From Candidatus Bathyarchaeia archaeon (GTDB taxonomy: Archaea; Thermoproteota; Bathyarchaeia; Bathyarchaeales; Bathycorpusculaceae), in the NCBI GenBank assembly GCA_049512075.1, contig JBEKXL010000010.1, positions 10,775 through 74,774 on the forward strand: 64,000 nt of DNA, in the 5' to 3' direction. The translations under genes and the position numbers were made by a program. Shown piece after piece: positions 1 to 64,000 of this stretch. Every line of letters begins with the position of its first letter. The stretch's first letter is position 1. Under the pieces are notes generated by a model, which was not told the origin of the DNA, did no database searches, and saw only the letters and a program-made list of their open reading frames with translations.

Positions 1-623
1 TTATAACCACCACGAATCCAACCAAGATTATGCACATGCGGGCCATAATACCAACCCCGACCCCTAGTGTAACGGAAAGCGTGAACAACATCACAACCAC
101 CCAAAAAACCAACACCCTTCAAAACCTCACGAGACAAAAGCTTCAACTCACTACCATCAGTAACATGATAAAGCTTCATAGGAACAGAAGTGATAACATG
201 TTCGACAAGCCCAAAATGCTTCGAACCCTCATTTAGCCTTTCCTCAGCCCTCACACTCTCACGAAAAGCAACGCGACGGTAACACTCAGGACATGAATAA
301 CGGTCACACGAGTGCCGCCCATTCTTCATATACACCTTACCCTCAGCATGAACAATTTTACCCTCAGCATCAAAATGGTCATGATGGTCTTTAACATTCA
401 AACAACCTTTAAAAACACCAAATTGACCACAATTATCCTTCGTAACAGAACCCTTACCGACTAACGTCAGACCTTTATAGTAAACCCACATCGCAGCCGA
501 CTCAACATCAGCCGAAGCATGTTCAATCTCATTCTCCTCATAAACTCGAATAGCCTCGGAATCGTCCACCATGTCCCTAACGGCTTCACCGTCAACAAAA
601 CGACCAAACTCATCCAAAAACAA
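1..623 (-). CDS. Rolling-circle replication initiator (HUH endonuclease Rep), 3' end runs off the window
   Basis: Manual translation: the frame is open from 692 to base 1. Likely TTG start at 623 after GGAGG (alternative ATG at 572). Reads ...CGQFGVFKGC...HSCDRYSCPEC (Zn finger)...HVITSVP (motif I)...VHAFRY...GWYYGPHVHNLG (HUH motif II). Absent from the ORF track because there is no stop in the window. Confidence 0.85.
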   Translation of the reverse strand, partial: MFLDEFGRFVDGEAVRDMVDDSEAIRVYEENEIEHASADVESAAMWVYYKGLTLVGKGSVTKDNCGQFGVFKGCLNVKDHHDHFDAEGKIVHAEGKVYMKNGRHSCDRYSCPECYRRVAFRESVRAEERLNEGSKHFGLVEHVITSVPMKLYHVTDGSELKLLSREVLKGVGFLGGCDVVHAFRYTRGRGWYYGPHVHNLGWIRGGY

Positions 624-736
624 CACCCTCCGTAATACGCCTACAACACTCGGTAAACCACACCCCAACCAAACCCGAACATCGCAGACGTACTACGGAA
701 AAAAACATCGTGGAAACAAAACATTTTGAAAACAGG

Positions 737-889
737 CTACTCAACAGTAACCACCTTCCTCGGAGTAAAACGCAAACCGCCCCTACGAAGTGGACAAGCC
801 ACAACTTTACCATTAGGCTCAACATGCGTACAAGAACCCGACTCAGAAACACACCAACGCCTAAAGTCAAAACGACACGGTCTAGTCAA
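737..889 (-). CDS. 50-aa Cys-rich protein upstream of Rep
   Basis: TTG start after GGAGTGG. Reads MTRPCRFDFRRWCVSESGSCTHVEPNGKVVACPLRRGG..., with four Cys. Confidence 0.45.
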   Translation of the reverse strand: MTRPCRFDFRRWCVSESGSCTHVEPNGKVVACPLRRGGLRFTPRKVVTVE

Positions 890-1311
890 ATAAACCACTC
901 CCAACTAGAAAACCTAAATGGAACAATTTTCTAGGGAATATATTTGTCTTCATACCACTTACCTCTTGGCACAACGCCCACCCGCGCCAGCAAAAGAAGA
1001 ACAACTAAGAACCTAACCAGAACAAAACCACAAAAAACCACCAAAACCAACAATTCAACTTAAACCGCACAGAGAACTCAAACCCCAAGCAGCACCACAC
1101 AGCAGACCAAACAGAGTCTCAAAATCACTCAATCAAACATAAACATCACAACAGTTCTTCCTCTGCTTTGCGCTCAGGCGAACCTTGCGCAATATCTAAC
1201 TAGCAAAACAACTATAAAAATCCATCCAAATATGAAAAGTCACGAAACGCACACAGAAACGCATGTCAGTCCTCGAAGACATAAGCCTTTCCCCTTCGCA
1301 AAAGCTTCAGG

Positions 1312-1605
1312 GTGCGCCTCAATCGCAATTTTTTACTGAAACAAAATGCCATACACGAACCTCGCAATCCTAAAAAATTGCTCATTCGGGAAAGGCATAT
1401 TGTCTTCTCGTTCACAAAACGAACTAAAAGGAAGGTGCTCTGCATGTGCACAACCCAAGAACAATGCGAGTATAAGCCTAAACTCGCTAGGCAACCAACA
1501 AAAAGAACCCTAGAAGAAATCAGATACGGCCAACTATGGGCCGAAATCGAACTACCAAAACTCTTAACAGAAACAAAAACCACACCAGAGGAGGTGAAAC
1601 AATGA
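1312..1605 (+). CDS. Hypothetical protein of the RCR element
   Basis: 97-aa ORF; stop overlaps (ATGA) a following ATG that has a GGAGGTGA ribosome-binding site. Confidence 0.35.
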   Translation: MRLNRNFLLKQNAIHEPRNPKKLLIRERHIVFSFTKRTKRKVLCMCTTQEQCEYKPKLARQPTKRTLEEIRYGQLWAEIELPKLLTETKTTPEEVKQ

Positions 1606-1784
1606 ACAAACAAGAACAAACACAAGATACGTGCAACATCAAACTTAGTCAACCAGATAAGACAGGTTCATGCGAGACCTTAAAGGAAAAGTGGTCCTCG
1701 TCGAGAAAGGAAAAGAGTACAGAATCTAAAGCAATACTTTGGTCTATTCATCAGATTAGAAAATCAGAAGTGGACTTTGGGTTG

Positions 1785-2423
1785 TCAGCCAAGGTCGACG
1801 ATCGAGCCACGGGGCAAGCTACCGGGTATCTCTCTCATGATCATCAGGGCTGCACCTACGCTTGTTCTGATTTCAACGGTCAGCTTGCTGTATGATGCCA
1901 GCGCATACGTGTCTCCTAGGTTTATGACGAGGTATGCCTTTGCGTTTTGCTTGAGAGTGGTGTCAGTAGCGAACTGACTGTTGTAGATGAAGCAGGTGGC
2001 GTTCGGAGCATTGGTCACGCTCGCCATTAAGTTGGCAATGTCTGTCTCATTCGACGTCACCGCCCCACTGTAAATGTTCGCAAGTGAAAAGTTCCCTCCT
2101 TCCACTGCAACAACAACAGTGTGCACAGCCAGGTCCACGTCCTCTTGGCCCACGGCCAGCTTCAGCGGAATTGCAAGATACGTTACGTTCCCGTTGGAGT
2201 TTGTTTCACCTGTTACAAACCCGTCAAGTTCAAGGGCGCTGGTAGCTTCCTTGATGCCCTTGTCAATAGTTGATTTAGCTGTTTGAGACGCGTAAAAACC
2301 CATGTTTATCACAACGTAGGCTAGGGCTGCAGCGATCACCACGAAGGCGATAAGCACGATTGCAGCCTCTATACCTACGATGCCTCGGTTTTTTCCACCC
2401 CTACGTTGCAGCCTTTTTCCCAT
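1785..2423 (-). CDS. flaB: Archaellin (archaeal flagellin, FlaB/ArlB family)
   Basis: Class III signal peptide KNRG|IVGIEAAIVLIAFVVIAAALAYVVINMG, then SQ-K..I..G. Start moved to ATG 2423. Confidence 0.85.
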   Translation of the reverse strand: MGKRLQRRGGKNRGIVGIEAAIVLIAFVVIAAALAYVVINMGFYASQTAKSTIDKGIKEATSALELDGFVTGETNSNGNVTYLAIPLKLAVGQEDVDLAVHTVVVAVEGGNFSLANIYSGAVTSNETDIANLMASVTNAPNATCFIYNSQFATDTTLKQNAKAYLVINLGDTYALASYSKLTVEIRTSVGAALMIMREIPGSLPRGSIVDLG

Positions 2424-2830
2424 CGTGTCCCACTCGGTCACAACTTTCTGTTCGCAAATAGAACAATGAAATTTCGCTCTTAAACCTTCTTTCCTTAGAA
2501 TAAATAGTTTGATTCGACTCATTACATTCGTATGTTCAAACAAGAGCTACTTTTCTGTCTCAGAAAATTAACTAGAACTACCTATTTGCAAGTCTTGTTC
2601 TGAATCAGAACGTGTTGCTTAGGGTCGATATGAAATGTGTAGGAAGGTTTCTCAGTCCACGAATTGACCTGTCGTGAAATGAGGCAGAAGACCCTAAGAA
2701 ACGCTGGGCGCGCCACCTGAATTCGTGAGGCAGCCGTGAAATCCTCCTTGTTTGCTGAGAAGACCCTAACCGTGTTGATGGCAAGATCAAACGTTGCCTA
2801 GGAGCCTGAAAAACGCAATATCTGCCTTAG

Positions 2831-4024
2831 TCATTCGCTTGTGTGAGGCATGAACTGCCATTTTTCTTGCTCAGCGTACATTTTCCTGAGTATTTCTGTT
2901 GCTTTTTCTCTGTCCAACGAAAGAAGAAGCTTCGCGATGTGTTTGCACAGTTTCTTGGTTGCCAGAACTCTCTCCCAATCAGCGCAATCGTGTGAAATCG
3001 TTGCAGCTTCTACATTTATGACTATATGGTAGTCTCTAATTACAGCATTGATTCGACTCGCATTCTGCTCTCGGATGGTTAGTTCACCGTTGTCGATCTG
3101 TTCAGCCCTCCGCAATCTCTCCGATGGAACGAAATAGTGAATCAGACTCTCAAAACTCATATCTCTAGGTTCAACAAAGCTTTCCAGCGTAGAACTCTTC
3201 AGTTCGGCTGAACTCTGCAGATATTTTTCGATCTTGTTCTTAGCATCAGCCTGTTTCGCGTTTATGTTTCCAATAATTTCCATGACTTGGAGACAGTTTT
3301 CAACAGCGTAGCCGTGGTAATGGTTGTTGAAATAGCCAAATATCTTTCCGACTTTTCCGGCGACATCCTTTACTTTCGGTATCCATGGTTCGAGCTCCTG
3401 GACGGAATAGCGGTAGTCGTACCACGGTCTTTGGCCGCGTCCGTGCCATCTGAAATATGCGATGTCTGAAGTTAGATGGATATCTGAAGGGAGCAGAGGT
3501 TCGTCGACGATTGTGTAGGCAACGCGATATTTCTCGAGCAGACTCCAAGTCTCACTTCTCATCCAAGACTTTTCTCGAAACTCTACGGCGAACCTCACTT
3601 GGGTGGGGAGTATTTTGAAGAAGCTTTCCAGTTCTTGAGGTCGATAATCAAACTTTGGCGGAAGCTGAATGAGTATGCACCCGAGTTTTCCGCTGAGAAT
3701 AAGAGGCTCCATGAGCTGAATGAACCTCTCTAGATCATGTTCTGCCCCTTCGTTTAAACTCAGTTTCTTATCGTGCGTGATGAGCCCAGGCAGTTTCGCC
3801 GCGTAGATGAAGCCTTCAGGCGAGTATCTCGTCCATCCCATGACTGTGCCTTTTGATGGGTATCTGTAGAAGGTAGAGTCGATTTCAACCGTTTTGAAGA
3901 TCTTAGAGTACGCGCGAAGCTTACTCTTGTCCATCTTCGTGTAGAACGGGCCGACCCATTCGTTGTAGCTCCATCCTGAAGTGCCTAGAAGGACGTTATC
4001 GGGAATTGAGGCCAAACCGTTCAT
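2831..4024 (-). CDS. DUF72 family protein with C-terminal SWIM-type zinc finger
   Basis: GTSGWSY, VEIDSTFY, LIQLPP, YFRWHGR, YFNNH; C-terminal HDCADW...LCKHIAK. Confidence 0.85.
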   Translation of the reverse strand: MNGLASIPDNVLLGTSGWSYNEWVGPFYTKMDKSKLRAYSKIFKTVEIDSTFYRYPSKGTVMGWTRYSPEGFIYAAKLPGLITHDKKLSLNEGAEHDLERFIQLMEPLILSGKLGCILIQLPPKFDYRPQELESFFKILPTQVRFAVEFREKSWMRSETWSLLEKYRVAYTIVDEPLLPSDIHLTSDIAYFRWHGRGQRPWYDYRYSVQELEPWIPKVKDVAGKVGKIFGYFNNHYHGYAVENCLQVMEIIGNINAKQADAKNKIEKYLQSSAELKSSTLESFVEPRDMSFESLIHYFVPSERLRRAEQIDNGELTIREQNASRINAVIRDYHIVINVEAATISHDCADWERVLATKKLCKHIAKLLLSLDREKATEILRKMYAEQEKWQFMPHTSE

Positions 4025-4941
4025 CTCATCACACGTTCTAACCTATCGGCGACTTCGTCTAAATCGTTGTAGGTCGCCTCTGGCAGCTTCTCCAGCAGGT
4101 TTTCTACGCGGATTCTTTTGGTTTCGGTTAGATCAAAGATTTTCCATCCTTGGCTGCGTATCAACTCTTGCTTTGTTGATGGAAATCTTGCATCTTCGCT
4201 CAGAACCTCTTCGAGCGAATCTAAGCCCGTCGACCTTGTAACCATCGGAAACTGCCCCGTTTGCTTGTAGGTTTTGAGCCTCGCTGCGTCCTTGTACATT
4301 CTAACAAAGTGGAAGCTCATAACTATCTTTTCGGACTTTCCACTTGAGGCTTTTTTGTCTATTTCTACAAGTTCCTCATCAGTAGGCTGGTACACATTGT
4401 GTTTCCCCTTTCCGAAAAGTCTGGTGTAGAGCATGTCAGATTCATACGCCGGCATCTCGGCCCTTGAAAGGTCCGTGCAGTGGACAATGTTGTATTCTTG
4501 CATGGTCTTGAGCAATTCAGGAGGAAGCTGTGAGGATCTTACCCCTCTGATTTCGAGAGCTAGCCGAAGCTTTCGGAGACTCACTGAGGAAAGTAGACTG
4601 TGAAAATTCGTGATTGACGTCTCAGTTAGTTCAAAAGAGGGCGGCACTTGGAGATGCATGACCTCGGCGTCCAGCGTGCTGCATATCTGGTTCATGCGTT
4701 CAAATGCTTCAAACGTCTCCTCCACGGGCTGAAGCTTGTACAGGTGCGTTATTGATTGATGTGCTCTGACTGAAAACTTGAAATCCGGGGGAACATGTCT
4801 TCTCCATTTCTCAACCTCTTTCAGTAGGGGTATTTGATAAAAAGTAGAGTTGACTTCCACAAAATTAAAGATTCTTGAGTAAGCCGTCAGCGATCCGAGC
4901 CCCGGAACTCGAAAGTATGCCCACCCACCCGTTCCGATCAA
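4021..4941 (-). CDS. Divergent DUF72 family protein with C-terminal DUF2795-like domain
   Basis: GTGGWAY, VEVNSTFY, YTRLFGKG; C-terminal ARFPSTKQELI...LPEATY. Confidence 0.8.
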   Translation of the reverse strand: MIGTGGWAYFRVPGLGSLTAYSRIFNFVEVNSTFYQIPLLKEVEKWRRHVPPDFKFSVRAHQSITHLYKLQPVEETFEAFERMNQICSTLDAEVMHLQVPPSFELTETSITNFHSLLSSVSLRKLRLALEIRGVRSSQLPPELLKTMQEYNIVHCTDLSRAEMPAYESDMLYTRLFGKGKHNVYQPTDEELVEIDKKASSGKSEKIVMSFHFVRMYKDAARLKTYKQTGQFPMVTRSTGLDSLEEVLSEDARFPSTKQELIRSQGWKIFDLTETKRIRVENLLEKLPEATYNDLDEVADRLERVMR

Positions 4942-5514
4942 ATACTCTTTAAAAGTTCACCACACTCCTGTTCTACTCAAGATTACGCAGCCAAGCAACA
5001 GTAATCTTCCACTCAAGTCCAACGCACGCATGAAACGCACATGAGCCATCCTTCTGTTTGATCTGCGATTTTCAAAGGGAACCCGCGGGATTTATGCCTT
5101 TTTCGTACGCATCAATCACTCAGCTCACGCATTTCAGCGAAAGGTTTCTCTTAGGAGTTGGCACAGTTTTCCCGATTTCCTCGAATCATATTTGGATCTT
5201 ATGGTGGATCTAGGGGTATGGTACACCAGCGCACGCATATCGAAGGCTGGAGAGACTTTTTAGAGTATCTTTGTTGGTGAGAAATCCTAATGGATTTGGA
5301 GAAGATGCTGATGGGTTCTCGAACATTTGCCATCGAAGGAACCAGTTTGCCCAGCCTGCTTTCTAGCCGATATGTATACTCGTGTGATGGATGTCTTTAG
5401 CCCAGAGCGGGAGAGACAGATCCTGGAACGCGCTGCATTTGATTGTTGATTTGAACCACGAATCCTAAACTCTCAGCGTATGTTTTCCAGTGTAATTGTA
5501 TGTTTTTTAGTCCA

Positions 5515-6765
5515 TCACTTAGCCTTTCTGAAAAGCATACGGTTTGTGTTTGGGTTGTTGCAGATATACGTCCATCCTGATTCTATCAGCTTCCCAGCTT
5601 CTTCGTCAGTGGCGACGGAGGCGAAATAGAACCTTTCGTCCTGTTGGGGTCTGAGTTGTTCCGTCCAATGCAGATATTTCTCCGTGTTCGAAAAGTGCTT
5701 ATGGCCCAGGTTATGCTGAACTTCTAAGGCTGATATGCCGTTGAGAATGTCCGTCGTGGCCCTGACGTGCCTGAATGTGTGAAAGTGAATCTTGATGAAG
5801 CTGGGTCTTACGTTCTTGTCAGCCACTCTCTTACGCTGGATATGGAACTCCTGACAGTACACGCCGTTCTTAGGGTTGAATACATACGTGTCATATTTGC
5901 GGGGAAGACTGTTCAGCAGGTCTATGAGGGTTCTTGAAACTCTGAGCCCGTACCTGGGAAGACTGCCCTTCTCGGGGTGAGTGATCGCAATCTTGCAGCT
6001 TTCAAAGTTGATGTCCGTCCATTCTAGCTTGTGAGCTTCTCCCCGGCGACATCCAGTTTCTAGCAGCGCACGACAGAATATTCCTAGCCTCTTGGAGAGT
6101 CCGGCGATGAACAGAAAGCAGTCTTGTTCTGTTGGGATGTAGGGCATTTTCGGCTCGTAGTTGACTTTGATAGGCTCCCACTGGATCCCGAAGAGTTTGC
6201 AGTATGATTTGTATGACTGGACGAGTAACCACTTCGTAGGTGTCGGATAATTCTTTACCGCTAGGACCGTTTCGACCGTTTCTGAGGTGTTCAGGTCTGC
6301 TCCGTCACGCATAAGTTGGGCTAGATGCTGTATTCGAAGCTTAATGGTGCTTGGCTGTAAACCGCGTTTGAGACATTTCCATTCGAACTGTGCTAGTATT
6401 CCTTCCTTATCTCCCGCAACCTTCACTATGGTTGCAGATGTCAAGTTTTTCGTTCCTGGCCAGGATACGCACACTTGACCGCCCCTCTCTCTATCTTTAA
6501 TCGTTTTTATTTTTTTATGTCCAAAACTGAACCTAAGACCGCAAGCACGGCACAGGTAACGCTGAGTCTGAGAACCATCACTAAGCTGTCGTAAACCATC
6601 TTTGTAAAGAAGACTTGAACCACATTGAGGACATTTTCGGGGTCTGGACGACTGTTGCGGCTCGTTTTGGCTTACGAACTCCCCAGTAGTTTCGCCGCTT
6701 ATGAAGTTAGTTGCGTTGTGGGAGACAGCCATTCCAAACCCCTCACTTGAAAAGTCAAGCCTCAC
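5515..6765 (-). CDS. Tyrosine integrase with N-terminal zinc ribbon
   Basis: CPQC..KDG..QRYLCRAC; catalytic ETGCRRGE, EKGS, HTFRH, LGHKH, EKY. Confidence 0.9.
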   Translation of the reverse strand: MRLDFSSEGFGMAVSHNATNFISGETTGEFVSQNEPQQSSRPRKCPQCGSSLLYKDGLRQLSDGSQTQRYLCRACGLRFSFGHKKIKTIKDRERGGQVCVSWPGTKNLTSATIVKVAGDKEGILAQFEWKCLKRGLQPSTIKLRIQHLAQLMRDGADLNTSETVETVLAVKNYPTPTKWLLVQSYKSYCKLFGIQWEPIKVNYEPKMPYIPTEQDCFLFIAGLSKRLGIFCRALLETGCRRGEAHKLEWTDINFESCKIAITHPEKGSLPRYGLRVSRTLIDLLNSLPRKYDTYVFNPKNGVYCQEFHIQRKRVADKNVRPSFIKIHFHTFRHVRATTDILNGISALEVQHNLGHKHFSNTEKYLHWTEQLRPQQDERFYFASVATDEEAGKLIESGWTYICNNPNTNRMLFRKAK

Positions 6766-6772
6766 GTTTCAT

Positions 6773-7852
6773 TCAACGGTGCTCTCCGCGTATTTTGGCT
6801 AGTACGGACTCTATGGTGTCGTCTATTCCGTTCTCACGTCTGAACGACTGAATCTCATTCACAACTTCGCTTCGTTTAGCGTCAAACTGAGATAGCACAC
6901 TTTCTCCAAGCCCATTCCAATGTTCGCCACCGTAGAGCAAGGCGTCTTCATAGATTTTTTGGGCTTCCACTGGATTCATTAGAAGGGCGTTAAGTTCAAC
7001 TTTCCTTCGACCAAACGCTTTAATGTAGTTCTGAACATAAGGCAAGTGAAAATGAGCATGGTTAGGATTCCCTAGGTCTTGGCCACTTGACGTTATCAGG
7101 TTGTTTATCCAAGGCAAGGCCAAGTTTTCAATCTGAACATGAGTCAGAGCGAACCTTTCAATAATCAAATCTCGCGGATCGTAGCCATGCGTACCGTCGG
7201 ACCAAACATGATGTTGAACGTCCTCAAGATTCTTTCGCAAATTGTCATACTGATAGACTCCTGGCGGATCATGATCTGTGCCGACCATAAGCACACATTC
7301 CAAACCCTTTTCTTCAGCTTCCTTGAATCGTCTACCATATTCATCCCTCTGAAACTTGCTGGACCATCCCTTAGTTGTGGCAATAGGAACATGAAAGCGG
7401 GAGCTAGTCGGCAGCCAGAGAGTTTTCAAGTCTATCTTTTCCACGATACATTGAATATAGAAACGCTCACCTTCCCACCAGTCAGGAACATAGTATTTCT
7501 CCGCGTTCTGAGCTAAAGACAACAATCGACCCAAATACTGAACGGGTGTTATGTCGTGCGGTATTTCAACACATGAAAAGGCTCTGCTCTCATCCTTGGC
7601 TAGAAAATCGCAAGGAATATAGCCCAAGTCCTCGGCTTCATGTATCAAACGCTCGGCAAGGTCAATGTCATCTTTCGTTATCAAGCCGAACCCAGCCAAC
7701 TGATAGCCCCATCCTCTAGCCGATACTGCGAAACCGATTCTGTCACCCAAAGCTTGCACGTTGTCAGAAAATCGTCGTAGCATGTGCAATCGGTCTAACG
7801 ACTTGCCTTTTGGCAATTCAATATGAACGTCACTGATGTTTATCTCGCTCAT
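6773..7852 (-). CDS. Stand-alone Top6A/Spo11-like TOPRIM protein
   Basis: N-terminal SARGWGYQL (like the RxxYY catalytic Tyr motif), TOPRIM IVEKIDL, KGWSS, TDHDPPG, ERFALT, VELNAL. Confidence 0.7.
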   Translation of the reverse strand: MSEINISDVHIELPKGKSLDRLHMLRRFSDNVQALGDRIGFAVSARGWGYQLAGFGLITKDDIDLAERLIHEAEDLGYIPCDFLAKDESRAFSCVEIPHDITPVQYLGRLLSLAQNAEKYYVPDWWEGERFYIQCIVEKIDLKTLWLPTSSRFHVPIATTKGWSSKFQRDEYGRRFKEAEEKGLECVLMVGTDHDPPGVYQYDNLRKNLEDVQHHVWSDGTHGYDPRDLIIERFALTHVQIENLALPWINNLITSSGQDLGNPNHAHFHLPYVQNYIKAFGRRKVELNALLMNPVEAQKIYEDALLYGGEHWNGLGESVLSQFDAKRSEVVNEIQSFRRENGIDDTIESVLAKIRGEHR

Positions 7853-8543
7853 CTAAATCGCCTTCCGCAACCGAACCATGTCGGCGGCGTAAGCGTCATA
7901 AAGCCGCTGAATGTCTGTTAGAACGCCATTCCGAACTAGCTCAGGCACTTCGAGACTTGCCAAAACTTCAGCAACACTCATAGACCTAGGAGATTCACCC
8001 TCACGTTTCTTAGACGCAAACAGTTTCTCACGGGCCTGAACAAAAGACAGCTCACCTTTCTGCATGGCCTCGAAAATGCCGGGATCCTCAAGAATCAATA
8101 GCCGTTGAGCCACATAAGATCGCGACTTACCGACGTCTTTTGCGATTTGTTCTTCCGTCTGTCCTTCGTCGGTCCGAGCCCTAAACTCTAAAGCCAATTC
8201 ACTATCAGAAAGGTTTTCTCTATGAATGTTCTCAGCGATTCTTCTATTCGCAATTTGCCGTTTACTCTTTTTTTTTCTCTATGACAATACAGCGTATGCT
8301 TTGCCAGTTCAGAAGTGCAGCAGCCCTAAACCGTCTTTCGCCCTCTTCAATCTCGAATAAAAACTCTTCATTCGGAACTCGATAAACGATAATAGGCTCA
8401 ATGAGGCCGTCTTTTGCCATGCTGGAGGCTAATTCTCGCAGTTTTTGTTCGTCAAAGACTTTTCTCGGTTGATTCGCGTCTACCCTAACTCTATCCAACG
8501 GAATTTCGATTATTTGTTCTGATTCGTTGTTGCTTGCGCTCAT
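7853..8543 (-). pseudogene. parB: ParB/Spo0J family protein split by a frameshift in an A9 run
   Basis: N half has NQPRK, GLIEPI, GERRFRAA. Removing one A from the T9 at 8268-8276 gives ...IAENIHRENLSDSELALEFR and joins the HTH (EEQIAKDVGKSRSYVAQRL). Confidence 0.85.
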
Positions 8544-8546
8544 GTT

Positions 8547-8768
8547 CTAAATCCTCATTGAGAATCCAAAAAAGCCGAGAACGCCATTCTGAATATTGCC
8601 TTGGCATAGAATTGAACCCAAGAGAAAAAGTGTTACGGCGTAACGCCCTAACACGGTGAAGTTTTTCTTACCTCTAGATATGAGAAAAACTGAAGCCTTA
8701 GCCTTGATGTCTGGCGTTATGCAGTCCATAGGAAGCGTCAGAATCTCAGTCTCAACCATGAATCTCAA
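8547..8768 (-). CDS. Small hypothetical protein
   Basis: 73-aa ORF tightly packed in the operon. Confidence 0.35.
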   Translation of the reverse strand: MRFMVETEILTLPMDCITPDIKAKASVFLISRGKKNFTVLGRYAVTLFLLGSILCQGNIQNGVLGFFGFSMRI

Positions 8769-8911
8769 GCTTCCTTCGGCATAGATGAACCTGCAGGATC
8801 CAAATCAGAAAAGTGAAGCACGTTTGCTGACGCAAGAATAGGACGCAAAAGGTCTATTGCAGAGCGCATTTCGACGTATAAGAGGACGTAATACTTGGCT
8901 CTCTGTTTCAT
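8765..8911 (-). CDS. 48-aa hypothetical protein
   Basis: MKQRAKYYVLL...PKEA; start and stop overlap both neighbours (ATGA, TTGA). Confidence 0.35.
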   Translation of the reverse strand: MKQRAKYYVLLYVEMRSAIDLLRPILASANVLHFSDLDPAGSSMPKEA

Positions 8912-9108
8912 GTTTTCACCTCTGGCGTAGGGACCTCTTGTTCATGGGCTTTAGTAGTCAGGACGGACAGTTCTTGCAGCAATCTCGTTGCAGCATATCG
9001 GTAGAAATTAGAACGGGTCATCCTCAACTTTTTGCGCGTCTCTTCAATTAGAGAATCCATGTCAGTTGAAACCCAGAATGTCCGACGCTTACCTTTTGAG
9101 TTTATCAC
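8908..9108 (-). CDS. Ribbon-helix-helix (CopG-like) regulator
   Basis: RRTFWVS..MDSLIEE....LRMTRSNFYRYA. Confidence 0.7.
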   Translation of the reverse strand: MINSKGKRRTFWVSTDMDSLIEETRKKLRMTRSNFYRYAATRLLQELSVLTTKAHEQEVPTPEVKT

Positions 9109-9209
9109 TTCATCACCTCAAATCATACGTAGTGCTAAAGTTGTGCATAACTCTTTTATAGTTTATCGTGCTAAAGTCATTCGTAAAGTTATTCAGAAAG
9201 GTTTTGACC

Positions 9210-10592
9210 ATGCGAGGTTTTGGAGACGATCAGATAACAAGGACGAAGAAAGCGAAAACTACTGTTCTCCAAGCTTTGGAAGACGGAGAATGGCATAGGT
9301 TCAATGAGATAGTTGAGATAACCAAAATGAGCCCTGCTACCGTTTCAAAATACCTCAAAGGCTTCAAGAAAGAAGTCGAGAAAAAAAGGGACCTGAGAAG
9401 TGGCAAATATCCGATCCCTGTATCCTACAAGTTGACAGACCTGGGCCAGAAAACATTGGCAGAAAGAAAAACGCTCGACCACATTGAAACACCAAACAAG
9501 ACCTTCTTTGAGGCTGAAAACAAAAACACTCTTCCTGAGATGCTGTTAGGGGCTCGACAAGATATTGCCCAGTTGATTCCTGTCAAGTCATGGTATGATT
9601 TGAGTCCAGAAGGCAAGGTATTCATTGACACTCTGTTAGTTTTTGATGAGGAACACAAAGAGAAAATGACAGCAATAGTGAACGAGTTGAAACAGAGAAA
9701 AGAATGGCCAGAGATTTATCTGGGAACCTTATGCTCAGAATTCGTTGACCTTTTTAAGAGCGTCATCAGAACTGCCGACAACACTGAAACTGCCAAACAA
9801 AGGGAAATGTGTGAGAAGACAGATCTAGTTCGAGTGCGAGACATGATATTGGAAGAAAAGAAGGCCTTGAATTTTGAGGCTACCTTACTGCTTCATTTCG
9901 ACGGCAAAAAAGTTGTTAAAGCAGTAAATTGGGAAAAGCTCTTGCAGAATGTCGAAAAAGGAGACAGCATAATGAACCAAGGGTATAACGAATACAAGGA
10001 AGCTATAAGCAAGCCAGGCCTTGGACGGAAAAGCTGGACAATCGAGACGGCAATCATCGACATAAGAAACACAGAAACAACTGAACTCCCGAACTTCTTA
10101 ACAAAGTCTCTTAAGGTTTCTCTCCCTGAAATAGAGAACATTAGAAAAGACCCCTGGAACGTTCTGAACAGTCCATCGAAGCTCAAAGAAGCCCTCGTAC
10201 AAAGGCTCACAGAACGCATTGCTGTCACGAAAGGATTCAACCACGATCAACATACATATTTGCCCCCATCTAAAGATGAGATCAGAGAGGCCAAGGCTGA
10301 AGTCAGAAAAACAATCGAGGAAATGCTCAAGGATGGAATAATAGAGATTGCCCCCCTTTACCTCTTCAAGCTGGACAAAGAAAAGGCTAAGGAAGCTCAG
10401 TCAAAAGCCCAAAAAAGTTATCCTTCTCCTTATGGCTCTTTTATAGCTCAGGCTTTCGGGTTGAATAGTGACTCTCAGGAAAAAGTCAATGATGACAACT
10501 GCAAGGGCAAGACTGACCGGTATCATCCAAGGGAACTGGCAAACCTTTCTTATGAAGGCAAAATCGACAAGGCTTCACAGAATCAACATTGA
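9210..10592 (+). CDS. Winged-helix DNA-binding protein with long C-terminal region
   Basis: VLQALEDGEWHRFNEIVEITKMSPATVSKYLK...YKLTDLG; divergent from the RHH gene. Confidence 0.7.
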   Translation: MRGFGDDQITRTKKAKTTVLQALEDGEWHRFNEIVEITKMSPATVSKYLKGFKKEVEKKRDLRSGKYPIPVSYKLTDLGQKTLAERKTLDHIETPNKTFFEAENKNTLPEMLLGARQDIAQLIPVKSWYDLSPEGKVFIDTLLVFDEEHKEKMTAIVNELKQRKEWPEIYLGTLCSEFVDLFKSVIRTADNTETAKQREMCEKTDLVRVRDMILEEKKALNFEATLLLHFDGKKVVKAVNWEKLLQNVEKGDSIMNQGYNEYKEAISKPGLGRKSWTIETAIIDIRNTETTELPNFLTKSLKVSLPEIENIRKDPWNVLNSPSKLKEALVQRLTERIAVTKGFNHDQHTYLPPSKDEIREAKAEVRKTIEEMLKDGIIEIAPLYLFKLDKEKAKEAQSKAQKSYPSPYGSFIAQAFGLNSDSQEKVNDDNCKGKTDRYHPRELANLSYEGKIDKASQNQH

Positions 10593-10838
10593 CACGCTGT
10601 GTCAATGAATCATCATTACTACGCTGTGGTAATGAAGACTTCAAAAAGTTTCTTATGCTTGAGAGAAAAGAAGGCCAAGTTTCTACAGTCTTCTTAACCT
10701 TCTGTTTCCCACCAAGCTCATCCGATATGCGTGTTAAACCAATTAAGAATAGGTATTAAGTAATAAAAGGTTTGCGGTCACAAACCTGTTCTGAGAGATT
10801 CTGAACTCGGTTTTCTTTTTTCTAATAAGGAGATATAC

Positions 10839-11135
10839 GTGTTAAACCAAAATCAACGTAGCGTCTTCTCCGATATGGAGCCAGTACCAAAAACTCAGTT
10901 TTTTAACCCTGAGAAGTTAGACCGTTGCGGCGGAAGCTGTGACCTACACGGAAACAATTTTGCCCTAGCCCTGAAAGTGTCGGCAGCTCAGAAATTGAAG
11001 GCGTACATCTTTCTTGTGGAAGCGTTTGACCTGGCGGTTGAACAAGGCAAGCTAGAAACAGCAAAAGGATTCTGGAATGAACTAGCCAAGTATGACACGG
11101 AAACCGTGAAGTCGCTGGAGAACCTAGTTCTATGA
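10839..11135 (+). CDS. Hypothetical protein
   Basis: AGGAG ribosome-binding site; ATGA overlap with the next gene. Confidence 0.55.
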   Translation: MLNQNQRSVFSDMEPVPKTQFFNPEKLDRCGGSCDLHGNNFALALKVSAAQKLKAYIFLVEAFDLAVEQGKLETAKGFWNELAKYDTETVKSLENLVL

Positions 11136-11842
11136 ATGAGCAAGTGGCACAGCGTGACACTTTCACCACTGAACCGCACAGCTACATAAAACGCGGAAAC
11201 AATACGGTTCGAGCTAGATGCATCGAGTTCATAGAAACCCTAGCCATCCAACAAACAAAAGAACTGCCAGTGGACGCTGCCAAACAACAGTTTCACAACA
11301 TCATAGACCACTGGGACCGCACAACCATGAAAGCCTATTTTGGAATACAACCACACACAACCACCGAGAAGATAGACCGTGACAAACAGTATAGCTCAGG
11401 AACAAACAGCCACGCCACTATAACACTGAGAAGAACCGCAAAGGAAGTTAAAGGATACCTAGAACTGTTGGGCCTAGTTCACTATGAGAAACGCGGTCAA
11501 GTCTATTTCATGGTTCTGGAAAATTGCCAAATCATACCTGAGGTTGTGAAAACCAGTAACACTGTTGCGTCCAATGATAATTTCTCTCTCACATCTAAAG
11601 CCATTCCTAAAAACGTCGTTGTGAACCCTATGGCTAGGTCCATGCAACTGGGTTCACACATTGCGGAAGAGGGTGAGAGAGAGGGGGGGAGGATCATAAT
11701 AGGAGAGAGAAATCGGTCGAGTGAAAGTGATTTACTTTCCACACCAACTAAGCTGACCCCTGAAGAATCCGCTATCCTCCACGCAAAGGTTCAGGGAGCT
11801 TGTGCCATAGTTAACGGAAACACAGCAACTAGGAGAGACTAA
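11132..11842 (+). CDS. Hypothetical protein, possibly DNA-binding
   Basis: 236-aa ORF; GYLELLGLV...RG wing-like segment. Confidence 0.6.
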   Translation: MNEQVAQRDTFTTEPHSYIKRGNNTVRARCIEFIETLAIQQTKELPVDAAKQQFHNIIDHWDRTTMKAYFGIQPHTTTEKIDRDKQYSSGTNSHATITLRRTAKEVKGYLELLGLVHYEKRGQVYFMVLENCQIIPEVVKTSNTVASNDNFSLTSKAIPKNVVVNPMARSMQLGSHIAEEGEREGGRIIIGERNRSSESDLLSTPTKLTPEESAILHAKVQGACAIVNGNTATRRD

Positions 11843-11864
11843 CACGGAAGAGTACCCAAAAGGC

Positions 11865-12323
11865 ATGATAGGCATACAAGCTCTCCTAGACGAATTGGCA
11901 GACCTTCGCGCACGATGTAAAGCCTTGGAGCTTCAGAATAAGATGCTGCGCGAGAGGGTTGAGCAACGGTTCCAGGCTACAGCTAAGGCTTTTGATCCTA
12001 GCGCGTTTGATAGTATGAGGGCTCTTATCGTGCAGATGTTCTTGAAGTTGGAGCCCACCGCTATGCTTACAATGGAGGAACTGAAGGACGAATTTGAAGT
12101 CAGGTATCCAAACATCAACAGTGCCAATATTCCCAGGCGCGTTTTTGAACTAAGTCAACCCGACGGAAAATTCGGCCATAAATTAGGACGAAAACAAGAC
12201 GGTGACGTTGTTCGATATTTCTTGTGGTTGCAGGAATCGGTGCAAGTTGTTTCTGGAATGTTAGAACAAAAGCAAGAAATAGCCCAAAACCTAGAAAAAG
12301 CTAGGCTCCAGACGCGCCCTTGA
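11865..12323 (+). CDS. Coiled-coil plus wHTH-like hypothetical protein
   Basis: N-terminal heptads; LTMEEL..EF...IPRRVFEL. Confidence 0.6.
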   Translation: MIGIQALLDELADLRARCKALELQNKMLRERVEQRFQATAKAFDPSAFDSMRALIVQMFLKLEPTAMLTMEELKDEFEVRYPNINSANIPRRVFELSQPDGKFGHKLGRKQDGDVVRYFLWLQESVQVVSGMLEQKQEIAQNLEKARLQTRP

Positions 12324-12843
12324 AAAGCCTAACAAATTGTTTCGGAGACAGAAGCAGGACCATAGCCGAAATTGCGATAAGAGAAGTCGCAACATACGTC
12401 AAAATAAACCACCATGAAGACCCGGCAAGGTCAACACTAAAAACCATGAAAAGCTGACGCCACAACGTTGCGCTCATGCCGTCAACAGATACGTTTTCCA
12501 AGGCCGCCGTACCCATAGGTATCAAAACATGACCACTCGTTGAAAGGTAGAGAGGGGGTTGCCAGAGGTCGAAGCATCCACTGAACGCCGCCCATGAAGC
12601 TAAACCGACTCGAAGCATGGCTCCCATCCTGTTCTGTTTGTAGAGGGCAAGAGAAACAATAGCGCCGAATATGACCGAGAGAAGGATAACCCACCCGAGA
12701 TTATAGAGCAAATAGGCAAAGGGGCTGTAAAGAGTCAAGAACCAAGATTGCGAACTCAGGTAAGGCACGATTAGGAAAGCCCAAAAGAAACCGAGAAACA
12801 ATAGACTCGCTACGGTTCCAAGTTCAGCGCGACGCGAAGGCAA
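12301..12843 (-). CDS. Membrane protein (about 4 TM)
   Basis: Several long hydrophobic segments. Confidence 0.65.
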   Translation of the reverse strand: MPSRRAELGTVASLLFLGFFWAFLIVPYLSSQSWFLTLYSPFAYLLYNLGWVILLSVIFGAIVSLALYKQNRMGAMLRVGLASWAAFSGCFDLWQPPLYLSTSGHVLIPMGTAALENVSVDGMSATLWRQLFMVFSVDLAGSSWWFILTYVATSLIAISAMVLLLSPKQFVRLFKGASGA

Positions 12844-12878
12844 CGTGACTCACAACAGAAAAAAGGGAAAAGAAGGGT

Positions 12879-13691
12879 CTAGTCTATTTCGACAACCTTG
12901 AAGCCCAGAGGCTCTAGTTCGCTGTTGATGTTGTGAACATATTCTAAGACTTGAGCATCAGCCTTGCTTCCCTCTCCACTCATCAATTCGCTCCGAGCTG
13001 CTTCAAAATCGCCAGATTCCTTAAGTTCGCCTTCCTCGGCTGTCTTTGCAGGAAGACCTGACTTAACTTCTTTTTCCGCATGAATCTCTTGAGCGCGTTC
13101 CAAAATCTCAGCCTTCGACGGAAGAGTGTGCTTCTTTTCCTTGGCCTCTTTAGACTCAGACACCTTCATTTCCAGCTTTTTAGCTTCCTCTTTCGGAACG
13201 ACCCTATACTTGCGAACAACCTTCTCTCTTGGTCCTTGAGTCTTTGCATTTTTGGTATCGACGCCCTTGAGGTCAGTGTGTGCCGTGTCTTTGATCCAAA
13301 TTTCCATAGGCACTTTTCGCTTGGCTGCTTTCGCTAAGTCTGCTGCTTGCGCTCGCTTACTCTTGTGGCTGAAAATCAAACGTCCATTAGGAGTATCAAC
13401 GCCGGGAAAGTCGAGCCTATTCGGACTGTGCAACCATGCTTCAAGATTCGTCGTTATCTCAGCAAGCTTCACACGGTCTATAGCCTGGCTTCTCTTGCTT
13501 CGTTGCGAGAAGGCCATTTCAGCAACTAGCTTATCGCTCTTATGAAAATCTACGTTCCTGTTGATTCCGGGGTATTTGTCGCCGTGGCCGTGACCGTTAC
13601 CGTGTAGCGCCCTAGAACCCGTAGGAAGAACTCTCCTAGACCTCAAATAGTATTCGGATGAACCATGCTTCTTTTGGTAACTCATTCTCAA
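12879..13691 (-). CDS. Basic hypothetical protein with a duplicated ~42-aa module
   Basis: FSQRSKRSQAID...W...LDFPGVDT and FSHKSKRAQAAD...W...DLKGVDT. Confidence 0.65.
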   Translation of the reverse strand: MRMSYQKKHGSSEYYLRSRRVLPTGSRALHGNGHGHGDKYPGINRNVDFHKSDKLVAEMAFSQRSKRSQAIDRVKLAEITTNLEAWLHSPNRLDFPGVDTPNGRLIFSHKSKRAQAADLAKAAKRKVPMEIWIKDTAHTDLKGVDTKNAKTQGPREKVVRKYRVVPKEEAKKLEMKVSESKEAKEKKHTLPSKAEILERAQEIHAEKEVKSGLPAKTAEEGELKESGDFEAARSELMSGEGSKADAQVLEYVHNINSELEPLGFKVVEID

Positions 13692-13712
13692 TCACTGATA
13701 GAAAAAAGCAGC

Positions 13713-13952
13713 TCAGGTTCTAGTGTCTATCAGAAGTTCAGAATCAAGCTTTTCCAAGCGTTTCGTTTCACGCTCGACGTCCAGTTTGATAACCCTGTAA
13801 ACTTCAGCTAAAGGATGATGATTCTTCAGAGTGCCCATGCCTTGAAGGACACGCTCTAGATCCTCAACCAAAACCCTTTTGCAGTTAAGACTCAAAACTG
13901 GAAGAATATCGCCTAGAGTCATGTTCTTCAAGGTTTCTTCTATTGTTACCAT
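13713..13952 (-). CDS. Hypothetical protein
   Basis: 79-aa ORF overlapping the upstream gene end. Confidence 0.5.
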   Translation of the reverse strand: MVTIEETLKNMTLGDILPVLSLNCKRVLVEDLERVLQGMGTLKNHHPLAEVYRVIKLDVERETKRLEKLDSELLIDTRT

Positions 13953-14377
13953 TCTTCTTCCTCTTCAGCGTCTTCGTCCTCAAAATCCTCTTCGTCGTCT
14001 TCTTCAGGTTCATCTTTTACTTCAACAAGGTTGTTTCCGAAGCCGGGCAAGTGAGGCTCAACCTTGAAGCCATCTTCATCTTCCTCTTCCTCTTCATCTG
14101 TGGGTTCTTCCTTTGAATCCTCTTTCTCATCGCTCTCTTCTACCTCAAGCTTCGGAGTACGTGGATGCCAAACCTCTTCCTCAGTCACAACACTCACAGT
14201 TTTCCTAATGGAATTAGTATTTTCCCCTTTAGGCGATATGTACGAAGCCATCAGCCGATCAAACACGTCCTGAATCTGTTCTCCCCGGTGCTTTGCCTCA
14301 GCTCTGAAGTTCGCCCACAAAAGCTTATTGAAGCTGACGCTTGTTACCTTCCTGTCTTCACTCGACAAGTCGCACAA
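13946..14377 (-). CDS. Protein with RHH-like N-terminus and very acidic tail
   Basis: KVTSVSFNKLLWANFR...VFDRLMASYI; D/E-rich C-terminal half. Confidence 0.55.
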   Translation of the reverse strand: MCDLSSEDRKVTSVSFNKLLWANFRAEAKHRGEQIQDVFDRLMASYISPKGENTNSIRKTVSVVTEEEVWHPRTPKLEVEESDEKEDSKEEPTDEEEEEDEDGFKVEPHLPGFGNNLVEVKDEPEEDDEEDFEDEDAEEEEEW

Positions 14378-14911
14378 CCTCTTAACAGAAAAATACTAAA
14401 GCCACACGTAGGTTTCCCATCAAATACTACTAGTAGAACACAGGTCCATACACCCCCACCCCAGCCATTATTTTACTATAATGCGTTCAAGAAAACTGGA
14501 AAATCGTGCGCGGGTAACTAATGACCCCCGATGTCACATCTGAAAGCATGGACTCCAGATGCCTTTTAATATAGATTAAAAATGAGCTATGAAGACTCAC
14601 CTAATAGTCACTCAGAAAAAAAAGGAAAGAAAAAATCCATTATTAGCGCCCAGTTTAGCCCATGAAACACGCTGACCGACCCTCTAACTCTTAAACGATA
14701 TGTGTGTACGTATGCCCCGCTAATCCCTCCCCCTACAATACTAAAGCTATATTATGACAGCGAAACAACGGAGAAGAGGAGAACGATAAGTATGAACATC
14801 GGGGGGCTCTCTCTTTCTCCATGCCCTTCCCTACCTTTTAATACCTGTTAAAAAGTTTCATCGAGAACAGTATATGTATCTGACGGAATTTTTTTGAAAG
14901 AATTTCGATGA

Positions 14912-15925
14912 TTAAAGACTCTTGATTGGGCTTTGAAGATATGAAGGCGTCAAACACGGCTCGCAACGCTTCCAGACGCGACGCCACTCTTCAGGACCGA
15001 TAGTCGTGTACGTGTTTTCCATCTTGGCCTTTCCTTTGGACCCATGCCCCATCAGCGCCTCGATGTCAGTTTCAGTTATTACACGTGCCATGTGAACAAC
15101 TGAGCGAAACCCGTGTCTAAGGCTGTGAGGACTACAAGGGTTAGTCTTGCCTTGCCACTTACCCATGAACTCAATAGCCCTAGTCTTAAAATAGGAGTCA
15201 ACGCTTTCGACGGACGTGTCGAACAACCTGGAATCAGGATAAAGAGTCTTGCCTTTTAAGTATTCCAAGAGAGCGTCAATCGTCCACTTGCCGCAGAAGG
15301 TCACGAATCGAACCCCAGTCTTAGAACGCCCAGCAAGTCGGAAGTCTAACAGAAGCGGAGACACCTTCCCCAGTTCCTTTTCAACATCTGCATAAGTCAA
15401 ACTCAAACAATCCGAAACCGATAGACCTGATTGAAACATCAGCCTTCCGAGAGCTTGATATGCGGGAAGCTTGAACAGAACCAAGAACCTTGCCACTTCG
15501 TCAGCGTCAGCCCATTCATGCGTGAGAACTTGCACATCGTCATTGGGCATACCAAGATAATCAAGCGTCAGAGAAACCTTGCGATACTTCGCATAACCCT
15601 GAATCGAAGCCAAATAGGTTCGCGTACTTTTGGGAGCCTTACCCGACATCACAAGACAAGTCTTAAATGAGCGAAGAAGAGGCGCTGCATAATCAACCTT
15701 CTCAGCAAGTGGCCTACGGTCATCATCATCCACCTTTTGTATGAAGCTGTCAACCGAACCCTCTCCCCGAGCGCATAGAAACTTAGCAAAGAAAGACAAG
15801 GCCGTTCTGTACGTCCGACTTGTGGAAGGCTTCACCAGGGTCAAGAACAACTCGGTCTTTTCTCCCAGTTCAGGAACTCCCTTAAACTCTAACGATAACG
15901 GTTCTGTTTGATTCTCCACTGTCAA
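14912..15925 (-). CDS. Tyrosine recombinase (Xer-like) with atypical first catalytic motif
   Basis: SAM-like N-terminus (STSRTY, KAPKSTRTYL), QSGLSVSD, RSKTG, PHSLRH, LMGH, NTY. Confidence 0.85.
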   Translation of the reverse strand: MTVENQTEPLSLEFKGVPELGEKTELFLTLVKPSTSRTYRTALSFFAKFLCARGEGSVDSFIQKVDDDDRRPLAEKVDYAAPLLRSFKTCLVMSGKAPKSTRTYLASIQGYAKYRKVSLTLDYLGMPNDDVQVLTHEWADADEVARFLVLFKLPAYQALGRLMFQSGLSVSDCLSLTYADVEKELGKVSPLLLDFRLAGRSKTGVRFVTFCGKWTIDALLEYLKGKTLYPDSRLFDTSVESVDSYFKTRAIEFMGKWQGKTNPCSPHSLRHGFRSVVHMARVITETDIEALMGHGSKGKAKMENTYTTIGPEEWRRVWKRCEPCLTPSYLQSPIKSL

Positions 15926-16242
15926 ACACCTACACTAGAAAAAAGCACTTAAAAGATAAGCGTCTTCCATGCCTCTTAAAACAACACGTATATATAGGTT
16001 ATTTTGTACCCCCCCACCAAATACTATAATTCTTACATACCCAGGCAAACAGAGAGTTTCAGAGAACACAGTATGTACGACCCCCCGCCTCGCAAACTCT
16101 ATCTATGGAGAAACAGCCAATTTTAATTCAAGTTAAAAATGCTACCTAGACCCAACAATACATAGTCTCGTTTTTTTCAAAAACAAAAACTTTCCCTATG
16201 TAGAAACATCATCGTTTAGACCGTTCCAAAGGATACACCCGG

Positions 16243-16734
16243 TCAATGAGACGCGGCATCGTCAGCTATCTCTTTAGCATACATGCGCCAAAACTTCATG
16301 TGCGATGGGCTTCTCCTTCTTTTCTTCTGGTACTCCTTGAGATTTATTTCGAAGGGTTTTTTGACGATGGTGCGCGGGTTCATGTTCTTTGGGTCACAAA
16401 GGTAGTCTCGACAGATCTCTGGTTTGGTGTCATGTATCCAGCATTCAAATTGGTTCTTACCATAAGCCTTCCTCAGAAAAGGACACAAGGAAAGCTCATC
16501 ACCATTCTGTGGACTGAACCACATTTCCATGTTTGCATCTTCCTTCAAGTAGTGAATGAGTTTCTCCGTATCATAAAGCAGCATATCGAAACAAGCATCA
16601 TCCCAAGCAAAACAGTACCACAAAATGTCAAACTTTATTTGCTCGACCCATCTCTTGATGTCTTCCACAGTGACATCATACAAATCTCCAAGCTGAACGC
16701 AGCAACTCCCGCATCTTTCACACTTTCGCTCCAT
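16243..16734 (-). CDS. YkgJ family (CxxCxxCC) zinc/iron-chelating protein
   Basis: CERCGSCC...CPFL...CWIHDTKPEICRDYLC. Confidence 0.85.
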   Translation of the reverse strand: MERKCERCGSCCVQLGDLYDVTVEDIKRWVEQIKFDILWYCFAWDDACFDMLLYDTEKLIHYLKEDANMEMWFSPQNGDELSLCPFLRKAYGKNQFECWIHDTKPEICRDYLCDPKNMNPRTIVKKPFEINLKEYQKKRRRSPSHMKFWRMYAKEIADDAASH

Positions 16735-16931
16735 GAATCCCTCTAAGGTTATTTGATTATTTAAGAAAAAAGAAGGGAAGGCTGAGTGGTTCAGTCTTCA
16801 GTATTTTCTGAACCTGAGATTTGAGTGGCCATGTCCGGCTTCTCAGTCTTGCCTTTAGGCTTGAACCCTCTCGGTTTCGCCCCGGTCGACGGCCGCGGTT
16901 GATCGTACTGCAGGTGCTTATCGCCACACAT

Positions 16932-17333
16932 TCAAATCAACCTCAATAGAAAAAAGCGAGCGTTCTCAACGCTTCCGTTTCTTGCTAGCCCCTCTGAAGT
17001 CAACAAAGCTAGACCATAGCCGAAAAGTGAAATGACAACTCCAACTGCCACAGCGATATATTGCGTGTAACGAGCAACTGAGACTAGACCTTGAAAGCCT
17101 CCTACTTGGTAGGCAAGGTTAAGCTCTTGCGAAGACCCGGTCAACTGTAGAATGTACCAGAGTGATTGCATGTCCAGAGGCAAGGTTTGAAAGAGAAGGT
17201 ATCCGAAGAGGCCTCCGAGAACTATTGTGGCTATGGTTCCGAGGATTCGGTTTCCTTTCCCATAAACGATAAAGGCTCCTAGGGACAGGCCGAGCGCGAA
17301 TGTTATGAGTACGTCAAGCATGAAGTCAATCAT
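16932..17333 (-). CDS. Membrane protein
   Basis: Three hydrophobic helices; start moved to MIDFML. Confidence 0.55.
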   Translation of the reverse strand: MIDFMLDVLITFALGLSLGAFIVYGKGNRILGTIATIVLGGLFGYLLFQTLPLDMQSLWYILQLTGSSQELNLAYQVGGFQGLVSVARYTQYIAVAVGVVISLFGYGLALLTSEGLARNGSVENARFFLLRLI

Positions 17334-17431
17334 TCTCCCGCGACCTCTAAAAGAAAAAAGGCAAGCGAGAGGGATCATTCCGCAGGGATCAGGCTCAGGT
17401 CGTGACAATTCAAATGATTGGACGGAAGACT

Positions 17432-17725
17432 TTACCTTTTTCTAGGAGCCCGGTTATCCTCTTGCGTGGTCCTCTCAACGCTGGAAGAAAAAAGGGAGTC
17501 TGTATCATTGAATGGAAACAGCAGAACGGTTGGACAGAAACCCACCATCACAGCCTCAAAGAAAACTATTGCGATGTAGACAAAGGGATTCGGCCCAACA
17601 ATGCCACCGCTTTTTTCCAACATGGCAGAAGGTAGAAAAGAAGCAAACTCGCATATTACCGCTATCGGACCACAAAGCAGAATCAACACATTAAAGGCTA
17701 TCACTACAAGGCTTTTCAGCTTCAT
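17432..17725 (-). CDS. Small 2-TM membrane protein
   Basis: Two hydrophobic segments; GAGGT ribosome-binding site. Confidence 0.5.
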   Translation of the reverse strand: MKLKSLVVIAFNVLILLCGPIAVICEFASFLPSAMLEKSGGIVGPNPFVYIAIVFFEAVMVGFCPTVLLFPFNDTDSLFSSSVERTTQEDNRAPRKR

Positions 17726-17768
17726 AACGAACCTCTAAAAGAAAAAAAGATACGATTCTTCGTTGCCT

Positions 17769-20700
17769 TCAATGTTTTCGTCTTCGCACAGCAACAACCG
17801 CAAGGCACACGACCCCAACCAACACGGCAACGGATATGAGGACCAGTTCAAGGTGAGCCGTTATCCATCCTTGCACATCGAAACCCCCTAGACCCGATGT
17901 CGCGCCCACTTGAATGTTCACGTGACTAACAACAGTTTGGATACCGCTCTGAAAAGTGAATTGACTGGAAACCTGAACAGAATAGTTTCCGTCCGCAACG
18001 CTGGAAGGCACAGTCACCCCGACCTGTATCGTGTTGCCAGATCCCAATGTCAACGGCAAAACAGGCCCTGTCAGCCAGTCAGCACCTGCCCCCTGAAAAG
18101 TAATCTGGGTCAAAAAGACGTTGGTCGGGGAAGCCCATGAAACAGGAATCAACGCTGTCGCTGAACCGCCTGGGGCCACGCTCACGGAACAGTCACTAAC
18201 TTGGATATTCAAGCCTCCAGAACTAGGACCGCTTGGTCCTGAAGGACCAGAGGGCGCAGAAATCGAGACAGAAAACATCACAGTCGCTTGCCCAACGGTT
18301 CCAACCGTGTTATTGGCAAAATCGTAGAAAGTGTAGGAACTGCCATCTACAAAACCAGCCAAATACATGATGCCAGCAGTGTAAGACTCGTTCGAAGCAT
18401 ATATCCAAGCGGTTCCGTTTTTGCAGTTAAACCATTCCTGATCAATCGTTCCGCCCGAAGCTGAAAACTGGACTGGAATAGTGTCTGAAGTGTACGTGGT
18501 GTTCGTTGGGTTCGTTATGGTAACGGTAACGCTTGTTAGGGAAAACACTGGCTGCGCTGTGGTGTTTCCCGTTATCGTGAACGTGAGAGGATTGCTAGAG
18601 CCTCCCGAAGAACCGTTCACCAGCCAATTACTCCAATCATATCCGCTACTATTAGTCTCATAGATGGCTACGGTTGCCCCAGACGTGTAGTTTGTGTACG
18701 TTCCAGCAACAGGATTAGTTGCTCCACCTGTGCCACTGCTGATGGTGAGGGTAGGGTCTAGTGTCAACGTGTAATTTGCGGAGGCGAACACTCCTGCTGT
18801 CGTGTTATAGACTTTGACGTTCCAGACATACATACCATAAGCCGGGAAGGTATATGAAAAACTGTTCGCCGTATTGTTAGCTACGGCGGTCTGGTTGTTC
18901 TGCACGTTCTGCCAAGTTCCTGAGGCGTTTACCCATAGACTCGCGTTCTGAATAGTGTCTCCAACACAGATGGGAGTATAGGTTAACGTGGCAGACAGCG
19001 ACGTTTGCGACGTGCTGTTTGATGGGCTGTTCAGAGTGACAATCAGCGAAGCATACAGCAGGGTAAGCGTGTAGTTCGAAGAGGCAAACGTGGACATGGA
19101 AGAATTGTAAACCTGAACGTTCCAAAGGTATGTGCCGTTAGAATTGAACGTATAGCCTATTGTATTTTGGGTGTTATTCGCTACTGCCGTAGTGTTGCCT
19201 TGAGTGGCAGCCCATGATCCAGTAACATTCGTCCAGAGAGTAGTGTTTTGGATAGTGTCCCCAACGCAGACTGGAGTATACACAAAACTTATTGCCCGGG
19301 AATATTGGGAGTAGCCGTTTGAAGGAGAGTTTAAGGTAACTGTGACATATTCGGCTGTAGTCGTCAGCGTTTTGATACCGGTGTTGTTAAGGTTGTTGCT
19401 GGAATCAGCAAACCAGTATTCCCACTGAACAACAACCCCGACTGTAGAGTTCAACGTTTTCGTGGTGTTTGCAAGGTAAGAGGATCCGCTGATATTCACA
19501 GCAGAATCGTTCACCCATGGGCCTGTGCTGTTTGTTCCAAACGTGTAATTTGTCAGGGCCACATTGTCTGCAAGCGTCACGCTAAAGTTGCAGGGATACC
19601 CAGCCACAGTCGAGTTAGTGTTCGGGTTGCTGTAGGTTGGGGCAGTAGTGTCTCCAGCGACCGCTGCCGCTTTGAAAGTTGCGATGCAACCAGAATAATA
19701 TGCGCTAGAAAGCGGTGTAGTTCCAGAGTTTGCCGTTCCAGTCGAATTTACAATTTTTTCCAGATAAGCAGAACCAACATTAGTGTAGTCGCTTCCGTCA
19801 AACTGACCGAAAGCGTTTGTCGGAGCAGTTTGGTCTTTTCCGTTTGTCGTAATAACTCCAATCCACAGTTCGCTCGCTTGTGTTGTGGTTGCCGTTGTAC
19901 CTGTGTCAGTGGTAGTGCTACTTCCCCCGTTTGTCGCTGTCTTGTCAAGAAAGGTAGTTGTGTTCAGTCCAGAATATTCGCAAACGTCTGCAATAGCTCC
20001 ATAGTTAGGTGCTGCACTCATCGTAACGTTAAGGGAACTACTGGCTCCTGCACCTACTACGCCATACCAAATTTCAGCGTCCCATTCGCTGTTGTAGGCG
20101 TTGTTTGCCTGTTTCGTCCATGTTACTCCAGTTTCGCTTATGCTACTCACTGTGGAAGGGCCACTAGGAAACATTGAAGAAGAAATGGTCGCTATAAGCA
20201 CGTTTCCCGATGTTGGAGCCGCCCCCATAGTGACGGTGACGTTGATTGTGATTGAAGTGCCTCTTGCTGGACCTTGAACCCTAACTATTCCCGTAGGAGC
20301 CCCATCAAGTTTGAACGTGGCTATGCAACCCAGCAAACCCGAAGCAGAATCCCCTGTAATTCCAGAGTTCGCCGCACCAGTGGAAGTCACAAATTTCTCC
20401 AAGTACGCCACGTTGACCTGTTGGTATCCAGCTCCATCAAACATTATGAAACCGTTGGTAGGATTCCAAGCATGGTAAGGAGGCGAAACTCCACCCTCAT
20501 CGAATGTTGCTCCTATCCATAGCTCGTTTGCTTGTGTCGTTGTGGCTGTCGTGCCAGTGTCTATGAATGGCCCTGCAGAACTGTTCGTAGCGGTTTTATC
20601 TACTGGGCTGCTGCTGATTCCTGAATATTCACAAACGTCAGCTACGCCACCGTTTGCAGCGTTTCCGCTTAGGGTAACGTTTAGGGAAGCTGACGCTCCA

Positions 20701-21047
20701 GCACTTACCGCTCCTAACCATATTGCCAGGTCTTGCCATCCGCTAGTGGTGTCAACAGCTTGACTCCATGTTACACCCGTTTGAGATATGCTACTTATTG
20801 AAACAGCACCACCGTTACCGCGTGTTCCTATCGCGGCTATAAGCGAGTTACCTGAAGTTGGCGCTGCAACCATCGTTACAGTAATGTTAATGCCAGTGGT
20901 TGTTCCTCTTGCATTGCCCTGAACCCTCAGTATTGAACCAGTAGCATAAACAGGCTTGATTTGTCCAGCCAAAAACCCGAACATTCCAACCAAAAGCATA
21001 ACGCAAACAGCGAGACCGACAAGTTTTCTACGGTTCATAATCTTCAC
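17769..21047 (-). CDS. Large membrane-anchored surface glycoprotein/adhesin with repeated beta-rich domains
   Basis: Signal peptide; two ~210-aa repeats (RVQG.ARGT...CIATFK); two ~100-aa Ig-like repeats (VTLNSPSN...NYTLTL); many NxS/T sites; C-terminal TM followed by RRRKH. Confidence 0.85.
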   Translation of the reverse strand: MKIMNRRKLVGLAVCVMLLVGMFGFLAGQIKPVYATGSILRVQGNARGTTTGINITVTMVAAPTSGNSLIAAIGTRGNGGAVSISSISQTGVTWSQAVDTTSGWQDLAIWLGAVSAGASASLNVTLSGNAANGGVADVCEYSGISSSPVDKTATNSSAGPFIDTGTTATTTQANELWIGATFDEGGVSPPYHAWNPTNGFIMFDGAGYQQVNVAYLEKFVTSTGAANSGITGDSASGLLGCIATFKLDGAPTGIVRVQGPARGTSITINVTVTMGAAPTSGNVLIATISSSMFPSGPSTVSSISETGVTWTKQANNAYNSEWDAEIWYGVVGAGASSSLNVTMSAAPNYGAIADVCEYSGLNTTTFLDKTATNGGSSTTTDTGTTATTTQASELWIGVITTNGKDQTAPTNAFGQFDGSDYTNVGSAYLEKIVNSTGTANSGTTPLSSAYYSGCIATFKAAAVAGDTTAPTYSNPNTNSTVAGYPCNFSVTLADNVALTNYTFGTNSTGPWVNDSAVNISGSSYLANTTKTLNSTVGVVVQWEYWFADSSNNLNNTGIKTLTTTAEYVTVTLNSPSNGYSQYSRAISFVYTPVCVGDTIQNTTLWTNVTGSWAATQGNTTAVANNTQNTIGYTFNSNGTYLWNVQVYNSSMSTFASSNYTLTLLYASLIVTLNSPSNSTSQTSLSATLTYTPICVGDTIQNASLWVNASGTWQNVQNNQTAVANNTANSFSYTFPAYGMYVWNVKVYNTTAGVFASANYTLTLDPTLTISSGTGGATNPVAGTYTNYTSGATVAIYETNSSGYDWSNWLVNGSSGGSSNPLTFTITGNTTAQPVFSLTSVTVTITNPTNTTYTSDTIPVQFSASGGTIDQEWFNCKNGTAWIYASNESYTAGIMYLAGFVDGSSYTFYDFANNTVGTVGQATVMFSVSISAPSGPSGPSGPSSGGLNIQVSDCSVSVAPGGSATALIPVSWASPTNVFLTQITFQGAGADWLTGPVLPLTLGSGNTIQVGVTVPSSVADGNYSVQVSSQFTFQSGIQTVVSHVNIQVGATSGLGGFDVQGWITAHLELVLISVAVLVGVVCLAVVAVRRRKH

Positions 21048-21077
21048 AATAGAAAAAAGAATGGGAGAATGAACCTT

Positions 21078-21359
21078 CTACGCTCTGAAGGTGTACGTCA
21101 CTTGATAGGAATTCTGTTCTGCATCCTGCTGTTTCTTCCGCTTGTTCGGGTCTGGACCTTTCAGCCAGGCCTCGTGCATCTGCCTAACAGAAACCTCACG
21201 ACGCTCACCGTCAACCATGCTTATGCCTTCGTTTGATTCTTCTGTTTCTTTCCGCTTGTCCGGGTACGGGCCTTTCAGAAATGCTTCGCGGATCTGTTTC
21301 ACAGAAACCTCGTCGTTATGGTTTTCCGATTGAGTCTCCATTTCTGTCACCAATTTCAC
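21078..21359 (-). CDS. Small protein with tandem repeat
   Basis: EVSVKQIREAFLKGPYPDKRK and EVSVRQMHEAWLKGPDPNKRK. Confidence 0.55.
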   Translation of the reverse strand: MKLVTEMETQSENHNDEVSVKQIREAFLKGPYPDKRKETEESNEGISMVDGERREVSVRQMHEAWLKGPDPNKRKKQQDAEQNSYQVTYTFRA

Positions 21360-21424
21360 GGATCAAACCTTTCGTCCTTAAGTATCCCACGGAAAAAAAG
21401 GGGAAATTAGAGTTTACTTTCGAC

Positions 21425-21805
21425 CTACGGATGAAACCTTTCGTCCCCGAGTATCGCATAGAAAACCGACTTCAGGCCAAACCAGTCCATGATTTCTATG
21501 CCGGTGGTAGCTTCCACCTCAGCCCTGATGTTGTCAACCACTAAGTATTCAAGGTACTTGATTGCATTGGGATCGTGGGCTTCAGGTGTTTTTCTCAGGA
21601 AGTCCATGATTTTCCTTGGCATTCGCAACGTGACAGTTTCATATTCGACGTCTAGCTGTTTGTCTTCAGTGGGTTCTTGTTTTTCTAGGAACTGTTCAAC
21701 CGCCCTTTTGATAACGTCTTCAGGCTTTTCCTTGGTTTCCTGACAGTATCTAGTGAGAAGTTTTTCTGTTAGTGGAGTCAGTTTTATTCCTGCAAAAGTT
21801 TCCAT
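21425..21805 (-). CDS. Tandem RHH-like DNA-binding protein
   Basis: IKLT...DVIKRAVEQFL and ETVTLRMPRKIMDFL. Confidence 0.6.
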   Translation of the reverse strand: METFAGIKLTPLTEKLLTRYCQETKEKPEDVIKRAVEQFLEKQEPTEDKQLDVEYETVTLRMPRKIMDFLRKTPEAHDPNAIKYLEYLVVDNIRAEVEATTGIEIMDWFGLKSVFYAILGDERFHP

Positions 21806-21808
21806 GCT

Positions 21809-22087
21809 TCACGCCCCCAGCTTTTTCTTGTGCTCTTTGAGAAGATCCTCAGTTATTTCTTGAACATACTCGTCAATCGTTTGGCCACGTGCCTCGGCAG
21901 CCTTTTCCATCAAGTCATAAGTCTCGTTTGGCAAAAAGACTTTCCGAACCTTGCTTCTTTGGATCCTTCCATATTCCCGGCTGATCGCATATTCGATAGT
22001 GCTAACGTCGTTTTTGACGCCTAAGTGTTCTTTGACTGCTTGAAACCGTTTCGTGTTTTCATCGTCTAATGTTATGTTCAATTTCAT
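21809..22087 (-). CDS. Tandem RHH-like DNA-binding protein
   Basis: MKLNITLDDE...; KVFLPNETYDLMEKAAEARGQTIDEYV. Confidence 0.6.
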   Translation of the reverse strand: MKLNITLDDENTKRFQAVKEHLGVKNDVSTIEYAISREYGRIQRSKVRKVFLPNETYDLMEKAAEARGQTIDEYVQEITEDLLKEHKKKLGA

Positions 22088-22202
22088 TCGTTTCTTTCTC
22101 CTTTTGTGTACGGTAGTTGTATAATGTTGCACGATAGGTATTTAACATTTGCGAAAGTATTATAATGTTGCATAAACGATAAATGAGTGCAAGTGATTGT
22201 GT

Positions 22203-22367
22203 ATGTCTGGAACAGAAATGAAGCGAGTGAGAGTTTTCGCAACCATTCGGGAAGACGTTGAACAGTGGACCCAGAAGGAAGTTGAGAAAGGTAGATTCAG
22301 AAATCGGTCACACGCCATTGAGTACGCTTTGCTGCAACTCATGGACCCTGAAAAGAAGGAGGCTTGA
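22203..22367 (+). CDS. 54-aa ribbon-helix-helix regulator (below the ORF-track cutoff)
   Basis: MSGTEMKRVRVFATIREDVEQWTQKEVEKGRFRNRSHAIEYALLQL; divergent from the preceding genes. Confidence 0.75.
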   Translation: MSGTEMKRVRVFATIREDVEQWTQKEVEKGRFRNRSHAIEYALLQLMDPEKKEA

Positions 22368-22579
22368 GGTTTTGAAGAAACCCGAGGACATGAGTTTGCT
22401 TGAGGTAATCCGTGAATTACACGCTCAGTTTTTGCGTGAACAGGCCCCGATGGAAAAACGAAAGGAAGCATAGGCGCACGTGGAATAGACGCGGCCTAAT
22501 TTTCACCCTACTCTCCAGTATCCCGGAAGGTCTTCTCTCCTCACGTTTCTTAAGTCTCTAACAGTCTATCGTTCTCTTC

Positions 22580-22753
22580 ATGGAAACCAAGAATTGTCCC
22601 AAATGCGGCGGTGAAATGTCAGGAGACCGGCAACTGGGCTCGTACACAGAAATAACATTGAAGAAAGGAGAACAGTTCATAGGCGATAGAGTGCAAGCTT
22701 TCTATTGCGTCAAATGCGGTTACATCGAACTGTACCGGGAAAACAAGGAATAG
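22580..22753 (+). CDS. 57-aa zinc-ribbon protein (below the ORF-track cutoff)
   Basis: METKNCPKCGGEM...AFYCVKCGYIELY. Confidence 0.8.
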   Translation: METKNCPKCGGEMSGDRQLGSYTEITLKKGEQFIGDRVQAFYCVKCGYIELYRENKE

Positions 22754-22999
22754 CCTTGAAGGATCCCTAAGCACTTTTTCACTGAAAAACCTTAATGATT
22801 ATTGCATTTGAGCAGGTCTATATCGAGGAGCCATTCTCGCAAGTTTTCTTTTTCGTCTTTTTCTAGTGCATTCAGACTTGTAGCTTTGGAACGCACTGTT
22901 TTCTTTTTCACCATTCATGCCATTCAAACCTTTTCCGCAACGATACATCTGCGACCTATAAAAACATATCTTAAGCTTTACGACAATATGCTCGAATAT

Positions 23000-23027
23000 G
23001 CTTCAGTTAACTTCAGTTATGTTTGAC
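23000..23027. other. Candidate dif-like (XerA) recombination site
   Basis: GCTTCAGTTAA-CTTCAG-TTATGTTTGAC: 11-6-11 layout with TAA/TTA flanking the spacer. Confidence 0.35.
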
Positions 23028-23266
23028 TTTTTCAACGGAATACCTAGGCTTTTTCTACACAACTCTAGGGCTCCGACAGAAGAATCACGGAAAACCCCGA
23101 GTCTGCGCGGCCTCCCCTGCTAGCCGGAAGACTTGCCCCTTGAACCGCTTTTTGGTGATTTAGTGTGCAAGACAGACTCAAAAGCGGGTTTTTCTCAAAA
23201 GAAAAAAGATTGTGCAATTTGGATGGAGTTAGACAGGGAAAAAAGAGAAGATTATGCAAGTCGTCC

Positions 23267-23899
23267 TTAGTAGTAGTATGTTATTGTTACGGTTTCAGTT
23301 GCTCCATTGACTAAGTTGCCGTTGCCTACTTCGATTTGTATGCTTGAAGAGGGCAAAATTGGAAAGCTTGCAGTGTCACCCGCACTTACGACTATTTCTT
23401 GGTTGAAACTCACTCCATGTGAAGAGTAGATTGCCTTAACGTGAGTGCCAGCAACGCTTGAACTTTGAACCCAGACGGAAACGTATCCCGCATAACTTGC
23501 CGAAAGAGTCCACAGGGTGTATGAACTTGCTGGTTGACTTATCGTTTGATCACTCACCCAGACTGTAGAGTCGGCAAGGTTGGCAATATTATAGAAGTTT
23601 GTGTAGTCTTCGTCTGTATGATGATGGTCAGCAACATAAGAATTGTAGGTAGTAATGTTACCAGAGAGCCACGCTTGTGTTTGACTAAGCAATGTTTCGT
23701 TTCCAGCTAGCCATTCTTGAAGTTGGTCGATTTTGGCTTGGAGAGCAGCGTTTGACGAACCTGATGTTGGCGAATAACTCACATAGGCCATCACGCCTAG
23801 ACTCGCCACTAGAATGATGCAGACCATTCCTAATGTTATAGCAACACTTCTTCTGACCATTTTCCTTGGTTTAGTTTCGCTTGGTTTTGTTTCATTCAT
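23267..23899 (-). CDS. Membrane-anchored protein (TM, coiled coil, beta domain)
   Basis: N-terminal TM, heptad stretch, ends TVTITYYY; start moved to MNETKP. Confidence 0.7.
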   Translation of the reverse strand: MNETKPSETKPRKMVRRSVAITLGMVCIILVASLGVMAYVSYSPTSGSSNAALQAKIDQLQEWLAGNETLLSQTQAWLSGNITTYNSYVADHHHTDEDYTNFYNIANLADSTVWVSDQTISQPASSYTLWTLSASYAGYVSVWVQSSSVAGTHVKAIYSSHGVSFNQEIVVSAGDTASFPILPSSSIQIEVGNGNLVNGATETVTITYYY

Positions 23900-24096
23900 T
23901 TTTAAACCCCTAGTTAATCTCCTATTGCTACACATATATGATTTCTGTTGAGTCGATGTTTGGAAGAGAAAAAAGGGGGATTGTGCGGGAGACATCTCCA
24001 TCTTTAGAATCTTTAACTCTAATCAATAGGTCTTGTAGTGCGCTTGGATTCACAACGTATAAGTGAACGTAGCAACTCTTGATATTCACGATTTGA

Positions 24097-24336
24097 ATGA
24101 ATTTTCCAACACGGTCCAACCATCAAGCGCAGGTGCTCTTTCATACGTTAGGCCTAAGCTGCCTAGGGGGAGCCATTTTCCTGCAGCTCTTGGTGTTCAC
24201 GGACATACTTCAACACGGGTACTTCATGGCCGTGGAGAACAATCCAGCTATCTTGTCCTTTGAAATACTTCTGACCTTTTTCTCTGCCATATACTTCGTA
24301 TACATGTACCAACGCTTCATTCGTTCGATGAGATAA
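24097..24336 (+). CDS. Small 2-TM membrane protein
   Basis: Two hydrophobic helices around GYFMAVENNPAIL. Confidence 0.6.
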   Translation: MNFPTRSNHQAQVLFHTLGLSCLGGAIFLQLLVFTDILQHGYFMAVENNPAILSFEILLTFFSAIYFVYMYQRFIRSMR

Positions 24337-24449
24337 ACGCAAAATCAACGCGTGTTTTCTGTCTTCTGGATCGAATTGAGAAACAGATAGAAAATGTTAA
24401 ATAACTTCTGACCAGAAAAGCGTCAATAGGCTTGCTTGGAGGGTAGAAA

Positions 24450-25190
24450 ATGAGAACATTGGTAAAACTGAGTTTGATTCTTATTGTATGCATTTTGACC
24501 TTATCAATGGTTTGTAGGGTGAGGGCGCAGGTTGTGGGAGATAATGTAAAGAATTTCTTCGACTCAGAGATGCCTGGCTTAAGTATTCAGGCTAACGCAA
24601 CAGCGGAAACTCGGCCCGGGGGAACCCTGACAGTATGGCTTCTCATCATACCTCAGCCTGAAACAAAAGTCCACGTGGATTCCTTCAGACTCGATGTTTA
24701 TGGTTTTCTGAATGGAACAGAGAGGGTTTCAATTGGAAACGTCAACGACAGCAACTTGCCAAATGAGGCGGAAAGCGATTACAACGAGACCTTCACTGTC
24801 CCAGACGGGGTTTCAGGTGTGACCTTTGGAGAGATCACGTTGACCTATTCGATAAGCCTTGGAGCCTTAGAGTTAACATTTCCGAACGCCGTGAGCGGCT
24901 TCTACATGACTCATATTGAAGACACGCTTCTCGAAAGCCTTCAAAGTCAGCTCAAAGATTTGAATGGCAGTTACACCCAACTGAAGGGTGATTACTCCAA
25001 CCTGACGAACGCCTACCTTCAACTTAATCAGACCTACCTGCAGCTGCAGCAGAACTACACGTCGCTGCAAGGCAGTATGGGTATGCTTGACAGCACGAGA
25101 AGCGTGGCGGTTGTTCTTGCCATAACGACTGTCTTCTTCGTGATCTCAACGGTCTTCATGGTCATGCGTCGACCGAAAGAAAGTTGGTAG
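24450..25190 (+). CDS. Secreted membrane-anchored protein
   Basis: Signal peptide, beta domain, coiled-coil stalk, C-terminal TM followed by RRPK. Confidence 0.75.
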   Translation: MRTLVKLSLILIVCILTLSMVCRVRAQVVGDNVKNFFDSEMPGLSIQANATAETRPGGTLTVWLLIIPQPETKVHVDSFRLDVYGFLNGTERVSIGNVNDSNLPNEAESDYNETFTVPDGVSGVTFGEITLTYSISLGALELTFPNAVSGFYMTHIEDTLLESLQSQLKDLNGSYTQLKGDYSNLTNAYLQLNQTYLQLQQNYTSLQGSMGMLDSTRSVAVVLAITTVFFVISTVFMVMRRPKESW

Positions 25191-25272
25191 GTAATGAATT
25201 GCTTGCCAAGCGCCGCTTTATATGGAAATGTGGTCAGCGTGAGTCAACCGAACCTCGGAGCACGTGAGTTCG

Positions 25273-26604
25273 CTACTGTTTGTGTAGTTTCTGTGCCGCT
25301 ATGAAAGTTAGCCCGTGTCGGGTCAGAGCTTCGGCTGTGACGTTGAGCGCGTCGTGTTTGTCGAGATAGTTGGTCACGAGTTTAGGCATCAATCCCTTCT
25401 CCGTGATGTCTTTTTCGGGCATGAAATAGTCCAAGATGTCTGACGGGTGTTCCCTTTTTTCCTCAGTTTCGGGTTTTCCGCCTTCGTGTTTTGCACTGAT
25501 GTTTCTTACGTGGTTTGCGAGTTGCATAAGCTCATCTGTGCGGTCGTAGGGTTGTCTCACGATGTTCTTGTAGGCTTCAGTGATGTGATGCTCAATGCGG
25601 ACGATGTCTTCAAAGCCAAACGCTTTTCTAACGTAAGCAGAGAGCTCAATCGTCTCGTTATTAACGGAGTTTGAAAGGTTGAACCCGATGAGCGGAGTGG
25701 AACCGTCATCCCGGCTGAAAAGTTTTGCAGTCATCAACGTCCACAGGATTGAGTAGGGATTGTCGTTTCCCAGAAACACTGAAATCTTGAATTCAATGTC
25801 AATTCCCAGTTTTCGGAGCCAATATCCCAGCAAAACCGTGCCCGAATTCGTGTTCAAGACCTGGGGAAGGCCATATTCCGTGTAATATTTGAGAAACTCG
25901 TCTACCCACTTCAACGTGTAATCATTCGGAACTCCGACTCCTCCAAAATACCCTGTGATAGTGTCCGCGCCGCCGAGATGAATGTTAACGGGTTTGCCGT
26001 CTGGCCCCTGCATTGTGCCTTTAGTGTCTAACGTTTGAACGTAAGAGGCTCCTACAACCTGCATCGCAGCTGCAAAGGCTACGACGTCGTCGTCTTCAAC
26101 CTGCTCTTTTATCGAACGCACCCGTATGTAACGGGCGGGCATCAAGTTTTTCTGTGCAATAGCTCTCTTTGCCTCTTCAATAATCCATGGGAAGAAGTTG
26201 AACGCGCTGATTTCCAGTGTGACAGCGAAAGACTCGTCGAACTTTGTCGACTCCATCTTTTTTCCCAGAATTTTCTTCCGGTATTCAGGGATGCTGGTAA
26301 AGGCCTCTTCATCCCGCCTTTTCATCAGCCATTGGAGGTCCTTGACGAAGGATGATTTCTTCCTCTCAAGCCTGCCCATGAGGTTTTCAATCCTGTGAGC
26401 CTCCTTGGCTCTGCGGTTAATCTCATCCACGCCACCGTACTTCTCAACAACTTGCAGAACACCGTCGATGAGGGGATTATCCTTCTGTAACAAGAAACTG
26501 TTTATCTCCCTCAAGTTCTCTTCGTCAATCCTCAGTCTCTCCCTAAGATCGGCCAAAATAGTCACTTCCGCCTCTAACTTTTGGATCTCAAACGATTTAA
26601 ACAT
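25273..26604 (-). CDS. Uncharacterised soluble protein, enzyme-like
   Basis: 443-aa ORF with motif-like segments PARYIRVR, TLDTKGT, HLGGADTITGYFGG, RIEHHITE, SAKHEG. Confidence 0.8.
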   Translation of the reverse strand: MFKSFEIQKLEAEVTILADLRERLRIDEENLREINSFLLQKDNPLIDGVLQVVEKYGGVDEINRRAKEAHRIENLMGRLERKKSSFVKDLQWLMKRRDEEAFTSIPEYRKKILGKKMESTKFDESFAVTLEISAFNFFPWIIEEAKRAIAQKNLMPARYIRVRSIKEQVEDDDVVAFAAAMQVVGASYVQTLDTKGTMQGPDGKPVNIHLGGADTITGYFGGVGVPNDYTLKWVDEFLKYYTEYGLPQVLNTNSGTVLLGYWLRKLGIDIEFKISVFLGNDNPYSILWTLMTAKLFSRDDGSTPLIGFNLSNSVNNETIELSAYVRKAFGFEDIVRIEHHITEAYKNIVRQPYDRTDELMQLANHVRNISAKHEGGKPETEEKREHPSDILDYFMPEKDITEKGLMPKLVTNYLDKHDALNVTAEALTRHGLTFIAAQKLHKQ

Positions 26605-26783
26605 TTCAGACCATTTGCGTACAAACCTAAATTCCGCTTTGCTTAAGCAGAAGGAAGAACTACTTCGCCGGCTAAAGAGCTGATGGTCGTCAGCTGGAAA
26701 ACATGCACAAACGTTGTGGTTTTGCCATCATAAGACTCAAATGATATAAGAAGCCTTGTTCGAATAAGGCGTGGAGACTAACC

Positions 26784-28262
26784 ATGTACAAGCCAGAGGG
26801 CATTCTCCCCGCGTTGGTGACTCCGTTCACGGACGATGGGAAAGCTGTTGACGAACAGCGGCTGCGCACTTTGGTTAACCACTGCATCGAGTTAGGGGTT
26901 CACGGGGTTGTTCCGTGTGGGACGACCGGCGAGTTTGTGAACCTCACGGACGAGGAGAAGAAGCGTGTAATCAAAATCGTGGTTGACGAAGTGAACGGTC
27001 GAGTTCCAGTGATTGCTGGAACAGGAGCAAGCGGCACAGACGAAGCTGTGGAATTGACGAAATACGCAAAGGACATCGGTGCCACCGCCGCGCTCGTAGT
27101 CACACCGTTCTACCTGAAACCAGCAGACCGCGGAATATACGAGCACTACTACACGATAGCAAACAAGGTAGACTTGCCGATAATTCTTTACAACATTCCG
27201 CAGTGCACAGGTTTATCCCTTCCCTGGCAGATGGTTGAGGATTTAGCACAGATACCAAACATCGTGGGCGTGAAAGACAGCAGCGGACAGTTGAGCTTCA
27301 TCTTGGCTGTCCTCGAAAAAGTCAGGGACAAAATAAACGTCCTGTGCGGACACGACGAAGTCGTCGTGGCGGCACTCGCAGCCGGATGCTCGGGGGCAAT
27401 CCTTGCAAGTGCCAACATCATGCCCGACATCTGGATTCAGATTTATGACCATGTGAAAAAGGGCGAATTACAACAGGCCCGCGAACTTCAATACAAAGTG
27501 CAGAAAATAGCGAGGATAATAGCGGGAAGCGGCGCAGTAGGGACAAAAGAAGCACTGAAGATGATGAAAATCAAGGTCGGCCCGGTGAGAATGCCGTTGA
27601 GCGTTGGGGGAGAATTGACCTACGAATCAAAAGAGGAGCTGCGGCTTGACCTGGAAAAAATAGGGAAAGTGCAGCCGAAACAGGTAACCTTTGAACTGGC
27701 CGAGAAACCGTTGGAAGATCGTTTTGCGACCGTGGACATCACCGCCGAAGAGATTAAGAGCTTCAAACTGCGCGTCGGCGAAGCACTAGCTGGGCAGGGG
27801 GCAGAGGTGGCCCACATTGACATCCTTGTCGGAACGAAAACTGGTCCAGTGGCAGAAGCTTTCACAAAAGCTAAGGCAACACCAACGCGGGGACATGAAC
27901 CGCTTCTAGCAATCCTAGAGCCAAACCTGTCAGTCAAACCAATCACCCTAATCGTTCCAACAGTCACAATCACAGGCATGCGGCAAGCAAGCATGGTCTA
28001 TGGTCCAGCCCAAACAGCCGTGGCCAAAGCAGTCATCGACAGCGTCGCAGACGGCACGATTCCGAAAGAAGCCGTTGAAGAATTAATTATCATCGCAAAC
28101 GTTTTCGTTCATCCCTCAGCCGTTGACCGGCAGCGTGTTTACATAAACAACTACAAGGCGATGCGACATGCCGTGCGCAAGGCCTTGGAGAACCGGCCCA
28201 GCATGGACGAGCTAATGGAGAACAAGGACCGGTCAAAACATCCTTTCAAGTACACACCATAG
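26784..28262 (+). CDS. DapA/NanA-family aldolase fused to formaldehyde-activating enzyme (Fae)
   Basis: N-terminal ALVTPF, CGTTGEF, LYNIP, GVKDSSG; C-terminal VGEALAG.GAEVAHID, GHEPLLA, YGPAQTAVAKAV, VFVHP, NYKA, KHPF. Confidence 0.9.
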   Translation: MYKPEGILPALVTPFTDDGKAVDEQRLRTLVNHCIELGVHGVVPCGTTGEFVNLTDEEKKRVIKIVVDEVNGRVPVIAGTGASGTDEAVELTKYAKDIGATAALVVTPFYLKPADRGIYEHYYTIANKVDLPIILYNIPQCTGLSLPWQMVEDLAQIPNIVGVKDSSGQLSFILAVLEKVRDKINVLCGHDEVVVAALAAGCSGAILASANIMPDIWIQIYDHVKKGELQQARELQYKVQKIARIIAGSGAVGTKEALKMMKIKVGPVRMPLSVGGELTYESKEELRLDLEKIGKVQPKQVTFELAEKPLEDRFATVDITAEEIKSFKLRVGEALAGQGAEVAHIDILVGTKTGPVAEAFTKAKATPTRGHEPLLAILEPNLSVKPITLIVPTVTITGMRQASMVYGPAQTAVAKAVIDSVADGTIPKEAVEELIIIANVFVHPSAVDRQRVYINNYKAMRHAVRKALENRPSMDELMENKDRSKHPFKYTP

Positions 28263-28271
28263 TGAACTCAG

Positions 28272-29072
28272 TTGGCAGAACGGAGAATACTTAATGGCGA
28301 CTACGCGCTTCTTAGCTTGGGCCCGCGAAAGACTTACATGATTAGAGTCGAAAATGGAAAGAGCTTCCACACCCACAAAGGCTTCATAAAGTTTGACGAC
28401 CTAATCGGGAGAGAATACGGCTCCACGGTTGAGAGTAGCCTAGGTTTCGAATTCACGGCTCTGAAACCGTTGCTCCATGACTATATCATGAAGTCCGCCC
28501 GGCAAACTCAGATAACTTATCCGAAGGACATAGCCCTCATCGTAATGTTCAGCGGGATAGGTCCGGGAAGCAGCGTTGTTGAGTCTGGGACAGGAACAGG
28601 CGCCCTGACCACGGCGCTAGCCCACTACGTCCAGCCAAACGGCAGAATCTACAGTTACGAAATCAGAGGAGAATTTCAAAAAACGGCTGAGAAAAACTTG
28701 ACCCGCGCAGGCTTGATCGACTACGTCGAGCTGAAGAACAAGGATGTCACGACTGGGATGGATGAGAGAGACGTCGATTCCGTAATACTCGATTTGGCAG
28801 TTCCATGGATGGTCGTTCCGCACGCTCAAACCGCCTTGAAGCCATGTGGAACGATAGTTTCCTTCAGCCCAACAATAGACCAAGTCGTCAAGACGGCTGA
28901 AGCCTTGAAAGAAAACGGTTTCGTGAGCATGGAGACAATCGAATGCCTCATGCGCGGAATGCAGGTCGAAAGGGGAAAAACGCGACCCCACACCTTAATG
29001 ACTGGGCACACCGGCTACATCACCTTCGCCCGCAAAGCGATAAAGACTCAACCCGCCAACTCCAAACCATGA
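28272..29072 (+). CDS. trmI: tRNA (adenine-N1)-methyltransferase TrmI/GCD14
   Basis: FHTHKG, QITYPKD, ESGTGTGALT, LDLAVPW, GHTGYI. Confidence 0.92.
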   Translation: MAERRILNGDYALLSLGPRKTYMIRVENGKSFHTHKGFIKFDDLIGREYGSTVESSLGFEFTALKPLLHDYIMKSARQTQITYPKDIALIVMFSGIGPGSSVVESGTGTGALTTALAHYVQPNGRIYSYEIRGEFQKTAEKNLTRAGLIDYVELKNKDVTTGMDERDVDSVILDLAVPWMVVPHAQTALKPCGTIVSFSPTIDQVVKTAEALKENGFVSMETIECLMRGMQVERGKTRPHTLMTGHTGYITFARKAIKTQPANSKP

Positions 29073-29809
29073 TTCTCGAGCTCCAGTACGTTTCTCTAGA
29101 GTTTCCAGAGGTAGGGACAACTTGCTGAAAAATTCCTATTGAGTCAGGATTCATTTTCAAGATATTGATTTTGGCTTCTGAAATTAGATATTAGTAGTCA
29201 ATGCAAAATCAGACAATTGTAGCTTCAAAAGCAAGATAAGAATCGGTGTGCGAATTGAAGACCAAAAAAAGGAACTTAACAAACGACAAGAAAGACAGTG
29301 CCACATTGGAGCTTGGAAGCCCCAATTCATCCAACGTTTCCAGAGAGGAAGGAAAAAGAGGAGCAAGAGAACCTCTATACCTGCTTCGGTACGAATAGGT
29401 GAACGTCCGCTTCATTCTTCCGACACAATGTCGCGCGTGATCCCAAACTTGACGGCAATCTACGTCTGAGTAGACATCACAGTCATCTTGTATACGATAT
29501 TCCGGTTTCCTCAAGTATGTCAGAAGATACTCATAGAGAATTAGCGTGATGCTCAAGTTGCTCAACAAGTGCCGTCCGTGTAACTCTGAGATCTCATCCT
29601 GATGTCAATCTAATGCCTTCTCATCATCCGGCAAAGTTCAAGTAACAAAGCCGAAAATAAAAAGGTTCGCCATCATGTATTGTCGCAATTTCAGTGTTCT
29701 AGGCGGCCACCTGGACACGCGCACGTGAATCCGGAATCCATATTTCAGATTCATAAGAGAGTTAAATAGGTACACTCTACTTATCGGCTTAACCTTTGGA
29801 GGATAGTCC

Positions 29810-29992
29810 TTGAGGCAGTCATTGACACTTAAGCAACGAAGAGACTTAAGCACCAAGATGTTCAAGGTTTTCAAACAAGACGTTAAGGGGCTTTCTGCAG
29901 AATTGCAAGGAATATTGTTAGACGACTTGGTCACGGCTTTCCAAAATAGAATAAACGTGTTAATTCGAGCACAGGAAAAAAGGAGCTACTAA
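29810..29992 (+). CDS. Small hypothetical protein
   Basis: GGAGG ribosome-binding site; 60-aa helical ORF. Confidence 0.55.
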   Translation: MRQSLTLKQRRDLSTKMFKVFKQDVKGLSAELQGILLDDLVTAFQNRINVLIRAQEKRSY

Positions 29993-30077
29993 TGTAGAGT
30001 AATTAGGAAAAAGACGTAGTTTAAATCCGTAAAAGCTTTATATAAAAAAGGCGGTAATATGGCAAAAAGAGGTTTGG

Positions 30078-30374
30078 ATGATGAGACGTTCCAAACTTGA
30101 GATGTATATCGACATACTCAAAGTGTTAGCGCACCGTGGGCCATTGAAGCTTACTCACATCATGTATAAAGCTAACGTTAATTGCAGCGTCTTGAAAGAA
30201 TACTTAGACTTTCTCATAAAGCAGAACCTCGTCGAAGAAAGAATGGTAGGCAAGAGACGAGTCGTCTACGCTGTAACCCAAAGAGGCATAACAGTACTCA
30301 AGTACTTCAGAGAACTGAAACAAGTCCTGCCGATAGTTGAAGAGCTTAGAAACAGAGTCCCAGTACCGTACTAA
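30078..30374 (+). CDS. Archaeal winged-helix regulator (HTH_45-like)
   Basis: RRSKLEMYIDIL, THIMYKANVN, YAVTQRG. Confidence 0.85.
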   Translation: MMRRSKLEMYIDILKVLAHRGPLKLTHIMYKANVNCSVLKEYLDFLIKQNLVEERMVGKRRVVYAVTQRGITVLKYFRELKQVLPIVEELRNRVPVPY

Positions 30375-30718
30375 TCAACCCTCCATTTTTGCACGGCCAC
30401 ATCTACTAACCCAAAGTTTTCTACGAAAAGAACCAAATGATAAAGCTGATTCTTTTGCGTTGCGCACGCGCCCCTAGGCGGGGCACGAGCCTTCTTGACA
30501 GAACGAATCTCGACCCTTTTTAATTCTCGAGTCTCCATTATAACGCTCTGCACGTTTTCAAACGCTGAGAAAGTAGCAGCGATTTTGGCAAGTCTCCAAT
30601 GAGCCTGTATTTGTTTTGACCATTTGTTTTGTGAATAATTATGTGTGTGTCGTAAGACTTAATAAACCGCTTCTCATCTACCATACTGTAGACGCGTAAG
30701 ACAGACGAGGAAGATGCA

Positions 30719-31096
30719 TTGTCCAATCAAGAAATTGTGGGCAAGAGGCCTTTGCAGGTTCTGGAGAAGATTCGCGAGAACTTGGAGAGGCTCAACGAGA
30801 AAATAGAAGTAATGATTGAATTGCAAAAACATGGGAGGAAAGATTTACAGCCGCCTCTTTCTGACGCCCCTTTGGATGTGATGACACTGCTCTCGCTGCC
30901 AGATCATTTGAGAAAGACTGCTATGACGCTTTGCAGAATGGGCCGTGCCACGGCTAACGAGATTTCTGAACAGACAAAGAGAGCGAGGGCTGTAGAAAGC
31001 GCTTATCTGAATCAGCTGGTGATCATGGGCTACGTAAAGAAGGAGAGGAACGGCAGGAAAGCTTACTTTTTCGTGGACCGGGACACTCAAGGGTGA
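30719..31096 (+). CDS. Coiled-coil plus wHTH regulator
   Basis: LPDHLRKT, ATANEISEQTKRARAVESAYLNQL. Confidence 0.8.
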   Translation: MSNQEIVGKRPLQVLEKIRENLERLNEKIEVMIELQKHGRKDLQPPLSDAPLDVMTLLSLPDHLRKTAMTLCRMGRATANEISEQTKRARAVESAYLNQLVIMGYVKKERNGRKAYFFVDRDTQG

Positions 31097-31875
31097 TAAT
31101 AATGGGCAAAATAGTGGCTGTACACTCATACAAAGGCGGAACAGGAAAAACTCTTCTTTCTATCAATCTGGCCGCGGCCTTGGCCGAACACGGCAAAAAA
31201 GTTTGCCTATTCGACCTTGACTTTCGAGCCCCAAGTCTCGCCACACTCTTGAAGATTGAAAAGTCAGAGTGTTGGCTCAACGATTACTTGAACGGAACAT
31301 GCGAGATTGACAAAGCACTGTTGGATCTAAGCGACAAAGTCCATAACAGTGGTAAACTCTTCGTCGGGCTTGCCAACCCTGCCACTGAAGCAATAAGAGA
31401 CATGTCGGCTAAGGACAGAAAATGGGAAATGCGCGCCCTGGGAAGACTCTTGGCCCTCAGAACTTCTTTACTGAATGGCAAGGGTTTTGACTACCTACTC
31501 ATGGATACGAGTCCAGGACTGCAATACTCCTCTATAAACGCCATAGTAAGCGCTGACCTAGTGCTCGTGGCAACGACCTTCGACCGATCGGACGTCGACG
31601 GAACAAGACGCATGCTACGTGAACTGTACGACCTGTTTGAGAAGAAGACCGAGGTCGTCCTGAACAAGGTGCTTGACGCTTCTTCGAAAACGGGAAAAGA
31701 AGAGATAGCATCCAAAGTAAACGATGTATACCAGGTTCCACTGCTGGGGATAGTGCCTTGCTTCTGCGACATTCTGAAGGCGAGAGGGGGAATCATATTT
31801 GCCCAGGAGAAGCCTGACCATCCTTTTACGAGAATCTTGGAGGAGATGGCGGCAAAGATAGACAAAATGGCCTAA
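31093..31875 (+). CDS. MinD/ParA family ATPase
   Basis: KGGTGKT, DLDFRAP, DTSPG, LNKV. Confidence 0.9.
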   Translation: MIIMGKIVAVHSYKGGTGKTLLSINLAAALAEHGKKVCLFDLDFRAPSLATLLKIEKSECWLNDYLNGTCEIDKALLDLSDKVHNSGKLFVGLANPATEAIRDMSAKDRKWEMRALGRLLALRTSLLNGKGFDYLLMDTSPGLQYSSINAIVSADLVLVATTFDRSDVDGTRRMLRELYDLFEKKTEVVLNKVLDASSKTGKEEIASKVNDVYQVPLLGIVPCFCDILKARGGIIFAQEKPDHPFTRILEEMAAKIDKMA

Positions 31876-31893
31876 TGTGGCCTACGTGTAGTC

Positions 31894-32013
31894 CTATTTC
31901 GCGGCTATCTTGTTCATGAGCACGTAGATCCTACAAGTTGTGCACTTCTCATATTCCTTCTGGTCACAGCGGTTGCATATTATCCGGCTTAGTTCCATAA
32001 CCTCTGAACTCAT
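31894..32013 (-). CDS. 39-aa Cys-rich peptide
   Basis: MSSEVMELSRIICNRCDQKEYEKCTTCRIYVLMNKIAAK (two CxxC); AGGAG upstream. Confidence 0.55.
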   Translation of the reverse strand: MSSEVMELSRIICNRCDQKEYEKCTTCRIYVLMNKIAAK

Positions 32014-32157
32014 CAGTTTCGTCTCTCCTTATACTGATAACAAGACTCGGGCTTAGGCTATATAGCGTATTCCGACTCAGTAATATTTCGTGCAAAAAAC
32101 TTATACAATGGAAGAAACACTCTTACGAATTCACGCAGTCATGGAGATAGCACGTTA

Positions 32158-32802
32158 TTGACCAGCTCGGCAATCATCCTTGCAGGCGGCCTTTCCAGCA
32201 GGTTCGGTCAAGATAAAGGACTGCTCCACCTGGCGGGAAAGCCACTCGTAAGACACGTTCTGAATGCAGTCGTCAATGTTGTGGACGAGAAGATAGTGGT
32301 GGTCAGCTGTAGAGAGCACGTTGACAAATACCTTAAGGCAACTGGTGGATGTGCAAGCATCCTAGTTGACAGAGGTAACACGCACAGCCCACTTGCTGGA
32401 GCATTGACCGGTTTCGAAGAAGCACATGGGGAATACTCGCTTCTTCTTCCATGTGACACCCCTCTCGCCTCAAGAGACATTCTATCATTGCTACTTGAAC
32501 TGTGCCCTGGAAGAAATGCGTGCGTCCCCCGATGGCCCAACGGTTACGTAGAGCCCCTACAAGCGGTTTACCGCACAGAATCCGCCCTAGAAGCGTCCAA
32601 CGTGGCTTTGTGCGCTGGAAAGCTCAACGTGCAAGCAATGCTGGACAGGCTGCAGTTTGTGCGCTACGTTTCCACGCTGGTCTTGCAGCAGCTTGACCCG
32701 GAGCTTAGAACGTTCTTCAACGTTAACACTCCTCTAGATCTGAAGAGGGCTGAGCAGATGTTGAACCGTCCTTGCCCACGCACGTTTGTGCCTTCCAAGT
32801 AA
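32158..32802 (+). CDS. mobA: Molybdenum cofactor guanylyltransferase
   Basis: ILAGGLSSRFGQDK, PLAG, PCDTP, EPLQAVY, FFNVNTP. Confidence 0.9.
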   Translation: MTSSAIILAGGLSSRFGQDKGLLHLAGKPLVRHVLNAVVNVVDEKIVVVSCREHVDKYLKATGGCASILVDRGNTHSPLAGALTGFEEAHGEYSLLLPCDTPLASRDILSLLLELCPGRNACVPRWPNGYVEPLQAVYRTESALEASNVALCAGKLNVQAMLDRLQFVRYVSTLVLQQLDPELRTFFNVNTPLDLKRAEQMLNRPCPRTFVPSK

Positions 32803-32803
32803 T

Positions 32804-34102
32804 CTAATGTCCGCCAGTGCGGGCTTGTTTAGCGTATTTTTCCGTTTCTGCGAAGAGTTTTCCTATGTCACTTTCGGAATGTTCAGTGCTTAGGACGCCG
32901 TTGTGCGTCGGCAATAAGAAGAGCCCGTTCGTTATCAAGGCCAAAGCATAGCTGATGAGCTTCTTCCTATCCGCAGCAAAGGCGGCAATTGCATCATTGA
33001 CTCTTTCCTTCGTGAAATGCGTGTTAAAAATGGAGCCTGCTCCCGTGAGTTGCACATCAAGCCCATGTGTTTCGAAAATGTCCAACAGCTCTTGTCTAAC
33101 TCGGGTTCCAGCTCTGTTCAAACTCTCTATCAATTTGCCATCCTCCAGCAGTTTCAATGTTGCCAAGCCAGCCGTCATCGTTACCGGGTTAGCGGCAAAA
33201 GTTCCACCATGGAAGGAGTAATCTGGACGTTGATGAGCGACGCTGTCCAGGTGCTCCATGATTTCGCTGGGTCCACAAAATGCGCCTATGGGAAAGCCTC
33301 CACCCAGAATCTTTCCTAGCACAGCTATGTCCGCTTTCACGCCGTAGTACTGCTGAGCCCCTCCGGGCGCCAGCCTAAAACCTGTAATCACCTCATCAAA
33401 AATCAGCAGTGTGTTTCTCTCATCACAGTATTCTCGAAGCCCTTGCAAGAACTCTTTTTCCGCGGGAACGCCTCCACCCGCTCCCAGAACGGGCTCGATT
33501 ATTATGCACGCGACCTCTTCGCTTCTCAGTCTTTCCCTTACCCCTTCCAAATTGTTGTAGGGCAGAATGATCGTGTCTTGAGTTGCTCCGGCTGTTAATC
33601 CAGCCGATTCTGGAAGGTCAAAGGGGTACTTTACGCTCACCTGGAGTGCGTCGTAGCCTCCATGCCATCCGCCTTCAAACTTCGCAATCTTGTCCTTTCC
33701 AGCATACGCCCTTGCCAATCGTGTAGCATACATATTCGCCTCCGTCCCAGAGTTCGTGAACCGAATCATTTTTGCGTTCGGAACCATCTTCGCAACCTGC
33801 TCGGCCAGTTTGATCTCTAACTCATGGCAAGTTCCATAGTGCGTACCTTTTTGAAGCTGCTCTCTTACGGCATTCGTTACGGCCGGGTATCCATGGCCCA
33901 GGATGAGAGCGGTGTGTCCTAGCCAGAAGTCCACGTACTCGTTGCCGTCGACATCGTACAGTCTACTTCCTTTTGCTCTGGCAGTGTAGAAGGGGTACGG
34001 CTCAAAGTAGTGTACGCCGTAGGAAACTCCTGCCGGAAGAACCTTTTTCGCCCTCTCATACAAGATTCTGGAATTGGGCGTTTTTGAAACATAGCCTGAC
34101 AT
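32804..34102 (-). CDS. hemL: Glutamate-1-semialdehyde 2,1-aminomutase-like class III aminotransferase
   Basis: NSGTEA, FEGGWHG, FDEVITGFR, LGKILGGGFP, GGTFAANP. Confidence 0.8.
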   Translation of the reverse strand: MSGYVSKTPNSRILYERAKKVLPAGVSYGVHYFEPYPFYTARAKGSRLYDVDGNEYVDFWLGHTALILGHGYPAVTNAVREQLQKGTHYGTCHELEIKLAEQVAKMVPNAKMIRFTNSGTEANMYATRLARAYAGKDKIAKFEGGWHGGYDALQVSVKYPFDLPESAGLTAGATQDTIILPYNNLEGVRERLRSEEVACIIIEPVLGAGGGVPAEKEFLQGLREYCDERNTLLIFDEVITGFRLAPGGAQQYYGVKADIAVLGKILGGGFPIGAFCGPSEIMEHLDSVAHQRPDYSFHGGTFAANPVTMTAGLATLKLLEDGKLIESLNRAGTRVRQELLDIFETHGLDVQLTGAGSIFNTHFTKERVNDAIAAFAADRKKLISYALALITNGLFLLPTHNGVLSTEHSESDIGKLFAETEKYAKQARTGGH

Positions 34103-34409
34103 TCCTAGCTCGCCACGGTTTCATTTTTCCACGCAGTCTTATTATGGTTTCCATTCGTTCAGTCAAGCATAAGCAACGCAGGTGGCCTGCGCACATAGAA
34201 AAAAAGGCTCAAAGTTAACTAAGCGATCCCTTTCGTAACCGTCAATTCGATTTGCAAAAACTTAAGTCATCTTCATTACTGTTGACTACATCGAACAGAG
34301 AAGAACCTGACTTGTTTGGCTCCATAGGAATTGCTGCTCGGTCGACAAACGATGCGATTGACATGAATGTTAGTTTGAAGTGGTTCTTTTTTATGTTTTC
34401 ATGTAAAGA

Positions 34410-35129
34410 TTGGAGTTCGAGGCCATGCAGGTTTTGTGCGAAGTGATAATTTCGATTCTAAAAGTTTCGAAAGGTGAACCTGTTTTACATGAACTTGTTA
34501 AGAGGGAGGCGAAGCTTCCCTCGGAGACCACGGAGAGATTGCTTCAAACTTTGCAGAGTTATGGGCTGGTTTATTTGCTCGATGGGTTTTTGCAAACTAG
34601 TGCTTTACAACGCGTTAGCTTGGCCGCGCGTGCGCTGGAGCTGGGTGCTGACTATGAGCGAGTGAGCGGTTTTTTGGAGTGGAAAGAGTTTGAGAGTATA
34701 ACCGCGGTTGCACTCGAAATGCATGGCTACACAGTTAAGCTTAACTTGCGATTCAGGCAGGGCGGACGCAGGTGGGAGATGGACATCGTCGGTTGTCGTA
34801 GACCGCTAGTTGTCTGTGTAGACTGCAAGCACTGGCGCCGCGGCCTGTACCCATCAAAGCTGAGGGGAGTTGTCGATGAGCAGGTGAAGCGGACGGTGGC
34901 TTTTTCTGAGTCCCTGCCGAATCCAGCTGTTAGAGTTGAGTGTGCTTCATGGGAAGAGGCGAGATTTGTTCCTGTTGTTGTGTCGTTGGTGCCCGCGAGT
35001 TTCAAATTTCATAATGGGACACCGGTCGTTCCGATTCTCCAACTGCAGGACTTTCTCGTTCAACTTCCAATGTGTTCGGACTCGTTGAGGAGGTTCGACA
35101 GGGCGCAGCCGCATCTCAAGACTGAGTAA
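34410..35129 (+). CDS. PD-(D/E)XK Mrr-like endonuclease
   Basis: WKEFE, EMDIVG, VDCKHW. Confidence 0.75.
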   Translation: MEFEAMQVLCEVIISILKVSKGEPVLHELVKREAKLPSETTERLLQTLQSYGLVYLLDGFLQTSALQRVSLAARALELGADYERVSGFLEWKEFESITAVALEMHGYTVKLNLRFRQGGRRWEMDIVGCRRPLVVCVDCKHWRRGLYPSKLRGVVDEQVKRTVAFSESLPNPAVRVECASWEEARFVPVVVSLVPASFKFHNGTPVVPILQLQDFLVQLPMCSDSLRRFDRAQPHLKTE

Positions 35130-36984
35130 TAGTCTCCAGCAAGGGTTTCTTCGCAAACCTTATGGCAGGGTAAACACCTGAAGCAAATGTTGCGACTAAG
35201 GCCAGAAGAAGCCAACCGGTTATTTCAATGACCGTATAAGTCGTCACGAGCGGTTCCTGCACCAATATTAGCAAAGTGGTAATTACCCCGAAGGCTATTC
35301 CAACCGCGTAACTGCCCAGTAGGACTATTAGACTTTGTGCGGAAACAATGGCTAGAACGGTTCTGGGCCGGGCACCTAGGGCTCTGAGAATGCCAAACTC
35401 CTGCCGCTGTTCATTCATAGTGAGCATAACATACCCTAACAGGCTCAGGGATGCCGCGATCAAAGAGAACAAGGGCAGAAACATAATCGTGGACCAAAGG
35501 AAATTAAGGAAGCCAACGCTCTTGTCCACAGCCTCGTCGAGCTCGTAAACTTGGAAACCCGAGTTTGCAACAGTCGCGTTTATCCTATTCAAGATGTCTG
35601 TCTCATTCACTGACGAGTCAAGCTTGACCATGAGCACGTTAGTTCCTGACAAGCCTGAGATGGCCTGCAACGTCGTAAGAGGAACGTACGTGACGTTTCC
35701 ATTGTTGATAGGGTCGAGGCAGACGCCGACCACACTGAGATCCTCGTTAGAGATTCTGATTTCCTGAATCAACGGTTCGGAAAACAGCTTTTGACCGATA
35801 GTATCGCCGACCACCGCTTCTGCTGTTTGATTATTGGCTAGAAACCTACCTTCCAACGACCAGTCATTCAGCACGTTCCCTGGGTCGACGCCCACGACAA
35901 GAGATTCTCCCTGGCGACTATCTCCGACACTTCTTGTTTCCGCTGTGCTGCTTCCAAAGATGATTCCGGGGACTTCTTTAACTGGCTCCTCCAGGACCAG
36001 GCGGGCGTCTAGACCTGTGATTCCGTCTATGGAACGCAATTGGCTGGAAAGACTGGAGGGGATTAGATATCTTTCATCTGTGTAGTTGAACTGAGTGGAC
36101 TTTTGTCCTTCGTAGAATTCTGAGAGCAACAGTTTGTACTGGTTGATCATGTCTGGATGTGCTATCAGCAGCATGTTTCTTCCAACGGCTTTCTCAACCC
36201 AGCTTCTGGTGGTGTCTTCAGCGATTAGACCTCCTGCAACGGCCACCGTGACCAAGAGGAAAACGATGCTCAGGCAGAGGACGATTCTGAGGGTGGCTGA
36301 TTTGCGGCGGACGAGGGTTCTCACTGCTATTTTCAGGGAGACGCCTGACTTTGACATGATTTTGAAGCCTGGCTCTTTTGCCAGCCCAAGGTAATGCGCC
36401 GGTGAAAGGGCTTTTGCGGGCTCAGCCCTAATCGCTGAAAGAACCGGTGTGACTCCAAGAATGAGTGAAAGTGCAAAGAACACGATGAATACTGCAAACG
36501 GTATCCACAGGCCAGTTGGTTGTTGCGAGAATTGCAAACCAAGACTGTTCAAGAGGCTCGTCGAAGCCATGTCCATTAGAACGCCTAAGATCGTGCCGGC
36601 GAAACAGCCCACAAAACCCACGACTAGGAGTTCGGTGAAGAAATAGCCAAAAAGTAAGTCGTTTGGGCATCCTGCCGCCTTCATTAGTCCAATATCTCTT
36701 GTCCTCTGTGATGTCATGATAAAGGCCGTGAAAGAAATCATCACAATTCCAGCCGCAGAAATCAGAATCGCGAGCAGCGTTATGAAAGGGGAAAATATCT
36801 GGGAAAAACCGGTGGTGAGTTTGTCCTCGACCATTGATGATATGCCAAACCCCATCTTTTGTGCGAAGAGGAGCAGAAAGAGCGTCGAAGCGACACACAG
36901 TGCCAAGCTGATGATTACCAGGCTCGTCTGCATCTTTCTGCGAAGCAGATCGTTGATTGAAAAAGAAGTTTCACTCATTTTCAC
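35116..36984 (-). CDS. ABC transporter permease (FtsX/MacB type)
   Basis: RTRDIGLMKAAG and QRQEFGILRALGA; multiple TMs. Confidence 0.9.
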   Translation of the reverse strand: MKMSETSFSINDLLRRKMQTSLVIISLALCVASTLFLLLFAQKMGFGISSMVEDKLTTGFSQIFSPFITLLAILISAAGIVMISFTAFIMTSQRTRDIGLMKAAGCPNDLLFGYFFTELLVVGFVGCFAGTILGVLMDMASTSLLNSLGLQFSQQPTGLWIPFAVFIVFFALSLILGVTPVLSAIRAEPAKALSPAHYLGLAKEPGFKIMSKSGVSLKIAVRTLVRRKSATLRIVLCLSIVFLLVTVAVAGGLIAEDTTRSWVEKAVGRNMLLIAHPDMINQYKLLLSEFYEGQKSTQFNYTDERYLIPSSLSSQLRSIDGITGLDARLVLEEPVKEVPGIIFGSSTAETRSVGDSRQGESLVVGVDPGNVLNDWSLEGRFLANNQTAEAVVGDTIGQKLFSEPLIQEIRISNEDLSVVGVCLDPINNGNVTYVPLTTLQAISGLSGTNVLMVKLDSSVNETDILNRINATVANSGFQVYELDEAVDKSVGFLNFLWSTIMFLPLFSLIAASLSLLGYVMLTMNEQRQEFGILRALGARPRTVLAIVSAQSLIVLLGSYAVGIAFGVITTLLILVQEPLVTTYTVIEITGWLLLALVATFASGVYPAIRFAKKPLLETITQS

Positions 36985-37660
36985 TAATCAGCCTGCCGTC
37001 TTCCAAACAGAGTTTTTGCTGGGCTAGCTCAAATATGTGTTCGTCATGGGTTGCGACAATGATGGTTTTCCCGCCCTCCTTCAGTGTTGAGAGTATTTGA
37101 ATGATTTTTGCGCTCGTTTTCACGTCCAAGTTTCCGGTAGGTTCGTCGACAAGAAGCAAAGGCGGGTCATTTGCCAACGCGCGGGCAAATGCGACGCGCT
37201 GTTGTTCACCGCCGCTCAGTTGAAACGGGAAGTGTTCCGTTCTGTTCTCCAGGCCTACGAGACCCAACAGCTCATTTACGCGTCCTCTTATGTGTTCTTC
37301 GTTCTTCCTGGCCCATTCCATCGGAAACGCAACGTTTTCGGCAACGGTCAGTGTTGAAACGAGATTGTAGGATTGAAAAACAAACCCGACATTACGGCAT
37401 CGAAAACCCGCCAAGAAATCCTCGTCCCTAGCCCCTAAATTCTCCCCGTAAACAATAATCTTCCCGCTTGTCGGTTTGTCTATCCCGCCGACAATGTTCA
37501 GAAGTGTAGTCTTTCCTGAACCGGAAGGACCGCTAACAACAGTGAACTCTCCTCTTTTAACCTCAAAATCTATGTCTTTCAAAACCTCAACCTTGAGGGC
37601 GTTCGCTTCGTAAACCTTGCCCAAGGAAGATGCTGACACGACAGTTATGATTTCCTTCAT
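36971..37660 (-). CDS. ABC transporter ATP-binding protein (LolD type)
   Basis: [25 protein letters not shown]; start moved to MKEIIT. Confidence 0.92.
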
Positions 37661-37819
37661 TAACGGCAACTCCTTTCTCTCTTTGAAGTGAAGAAGCAAG
37701 AGCATCAAAATGAAGGTTGCGATAGCCATCAATAGGCATCATTTTGCACGCGTTAGGTGGCTCAATACTAACGTCATTCTATTCTCGCGCGTTCCGTTCG
37801 AAGTATTCGTTGCGCCTCC

Positions 37820-38332
37820 CTATGAAGCGGGGACTCTTAGACGTTCCTGCCTCTTTTCCTCGGTTGGCCCAATGTTGACGGCGCCTTTTTGTGGTCCAAT
37901 CGTTTCCTTCCGTTCAGCTATGTCAAAGTTTCCCCTGTCTCGCTTGAGGATTCTTGCTTTTTCTGGAAGTCTGCCTTTTTCGTAGTCTCGCCAGCCGATT
38001 TCCTTGAATATCCATCTTTTGCCCAGATGTGCCGCGAGCACGGCGTGTTTGTGTAGATTGTCGGTGGGAACGAGTTCATTCAGGAATCTGAAGAGTTTTT
38101 CGATTTGTTGTTTCGGAAAGTAGGCGTAGTACTTTGCGTTTTTGACTTCGAAGGCATACATGTCTGAGTTCTTTCTTGCCATTATGTCTGGCAGAGGGTT
38201 GAGGCTTGGATTGCTGACTGGAACACGTACAGCGTTGTATCCGTTTTTTTGCAAAAGTTTTACGAGAGCGTTTTCGGTGTAGAAGCCCCTCTTTCGCCAT
38301 CTGCGAATGGCATCTTTGTCAACCTGCTTCAC
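37820..38332 (-). CDS. Hjc-like Holliday junction resolvase family nuclease
   Basis: RG..TEN.LV..L, PDIMA, FEVK. Confidence 0.7.
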   Translation of the reverse strand: MKQVDKDAIRRWRKRGFYTENALVKLLQKNGYNAVRVPVSNPSLNPLPDIMARKNSDMYAFEVKNAKYYAYFPKQQIEKLFRFLNELVPTDNLHKHAVLAAHLGKRWIFKEIGWRDYEKGRLPEKARILKRDRGNFDIAERKETIGPQKGAVNIGPTEEKRQERLRVPAS

Positions 38333-38390
38333 TGATAGCTTTTCTCCCAGTCTAGAGGATTTGCAGCTTTGGTTTGTGTTTGCTGCCTCC

Positions 38391-40643
38391 TCAGTTCTGA
38401 GGGTTCCTATGGTTCTTGTGCTTATAAGTCTGAACTGGAACTCTGAGCATTGGTTTGTCGACCAAGCATTCTCTCAAGTAGTCGTCGAGGGTTGCTGCTG
38501 GAACAACTTCTATCGTGTAGTCGTTAACGTCGATGGAGTTTTCGAAGTTTTTCTGTGGAATGACCACCTTCTTGAATCCCCAAGCTTCTGCGGCCTTTAT
38601 TTTCTCGTTAACGCCTCCTACAGCTGTTACGTGAATGGAGTCTCCGACGCCCAGGTTGATTTCCCCTGTGACTGCCACGTCTTGTCTGACAGGTTTTCCT
38701 TCGATGAGCGAGCACAGAAGTATGGTCATTGATACGCCTGCCGATGGTCCGTCCACACCGTAAGACTGGGCGAAGTCAATGTGGGTCAGGTAGTCTTGGG
38801 CTATGTCCGCGCCGTATTTTTGCAGTATTACGCTTCTGACCTTGGCGATGCTGTCTGAAATGAAGCTTTGGCCTTTTGCTACTCCGGTGACTTTGTAGTA
38901 GCCCTTGAAAGAGTAGTTTCTTGGAAGCTCGCTTCTCTTGACCATCTGGGCCTTCACGTTTAGGACGCTGCCTGTCATTTCGCCGCTGTAAGGATCTTTA
39001 ACGACTGCCAACCCGTGAATTTGGCCGAGTTTGACCCCTTTCGGCTTTATTTCTAGGAGCTTTCCCCTTTCGTTCATGTCGTGTTCTAGCATTTGCCTCT
39101 GTATGGTCTTGCAGTGTTGTCCAACGGCTTCTAGCACGTGTCTTCTTTCGACGCTTTTGCTGTCTTCGTTGGTTGCAAGCGTTGAAGCGGTTTTTATTAT
39201 GGAGATTAGAGTTCTGAAACGGGTTGTCAACGCGTCTTTTTTGTCACTTTTGCGTCGGCCTTCTTCGACTATTTCGAGGCATGCTTCTCGGCTGAATGGA
39301 ATGAGGTTGAATCGTTTTACCTCTTGCGCTATGAACTGCACGTATCTGCGTCGGTTTTCCACGGTGTTAGGCATATCATTGTTCATTCTGACGACTTTGC
39401 CGTAGCCGTAGATCCTGTCCATCAATGCTGGGTGAAGCTGGCCTATGCTGTCGAAGTTGCCCGCGCCGACGAGGAATGTTATTGTGGGAACAGGTTCTGT
39501 TGAGACGGCCATGGCTGCTGTGTCGCTACCGCCAAATCTACCTCGCAACGTTATAGGGAGTTTTCCGTCTTCGAGCACCGTTAAGAGTGTCACTGCTTCT
39601 TCAGGGTCAAGGTTTTTTATCTCGTCGATGTATAAGATGCCGAGGGACGCGATATGCACGTCTCCAGCGCTGACTCTTTGGTGTTCAGGTGTTCCCAAGC
39701 CCCCTGTTTGGTATGGATCCCATGCGATTGAGCCGAAGAGTTGCGCGCTTTTGTGACCAGTTGCATCTATGAACGGAGCGTGGCCAGAGGTGTTGTCAAC
39801 GATGAGTTTCGGGACATCTGTCTGCTGAGCCCCACCGATGCCCTTCATGTTTCCCATGCCTCCCATCTTCGAGAACCACCAAAGGAAGACTCCGAAGAAA
39901 ATTAGGCTCCCACCGGGTATGAATGTTAAGGGTACGAGACCCACGAACCTTTGTACGAGGAAATCTGAGAAACCGCTGTAGGTGCTGCGGAGGGCGTCGC
40001 TGGCCCCTTGCCACATCTGCCAAGCCTGAAACATGAAGTAGAATCCCAAGCCTATCAAGAATAGGCCCAGCACTATCATGAATATTTGTAGAGCCTTGAA
40101 CCCCACTTTTGTAAGGAATTTTCTCTTGAGATCTCTAAGCTGTTCTTTCTGGATGATTTTCTTTGCTTCTCCTGCCTTGTGGATGGATATTTTAGGTTGG
40201 CTCGGCAGCAACTGGTTTTTCCAACAGACAGCGTCAAACAGCTTTATGCCGTTCTCTTTGTAGACTTGGGTAAGTTTTTCTGCCAGTGCTTTGCCAATGA
40301 GCGATTTGCCGGTTCCAGGGTCTCCCAGCAGGAGAAGATAAGGCCCTGGGCTGATTACGGTTTTGACAGCATGGTTAGATTTGTCCGCCGTGCTCCAACT
40401 TTCGTACCACTTGTTTTCCTCTAGCCATTTGAGCTTATGCACCCATTCGTCCAAGCATAAGAAGCATTCTTTGAGCGCTTGTTCCTGTCCTATAGCCCAA
40501 TTTATCAGATTGTCATCTACTGGGAAACCTTCGGTGTTCTTGAAGTTTCCCCAGTCCCATTGTACATTGACCTTTCTCCCGTCCACGTTCCTTTCGAGCG
40601 TTTCAACCTCGTTCCCGAAACCGTCGATAGACAAACATGCCAC
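38391..40643 (-). CDS. lonB: Membrane-bound ATP-dependent Lon protease (LonB)
   Basis: GDPGTGKS, two TMs inside the AAA domain, LYIDEI, DGPSAG, GGVNEKIKAA. Confidence 0.92.
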   Translation of the reverse strand: MACLSIDGFGNEVETLERNVDGRKVNVQWDWGNFKNTEGFPVDDNLINWAIGQEQALKECFLCLDEWVHKLKWLEENKWYESWSTADKSNHAVKTVISPGPYLLLLGDPGTGKSLIGKALAEKLTQVYKENGIKLFDAVCWKNQLLPSQPKISIHKAGEAKKIIQKEQLRDLKRKFLTKVGFKALQIFMIVLGLFLIGLGFYFMFQAWQMWQGASDALRSTYSGFSDFLVQRFVGLVPLTFIPGGSLIFFGVFLWWFSKMGGMGNMKGIGGAQQTDVPKLIVDNTSGHAPFIDATGHKSAQLFGSIAWDPYQTGGLGTPEHQRVSAGDVHIASLGILYIDEIKNLDPEEAVTLLTVLEDGKLPITLRGRFGGSDTAAMAVSTEPVPTITFLVGAGNFDSIGQLHPALMDRIYGYGKVVRMNNDMPNTVENRRRYVQFIAQEVKRFNLIPFSREACLEIVEEGRRKSDKKDALTTRFRTLISIIKTASTLATNEDSKSVERRHVLEAVGQHCKTIQRQMLEHDMNERGKLLEIKPKGVKLGQIHGLAVVKDPYSGEMTGSVLNVKAQMVKRSELPRNYSFKGYYKVTGVAKGQSFISDSIAKVRSVILQKYGADIAQDYLTHIDFAQSYGVDGPSAGVSMTILLCSLIEGKPVRQDVAVTGEINLGVGDSIHVTAVGGVNEKIKAAEAWGFKKVVIPQKNFENSIDVNDYTIEVVPAATLDDYLRECLVDKPMLRVPVQTYKHKNHRNPQN

Positions 40644-40999
40644 CTACTGTGACCTTTCTCTATCAGAACACGTCGTGATGGAGAATTAAAGCGGTTATTT
40701 CGAAATCTGCAATATGAAGAAACTGATAACATACCGCTAGCCAAATGCTGAAGTGCAGCGTATGACCAGTGTTTTGAACGAGTTTCCGATTTGACTGTTT
40801 TTCTGTTTGGCCAGCTTTTCCTGCCCTTTTCTCTGCAACTGCTGCGTTTCGAAGCTGTTACTGTTCGAAGGTTGACCTTTCGAAAAAGGCTCAGTTTTTC
40901 CTCATCTGGGACAAAATCGCAAAGCCTGAATCAGGCCCAAATTTCAAAAAGGAACCCTTTTCAACCCGTTCTGTCAAGCTTAGCGCGCGCTTAAACGAA

Positions 41000-42010
41000 T
41001 CATGCTTAAAAGCTAGTTTCGACTGTAAGCTTGGTTCTGAATGGATAAATTGTCGATACTATCTCCACTTTGATCCTAGGAAAGTGAAATACAAACCTAG
41101 TAGGTAGTGAGAATCTTAATCGTGGTACTCTAGCAGAAATAAGTAGACATTCTAAGAAGAAGGATGAAGATGGTTTACGCAAATATTTTGAAAACCACGA
41201 ATATGTATAGTTTATAACTAGATCATTAGATATTAGAGAGAAGGTTCTAGGCCCTTTCCAACTGTCTGATCAGGCATTGATTTTTGATAAAAGAATGCTC
41301 ATTTCTCAAAGTTTTCAGCACTAACAGTTTAACTAGAATGTGCAGTTTTAGATCCTCTTAAAGCATGTATAAAACCAGTATCCTCAGAGTATTTTTCTGG
41401 TAGTCAAAAATGAATAGACTAGAATTACTCTTCTTTAACAGAATAGAACTATTAGCTTAGAGAACTAGACAGTGTTTAGAGACTGGATACGTGGATGGCT
41501 AGGGCCTCATACAAATACTGTCGATAATCTCCATGCGAAGCAAAGTGTTAACTGCCAATGTTAATTGTACTATGAACCATTATGTGCAGAATTCCACTGT
41601 TCCCAGGATCCAGTGAAAACTTGGCTGTTTAAACAGCCCATGCACTAGTATTACTAAAGGAACGTAGACTCTAGAACTTATAGAGAGAGAGTCGGAGTGA
41701 CGTTAGTAGTGCAGCGTTACCGTTACCGTTACTTTGGTACATTCATCATATTTACTTCAATGCTTCTATGGACTTTATACATGCTTTTTCGGTGACTATT
41801 CGTATCCATGGTAAACTTACTCTTTTTAACATAGTCAAAAGCGAAGTATTTACGTTTTTATGGAGACTAAGCCTTGAATGTCACCCATGCCATAAGAACC
41901 CAAGTTTACAGTCTAAAGCTACAATAGGACTCTATTCGAGTTTCTAGGCTTAATGTTGACCGTGGCCTTATAGAAAAACCGGCGAAAATCTCCATGCGAA
42001 AGCTCCGCCC
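41000..42010. promoter_or_regulatory. ORF-free AT-rich region, candidate replication origin
   Basis: No ORF of 60 aa or more; TCCAGTGAAAAC at 41609; repeat AATCTCCATGCGAA at 41526 and 41987; 13 CTAG. Confidence 0.3.
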
Positions 42011-42270
42011 TATACTTCGGGGTTACTTCGAGCCTCTGACAGGCTTTCCTCCTAGGGAATTATCAGTAGTATCGATCCTGGTTATGCAGCTAACGCGTGT
42101 CCAGTGCCAAGGCGTTACTGGTTGGTCAGGGTTGAACAAATGAAGGTTGAGGCATGGTTTTTGTGTTCCTAGGCTACGGAGAAGGAGGCAAACTAGATTC
42201 TGGGTGTTCCAGGGATGTTGAGTTTCTCCTTGTTGAGAGTGTCTATGCACGGCAGCAGGCGCAGGGATAC

Positions 42271-42555
42271 TCGTTGATGCTTCTGTATACGATTCGGGAA
42301 GCTGGTTTTGAGGTCTCACCAAGATTTTGCGTTTGGTGCCATGGGGCTGAACATGCTTTTTTCTTGACGGTTTTCCATGAGTGCAGCAAGTTGCACTGTC
42401 TGCTATAGGCTATATGGCCAATGTTTTCGCTCGTCTCAGATGCAGATTTTACTGTTTGGTGACTGTGGTTGTATAGGTATTACTTGTAGTTTCAACATTT
42501 CACCAGCTTCTCCTCTAGAGAAGGAGCGAAGGGCTGTATACAAAAGCATCAACGA
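42271..42555. repeat. Inverted pair of a 20-bp motif flanking 245 bp
   Basis: TCGTTGATGCTTCTGTATAC at 42271-42290 and GTATACAAAAGCATCAACGA at 42536-42555 (19/20 match as inverted repeats). Confidence 0.85.
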
Positions 42556-42631
42556 AAGTTCCCAGTTCTGAATTCTTCGACAGCCAGCGGAGCTGAAAAG
42601 TATTAAAGTGGTTTTGACCTAAGTCTGGCTT

Positions 42632-43180
42632 ATGAAAACTGCACAAGTTTTAAAAGAGTTTTCTGTCACGGGCGGACACAAAATTGTTCTGAGAACTCCC
42701 AGGTGGGAGGACCTGGATGATCTGCTGGAGCTTATCAACTCGGTCGTCGACGAAGGGGCCGAGATAAGCAGGGATGAGAAGGTTTCGAGAGAGGAGGAGA
42801 TAGATTGGCTTTCGGGACTACTAGCTCGCTTAGAGAGAGGCAAGACCTTTTTCCTAGTTGCCGAGGTCAAAGGCAGAATCATCGCGTCTTCCGATATCAA
42901 CCGGCAGATTGGATTTCAGAAGCATGTCGGCGTGGCTGGTATAGTCATTAAGAAGGGTTTCAGAGAGTTAGGCATCGGAACTGCGATGATGCGCGTCTTG
43001 ATTGAGCAGGCAAAAAAGATGGGTATGGAGATTTTGACTCTTACCGCCTTCGCAAATAACAAGCGAGCGATACACGTTTATGAGAAGGTTGGGTTCGTGC
43101 AGACTGGTCTGATTCCGAAGAAGCATTTGAAGCAAGGCAAATACATAGATGAAGTGATAATGACCAAGCTGTTGGAGTGA
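42632..43180 (+). CDS. GNAT family N-acetyltransferase
   Basis: FRELGIGTAMM, NKRAIHVYEKVGF. Confidence 0.9.
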   Translation: MKTAQVLKEFSVTGGHKIVLRTPRWEDLDDLLELINSVVDEGAEISRDEKVSREEEIDWLSGLLARLERGKTFFLVAEVKGRIIASSDINRQIGFQKHVGVAGIVIKKGFRELGIGTAMMRVLIEQAKKMGMEILTLTAFANNKRAIHVYEKVGFVQTGLIPKKHLKQGKYIDEVIMTKLLE

Positions 43181-43187
43181 AGCTGCC

Positions 43188-43604
43188 ATGGCAGACTTTA
43201 AGGTTTTCAACATGAACATCAGCTTTGCCACAAAGGGAGAGATAGAATTCATAGATTTGACTGACCAGATTCAGGCCGCCGTTGCTAAGTCACGAATCAA
43301 GAACGGAATGGTGCACGTGTTTGCGCCACACGCTACGGGGGTGATTATCCTTACGGAAAACGAGCAGGGCCTGTTGGAAGACATCAGAAAATTCCTCGAA
43401 ACGACCGTTCCAAGGAACGGAAACTATGTTCACCCTTCTAACGCACACTCACACCTGCGATCGATGCTGCTGCCTCCTGACAGAACGCTCCCTGTCATTA
43501 ACGGTCATGCAGAGTTTGGAACGTGGCAATCGCTCATGTTCGTAGAAACAGACGTTTACCCGAGGAGACGGACAGTGATCGTTCAAGTCATGGGCGAGCC
43601 CTAG
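43188..43604 (+). CDS. yjbQ: YjbQ/UPF0047 family protein
   Basis: PHAT, NAHSHLRS, GTWQ, ETD..PR.R. Confidence 0.9.
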   Translation: MADFKVFNMNISFATKGEIEFIDLTDQIQAAVAKSRIKNGMVHVFAPHATGVIILTENEQGLLEDIRKFLETTVPRNGNYVHPSNAHSHLRSMLLPPDRTLPVINGHAEFGTWQSLMFVETDVYPRRRTVIVQVMGEP

Positions 43605-44291
43605 ACTGGCCCACGGAGTAGATGAGGGACGGAGCCCTAAATTTGGCGGCGCAAACCCTTTTTGGACCTTGGTCCGACGCTTATCCCTGCAGAAAACGCC
43701 ATGACTCCACTCAAGGTTGCACAGACTTTTCCGACTTGCGGTACTCTTGGCGTGCGGGAAAAGGAATGAACAGACGGATTAGCCAAAGCGCCGTTGAACT
43801 TGCTTCGTTAAGCCTTGCACATCGCCCACGTTCGACATTGGGACGCGTGGTGGGTGCGCCCTCTTTTTCTTTCAGGCGTCTCTGGGTTCGCGTCAATTCT
43901 GTTCTTCAAACTTCACAGGCCATGGTTGGATTGACGGTTTTGCGGCATTCCGGCTGGAAGGATTGGCGCGTGGTTTAGCTGTTTCTGCAAATTTCCACGT
44001 ATTCGATTACATTTCGGGCCTACTGAAGGACGGTAGCTTCGTGGAATCTTCTGGATAGCAAGAATGCGGCCATTGAACATCCTTCTTCGAAGCGTTTGGC
44101 ATTGATAAAGAGCGAAAACAGTATTGCCATTAAGCAAATAATGATGATGTCTTTGTCGGCAGCCCATGTATTTATAAGCTTCGAGAAGTTTCGAATACCC
44201 TTTTTTGCTGCATCGCCAGCGATAATAGAAAAACGGTTATTAGTTTGCCCTCCGTCTCAACTTCGCTGTTGGGGATAAGTGTGCTTGTCGT

Positions 44292-45128
44292 TTGAGATAC
44301 AGGACTTGCCAGACATTATCAGGGGTAATTGCGCTGATAAACTTGAGCAGAGAAACCAGGGTGCAGAAGTCTTTGCTCAAGCACAGGATAGACAGGGTCT
44401 ATGTAAACGACGTGTGCGTTGAAATGGAGGACTTCGACAGAACCCTCGGCGAGATGGTTTCAGAAGGACTAATCCTCGAAGAAGGGGAGATGGTGCAACT
44501 CACCGACAAAGGTACCAAGCTTGGCAAGGAGTGGCAGAGCTTGCTGTTGATGAAAGAGCCTATCATTGAGGTTGTGGCAGGGTTGGTTGATGGTTCAATC
44601 ACGGGGCTTGTTGTAATCCTTTCAGCTTTCATCGCTGGCTTGACTGTTAAGGCCGCTGCTTTTGCCGCGTTCCTCACGTTATCATCTGTTGCAATAACCA
44701 ATTTCTAGAGTTTTTTCCTCGGAGGAATAACCGAGGGCCTAGCTGACATGATGACGCTCCAAACACTGATGAACTACAGTTTGAGTGACATTCCAGACAA
44801 GAGCGAGCGAGAAAAGTCGCTGATGCTCGTCAAGCACTTGTTTACAGTCCTGCACAAGGACATAAACCGTTCAAACCTTCTTGCAGCCTTGATATGCGGC
44901 ACAACCTCTTTCACGGCGGGCATAATACCAATAATGGTCTACTTCGTTTTAACGAAACCCCTGAACATTATCCTATCCCTCGCCATAGTTGCCACGGTTA
45001 CGGGCTTCTTTCTGGTTCGCTACCGCTACAAAAAGTCCAAGGTACATTGGAAGATAACACTGCTCGAAACGGCCGTAATCGTCCTGATCCCTGTCATCGT
45101 CTCACTGCTAATCGGAGGCATCGCCTGA
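44292..45128 (+). pseudogene. wHTH plus VIT1/CCC1-like membrane protein interrupted by an in-frame TAG
   Basis: GLVDGSITGL motif; TAG at 44706-44708 is followed in frame by SFFLGGITEGLAD and ORF 44748..45128. Confidence 0.75.
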
Positions 45129-45525
45129 GCCTTGAAGTTTCAGCCATGTCTCGATGAAGATGGCCTCCTGGAAAGCACGCCCAAAAGATTAACGCCGCAT
45201 TTTCGTTCATGCTTCACAGGGGCCAGAATGGTCAAATTTAAAACTTTAACCAAATTGAGTCGCATTTCGTAATTTAGATTTGCCTGTTTTTTGTAAATTC
45301 TGGAGGGTCCACGTTTCTTCGAGTGAAAAACTGTGAACAGGTTGATATTCCAAGGGTGTTTCAGTCAGCAGTCACGTTGAGGCCATTGTTAATTGCTCGA
45401 ATAGTTCTGTGGTGGACAGGCTTAAACGATGCCTGGACTCGTTAGGCAGGAGTCCAACAAGTTGCCGCTTCGCTGATCTCTTAAATACTTCGGCAAGCTT
45501 CGAAGCCTCATGATAGCGCAGACCT

Positions 45526-46593
45526 CTAGCTGAGGTTCGGCAGAGGTGTTTTCGTTCCTTGGCCTTTTCCCAGCAATAGTCCTATGCCTGCCCATTGAAA
45601 AACGAAGTAGGACACGACTAGTTTGAACCATAGGGTTACGACCCTCGTTAGCAGAGTTGCGGAGACGCTGATGGCAGCTGGGATGCCGAGTAAGGCGTAA
45701 GAGCCGCTTACTATTATTTCCGTGAAGCCTAGGAAGGACACTCCTACGGCTTGCAGGCTTCCTGTCAGGGCGTACACAATGAGCACCTTGTCCACTGGCG
45801 CAGGGTATCCCAGCGAAGCAAAGGTTAAGAAGGTTATCGAAATGTCAAAACCCCACGCTAGAAGAGAGAGTGAAATCGGTCGGGCTAGGGCCTTAGGATT
45901 GGCACTTAGAGTCCGTATTCCTTCATGAAACCTTTTCAGCAGTTGTTCTGCTCTCTCTCGGAAATCTTGGGGGTTCCAGCGATCTCTCAGTACAAAGCAT
46001 CCGGCGCGAACAATCCAGCCAAGTATCTTTCCTGTTGCCTTCTCGTTAGCGCTCAAGTATAGGATCATGAAGAGTGAAAAGACTGTTAAGAACAAGACGA
46101 CAGTAACGAACAGGAGTACATTGCTTGAAGGAGTGTAGTTCAACGCCAAGAGAGCCAAACCAAAAATCAGGCTGCCGACTGTAACCGCTGTCACGATGAT
46201 TTTTTGACTAACAACGGAAGCTACAATTCTCCCCGGTTCCTGACCTGAAGACTTAGACAGCATGTAGGCCTTTGAAAGGTCTCCGCTCCAGCCTGGATCT
46301 GGAACGACGCTGTCAAAGAACATGCCTGCCCATGCGAACAGCAGGACTTCACGAATCTTGGTCTTTATGTCGAGGTTGCGTAGCAGACTTCGCCAAGCCA
46401 GCGTGTAGAACAACACGCTTGCCAAGAAGGCAACGAAGGCTGAGGTGTACCAGAAAAGGTTTGTATGTTTGATTACGTCCACAACGTTTACGGTGCCTAT
46501 ATAATAGTAGAGATAAAGAACAAGCACGGCTAACCCGATGCCGACAAATAGAAGAATCCTTCTGGTAAGCCGGGGCTTCGGCGCTACGCTCAT
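45526..46593 (-). CDS. Lysylphosphatidylglycerol-synthase TM domain (flippase-like) protein
   Basis: LAWRSLL, GDLSKAYML, LGFTE, LLTRVVTLW; multiple TMs. Confidence 0.85.
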   Translation of the reverse strand: MSVAPKPRLTRRILLFVGIGLAVLVLYLYYYIGTVNVVDVIKHTNLFWYTSAFVAFLASVLFYTLAWRSLLRNLDIKTKIREVLLFAWAGMFFDSVVPDPGWSGDLSKAYMLSKSSGQEPGRIVASVVSQKIIVTAVTVGSLIFGLALLALNYTPSSNVLLFVTVVLFLTVFSLFMILYLSANEKATGKILGWIVRAGCFVLRDRWNPQDFRERAEQLLKRFHEGIRTLSANPKALARPISLSLLAWGFDISITFLTFASLGYPAPVDKVLIVYALTGSLQAVGVSFLGFTEIIVSGSYALLGIPAAISVSATLLTRVVTLWFKLVVSYFVFQWAGIGLLLGKGQGTKTPLPNLS

Positions 46594-46911
46594 GCAGCCG
46601 TTTCCTCTGTGTTGGTGAAGGCCTGAGAACAGTTAAATGCTTATTGCTTTTCACCGTCAAAAACACGAGACTTGCTGTCTAGATGTGCCAAGTGGGCAGG
46701 TAAATGTGCAATCTTTCAACGTGCGTCAGAGGCTTTCTCTGAAGTCTCGTATTCTGTCCTCCAAACCCGATTTGCCCATTATGGGTTTATCAGAACCTTT
46801 TCGATATTCGTCCGCGATTTGAGATTCGACGCCGCTCTCCTTCTTCTCAATTGTTTTCAGGTGCGTGTGTCTTTTATATACTGAAATCATTGTTGTTATG
46901 TTTGTGTCCGT

Positions 46912-47367
46912 ATGAGCGAAGACGTCTTTGAGAAACCGTTAGTAATGAAGGATTTTTTGAAAGAAAGAAGGAAAGCAAAGGCCAAGAAACCGAGGAAACC
47001 CAGGCTGTATGAGAAGGTGAAGAGGGTACCAGAATCTAAGAGACAGAAGCGACATAGTAAGTATTCAGAACTGGTCAATGCGATAGCTAAAGAGAAGGAG
47101 GGGACCTACAAAGTGTTGTTGCATTCCATAAAAGAAGATCTAACACCCTGGGGTGCATACCCTTCAATTGAGAAGGTGTTGATTCAAATAGCCAAGCGTG
47201 ATGGAGTGGACTTTAGCATGGCCGTCAGAAGGCAGGTTCAGACCAAGAGGGGGATGAGGACCTACGTTTCCTATCCCGAATACGTCAAGTGGAAAGAAGG
47301 TAATTTGAGGCTGAGAATAGTAAACGGGGAGCTCTTCATAGAGAAGAAGACGGACAGACCGCTCTGA
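46912..47367 (+). CDS. Basic hypothetical protein
   Basis: 151-aa Lys/Arg-rich ORF. Confidence 0.55.
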   Translation: MSEDVFEKPLVMKDFLKERRKAKAKKPRKPRLYEKVKRVPESKRQKRHSKYSELVNAIAKEKEGTYKVLLHSIKEDLTPWGAYPSIEKVLIQIAKRDGVDFSMAVRRQVQTKRGMRTYVSYPEYVKWKEGNLRLRIVNGELFIEKKTDRPL

Positions 47368-48203
47368 GCATTTGGGTATTCGGGCACTGTGCTTATCTGA
47401 ATCCTGTAGAAGTGCGAGAGATTCATCCATGCCTCGTTTGAAGAGTCAGTTCCGTGAATGTAGATTGGATAAGTCCTGTTCGGATAATCGATGTCTTCTT
47501 TCACGTAGCCATACAAGCTGTAGAAATCACTGTTTTCTGCCTCAAAACTATCTTTATTGCAGTAAAGATTCAGTAATGGGCCACCCCAGCTCGCAATCTC
47601 CCTGAATTCCAGATGCAGAAAATTGCTCATTTGGATTGCGTAGTGGTTTTTATCGGTGTCAAGGATTTTGATGTCGCTGAAAGATCAGTAGGATAAATGG
47701 TAGTCTTGATCCGCGTCATCGGTGATACCGTAGCCCGTGCGGTTTTGTGTGAACCAGATGCCCAAATCTCTTATCTGGACCCCGTTCCTTTGTCCTTGTA
47801 TGGGTATTGCATCCATGCTGGGCCTGGTTACCTTCAGAACCGTACCTTTTAGGTAGACGGGTGGATCATCAGGAAGCCCCGAAGGAGTGTTAGCGGAGGC
47901 TCCTTCCAATATGACTCCGTCGCGATCAATGGTTATCCAGCCTTCGTAGTCGCCCGGTTTCAGGTGGATTATGCCGCCTCCGCCGGGCATAGCATCTAAG
48001 GCCTCTTGGAAGAGTTGAGTGAAATTTGTGCCGGAAAAATCAATGGACCCTGTTGAACCATTTTGGGCATAATAGTAGGATCCTTCGACCCATACAGTGT
48101 AGCAACTGTTGACCACATTTGGACCGGAATTAGGGGGAATTTGGCCAACGCGCAAAGCTCCAACAACGTAGCCTATAGTGGCTGCTAGCAAGACCCCCAG
48201 CAC
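47365..48203 (-). pseudogene. Truncated pectin-lyase-like (beta-helix) secreted protein with in-frame TGA
   Basis: YYAQNGSTG.I, FQEALDAMPGGGGIIHLKPGDY; TGA at 47685-47687 continues in frame into ORF 47271..47630. Confidence 0.65.
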
Positions 48204-48234
48204 AATAGAAGCGCGCGCGCTAAAACTTCGTACT

Positions 48235-48280
48235 CGTTTGCCGAAAGGATAACTTGATATTCCTTAGGGAATCAAAATGA
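48235..48280 (+). pseudogene. 3'-terminal remnant of an integrase gene
   Basis: 41/46 identical to 55626-55671, the end of the intact integrase. Confidence 0.85.
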
Positions 48281-48320
48281 ATGAGACTTACCAAAAAAAG
48301 CACACCAACCAATGAAAAGC

Positions 48321-48335
48321 GGCCGGGGTGAGGTA
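48321..48335 (+). repeat. attL: 15-bp copy of the tRNA-His 5' end
   Basis: GGCCGGGGTGAGGTA identical to 55721-55735. Confidence 0.85.
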
Positions 48336-48390
48336 CACTCGGCATAGTCGGGTGAAGTCTCCCACAAGCAATTCTCTTTTTTTGTGTGCC

Positions 48391-48419
48391 TCGTTGATGC
48401 TTTTGTATACGGGACCATT
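48391..48419 (+). repeat. Copy of the 20-bp intergenic motif
   Basis: TCGTTGATGCTTTTGTATACGGGACCATT. Confidence 0.85.
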
Positions 48420-48471
48420 GATAGTTGAACCAAATACATGGGAAATGAAACAATAGGGTGGTATTATATCA

Positions 48472-49101
48472 ATGTATGAGCATCGTTACAAGTACGGCAA
48501 ACAGAAGGCCATAATGACTGTTGAAGAGTTCAAAGAGAAGCTAGAGGCTTCCCCGGTGAAACTTGAACAGAAGGCTTTTCTTGTTCTTTTGTGGCATTCT
48601 GGAGCGCGAAAAAGTGAGGTGTACGAAAGAGTCAAAGATGACATAGAAATCACTGAAGCACATGTCATTGTTGATTTTCATCAGCGGAAGAAACATGGTG
48701 AGACCGTGCCGCCTTTGAAGATTCCTAGGAAGTTCTACGGTGTCGAAGAATATCTTGTGCCACACCTCTTGAAACCTAAAAGGGTGAATTCCAAAACAGT
48801 CTATTCTTATGAAACATGTGAAGGAAAGCCAGTCATACATTCGAGCCAGGTAGAAGCCAAATGGCTCTTTCCTCAAATCGGCAGCTCAACAGCCTGGCGC
48901 GCATCTAAGAAAGTTTTAGGTGAAGAGTTCTATCCTCATTACTTCAGACTGAGGAAACTGAGCAAGATAGGAATGAACCGGGAGAAAGGCAGCATAACAC
49001 ACCTCAAAGCAGTTAGTGGAATCAAAAGCCTGAAGGCGCTAGAAGCCTACTTGGGATATGATCAGGAAGCTCAGGATGAAGCAATGGAAATCAGCGAATA
49101 A
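48472..49101 (+). CDS. Minimal tyrosine recombinase (catalytic domain only)
   Basis: LWHSGARKSE, RKKHG, YPHYFR, LEAYL; no N-terminal binding domain. Confidence 0.75.
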   Translation: MYEHRYKYGKQKAIMTVEEFKEKLEASPVKLEQKAFLVLLWHSGARKSEVYERVKDDIEITEAHVIVDFHQRKKHGETVPPLKIPRKFYGVEEYLVPHLLKPKRVNSKTVYSYETCEGKPVIHSSQVEAKWLFPQIGSSTAWRASKKVLGEEFYPHYFRLRKLSKIGMNREKGSITHLKAVSGIKSLKALEAYLGYDQEAQDEAMEISE

Positions 49102-49247
49102 GAGCGGTAAATATAGGATACATAAACTAAGGGAGCCAACAGTTCAGGAAGGCCGCGCTCGCCAAGAGGAAGATGAGCGACTCAGGCCGTGCAAAAACCA
49201 GCGAAGACCTGAAACAAAAAAAGGAGTGTTGATTGAGTTCGCTTTGT

Positions 49248-51581
49248 CTAAACAACGGTGACCGTTTTGATGATGGGATATGTTGCTGCTCTGTTTCCTG
49301 CAAGATCAATGATGTAGATTTTAACAGTGTAGGTTCCAGGTGACACATTAAGGTTTGAGCTGTCTTTGCCGTTCCAGATTACGCTGTGGAAGCCGCTGGA
49401 TTGGAGAACAGTACTGAGGAGAGTTCTTTTCAGAGCGCCTGTGCTGTTATATATTCCTATCGTGGCATAGCAGCTTTCGGATAACGTGTAGTTGATCTTT
49501 GTAGTCTGAGCACTTGATGGCTTGAACGATGTCGGATAGACTGAGACGGCTGTGACGCTTGGCGGTTTAGTGTCAACGGTGACTGTGCCTGCTTTTGTCG
49601 TAAAGGCGACGCCTTGCAAGTCCTTTCCGCTGAGGCTCACTGTGTAGGTTCCGTCTGGAACTCTGTAGCCCGTGCTGTTCTTCCCGTCCCAGATGATTGA
49701 AAGGCTGGATCCGGTTCCCGTCCAAGTTCTTAACGTGGTGCTTGATGAAGTTTTCACCTGTAGGTTCCAATTCGTGGTGGAGCTGAATGTTGCTTTAATG
49801 GTGGTGTTGTCTTTTGTCCCGTCGCCGTTTGGACTGAAGGGGTTCGGTGAAATCGTGAATGAAGTAACCGTGGGTTTAGGTTCATACCGTGCAGTGTAGA
49901 CTCCGGCTGAAGTTATAGTTAACGTTGTGCTTGTTGAGCCTGTGCTCCATTGATAGAATGGGTGACCATTTGCGTCTGTGCTGGGGACTTTGAAAGTGTG
50001 GGTTCCAGTTAACCCTGTAAAGATATGTGGGGTCGTATAGCCCGTTGCGACGCCATCCTCAGTAATCGGCAGCGCTAGCCATGCGTCAACGGCACACCAG
50101 GACCAAATAGTAGCAGAGTATCCTGCTCTGTAGCGCCCAGTGTAAACTCCCGCTGAGCTGACCGTTATGGTTTTGTCTGTCCAGCCTGTGCTCCAATCGC
50201 TGAACGGGTGACCTGCGGTGTCAGTGCTTGGAAGTGTGAAGGTGTGGGTGCCGGTTAATCCCGAGAAGATGTGGGGAGTACTGTATCCTGTCGCGATTCC
50301 GTCCATAGTGATGGGTTCAGGTATCCATCCTTGAATGTAATCCCAAGCCCAAATAGTGGCAGAGTATCCTGCTCGGTACCGTGCAGTGTATATTCCCGCT
50401 GAGCTGACCGTTATGGTTTTGTCTGTCCAGCCTGTGCTCCAATCGCTGAACGGGTGACCTGCGGTGTCAGTGCTTGGAACTGCAAACGTATGCGTTCCCG
50501 TCAAGGTCGTAAACGTGTGGGGAGTCGTGTAGCCTGTGGCGACGCCGTCCATAGTGATGGGTACGCTTTGCCAGCCGTGAATGTAGTCCCAACCCCAAAT
50601 GGTAACGGAGTATCCGGTCTCCGGCGGCTCATATCTCCAGAAGTTATTATGCAAATTTGTCTCTGATGATGCGCCTCTTACACCATAGAAGTAACCGTTT
50701 GCGTTGCATAAGCCTCCACCTTCAACAGGGTTAGGTGTGTTTGCCAAAGTTTCCCAGCTGTTCGATGCAATGTGGTATCGCCAGAATCCATTAGTGTCGG
50801 AAACGCCGTTGAAACCGCCCCATGCATAGAAGTATTTGCTTCCGTCGTAGGCAAGTGAGCCTGCCCACCAGATGCTGCTTGGCACGTTTGCCATAGCAGA
50901 CCAACTGTTCTTTGAGAGGTCGTACCGCCAGAAACCACTGCCCTGTCCACCTTGAAGTGCATAGATGTAGTTTCCAGAATTCCAGGCCATAGAGCATCCG
51001 CCTCCTGCAGCAAAAGGCAGGTTTGCCATGGCGGTCCAGCTGTTCCCCGAGATGCTGTACCTAAAGAAGTGGTTTGACGTTGAAAACCCGATGGCGTAGA
51101 TGTAGTCACCGCCAGCCCATGCTAGAGCCGAATGGTATGGGTCTTCGGATAGTTTTTTCATTTGAGTCCAGCTGTTTCCTGAGATACTGTATCGCCAGAA
51201 GTCCCAGTCTCCTCCGCCGATATATCCTCCAGTGTATCCATTCAGTTTGTAGATGTAGTCTCCGCCAGTCCAAACTAAGTCTTGGCCGCTCTGCGGTGCA
51301 GATGTAGGGATGTTTGCCATGTAGGTCCAGCTGTTCCCTGAGATGCTGTACCTGTAGAACATGTTGTCAGTCTCTCCTGCGCTCATATAGATGTAGTTCC
51401 CGCCGGTCCACACAGTGCCTACTTCATACCATAGAGGTTCCGGCGTGTTAGCCATTGAAATCCACGTATTAGACGATGCATAAACAGCAGAGATTGCGAA
51501 AGGCAAAATTAAGAGCGGGAGCAACATCATAGAAACCATTAGCTTCAGCCCAAATTCTCTACATGAAATCTTCATTTTCAT
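49248..51581 (-). CDS. Secreted Kelch beta-propeller protein with three 82-aa repeats and two FlgD Ig-like domains
   Basis: Repeated GGxYIY...RYSISGNSWT.MA; GYSATIW repeats; PFSPNGDG, WDGKN.GY.VPDGTY, WNGKDS..VSPGTY. Confidence 0.85.
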   Translation of the reverse strand: MKMKISCREFGLKLMVSMMLLPLLILPFAISAVYASSNTWISMANTPEPLWYEVGTVWTGGNYIYMSAGETDNMFYRYSISGNSWTYMANIPTSAPQSGQDLVWTGGDYIYKLNGYTGGYIGGGDWDFWRYSISGNSWTQMKKLSEDPYHSALAWAGGDYIYAIGFSTSNHFFRYSISGNSWTAMANLPFAAGGGCSMAWNSGNYIYALQGGQGSGFWRYDLSKNSWSAMANVPSSIWWAGSLAYDGSKYFYAWGGFNGVSDTNGFWRYHIASNSWETLANTPNPVEGGGLCNANGYFYGVRGASSETNLHNNFWRYEPPETGYSVTIWGWDYIHGWQSVPITMDGVATGYTTPHTFTTLTGTHTFAVPSTDTAGHPFSDWSTGWTDKTITVSSAGIYTARYRAGYSATIWAWDYIQGWIPEPITMDGIATGYSTPHIFSGLTGTHTFTLPSTDTAGHPFSDWSTGWTDKTITVSSAGVYTGRYRAGYSATIWSWCAVDAWLALPITEDGVATGYTTPHIFTGLTGTHTFKVPSTDANGHPFYQWSTGSTSTTLTITSAGVYTARYEPKPTVTSFTISPNPFSPNGDGTKDNTTIKATFSSTTNWNLQVKTSSSTTLRTWTGTGSSLSIIWDGKNSTGYRVPDGTYTVSLSGKDLQGVAFTTKAGTVTVDTKPPSVTAVSVYPTSFKPSSAQTTKINYTLSESCYATIGIYNSTGALKRTLLSTVLQSSGFHSVIWNGKDSSNLNVSPGTYTVKIYIIDLAGNRAATYPIIKTVTVV
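50148..50479. repeat. 86-bp identical intragenic direct repeat, period 246 bp
   Basis: 50148-50233 equals 50394-50479. Confidence 0.9.
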
Positions 51582-51741
51582 CAATCTCCAAATTTTCCTT
51601 GTCAGTGCCACAAGCATTGTAATTGCTAGTTAATATAATCTATGAAAGATAGTTCTATTGCTTTATTAGCCACGCGCTTCCATATCGCTGATTAGACTCG
51701 CTCCACCTCATGCGTGCACTGGCGCCTAACTCAAGATCATT

Positions 51742-52158
51742 CTAAGAACATGCCCCATTAACTTCGATCTGTTCTTGATTGGATATTGTGAATAGGTCAG
51801 GTCTCTGCTGCTTCAGGTTGACCAAGGCATCACTCAGAGTGCCCTCTAGAAGAAGTCTGTCCCATGCGATGATTCCTTCAAGTTTCGTTTTCTCTTTCTT
51901 AAGAATGTCCGTTTCGGAGTCCAAAGCGGTTTTCTCTCTATGAAGGTTGTTCACTATTTTGTTTAGTTCGTCTCTTTGTTGAAAAAGAGCTTTGGTTTCG
52001 TCTTGTACTCTGATAACTAGCTGTTTCTTGTAGCGAAGATTTCTAATAGCCGCTGGAGATCTATCGAGTTTTTGAGCTATATCTCGAGCCGTTAATCCTT
52101 CTTTGGTAAAAGTCTCTAGTTGTGCCAGCTCTTCCTTTGTGGTTCTTCTGCCACCCAT
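51742..52158 (-). CDS. HTH plus coiled-coil protein
   Basis: GLTARDIAQKLDRSPAAIRNLRY followed by heptads. Confidence 0.7.
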   Translation of the reverse strand: MGGRRTTKEELAQLETFTKEGLTARDIAQKLDRSPAAIRNLRYKKQLVIRVQDETKALFQQRDELNKIVNNLHREKTALDSETDILKKEKTKLEGIIAWDRLLLEGTLSDALVNLKQQRPDLFTISNQEQIEVNGACS

Positions 52159-52360
52159 CTCTTACCGTCTCCAACAGATCTCTAATCGTCACAAACCTAT
52201 CGCTTAAGTGTCTCATAAAAGTCTCGTTTCTGTCACTTTCTGAGGAATAACTTGTTATGCACTATACTACGCACTATATCGAGTTCATGGGAAATTGATG
52301 GAAAATAGGGAGATACCCAAAGGGGGATATATACTGCGAACTATGCTGCGCGAGCGTGTA

Positions 52361-52738
52361 CTACTGCTTATCCTGCAATAGTTTCCTCGCTTCCTCGAGC
52401 ATTTTTTCTGCATTCGCTGATCTTGATAGTTCAAGCGTGCCAATGAGTTGAAAGAGATTCTTCTCATGCTCAGCAGAAAACTTCAGCAGTGCTTTCAGCA
52501 ACTCTGGGGAGATCTGTTCCTTTAAACTGAAATAGACTCCGGGAGGCCTTAATTTTGTATGAACTACTCGGAAAACCTTGCCTTCCTCCGTCAGCCTATC
52601 TAGAACCTTCTTGCTTCCGCTTTCTGAATAAGCACGCTTGAAATGTTTCTGAATATACTTCAGAAGGTCACTTTCCCTAGTATTGCCAAATTCAGACAAA
52701 TAGTCCAAAACTGCTTGTTCCACTTCCATAAAGTGCAC
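52361..52738 (-). CDS. Winged-helix protein
   Basis: VLDYLSEFG.TRESDL...KVLDRLTEEGKV. Confidence 0.65.
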   Translation of the reverse strand: MHFMEVEQAVLDYLSEFGNTRESDLLKYIQKHFKRAYSESGSKKVLDRLTEEGKVFRVVHTKLRPPGVYFSLKEQISPELLKALLKFSAEHEKNLFQLIGTLELSRSANAEKMLEEARKLLQDKQ

Positions 52739-52813
52739 CTAGTGTACTCGTTGCGTTCACCTTTCCTTCTTAGCTTCGGACAGATTAAACCTTCGGACAG
52801 AGAAGTGAAACAA

Positions 52814-52951
52814 ATGAAAAACCTAAGAATCACTGTAAGAGTGGAAGAACCCGATAGGCAGAAAATCGAACGGCTTATGCACGATGGCAAATTCAAAAAC
52901 ATGAGCCAAGTATTGCGCAGAGCTCTTCAAGAATTTCTAAAAACTCAATAG
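52814..52951 (+). CDS. 45-aa RHH/CopG regulator
   Basis: MKNLRITVRV...GKFKNMSQVLRRALQEFL. Confidence 0.8.
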   Translation: MKNLRITVRVEEPDRQKIERLMHDGKFKNMSQVLRRALQEFLKTQ

Positions 52952-52966
52952 AAGGCTCGTTTCAGA

Positions 52967-54343
52967 ATGGCCGAGGACTCTGGAGAACCAAAGAACAGAG
53001 AAAAGCTGTTCAACCATCTGAAGGAGCTTCAAAAGCCCCTTTCAATCGAGCACCTTCAGGAGATTCTCGGTTCAACTGTTAAGCATGATGATGATAACAA
53101 AGCAATCGCTTTTCTTTGCATGCTTCTCACTTACACAGAACAAGACCAAACGAATATCGGCTTTCTAGCGGAATCCAGCACTGGCAAAAGCTATATTCCC
53201 TTGGAATTGGCAGGGTATTTCCCTACTGACGATTTGATAAAACTCGGTTATGCCTCGCCACAGGCTTTCTTTTACGAGAATGGTGTTTTGATTCCGGACC
53301 CAACTGACAAGAGAGACGTGGAAGACGAAAAACGTAGGAAAATTAGAGTCATCGATCTTCACCAGAAAATCCTAATTTTCATGGACCAGCCACACGACCA
53401 ACTCCTGCAAAGATTGAGATCTCTGCTAAGTCATGATGAAAAAGAAATAGTCTCAAAGATGGTAAATAAACGTGAGAAATCCGGAAACAGAACTGAAACC
53501 GTGGTCATCAAAGGCTTTCCAACAGTGATTCATTGCACGGCCAGGTTCACAATGCAAGATCAGGAGAAAACAAGGCTCCTATTACTAAGCCCAGAAATCG
53601 ACCAAGAAAAACTCAGAGAAAGCCTTGTCTTAAAAATTGAAAAGGAAAGTGACCGCCAACAATTCGCGAAACGAATGGATGAAGACCCCGAAAGGAAATT
53701 CCTAGCAGCAAGAGTAGCAAATATCAGGTCTGCAAAAATCAAGTATGTTATCATCCCCACGGAATTCAAAGAACAGATTTATCGGCAATTCAGCGAACAA
53801 CACAAGAATTTAGTTCCAAGACATCAACGTGACATAAGCAAGCTTCTATCCATCATCAAGGGACACGCATTACTGAACTATGCAACCAGAGAGAAGCTTG
53901 AAGACCCAGAGACCAAGGATACTTCAATAATCGCAAACCTTGAAGACGTGGAAGTCGGTTTTAGACTCTATAATTCCGTAAGTGAAGCGAACGAGCTAGG
54001 ACTGTCTCCTGAACTCTTTGACATCTACAAGAAAATGAAACCACACATTCAAGAATCTGTAAATGGTCTAACTCGGAAAGAGTTACAAAAATTCTACTTT
54101 CAGGAATTCCATAAGAGCATCGGTCGAGAGGGACTTGGCAACGTACTGAAAGCTTGGGAAAACGTCGGTTTAGTCACCGAAATACCGGACCCGGTAGACA
54201 AGAGGTTCTTGAGATATGTGTGTTGCGACACGGGTACCAATTCAGACAATGAAGAACACAATAATGAAGACGCGTATCCTAATCGGTCTGATACCCCTAG
54301 TGCCAACACACATATCTCTGATTACTCTGAGGACGGTTCTTAA
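52967..54343 (+). CDS. AAA+ ATPase, MCM-related putative replicative helicase
   Basis: Walker A AESSTGKS, Walker B-like LIFMDQ, EKTRLLLL, PRHQRD, C-terminal wHTH. Confidence 0.65.
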   Translation: MAEDSGEPKNREKLFNHLKELQKPLSIEHLQEILGSTVKHDDDNKAIAFLCMLLTYTEQDQTNIGFLAESSTGKSYIPLELAGYFPTDDLIKLGYASPQAFFYENGVLIPDPTDKRDVEDEKRRKIRVIDLHQKILIFMDQPHDQLLQRLRSLLSHDEKEIVSKMVNKREKSGNRTETVVIKGFPTVIHCTARFTMQDQEKTRLLLLSPEIDQEKLRESLVLKIEKESDRQQFAKRMDEDPERKFLAARVANIRSAKIKYVIIPTEFKEQIYRQFSEQHKNLVPRHQRDISKLLSIIKGHALLNYATREKLEDPETKDTSIIANLEDVEVGFRLYNSVSEANELGLSPELFDIYKKMKPHIQESVNGLTRKELQKFYFQEFHKSIGREGLGNVLKAWENVGLVTEIPDPVDKRFLRYVCCDTGTNSDNEEHNNEDAYPNRSDTPSANTHISDYSEDGS

Positions 54344-55671
54344 TGGTTTCTTGTCCTCAATGCAGTTCAACGCTTCTTTTCAAGGATGGCTTAAGACATC
54401 TTAACGATGGCACTCAGGCTCAGCGTTATTTATGCCGGAATTGTGGCCGTCGTTTTACGCAACCTAAGATAAAGGTCCACGTCAGAGCTAAGCCCCTCAA
54501 ACTGCTTAACCCGGGTTCTAACTTGGCTGAGCAAATGGTTAGTGATAGGAAGTTCTCCTTCAAGATAGGCCCTGATAAGAGATCGTTCTTTCTTGGTGAA
54601 AATGTAGGATCGCATATTCTAGACGCCGATGTCACTATAATAGGAAAAGAGTTAAATAGTTTTCGTCACTATAGTAGTAAACGCCAATTATGCGCTCTTG
54701 AGAAGGCGAAAAAATTGGACCCAACAACCGAAACAAAAACGGTTGTGGGAGACAGAGAAACCGACCCCGGCACAATAGACCAAACGGTGAAAGGCAAACT
54801 CTTAGAATACGAGTTTTCCATGCAGAAGCAAAACTACAGTCCTGAAACAATCAGGTTAAACCGTACTTGTCTAAAAATGCTGATCAGAAACGGAGCAAAC
54901 CTACTAGATGTTGAAAGCACTAAAGCTGCTTTGGCACGTTACAAAGCTTCAGAAAACCGCAAAAGAAACGTGATTAACGCCTACACACAATTCCTAAAGC
55001 TTAACGGATTGACATGGGAAAAACCAAAGTGTGTCATAACTAGGAAGTTCCCGTTTATCCCATTGGAGAAGGAAATCGACAGTCTAATTAGCGGTTCAGG
55101 ACCAAAAATGAGCACGTTTCTACAATTGCTCAAAGACACAGCTATGAGATGCGGTGAAGCTAAACGGTTAGAATGGACCGACATAGACTTTGAAAAATCC
55201 ATTATCACATTGAACAATCCCGAAAAAGGAAGCAAGGCGAGAATGTGGAAGGCAAACGCTAAGCTCATGGGTATGCTCAGTTTAATGCCACGCGAAAGCA
55301 GCAAAGTGTTTGGAAACGGACCGATTAACAGTTTCAAAAGCACATATCAGAAAACAAGAAAACGCTTAGCGGTAAAACTTCAAAATCCACGCTTACGGAA
55401 AATCAGCTTTCACACTTTCCGCCACTGGAAAGCCACACGGCTATACCATGAAACCAAGGACCCCTATTACGTTAAAGACTTCTTAGGCCACAAGGAACTT
55501 AGAAACACCGAAATCTACATCAACATCGAAAGAACAATCTTTGAAGATTCAAACGACGGATTCACTGTTAAAGTCGCTGAAAACCCTGAAGATATCAAGT
55601 CACTCTTAGAAGTAGGCTTTGAGTACGTTTGCCAAAAGGATAACTTGATATTCCTGAGGAAACGAAAATGA
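54343..55671 (+). CDS. Tyrosine integrase with N-terminal zinc ribbon
   Basis: CPQC..KDG..QRYLCRNC; TAMRCGE, EKGS, HTFRHW, LGHK, EIY. Confidence 0.92.
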   Translation: MVSCPQCSSTLLFKDGLRHLNDGTQAQRYLCRNCGRRFTQPKIKVHVRAKPLKLLNPGSNLAEQMVSDRKFSFKIGPDKRSFFLGENVGSHILDADVTIIGKELNSFRHYSSKRQLCALEKAKKLDPTTETKTVVGDRETDPGTIDQTVKGKLLEYEFSMQKQNYSPETIRLNRTCLKMLIRNGANLLDVESTKAALARYKASENRKRNVINAYTQFLKLNGLTWEKPKCVITRKFPFIPLEKEIDSLISGSGPKMSTFLQLLKDTAMRCGEAKRLEWTDIDFEKSIITLNNPEKGSKARMWKANAKLMGMLSLMPRESSKVFGNGPINSFKSTYQKTRKRLAVKLQNPRLRKISFHTFRHWKATRLYHETKDPYYVKDFLGHKELRNTEIYINIERTIFEDSNDGFTVKVAENPEDIKSLLEVGFEYVCQKDNLIFLRKRK

Positions 55672-55720
55672 GCAACACGTTTAAAGCATGGGAAAGCGGT
55701 AACCGAAATCACCGAAATGT

Positions 55721-55794
55721 GGCCGGGGTGAGGTAGCTTGGTAGCCCATAGGCCTGTGGAGCCTAGCGCCCGGGTTCAAATCCCGGCCCCGGCC
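55721..55794 (+). tRNA. tRNA-His (GUG) with encoded G-1
   Basis: Acceptor GCCGGGG/CCCCGGC; anticodon arm TAGGC-CTGTGGA-GCCTA; T arm CCGGG-TTCAAAT-CCCGG; discriminator C. Confidence 0.93.
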
Positions 55795-55871
55795 CTAACC
55801 ATTTCTTGAAAGAACATAGAACTTTGGAGCGCACGAGGCCCATCCGACTCTGACGATTGAGCGAGAAATTG

Positions 55872-56855
55872 TCAAGCGGGTGGTTTGACATGTTTTTTGG
55901 TCTCTTCGTTCAAGCGCATCCAAGCTTCGAAATCCTTTGGCGGAGGATTTTCCTTGAACAGCTTCTTCCTTGTAGCCTCCAAAAAGGCATTCTGTGCACC
56001 CACGAATTCTGCGGCTGTCTGAAGAGTGTGCCCGGATTTGTAGGCGCTGTAGAAAACATCAGTGGTTTTCTCGCGCCAATTCTCGTCTCTTAGAATGTGA
56101 TGTTCAAGAATCACGTGGGGAACCGCTTCCACGATTTTTCTCAGACCCATCAGCCCTTTTTGTGCTTGCTCTTCGCTGACCTTAAAGCTTGTAAGATAGA
56201 GAGGTGGACCACCTACCATGAGGAGTTGAGGTTTTTCGCGGAGGACCATTTCAAGAGTGGACGTTGACATGGGTCCTTGGATATCGGGTGCAAAGAGGAA
56301 CCTTTCATCCTCAAACTCTATGGTTGCCATCAGAACCCATCCTAGCTCCGAGTTTTCAAGTCCATGAGGGACAGGCTCTGAGAATCTAATGTTTGTGTTC
56401 CCAAGTGTGAAGGTTTTTCCGTCAGCGACTTCAAACTTTGAAACGTATCTTCCGCTTGTTTTCTGGAAAAGCCACCCTCTTTCCCGTTGACTGTAGTTAA
56501 TCTGCTCCTTGGGGTTTTTCGCCAGAACTTTCTTGCCCTCGTATATCTGCCTCGCAGTGTCATTAGCCTGCGTCCAGTTGCAAAGCCAGTCTTCAAAAGA
56601 AGGCGTAACATGATCATGATGATAATGGCTTATTGTGACGAACTCAGCTTTCCCAGCAGCCTGAGCAATCTTCCGACGGGCCCTGATAATGGCCCTAAAC
56701 TCTTCAGGATGAGGCGGTAACCCATAACGGATGGGACAGAGAGACACGCCACCGTCCAATAGAACCCTAACATCGCTAGTTTCAACATACGTACACATAG
56801 ATCTAACACCGAGACTCTCAGCAGCCAAGGGAACAACACGAATATGCCTTAACAT
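55872..56855 (-). CDS. UPF0282-type metallo-beta-lactamase fold hydrolase
   Basis: AAESLGVRSM, ISHYHHDH, PVPHG, PDIQGP, EHHILRD; start moved to MLRHIR. Confidence 0.85.
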   Translation of the reverse strand: MLRHIRVVPLAAESLGVRSMCTYVETSDVRVLLDGGVSLCPIRYGLPPHPEEFRAIIRARRKIAQAAGKAEFVTISHYHHDHVTPSFEDWLCNWTQANDTARQIYEGKKVLAKNPKEQINYSQRERGWLFQKTSGRYVSKFEVADGKTFTLGNTNIRFSEPVPHGLENSELGWVLMATIEFEDERFLFAPDIQGPMSTSTLEMVLREKPQLLMVGGPPLYLTSFKVSEEQAQKGLMGLRKIVEAVPHVILEHHILRDENWREKTTDVFYSAYKSGHTLQTAAEFVGAQNAFLEATRKKLFKENPPPKDFEAWMRLNEETKKHVKPPA

Positions 56856-57117
56856 GACGACCCAATAAGCCCAAACTGAAGCGTATAAACCTTTTATCCA
56901 AGCTCGCTCGTTAGCTTCGCTTAGCTGGCGATGAAGACTCTGGCCCCCATGAATCCAAGATGATTGTGATCTTGAGTGCGGAGCCCGCTCTGGCATTTGA
57001 GGCCAAGCAACCTCAGATGCCAAAAACATTTAAGAACAGACGCATCTGCGCGAGGTACCCTGTTCACCATATCTCGGCTTCAAATGTGAGCTGAATGGCC
57101 TGAAAAGATGGTTTTCT

Positions 57118-57144
57118 GTTGATGCTTTTGTATACGGGAGCATT
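57118..57144 (+). repeat. Copy of the intergenic motif
   Basis: GTTGATGCTTTTGTATACGGGAGCATT; 22 bp identical to 48393-48414. Confidence 0.85.
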
Positions 57145-57230
57145 TTTGGGGTAATGGAGCGTGGAATCAGGCTATATTGTCCCACGACTTACTCATCGTC
57201 TGTGGAACGCCTGGTTTGCGGCGCGCGTTT

Positions 57231-57812
57231 CTACTTTTCTTTGGGTGGCTTTTCCCAGAGTTCGAATTTTCTCTTTTTGAGTTCTCTCCGTTTTCTCTGC
57301 AGGAACCTGTAAACAGTGCCGTGCATGCTGCCCTTGACAAGCATTTCTATAGCTTCTCGGGCAATCTGAACCTGCTCGACGGTTCCGATTATGCCCACCG
57401 TGTGACCGTAAACCGACACGCTCGTGTCCGTGAGTTCCTCGATTATTCGGCGGGTTTTACCGTTCATTCCGATTATTCTTCCCTGAACCCTCTTGATGTC
57501 AGCGTCAGACTTACCGAAAACGCTCCGCAAGTCTATTAGATCTAGCATGGCCTCTTCGTCGCGCACCAGCCGAAAAGCATGTTCAGGGGAGAAGCCTCTT
57601 CCGATGGCCGTTACCAAGTCCTTGGCCTTGAAAAGCGTTGAAGGATCATCGGCCTTCTCAGCCAGAGCGATTATAACGTCGCCAGCTTCGCTGTCGATTT
57701 GAAGTTCCACGCTCAGCTTCTCTTCGATGTGCTTCTTAGTTTTTCCTTCTGGTCCGATCAGAACGCCCACACGTTCTCTCGGAATCTTCAGAAACGTATT
57801 AGCTCTCGCCAC
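57231..57812 (-). CDS. KH-domain ribosome biogenesis protein (Dim2/Pno1 type)
   Basis: VLIGPEG, AIGRGFSPE, GRIIGMNGKTR, HGTVY. Confidence 0.92.
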   Translation of the reverse strand: MARANTFLKIPRERVGVLIGPEGKTKKHIEEKLSVELQIDSEAGDVIIALAEKADDPSTLFKAKDLVTAIGRGFSPEHAFRLVRDEEAMLDLIDLRSVFGKSDADIKRVQGRIIGMNGKTRRIIEELTDTSVSVYGHTVGIIGTVEQVQIAREAIEMLVKGSMHGTVYRFLQRKRRELKKRKFELWEKPPKEK

Positions 57813-58608
57813 GGCCGGTAACCCTCTTGTAGCTCTCGTCTATCGATGGAACCTTGACGCCCAGTCGACCGAAATATTTGTTCAAGTTAGTCAAGTCTCT
57901 CCGCAACAGAAAATCCGCCATAGGATGAACCAGGAGGACAGCCTGTGAAACATCAAACAGGATGGGCCGCCCTCTCCACACCATGATGTTGTACTCGCTC
58001 AAATCCCCGTGGACCAGCTCAGCCTTCCTGTAAAGTCTCTCCAGGTAAATCAAAAGCGTCTCGTAGATTTTCTCAGGATTTTTCGGGGTTTTTTCCTTCA
58101 GCGAGGGTGCACCCTCCCCGTTCTCGCCGATGAACTCCATGACAAGCACGTTATTTCTTACAGCAATAGGTCTTGGCACTCTGACTTTAGCGCGTGTGGC
58201 AAGCTCCAAGTTCTTGAACTCCTTCTGGGCCCACGCAAAAATCAGTGAACGAGTGTCATGCTTCACATCTTTGAATCGCGGGTCTCCTTCGATGTATTTG
58301 ACGAGGCCCTTGCGAAATTCCGCGGAAACGACCAAGTAAATTTTGATCGCTAACTCTTTTCCTTCCTTGGTTTTTCCCCAGTAGACCCGGGACTCCTTCC
58401 CAGCTCTTATGACACCGTGAATCTCATTAATCGTGCCCTTGTTCATTAAGTCGTAGACTACCATCAGCGTTGAACGATCAAAAACTTCTTCGAGAACCGC
58501 TCTATCGGATGAAAAGTCTTTGGTCAGCATCTTTTGATCGCGCTCGTAGGACTGCTCTTTCCTCGTTAGCTTGTCTTCGGCTCTCTGCGCCCGCTGCCTG
58601 CTCATCAA
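57799..58608 (-). CDS. rio1: RIO1 serine/threonine kinase
   Basis: GKESRVY, AIKIY, WAQKEFKNL, LVHGDLSEYN, FDVSQAV. Confidence 0.92.
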   Translation of the reverse strand: MMSRQRAQRAEDKLTRKEQSYERDQKMLTKDFSSDRAVLEEVFDRSTLMVVYDLMNKGTINEIHGVIRAGKESRVYWGKTKEGKELAIKIYLVVSAEFRKGLVKYIEGDPRFKDVKHDTRSLIFAWAQKEFKNLELATRAKVRVPRPIAVRNNVLVMEFIGENGEGAPSLKEKTPKNPEKIYETLLIYLERLYRKAELVHGDLSEYNIMVWRGRPILFDVSQAVLLVHPMADFLLRRDLTNLNKYFGRLGVKVPSIDESYKRVTGRGES

Positions 58609-58692
58609 GTTCCCCCTTTTTTCTCTCTTTGTTATTACCGCTCTTGGTTTATATCAATATTGATGGGAAAAGCCTATGAGGTCACTAAATAG

Positions 58693-58720
58693 TGGGCGGG
58701 GTGGGATTTGAACCCCCGTC
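58693..58720 (-). pseudogene. tRNA 3'-end fragment (T arm and acceptor strand CCCGCCC-A)
   Basis: GACGGGGG-TTCAAAT-CCCAC-CCCGCCC-A; no D or anticodon arm upstream. Confidence 0.7.
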
Positions 58721-58872
58721 AAGCTGGCGATATTGAAGCAGGACTTAACATCTCCCGCAATCCCCCTTTTTTTTCTAATGTGTTTTGGAAGAAGTGATGG
58801 GGGAAGGGCCAAAGCGTGGGCTCAGAAAACCCAAGTAAACCGAGAATTTAATTGTAGTTAGCGATAATGCTG

Positions 58873-58903
58873 TGGCGCCGCCGATAGGACTGGAACCTAT
58901 GAC
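58873..58903 (-). pseudogene. tRNA 3'-end fragment, Asn-like acceptor with CCA
   Basis: GTC-ATAGG-TTCCAGT-CCTAT-CGGCGGC-G-CCA. Confidence 0.7.
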
Positions 58904-58993
58904 AAATGGAGAGCGCGGCATGAGACGTCTCCCGCAAAAACCCCCCTTTTTCTCCTCTGTTCACACGTTCGTGCAAAGTCGTATCTTCTCGTA

Positions 58994-59043
58994 GCCCGCG
59001 CCAGGTTAGTTGGATAAAACTCTACCCTTTCTCTGGCGCGGGC
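58994..59043. repeat. GC-rich hairpin (11-bp perfect stem, 28-nt loop)
   Basis: GCCCGCGCCAG ... CTGGCGCGGGC. Confidence 0.8.
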
Positions 59044-59073
59044 GTCCAAACTAAACTAGCCCCCTCAAAGCAG

Positions 59074-59448
59074 TTACGTAGCCTTAAGTTTCTTCTCCTT
59101 GCTTACTAACTGCGGAACGGTCCAACCTTCTACAACCTTGCCATTGACTATGCGAAAGATTGTAACGGATGTTAATTCAATCTTCTTGCCAGTAAGAGCT
59201 GTTCCAGTAATTTTAAAACGAACCCACACTCTATCCTCTTCAGCGATTATGTCCCCAATAGTCCTATGGAAATCTGGAAAGCCCTTGAAAGCCCCAGTAT
59301 AAAACTGTTTGACATCTTCCCTGCCTCGAAGTTGATTGGTATGGTCAACATAATCTGGTGCCATGAACTCGTCTAGCATGGTTAGGTCTCTTTTGTTCAT
59401 GGCTTCAATCCCTTTGCGAAGGAGAGCCTTAATCTCTTCTAAAGACAT
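59074..59448 (-). CDS. SnoaL-like ester cyclase (NTF2 fold)
   Basis: APDYVDH, FPDF, IIAEEDRVWVR, RIVNGKVVE. Confidence 0.85.
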   Translation of the reverse strand: MSLEEIKALLRKGIEAMNKRDLTMLDEFMAPDYVDHTNQLRGREDVKQFYTGAFKGFPDFHRTIGDIIAEEDRVWVRFKITGTALTGKKIELTSVTIFRIVNGKVVEGWTVPQLVSKEKKLKAT

Positions 59449-59571
59449 AGAACAGCATCTTCCTCTGACATTTAGTTATGTTTGGTTCAGCCATAACTTC
59501 TCCGCAAAACCAAAAACTGGCTTAAAAGGACTGATAGAATATGCTTCTATCGTTTTTTCGATATTTCTAAA

Positions 59572-59895
59572 TTATGCAACCGTATTCCATATTGACTCCG
59601 TAAACGTTGTGTGGTCTATCAGCTTGTGGAATTCCGTGTGAATCTCCATCAGCTCTTTGTGTTTCATCATTCTTGCATTAACCTTGTCCAACTCTTCTAG
59701 GCTCTTGCATTCCCACATTTCAACATATGAGCCAGCTACTCCACCGTATTCTTGTTGGAAAAGCCGCCATGATTTCAGTCCTTCAAAAGCCGTCGGGTTC
59801 TCCTTTTTGAATCTGAGGAATCTTTTGACCAGTATCTGAAATTCTGTTCGCTTTTCGTATTTGACCACGTATGTCAAAACAAAGACGATATTCAT
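59572..59895 (-). CDS. Dimeric alpha-beta barrel (NIPSNAP/ABM-like) protein
   Basis: TYVVK.EKR.EF, YVEMWE.KSLEE. Confidence 0.6.
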   Translation of the reverse strand: MNIVFVLTYVVKYEKRTEFQILVKRFLRFKKENPTAFEGLKSWRLFQQEYGGVAGSYVEMWECKSLEELDKVNARMMKHKELMEIHTEFHKLIDHTTFTESIWNTVA

Positions 59896-59899
59896 GTTT

Positions 59900-60460
59900 C
59901 TATTCGCCTTCAGCGGTTTTTGTCAGTATTTTTGGTTCTTTCCATTCTTCTCTGAGGATACCATACACATAAACATCTCTCCATTCTCCCATGTTGAAGA
60001 TGGATTTGCGAATTGTTCCCTCCCTTTTGAATCCAACTTTTTCTAAAACCTTCTGGGAAGCTACATTTCTGAGGTCAGTATGAGCCTGAATACGGACTAT
60101 GTCTTTTGAAAGGAATAAGTAGTCCACCATAATCTTAGCAGCTTCAGAACAGTAGCCTTTACCTGTTTCACTTGGAACAACAAAATAACCTAATTCCAAC
60201 AGTTTCGCTGCAGGATGACCCATAGTGAAGTGCCAGATGTAGCCAATTTGGCTCCCATTCTTCTTCTCAATAATAAACTCCCCCTGTTCAAGACTACTTT
60301 TCTCATAACCCTTCTCTATCTCTGTTCTGGATAACTGTCGTAGAGGATTGTATTCACCAATGAACTCAGGCTTGTTAACCCATTCTGCAAAAAGTGGCAA
60401 GTCTTCTTTCTCCATAACCCTCAAATTCACAGTCTTGCCTTCAAGCAACCTGAACACCAA
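59900..60460 (-). CDS. RimJ/RimL-type GNAT acetyltransferase
   Basis: GKGYCSEA, RIQA, NVASQKVLEKVGF.REG. Confidence 0.9.
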   Translation of the reverse strand: MVFRLLEGKTVNLRVMEKEDLPLFAEWVNKPEFIGEYNPLRQLSRTEIEKGYEKSSLEQGEFIIEKKNGSQIGYIWHFTMGHPAAKLLELGYFVVPSETGKGYCSEAAKIMVDYLFLSKDIVRIQAHTDLRNVASQKVLEKVGFKREGTIRKSIFNMGEWRDVYVYGILREEWKEPKILTKTAEGE

Positions 60461-60520
60461 CCCACTATTTGAGTAAGTTCAGCTATAGCTTTTCCGCAAA
60501 ATCAATGACTGAACAGTGCC

Positions 60521-60648
60521 ATGTGTGCGTGTGTGTGAGTGTGTGTTTGTTTGTCTGTGTGACTGTCTGCCAACCTGAAATAGAGAGGGAAGGAAAGAAG
60601 AAAGGAAGTAAGTAGGGAAGTAAGGAGAGAGAGAGAAAGAGAAAGATA
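60521..60648. repeat. Low-complexity (TG)n-like tract followed by a purine-rich (GA) tract
   Basis: TGTGTGCGTGTGTGTGAGTGTGTGTTTG..., then AGAGGGAAGGAAAGAAG...GAGAGAGAGAGAAAGAGAAAG. Confidence 0.75.
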
Positions 60649-60699
60649 AAACTTTACCCCAACGAGCCAACATATTGAATTTGGGGGTTTTCAGATGCG

Positions 60700-61524
60700 T
60701 CAGGGAACTTTACCTATAGCAAGAAAGGTTAATCCCATGGCAAATGCGCCCAGATGGCTCACTGCAAGCTGTATTTCTCTCATCGCTTCTTCCCAATCTT
60801 CTGCTGTGGTTACGCCTTCTTTTATCAAGACTTTCTTGTCCTGCTCCACGATTTGAACTGGAACATAGACAAGCATCTTCAGTGCATCAGGATTCTGCTG
60901 AGTGGCATACATTGGAAGAGGATAGATTTTTACCGAATTCAAGCCAGCCTCTGAAAATATCGAGAAAAGCTGTCTGCCTATGTAACGGTCGTCCCCCCTA
61001 GCTTTTGCCCATTGACCAAACTTGGACCACAACTCGAAAAACCTTGGCGCCAGCGGAAACGAAAGCATTGCGCCATCATCTACGTCAGAAGCCGCAACAA
61101 TTCCTCCTTTCTCAGTAACTCTTTTCAACTCTGCGATCGTCTTCACTGGGCTGCTTACATGCATAAGCACCAGTCTGCAGTATGACAAATCGAAAGTCCC
61201 GTTCTCATACTTCAGATTGTCGATGTTGCCCAGTTCAAACCGTATGTTTTTTACGCCTTCCTTGGACGCTGACTTTTTTGCTTCATCAATGAATAAGGGA
61301 TCAACATCTACACCGCACGCTTCTTCTGGGAAAAGGCTCGAGGCCATTCTCCTCGTAACAGCGCCCGTTCCGCAACCAGCATCAAGAACCTTCATGTTTG
61401 GCTTTAAATCCAAGATTTCAAGTTCCTTCTCAATTATCTTTTCAAGCGCTTTGGCCTGCGCTTCGAGCCTAATTGCTTCTTCAAGTTTGCCAGCATATGC
61501 ATATTTACGTGGCTTGTCACTCAA
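60700..61524 (-). CDS. Class I SAM-dependent methyltransferase
   Basis: VLDAGCGTG, GVDVD, FDLSYCRLVLMHV, IGRQL. Confidence 0.9.
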   Translation of the reverse strand: MSDKPRKYAYAGKLEEAIRLEAQAKALEKIIEKELEILDLKPNMKVLDAGCGTGAVTRRMASSLFPEEACGVDVDPLFIDEAKKSASKEGVKNIRFELGNIDNLKYENGTFDLSYCRLVLMHVSSPVKTIAELKRVTEKGGIVAASDVDDGAMLSFPLAPRFFELWSKFGQWAKARGDDRYIGRQLFSIFSEAGLNSVKIYPLPMYATQQNPDALKMLVYVPVQIVEQDKKVLIKEGVTTAEDWEEAMREIQLAVSHLGAFAMGLTFLAIGKVP

Positions 61525-61613
61525 AGACTATTCCTCGAACAAACATGTCTTAGGTTGAAATATAGGCATTTTCATGCACCACTGGCATAGCCCGCACTGC
61601 CTTTTTGCTCGCG

Positions 61614-62468
61614 TTAGGTTTTGAAAACTACTTCTGTGCCCACGTGGCAGTCGTGTACTACTTCTGATCCAAATCTGCCTCTCAGCCGTCCAATGGCCTC
61701 TTTTCCGGTGCAATGATTCAAATACAGTTCCGGAGTTCCACACACATTTTCCAGAACGTCTCCTACGTGGTCAACATCCTCTTGCGAGTATTCCACCATG
61801 TGAGTGCCGCCGAATATAGCAATGATTCTGCGATTGAAGAGTCGTGTGGTACGGGCACACGTATTCAGCAATCCCACATGACAGCAACCAGTCACCAACA
61901 CTAATCCGTCTCTTGCTTGAAGAACCAGCGACAAATCGTCAATGACAGGATCCCATTCCCGCCGTCCATTAACCTTATGAAACGCACCTGTCACTATCCC
62001 CGGCTTCTCATGTCGTTCCGCAATCGGAATCTCTCCCGTCGTATGGAGGTTTGGAAGCACTTCAACTGAATCTTTAGTCAAATGGAATTCCGCTTTTTTG
62101 GTCAGTTCCCTACTAAGCTTTGGAAATCCCATTGAGATGTGAAACACGAATATCTTCGCTGATTTGGGCTCCATGGCGCTTGGGTGCGCAACGATCTGCA
62201 CTGGTTTCTGGGCTGTTCTCGCCTTGAGAAACGACTTCAATCCGCCTGTGTGATCCCTGTGACCGTGCGAAAGCACCAACTTATCGATGCAATTGGCATC
62301 CATTCCCAGTCGTTTCATATTATGCAGGAGTTTTCCGCCTTTCCACCCAGCATCAAGAAGAATCTGTTTGTCGCCAATTGCAATATGAAAGCATTCTCCG
62401 TGCCCACTTTTGAGGTGTTTCCCGGGCAAAACCTCGTTATCATAGATGTTCGTGATCTTGACGTCCAT
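61614..62468 (-). CDS. Metallo-beta-lactamase fold hydrolase (MJ0301-like)
   Basis: IYDN, LLDAG, LSHGHRDHTGG, TGCCHVG, GGTHM, NHCTG. Confidence 0.85.
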   Translation of the reverse strand: MDVKITNIYDNEVLPGKHLKSGHGECFHIAIGDKQILLDAGWKGGKLLHNMKRLGMDANCIDKLVLSHGHRDHTGGLKSFLKARTAQKPVQIVAHPSAMEPKSAKIFVFHISMGFPKLSRELTKKAEFHLTKDSVEVLPNLHTTGEIPIAERHEKPGIVTGAFHKVNGRREWDPVIDDLSLVLQARDGLVLVTGCCHVGLLNTCARTTRLFNRRIIAIFGGTHMVEYSQEDVDHVGDVLENVCGTPELYLNHCTGKEAIGRLRGRFGSEVVHDCHVGTEVVFKT

Positions 62469-62564
62469 TAATATCGCCTTGCACCATATCGATTCGTGTT
62501 TAGCCTCTGCATATTTAAGATAAGTGGTCAGCGCGCGCTTTCCATGCCTAATCTAAGCAATCTC

Positions 62565-62897
62565 TCACAACCATCCATGCTGAATCGTTGCAGGTGCAGG
62601 CGATGGCTTCTTCCGTTTCTCACTTTTCTTCTCTTTGAACTTGTGGATTTTAACAGAGCTATCTTCGAGCGCAACCCAATACCTGTTGTTCAGATGTTGA
62701 TGGTAGATGAATTTGTTCACCAGCCCCTTCAATTCTTGTGCGGACATTTTCTCGGAATCTACCAATAGATTATGGTCGTCAGAAGCAACCTCTTCATTGA
62801 GGTTCTTGCGCAAAAAATTGGAAAGCGGGTCCTTTCCGTCCTCCAACTCGCCACAATCCACTTTCAACTTCTTTCGTCCCGAGAACAAGCCGCTCAT
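62565..62897 (-). CDS. Putative eL22 (L22e)-like protein
   Basis: KVDC..L....LSNFLRKNL...QELKGLVNKFIYHQHL..YWV follows the eL22 pattern, judged by eye. Confidence 0.55.
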   Translation of the reverse strand: MSGLFSGRKKLKVDCGELEDGKDPLSNFLRKNLNEEVASDDHNLLVDSEKMSAQELKGLVNKFIYHQHLNNRYWVALEDSSVKIHKFKEKKSEKRKKPSPAPATIQHGWL

Positions 62898-63277
62898 TCT
62901 CCATTGTGGTAAGAGTTACATCTGCAAGAATGTATATGCTTTTTCTCTAAACATAAATCGTTACCTAAACTTCAAGCGCGCGATTTTTCTTACCACATTC
63001 AACAGTTCGAGCATTTTTCAACAGCCAAATGCTCCCCCTGGGGTCCTAATACCAGCGGATCCGCCACCCACCGAGCGAATATGTACCGTTGACTATTTCT
63101 ATTTCCCCCTTTTTTTCAGAAAGAAGCCTTCTGTTGATGCTTAGCGGCACGCTAGGGATGTTTGCAAGAAGTGACAAAGTAGGCAGCAGCCTTGCCTTCT
63201 CCTTTAATTGTTAGAAAATACCGCAGCCAGGAAAAGTTATAGCTGAACCGAAATAGACAGCTAGTGGGTGGTTAGAT

Positions 63278-63796
63278 TTGCTTGAAGGCAAGAATGTAAA
63301 TTTGAGGATAGCAGAGAAAGAGGATTTGCCTCTACTTCTTGAGTGGTTCAACAGCCCTGAATTCGCTGGAAGATACAATCCATTAGATGCACAGGAGTCT
63401 AAGGCAGATATTGAGAAACGATATGAAAAACTGGGCTCGGAAAAAGTGTGGTTTCTGATACTGAAAAAGGATGGAAACAGGATTGGTTTCCTGGGAATGG
63501 GTGTTATTGGAGGCTGTTGGGAGATAGGCTATGTTCTGATTCCTAGCGAAAGAGGTAAGGGCTACTGCACAGAAGCTGCCCAACTTGCGGTAGACTACTT
63601 GTTCATGTCTAAAGACATAGTCAGGATTCAGGCGGCAACCGACCCAGAGAACATGGTATCACAAAAGGTTCTGGAAAAGGCTGGTTTCCAGAGAGAAGGA
63701 AGAATACGAAAAGGGATGTTTGTCTATGGGAAATGGGCTGACCTCTATCTCTATGGCATTCTCAGAGAAGAATGGAAAGAACCAAAGAGTCGCTAA
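63278..63796 (+). CDS. RimJ/RimL-type GNAT acetyltransferase, paralogue of 59900..60460
   Basis: Shares LEGK.VNLR, VDYLF.SKDIVRIQA, YGILREEWKEPK. Confidence 0.9.
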   Translation: MLEGKNVNLRIAEKEDLPLLLEWFNSPEFAGRYNPLDAQESKADIEKRYEKLGSEKVWFLILKKDGNRIGFLGMGVIGGCWEIGYVLIPSERGKGYCTEAAQLAVDYLFMSKDIVRIQAATDPENMVSQKVLEKAGFQREGRIRKGMFVYGKWADLYLYGILREEWKEPKSR

Positions 63797-64000
63797 GAAA
63801 ACCATATTCAAGAAATCCTGAAAGCATAAACAAGAAACCAGTTTTCGAGTTCTAACGCACGCTAAGAGTATTAGCGCGCTGGCTTGTCCCTAAAATGGTC
63901 TAAAATGGTTTTTATTCTTCTTTTATCTATTGGAGCTTGATTTGGGCCTGGTTCGTAGGCAAATCCTGACCGCGCTGAAAGCCGGCAAATCACGGGGTTC

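What the first reader, a model, noticed from the sequence alone, without database searches (positions are those of the whole stretch)
25273..28262. DapA-family aldolase fused to formaldehyde-activating enzyme
Seen: one 492-aa ORF with a full Schiff-base aldolase domain followed by a full Fae domain, divergent from a 443-aa uncharacterised gene. Known: Fae condenses formaldehyde with H4MPT, and its described fusion partner is Hps; DapA/NanA enzymes are pyruvate-dependent aldolases. Inference: formaldehyde may be channelled between a pyruvate aldol reaction (for example 4-hydroxy-2-oxobutanoate) and methylene-H4MPT, a possible undescribed C1 route.
Basis: partly seen in the sequence, partly recalled or inferred. 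Interest (0 to 1): 0.72.

Follow-up and report, generated by a model that had tools for sequence, protein, structure and literature searches.

The report
Aldolase fused to formaldehyde-activating enzyme
An archaeal gene annotated as the lysine-pathway enzyme DapA is really a different pyruvate aldolase fused to a formaldehyde-handling domain, and it probably joins pyruvate to a one-carbon unit, possibly to make the amino-acid precursor homoserine by a route not yet described in nature.

Summary
ORF 26784..28262(+) encodes 492 aa: a full DHDPS-family aldolase (res 4-290) plus a full Fae domain (331-488). It lies divergent from a 443-aa gene of unknown function. The fusion is not an assembly artefact. 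120 of 120 listed database hits carry both domains. 51 of 201 sampled Bathyarchaeia genomes have it full length, and sources also name Loki-, Thor- and Korarchaeota MAGs.

It is not a true DapA. The ASA-binding Arg138 position is Cys here and never Arg in 34 fused sequences. Only 1 of 51 fusion genomes has DapB. The window's genome (99.76% complete) has no DapB, Asd or aspartate kinase, yet keeps Hom, two threonine synthases and Mch.

In the window's order the canonical route and the fusion are nearly complementary: Asd in 2/12 fusion genomes against 39/39 without it. The fusion sits beside thrB-thrC, hom or HcyBio in three lineages.

Best reading (about 0.45): a Fae-coupled pyruvate + formaldehyde ⇌ 4-hydroxy-2-oxobutanoate aldolase feeding homoserine. 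Counter-evidence is real: family f4, family f20, and 15 fusion-less genomes that keep ThrC. No paper found describes the fusion.

The parts
26784..28262 (+). Whole fusion ORF, 492 aa (stop codon included)
   Evidence: ORF list. Two Pfam domains. AlphaFold2 model with mean pLDDT 86.6 and pTM 0.82.
26793..27653 (+). DHDPS-family class I (Schiff-base) aldolase domain, residues 4-290
   Evidence: PF00701, 275.4 bits. Foldseek best match is 2yxg DapA with TM 0.95 (target-normalised) and rmsd 1.6 A. GTTGE (T47,T48), Y110, Y136 and K164 are conserved.
27204..27206 (+). Codon of Cys141, the position of the ASA-binding Arg138 of E. coli DHDPS (numbering and role recalled)
   Evidence: HMMER alignments to 2yxg, 3pud and 3a5f show YNVP(S/G)RT there against YNIPQCTG here. 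The position is C/A/V/L/T in 22 fused sequences and is not Arg in 12 distant representatives.
27273..27275 (+). Codon of Lys164, the predicted Schiff-base lysine (KDSSG motif)
   Evidence: Invariant in 30 of 30 aligned fusions. Aligned with the VKE/IKD lysine of solved DHDPS.
27654..27773 (+). Inter-domain segment, residues 291-330. The first part belongs to a conserved helix and residues 304-326 are a low-confidence linker.
   Evidence: pLDDT is below 50 for residues 304-326. L290 is invariant and E285, R287, E291 and G294 are nearly invariant.
27774..28247 (+). Formaldehyde-activating enzyme (Fae) domain, residues 331-488
   Evidence: PF08714, 205.6 bits. TIGR03126, 214.3 bits against a cut-off of 118.05. 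E 2.8e-35 to Methylobacterium Fae 1y5y, with the EVAHID, GPAQ and HPF motifs kept.
25273..26604 (-). Divergent 443-aa conserved gene of unknown function. It is a neighbour, not shown to belong to the system.
   Evidence: No Pfam or NCBIfam hit. All 8000 scored candidates matched; the 120 listed are unannotated. Present near the fusion in 7 of 21 loci, all in the window's order, and directly divergent in 5 of them. AF2 model poor, pLDDT 40.5. PDB profile search best E 0.13.

Best explanation
The gene encodes a bifunctional enzyme. The N-terminal domain is a class I, Schiff-base pyruvate aldolase of the DHDPS/NAL family that has lost the aspartate-semialdehyde-binding arginine, so it is not a dihydrodipicolinate synthase. 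The C-terminal domain is an intact formaldehyde-activating enzyme that interconverts free formaldehyde and methylene-H4MPT. Together they most likely catalyse: methylene-H4MPT + pyruvate + H2O <-> H4MPT + 4-hydroxy-2-oxobutanoate (HOB). In this scheme formaldehyde passes between the two active sites instead of building up in the cell. The likely physiological direction is synthesis. HOB would be transaminated to L-homoserine, which feeds threonine synthesis and, in some lineages, possibly methionine synthesis. That would build the C4 skeleton from pyruvate plus a one-carbon unit of the Wood-Ljungdahl methyl branch, in place of aspartate kinase, Asd and Hom. What is shown: the domain architecture, the conserved catalytic residues, the missing Arg, the absence of DapB/Asd/AK from this genome, the phyletic pattern and the gene neighbourhoods. 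What is inferred: formaldehyde as the aldehyde substrate, HOB as the product, the transamination step, the direction, and any channelling.
For: (1) Architecture and integrity. Both domains are full length and pass curated cut-offs. The model is confident. K164, Y136, Y110 and GTTGE are conserved, as are the Fae motifs.
(2) Not DapA. Cys stands at the Arg138 position. It is never Arg in 22 fused sequences from 21 genomes or in 12 distant representatives. Standalone paralogues from two DapB-positive genomes do carry YNNPGRTG. The fused aldolase domains form one clade with 100/100 support on a stem of 0.64.
(3) No lysine context. dapB has 0 hits in G000, which is 99.76% complete. DapB is found in 1 of 51 fusion genomes against 53 of 144 genomes without the fusion.
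(4) G000 lacks Asd and aspartate kinase (best 37 bits against a cut-off of 208.7). It keeps Hom and two threonine synthases that pass equivalog cut-offs, and it has Mch, so H4MPT C1 metabolism is present.
(5) Phyletic pattern in the window's order, 12 fusion genomes against 39 without: AK 1 vs 39, Asd 2 vs 39, Hom 2 vs 36. No genome lacks both Asd and the fusion. By genus, Asd is in 2 of 11 fusion genera against 14 of 14 others. Across the class, 28 of the 51 genomes with none of AK, Asd and Hom have the full fusion and 4 more have a partial one. Among the 97 genomes with all three, 8 have it.
(6) Neighbourhoods. In G031 the order is fusion, thrB, thrC, all co-oriented, and that genome has no Asd or Hom hit. 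hom lies next to the fusion in G163 and G135. HcyBio lies 1.3-3.3 kb from the fusion in 8 f20 genomes.
(7) Precedent for the chemistry. Pyruvate + formaldehyde -> HOB -> homoserine -> threonine works in E. coli as an engineered route on promiscuous enzymes (review PMC8879981, passages read).
Against: No assay exists, and substrate specificity in the DHDPS family cannot be read from one residue. The domain still passes the dapA equivalog cut-off.
All four f4 genomes carry the fusion but have no AK, Asd, Hom, DapB, HcyBio, GHMP ThrB or ThrC of either type. No known user of homoserine is seen there.
Family f20 has AK, Asd and the fusion in 9 of 9 genomes, one of them holding only a fragment of the fusion at a contig end, and 8 genomes have AK, Asd, Hom and the fusion together. 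So the fusion is not a strict replacement.
15 of the 19 fusion-less genomes that lack AK, Asd and Hom still have a ThrC hit, so keeping ThrC is not specific to the fusion.
No aminotransferase is conserved next to the fusion, and the nearby one in the window is HemL-type.
GHMP homoserine kinase was not found in G000, though it is also missing from many AK+/Asd+/Hom+ genomes.
In the window's order the fusion genomes also lack HcyBio (0 of 12), so the pattern could reflect a general auxotrophic lifestyle.
Related genomes are not independent samples, and most are MAGs.
The Fae-Hps precedent is thought to run in the formaldehyde-releasing direction (recalled).
'Type 2' fusions keep the aldolase site but have a degenerate Fae domain.
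Confidence: 0.45

Rival explanations
1. Same chemistry in the opposite direction. The aldolase cleaves 4-hydroxy-2-oxobutanoate, or another 4-hydroxy-2-oxoacid that releases formaldehyde, into pyruvate and formaldehyde. The Fae domain traps the toxic aldehyde as methylene-H4MPT, for oxidation or for acetyl-CoA synthesis. The role would be catabolic or C1-generating, by analogy with Fae-Hps.
For: The genome holds a Fae-Hps fusion. In archaea Hps is thought to release formaldehyde that Fae then captures (recalled, not read here). In the window's order the fusion genomes lack AK, Asd, DapB and HcyBio with one or two exceptions, which suggests amino-acid scavengers. The f4 genomes have the fusion but no enzyme known to use homoserine. 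Hou et al. 2023 (PMC10321748, passages read) treat fae in Bathyarchaeia as a way to detoxify or use formaldehyde.
Against: No source of HOB is evident. The neighbours are biosynthetic or housekeeping genes (thrB-thrC, hom, HcyBio, a his operon, a tRNA methyltransferase) and not dehydratases, transporters or sugar-acid genes. G000 and 7 other fusion genomes of the order keep ThrC.
Confidence: 0.2
2. The aldolase domain uses another aldehyde, such as glyoxylate, glycolaldehyde or a sugar-derived aldehyde, or a different 2-oxoacid. The Fae domain would then have a role unrelated to that reaction: general formaldehyde detoxification, pterin binding, or scaffolding of an oligomer. The fusion would reflect co-regulation only.
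For: Bathyarchaeia hold many divergent DHDPS-family paralogues whose substrates are unknown, and 19 of the 21 sampled lack the Arg. 'Type 2' fusions keep the aldolase site while the Fae domain has lost its His and its C-terminus, so the aldolase can apparently do without Fae catalysis. PanB co-occurs with the fusion (8 of 12 against 1 of 39 in the order), which hints at lineage-level gene sets.
Against: The fusion has been kept from 100% down to about 36% identity and across named phyla, with both active sites conserved in type 1. The only other Fae fusion seen here, Fae-Hps, pairs Fae with a formaldehyde-handling enzyme. The neighbours point to homoserine metabolism.
Confidence: 0.25
3. It is a genuine DapA (4-hydroxy-tetrahydrodipicolinate synthase), as the databases annotate it, that merely carries an extra Fae domain.
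For: TIGR00674 dapA scores 257.8 bits against a cut-off of 206.15. The closest solved structures are all DHDPS. Sources name it 4-hydroxy-tetrahydrodipicolinate synthase.
Against: There is no Arg at the Arg138 position in any of the 34 fused sequences. G000 has no DapB, Asd or aspartate kinase. DapB is found in 1 of 51 fusion genomes. The fused clade is separate from the Arg-bearing paralogues of DapB-positive genomes.
Confidence: 0.04
4. It is an H4MPT-dependent substitute for ketopantoate hydroxymethyltransferase (PanB), hydroxymethylating 2-oxoisovalerate for coenzyme A synthesis.
For: PanB is the one well-known enzyme that moves a hydroxymethyl group from a methylene-pterin to a 2-oxoacid (recalled). 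An essential role of this kind would explain why f4 keeps the gene.
Against: G000 has its own PanB (316 bits). PanB co-occurs with the fusion and does not exclude it: 27 of 51 against 41 of 144 in the class, and 8 of 12 against 1 of 39 in the order.
Confidence: 0.03

Closest known systems
DapA / DHDPS (4-hydroxy-tetrahydrodipicolinate synthase, EC 4.3.3.7)
   Same: Same fold and family (PF00701). Best structural match is M. jannaschii DapA 2yxg, TM 0.95, 38-39% identity. The Schiff-base Lys, the catalytic Tyr and the GTTGE pyruvate-binding motif are kept.
   Different: Cys, or A/V/L/T in relatives, replaces the substrate-binding Arg138. The genome has no DapB, Asd or AK. It forms a separate clade. 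It carries a C-terminal Fae domain.
Fae-Hps bifunctional enzyme of archaea (NF009833)
   Same: An Fae domain is fused to an enzyme that makes or uses free formaldehyde. This genome has one (581 bits), and the two Fae domains are related (about 50% identity in class-wide matches).
   Different: In Fae-Hps the Fae domain is N-terminal and the partner is hexulose-6-phosphate synthase, which handles a sugar phosphate. Here Fae is C-terminal and the partner is a pyruvate aldolase of the DHDPS family.
HOB aldolase and HOB aminotransferase steps of the synthetic 'homoserine cycle' in E. coli (He et al. 2020, known to me only through review PMC8879981, passages read)
   Same: The proposed chemistry is identical: pyruvate + formaldehyde -> 4-hydroxy-2-oxobutanoate -> homoserine -> (homoserine kinase, threonine synthase) -> threonine.
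   Different: That route is engineered. It uses the promiscuous aldolase RhmA (class II and metal-dependent by my recall, not stated in the passages read) and free formaldehyde, and the review calls HOB 'non-native'. The gene here would be a natural, dedicated class I enzyme linked to H4MPT.
PanB, ketopantoate hydroxymethyltransferase (PF02548)
   Same: The proposed net reaction is analogous: hydroxymethyl transfer from a methylene-pterin to C3 of a 2-oxoacid (PanB chemistry recalled).
   Different: Unrelated fold, and a single domain that uses the methylene-pterin directly (recalled). G000 has its own PanB, and the two genes co-occur.

Membership tests
DapA / DHDPS (EC 4.3.3.7) | DHDPS/NAL-family TIM-barrel fold (PF00701) | tested here: met
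   PF00701 275.4 bits. Foldseek match to 2yxg with TM 0.95 and rmsd 1.6 A.
DapA / DHDPS (EC 4.3.3.7) | Schiff-base Lys, catalytic Tyr and GTTGE motif | tested here: met
   K164, Y136, Y110 and T47/T48 align with solved DHDPS. K164, Y136 and T48 are invariant and T47 and Y110 nearly invariant in 30 fusions.
DapA / DHDPS (EC 4.3.3.7) | Arg138 (E. coli numbering; role in binding ASA recalled) | tested here: not met
   Cys141 here. C/A/V/L/T in 22 fused sequences. Not Arg at that position in 12 distant representatives. 2yxg, 3pud and 3a5f all have Arg.
DapA / DHDPS (EC 4.3.3.7) | Pathway context: DapB and a source of aspartate semialdehyde in the genome | tested here: not met
   dapB 0 hits. Asd 0 hits with two models. 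AK below cut-off. Genome 99.76% complete. DapB in 1 of 51 fusion genomes.
DapA / DHDPS (EC 4.3.3.7) | Score above the curated equivalog cut-off (TIGR00674) | tested here: met
   257.8 bits against 206.15. The non-canonical paralogue L002 also passes (218.5), so the model does not separate these subfamilies.
DapA / DHDPS (EC 4.3.3.7) | Condensation of pyruvate with L-aspartate-4-semialdehyde | not testable with these tools
   Needs an enzyme assay.
Formaldehyde-activating enzyme (Fae, PF08714 / TIGR03126) | Full-length Fae domain above curated cut-offs | tested here: met
   PF08714 205.6 bits (cut-off 27). TIGR03126 214.3 bits (cut-off 118.05).
Formaldehyde-activating enzyme (Fae, PF08714 / TIGR03126) | Conserved motifs shared with structurally solved Fae, including the His of EVAHID (catalytic role recalled) | tested here: met
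   Alignment to 1y5y, E 2.8e-35. A343 and H344 are invariant in 30 type-1 fusions.
Formaldehyde-activating enzyme (Fae, PF08714 / TIGR03126) | H4MPT-dependent C1 metabolism in the host | tested here: met
   Mch PF02289: three full-length copies plus a fragment in G000. Fae-Hps is present. H4MPT biosynthesis genes were not searched.
Formaldehyde-activating enzyme (Fae, PF08714 / TIGR03126) | Condensation of formaldehyde with H4MPT | not testable with these tools
   Needs an enzyme assay with H4MPT.
Fae-Hps bifunctional enzyme (NF009833) | Fae fused to a hexulose-6-phosphate synthase domain | tested here: not met
   Only the Fae part matches (180.8 bits against a cut-off of 274, profile positions 2-161 of 392). 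The partner here is DHDPS-like.
PanB (PF02548) | Pantoate_transf fold, or filling a PanB gap in the genome | tested here: not met
   The fusion has no PF02548 hit. G000 has its own PanB at 316 bits.

The most novel reading that the evidence does not exclude
Many uncultured H4MPT-using archaea (Bathyarchaeia, and by source names Loki-, Thor- and Korarchaeota) make homoserine, and from it threonine and perhaps methionine, by joining pyruvate to a one-carbon unit taken from methylene-H4MPT. The DapA-like/Fae fusion would carry out this step. It would be a natural counterpart of the engineered 'homoserine cycle' step, and in many lineages it would have replaced aspartate kinase, Asd and homoserine dehydrogenase. 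This would be a previously unrecognised link between the Wood-Ljungdahl methyl branch and amino-acid biosynthesis. The pairing of a domain from a family recalled to form pentamers (Fae) with one recalled to form dimers or tetramers (DHDPS) might also build a closed assembly that confines formaldehyde.
Probability: 0.3. Interest if true: 0.9.

Novelty: new variant of a known kind. Interest (0 to 1): 0.72.

Why it matters
Three reasons.

1. Annotation. Every source name seen for this protein calls it 4-hydroxy-tetrahydrodipicolinate synthase, formaldehyde-activating enzyme or hypothetical protein. Metabolic reconstructions of Bathyarchaeia and Asgard archaea that count it as DapA would wrongly infer part of a lysine pathway, and would miss whatever it really does.

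2. Biochemistry. If the best reading holds, this is the first natural, dedicated pyruvate-formaldehyde aldolase linked to a C1 carrier. The step is currently treated as non-native and is being engineered for synthetic methylotrophy. A natural, evolved enzyme with a built-in way of handling formaldehyde would be directly useful there.

3. Physiology. It offers a testable answer to how abundant sediment archaea that lack aspartate kinase, Asd and Hom can still keep threonine synthase. It would tie amino-acid synthesis to the formaldehyde and methyl-group chemistry that has been linked to their growth on methoxylated lignin compounds.

Tried and rejected
PanB substitute. Rejected: G000 has PanB, and the two genes co-occur.

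443-aa neighbour as a clue. No Pfam or NCBIfam hit. Atlas hits all below 0.9 (integrase-like, treated as noise). AlphaFold2 with 7 sequences unusable, pLDDT 40.5. All 8000 scored candidates matched; the 120 listed are unannotated. PDB profile search best E 0.13. It lies near the fusion only in the window's order, 7 of 21 loci. It is therefore not used as evidence.

Nearby class-III aminotransferase (32804..34102) as the HOB aminotransferase. Rejected: it is HemL-type (NF000818 403.5 against 398) and is not conserved near other fusions.

GHMP ThrB as a marker of homoserine use. Uninformative: it is absent from G000 but also from many AK+/Asd+/Hom+ genomes, for example 0 of 14 in f11.

First ThrC tally at E<=1e-45. 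It missed the NF005035-type ThrC. This was corrected for ten genomes only, so the class-wide ThrC counts are lower bounds.

G135 'pseudogene'. It is a single frameshift near residue 180 and may be an assembly error, so it is not used as evidence.

Expression. No RNA holder was listed, and read laying was not run.

Literature searches that found no description of the fusion: (0 papers each). From those listings I opened only PMC10321748 and PMC8879981, by term search. Supplementary files could not be seen and might list the gene.

The Fisher tests are not quoted, because related genomes are not independent.

Complex prediction was not used. The cross-tabulations rest on genome handles that I copied by hand from tool tables, so single slips are possible.


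Full report
OBSERVATION. The window holds an ATG-started ORF at 26784..28262 (+) of 492 aa and, 179 bases upstream on the other strand, an ORF at 25273..26604 (-) of 443 aa. Pfam places a complete DHDPS-family domain at residues 4-290 (275.4 bits) and a complete Fae domain at 331-488 (205.6 bits). NCBIfam gives dapA TIGR00674 at 257.8 bits (cut-off 206.15) and the Fae equivalog domain TIGR03126 at 214.3 bits (cut-off 118.05). The 443-aa protein matches nothing in either library. An AlphaFold2 model built on 30 fusions is confident (mean pLDDT 86.6, pTM 0.82). It shows two folded domains joined by a low-confidence linker at residues 304-326.

THE FUSION IS REAL AND WIDESPREAD. All 120 listed hits of a 5.8-billion-protein search carry both Pfam domains at 85-100% identity. 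Where sources name them, they call them 4-hydroxy-tetrahydrodipicolinate synthase (one entry is labelled 'hypothetical protein'), and the NCBI names place them in Bathyarchaeia. In a sample of 201 genomes of the window's class, 51 hold an uninterrupted full-length match at 47-100% identity, in many families. Six more hold partial or interrupted copies. An exhaustive search of 1.84 billion cluster representatives finds about a dozen further full-length fused representatives at 36-55% identity, and all 8 that I scanned have both domains. Cluster members are named by their sources as Lokiarchaeota/Promethearchaeota, Thorarchaeota and Korarchaeota/Thermoproteota MAGs, plus one 'Anaerolineae bacterium' MAG. 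In a tree of 22 fused and 21 standalone aldolase domains, the fused ones form a single clade (100/100, stem 0.64). This is consistent with one old origin.

IT IS NOT A DIHYDRODIPICOLINATE SYNTHASE. Alignments to three solved DHDPS show YNVP(S/G)RT where this protein has YNIPQCTG. The Arg, which in E. coli is Arg138 and binds the substrate aspartate semialdehyde (role recalled), is Cys141 here. The Schiff-base Lys (K164), Y136, Y110 and GTTGE are all kept. In 22 fused sequences from 21 genomes the position is C, A, V, L or T and never Arg. The same holds in 12 distant representatives. Among 21 standalone paralogues sampled from the class, only two carry YNNPGRTG, and both come from DapB-positive genomes.

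The window's genome (G000; 2.73 Mb, 99.76% complete) gives these results:
- dapB: no hit.
- Asd: no hit with the archaeal model or with the general Semialdhyde_dh model, both of which hit all 14 control genomes.
- Aspartate kinase: nothing above cut-off, best 37 bits against 208.7.
- Second DHDPS paralogue (298 aa): present, but with Phe at the Arg position.
Across the class, DapB is found in 1 of 51 fusion genomes against 53 of 144 genomes without the fusion.

WHAT THE GENOME KEEPS. G000 has:
- homoserine dehydrogenase (PF00742 159.6 bits; NF004976 208.5 against 205);
- two threonine synthases that pass equivalog cut-offs (350.8 against 303, and 440.8 against 301);
- three full-length methenyl-H4MPT cyclohydrolase copies plus a fragment;
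- a separate Fae-Hps;
- PanB.
It has no HcyBio and no GHMP-type homoserine kinase. So it has enzymes that act on homoserine or its phosphate, and an H4MPT C1 pathway, but not the canonical way to make homoserine.

PHYLETIC PATTERN. I cross-tabulated seven class-wide searches over the same 201 genomes. The handles were copied by hand into.

Genomes of the window's order (51 genomes, all at least 90% complete):
| Marker | 12 with fusion | 39 without |
|---|---|---|
| AK | 1 | 39 |
| Asd | 2 | 39 |
| Hom | 2 | 36 |
| DapB | 1 | 33 |
| HcyBio | 0 | 38 |
| PanB | 8 | 1 |

In this order no genome lacks both Asd and the fusion, and two have both. By genus, Asd is in 2 of 11 fusion genera against 14 of 14 others.

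Genomes of the whole class:
| Marker | 51 with fusion | 144 without |
|---|---|---|
| AK | 17 | 109 |
| Asd | 16 | 107 |
| Hom | 15 | 109 |
| HcyBio | 13 | 85 |
| PanB | 27 | 41 |

Of the 51 genomes with none of AK, Asd and Hom, 28 have the full fusion, 4 a partial one and 19 none. Of the 97 genomes with all three, 8 have the fusion. Related genomes are not independent and most are MAGs, so these figures are descriptive and not a statistical test.

GENE NEIGHBOURHOODS. I fetched 20 further fusion loci and clustered the neighbouring ORFs.
- The 443-aa gene lies near the fusion in 7 of 21 loci, all within the window's order, and is directly divergent in 5 of them.
- In four f20 loci a 499-aa HcyBio + CBS gene (PF01837, 480 bits) lies 1.3-1.9 kb upstream and divergent. 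Coordinates place HcyBio within about 1.2-3.3 kb of the fusion in four more f20 genomes.
- In G031, which has no Asd or Hom hit, the fusion is followed on the same strand by thrB (201.7 bits) and thrC (376.9 bits), which overlap by 4 nt.
- hom lies directly beside the fusion in G163 and G135.
All of these neighbours act on homoserine, its phosphate, or aspartate semialdehyde.

INTERPRETATION. The simplest chemistry that uses both domains is a reversible aldol reaction between the pyruvate enamine and formaldehyde, giving 4-hydroxy-2-oxobutanoate. Fae would exchange the formaldehyde with methylene-H4MPT. Transamination of the product gives homoserine. That sequence (pyruvate + formaldehyde -> HOB -> homoserine -> homoserine kinase -> threonine synthase) has been shown to work in engineered E. 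coli. There it is described as built on promiscuous enzymes, with HOB as a non-native metabolite (review PMC8879981, passages read). The missing Arg, the absence of DapB/Asd/AK, the retained ThrC and Hom, the near-complementary distribution and the thrB-thrC, hom and HcyBio neighbourhoods all fit a biosynthetic role in supplying homoserine. I give this about 0.45. I give about 0.65 to the narrower claim that the enzyme couples a pyruvate-formaldehyde aldol reaction to H4MPT in one direction or the other.

WHAT DOES NOT FIT.
- The four f4 genomes (94-97% complete) keep the fusion but have none of AK, Asd, Hom, DapB, HcyBio, ThrB or either ThrC type.
- Family f20 has AK, Asd and the fusion in 9 of 9 genomes, one of them holding only a fragment of the fusion at a contig end.
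- 15 of the 19 fusion-less genomes that lack AK, Asd and Hom still show a ThrC hit.
- No aminotransferase travels with the fusion.
- In the window's order the fusion genomes also lack HcyBio, so the complementarity might mark an auxotrophic lifestyle and not a bypass.
- 'Type 2' fusions keep the aldolase site but have a Fae-like domain without the His and with a truncated C-terminus. These include the second tandem copy in G015, G057 and G051 and the Thorarchaeota representative.
- The co-occurrence with PanB is unexplained.
The rivals are therefore kept: the reverse (formaldehyde-releasing) direction, another aldehyde substrate, and, at low odds, true DapA. A PanB-substitute idea was tested and rejected.

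COMPARISON WITH WHAT IS KNOWN. By fold the N-terminal domain belongs to the DHDPS/NAL superfamily, but it fails two defining tests for DapA: the Arg and the pathway context. The C-terminal domain meets every sequence-level test for Fae. The architecture differs from the known Fae-Hps fusion in both domain order and partner. The proposed net reaction resembles that of PanB and the engineered HOB aldolase step, but the protein belongs to neither family.

LITERATURE. Seven full-text searches found no paper describing a DapA-Fae or DHDPS-Fae fusion or a natural H4MPT-linked route to homoserine. I judged this from the listings and opened only the two papers named here. In Hou et al. 2023 (PMC10321748, passages read) fae appears only as formaldehyde detoxification or use, and the words dapA and homoserine do not occur.

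VERDICT. This is a real, ancient, widespread and misannotated bifunctional gene. It is a new variant of known enzyme kinds. Its most likely function, a natural C1-carrier-linked pyruvate-formaldehyde aldolase that may feed homoserine, has not been described and can be tested directly. Interest 0.72.

Noticed in passing
L041 (G015:C13) 5998-7494 and 7497-8936, minus strand; also G057:C7 and G051:C4: Two fusion genes in tandem. One is full type 1. The other is about 465-480 aa with an intact aldolase site, but its Fae-like domain has lost the AHID histidine and its C-terminus. The same 'type 2' form is the only one seen in the cluster named Thorarchaeota (P0248). It may be a partner in a hetero-oligomer.
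   Followed up: partly
window 25273-26604 (-): 443-aa protein from a very large family. All 8000 scored candidates matched, and the 120 listed are 78-95% identical. It has no Pfam, NCBIfam or PDB relative, and the AlphaFold2 model was poor. It is divergent from the fusion only in the window's order.
   Followed up: partly
G000:C4:120669-121400 (PanB) and the class-wide table: PanB co-occurs with the fusion: 8 of 12 against 1 of 39 genomes in the window's order, and 27 of 51 against 41 of 144 in the class. Most AK+/Asd+ genomes of the order have no PanB hit. The reason is unknown.
   Followed up: partly
L002 (G000:C5) 1483-2379 (-): Standalone 298-aa DHDPS paralogue that passes the dapA equivalog cut-off (218.5 bits) but has Phe at the Arg138 position (YNVPKFTG). 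It belongs to a clade of 9 similar paralogues across the class whose substrate is unknown. In this class the dapA model does not separate true DapA from other aldolases.
   Followed up: partly
window 28272-29072 (+): TrmI/GCD14-type tRNA methyltransferase (PF08704 145.8 bits; family assignment to m1A methylation recalled) starting 10 bases after the fusion's stop on the same strand. This neighbour is shared by 6 of 21 loci, all in the window's order. It may be co-transcribed, with no evident functional link.
   Followed up: no
L066 (G135:C8) about 2700-4190: The fusion gene is interrupted by a single frameshift near residue 180, directly downstream of hom, in a genome that has AK, Asd, Hom, ThrB and ThrC. 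It could be a decaying redundant gene or an assembly error.
   Followed up: partly
window 26784-28262: Fae is recalled to be a homopentamer and DHDPS a dimer of dimers. Fusing the two gives a symmetry mismatch that could force a large closed assembly. PDB entry 8ub7 ('Avd', 290 aa) contains a stretch that aligns almost exactly like the Methylobacterium Fae sequence and looks like a fusion construct. The oligomeric state was not modelled.
   Followed up: no
window 17769-21047 (-) and 55722-55795 (+): A 1092-aa ORF with no Pfam hit. A single tRNA-His (GTG) is the only RNA gene found in the window.
   Followed up: no
L003 (G000:C1) 973-2682 (+): The Fae-Hps ORF, called from the first start codon, has about 170 extra N-terminal residues before the Fae domain (match begins at residue 175 of 569). 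The true start is probably internal.
   Followed up: no
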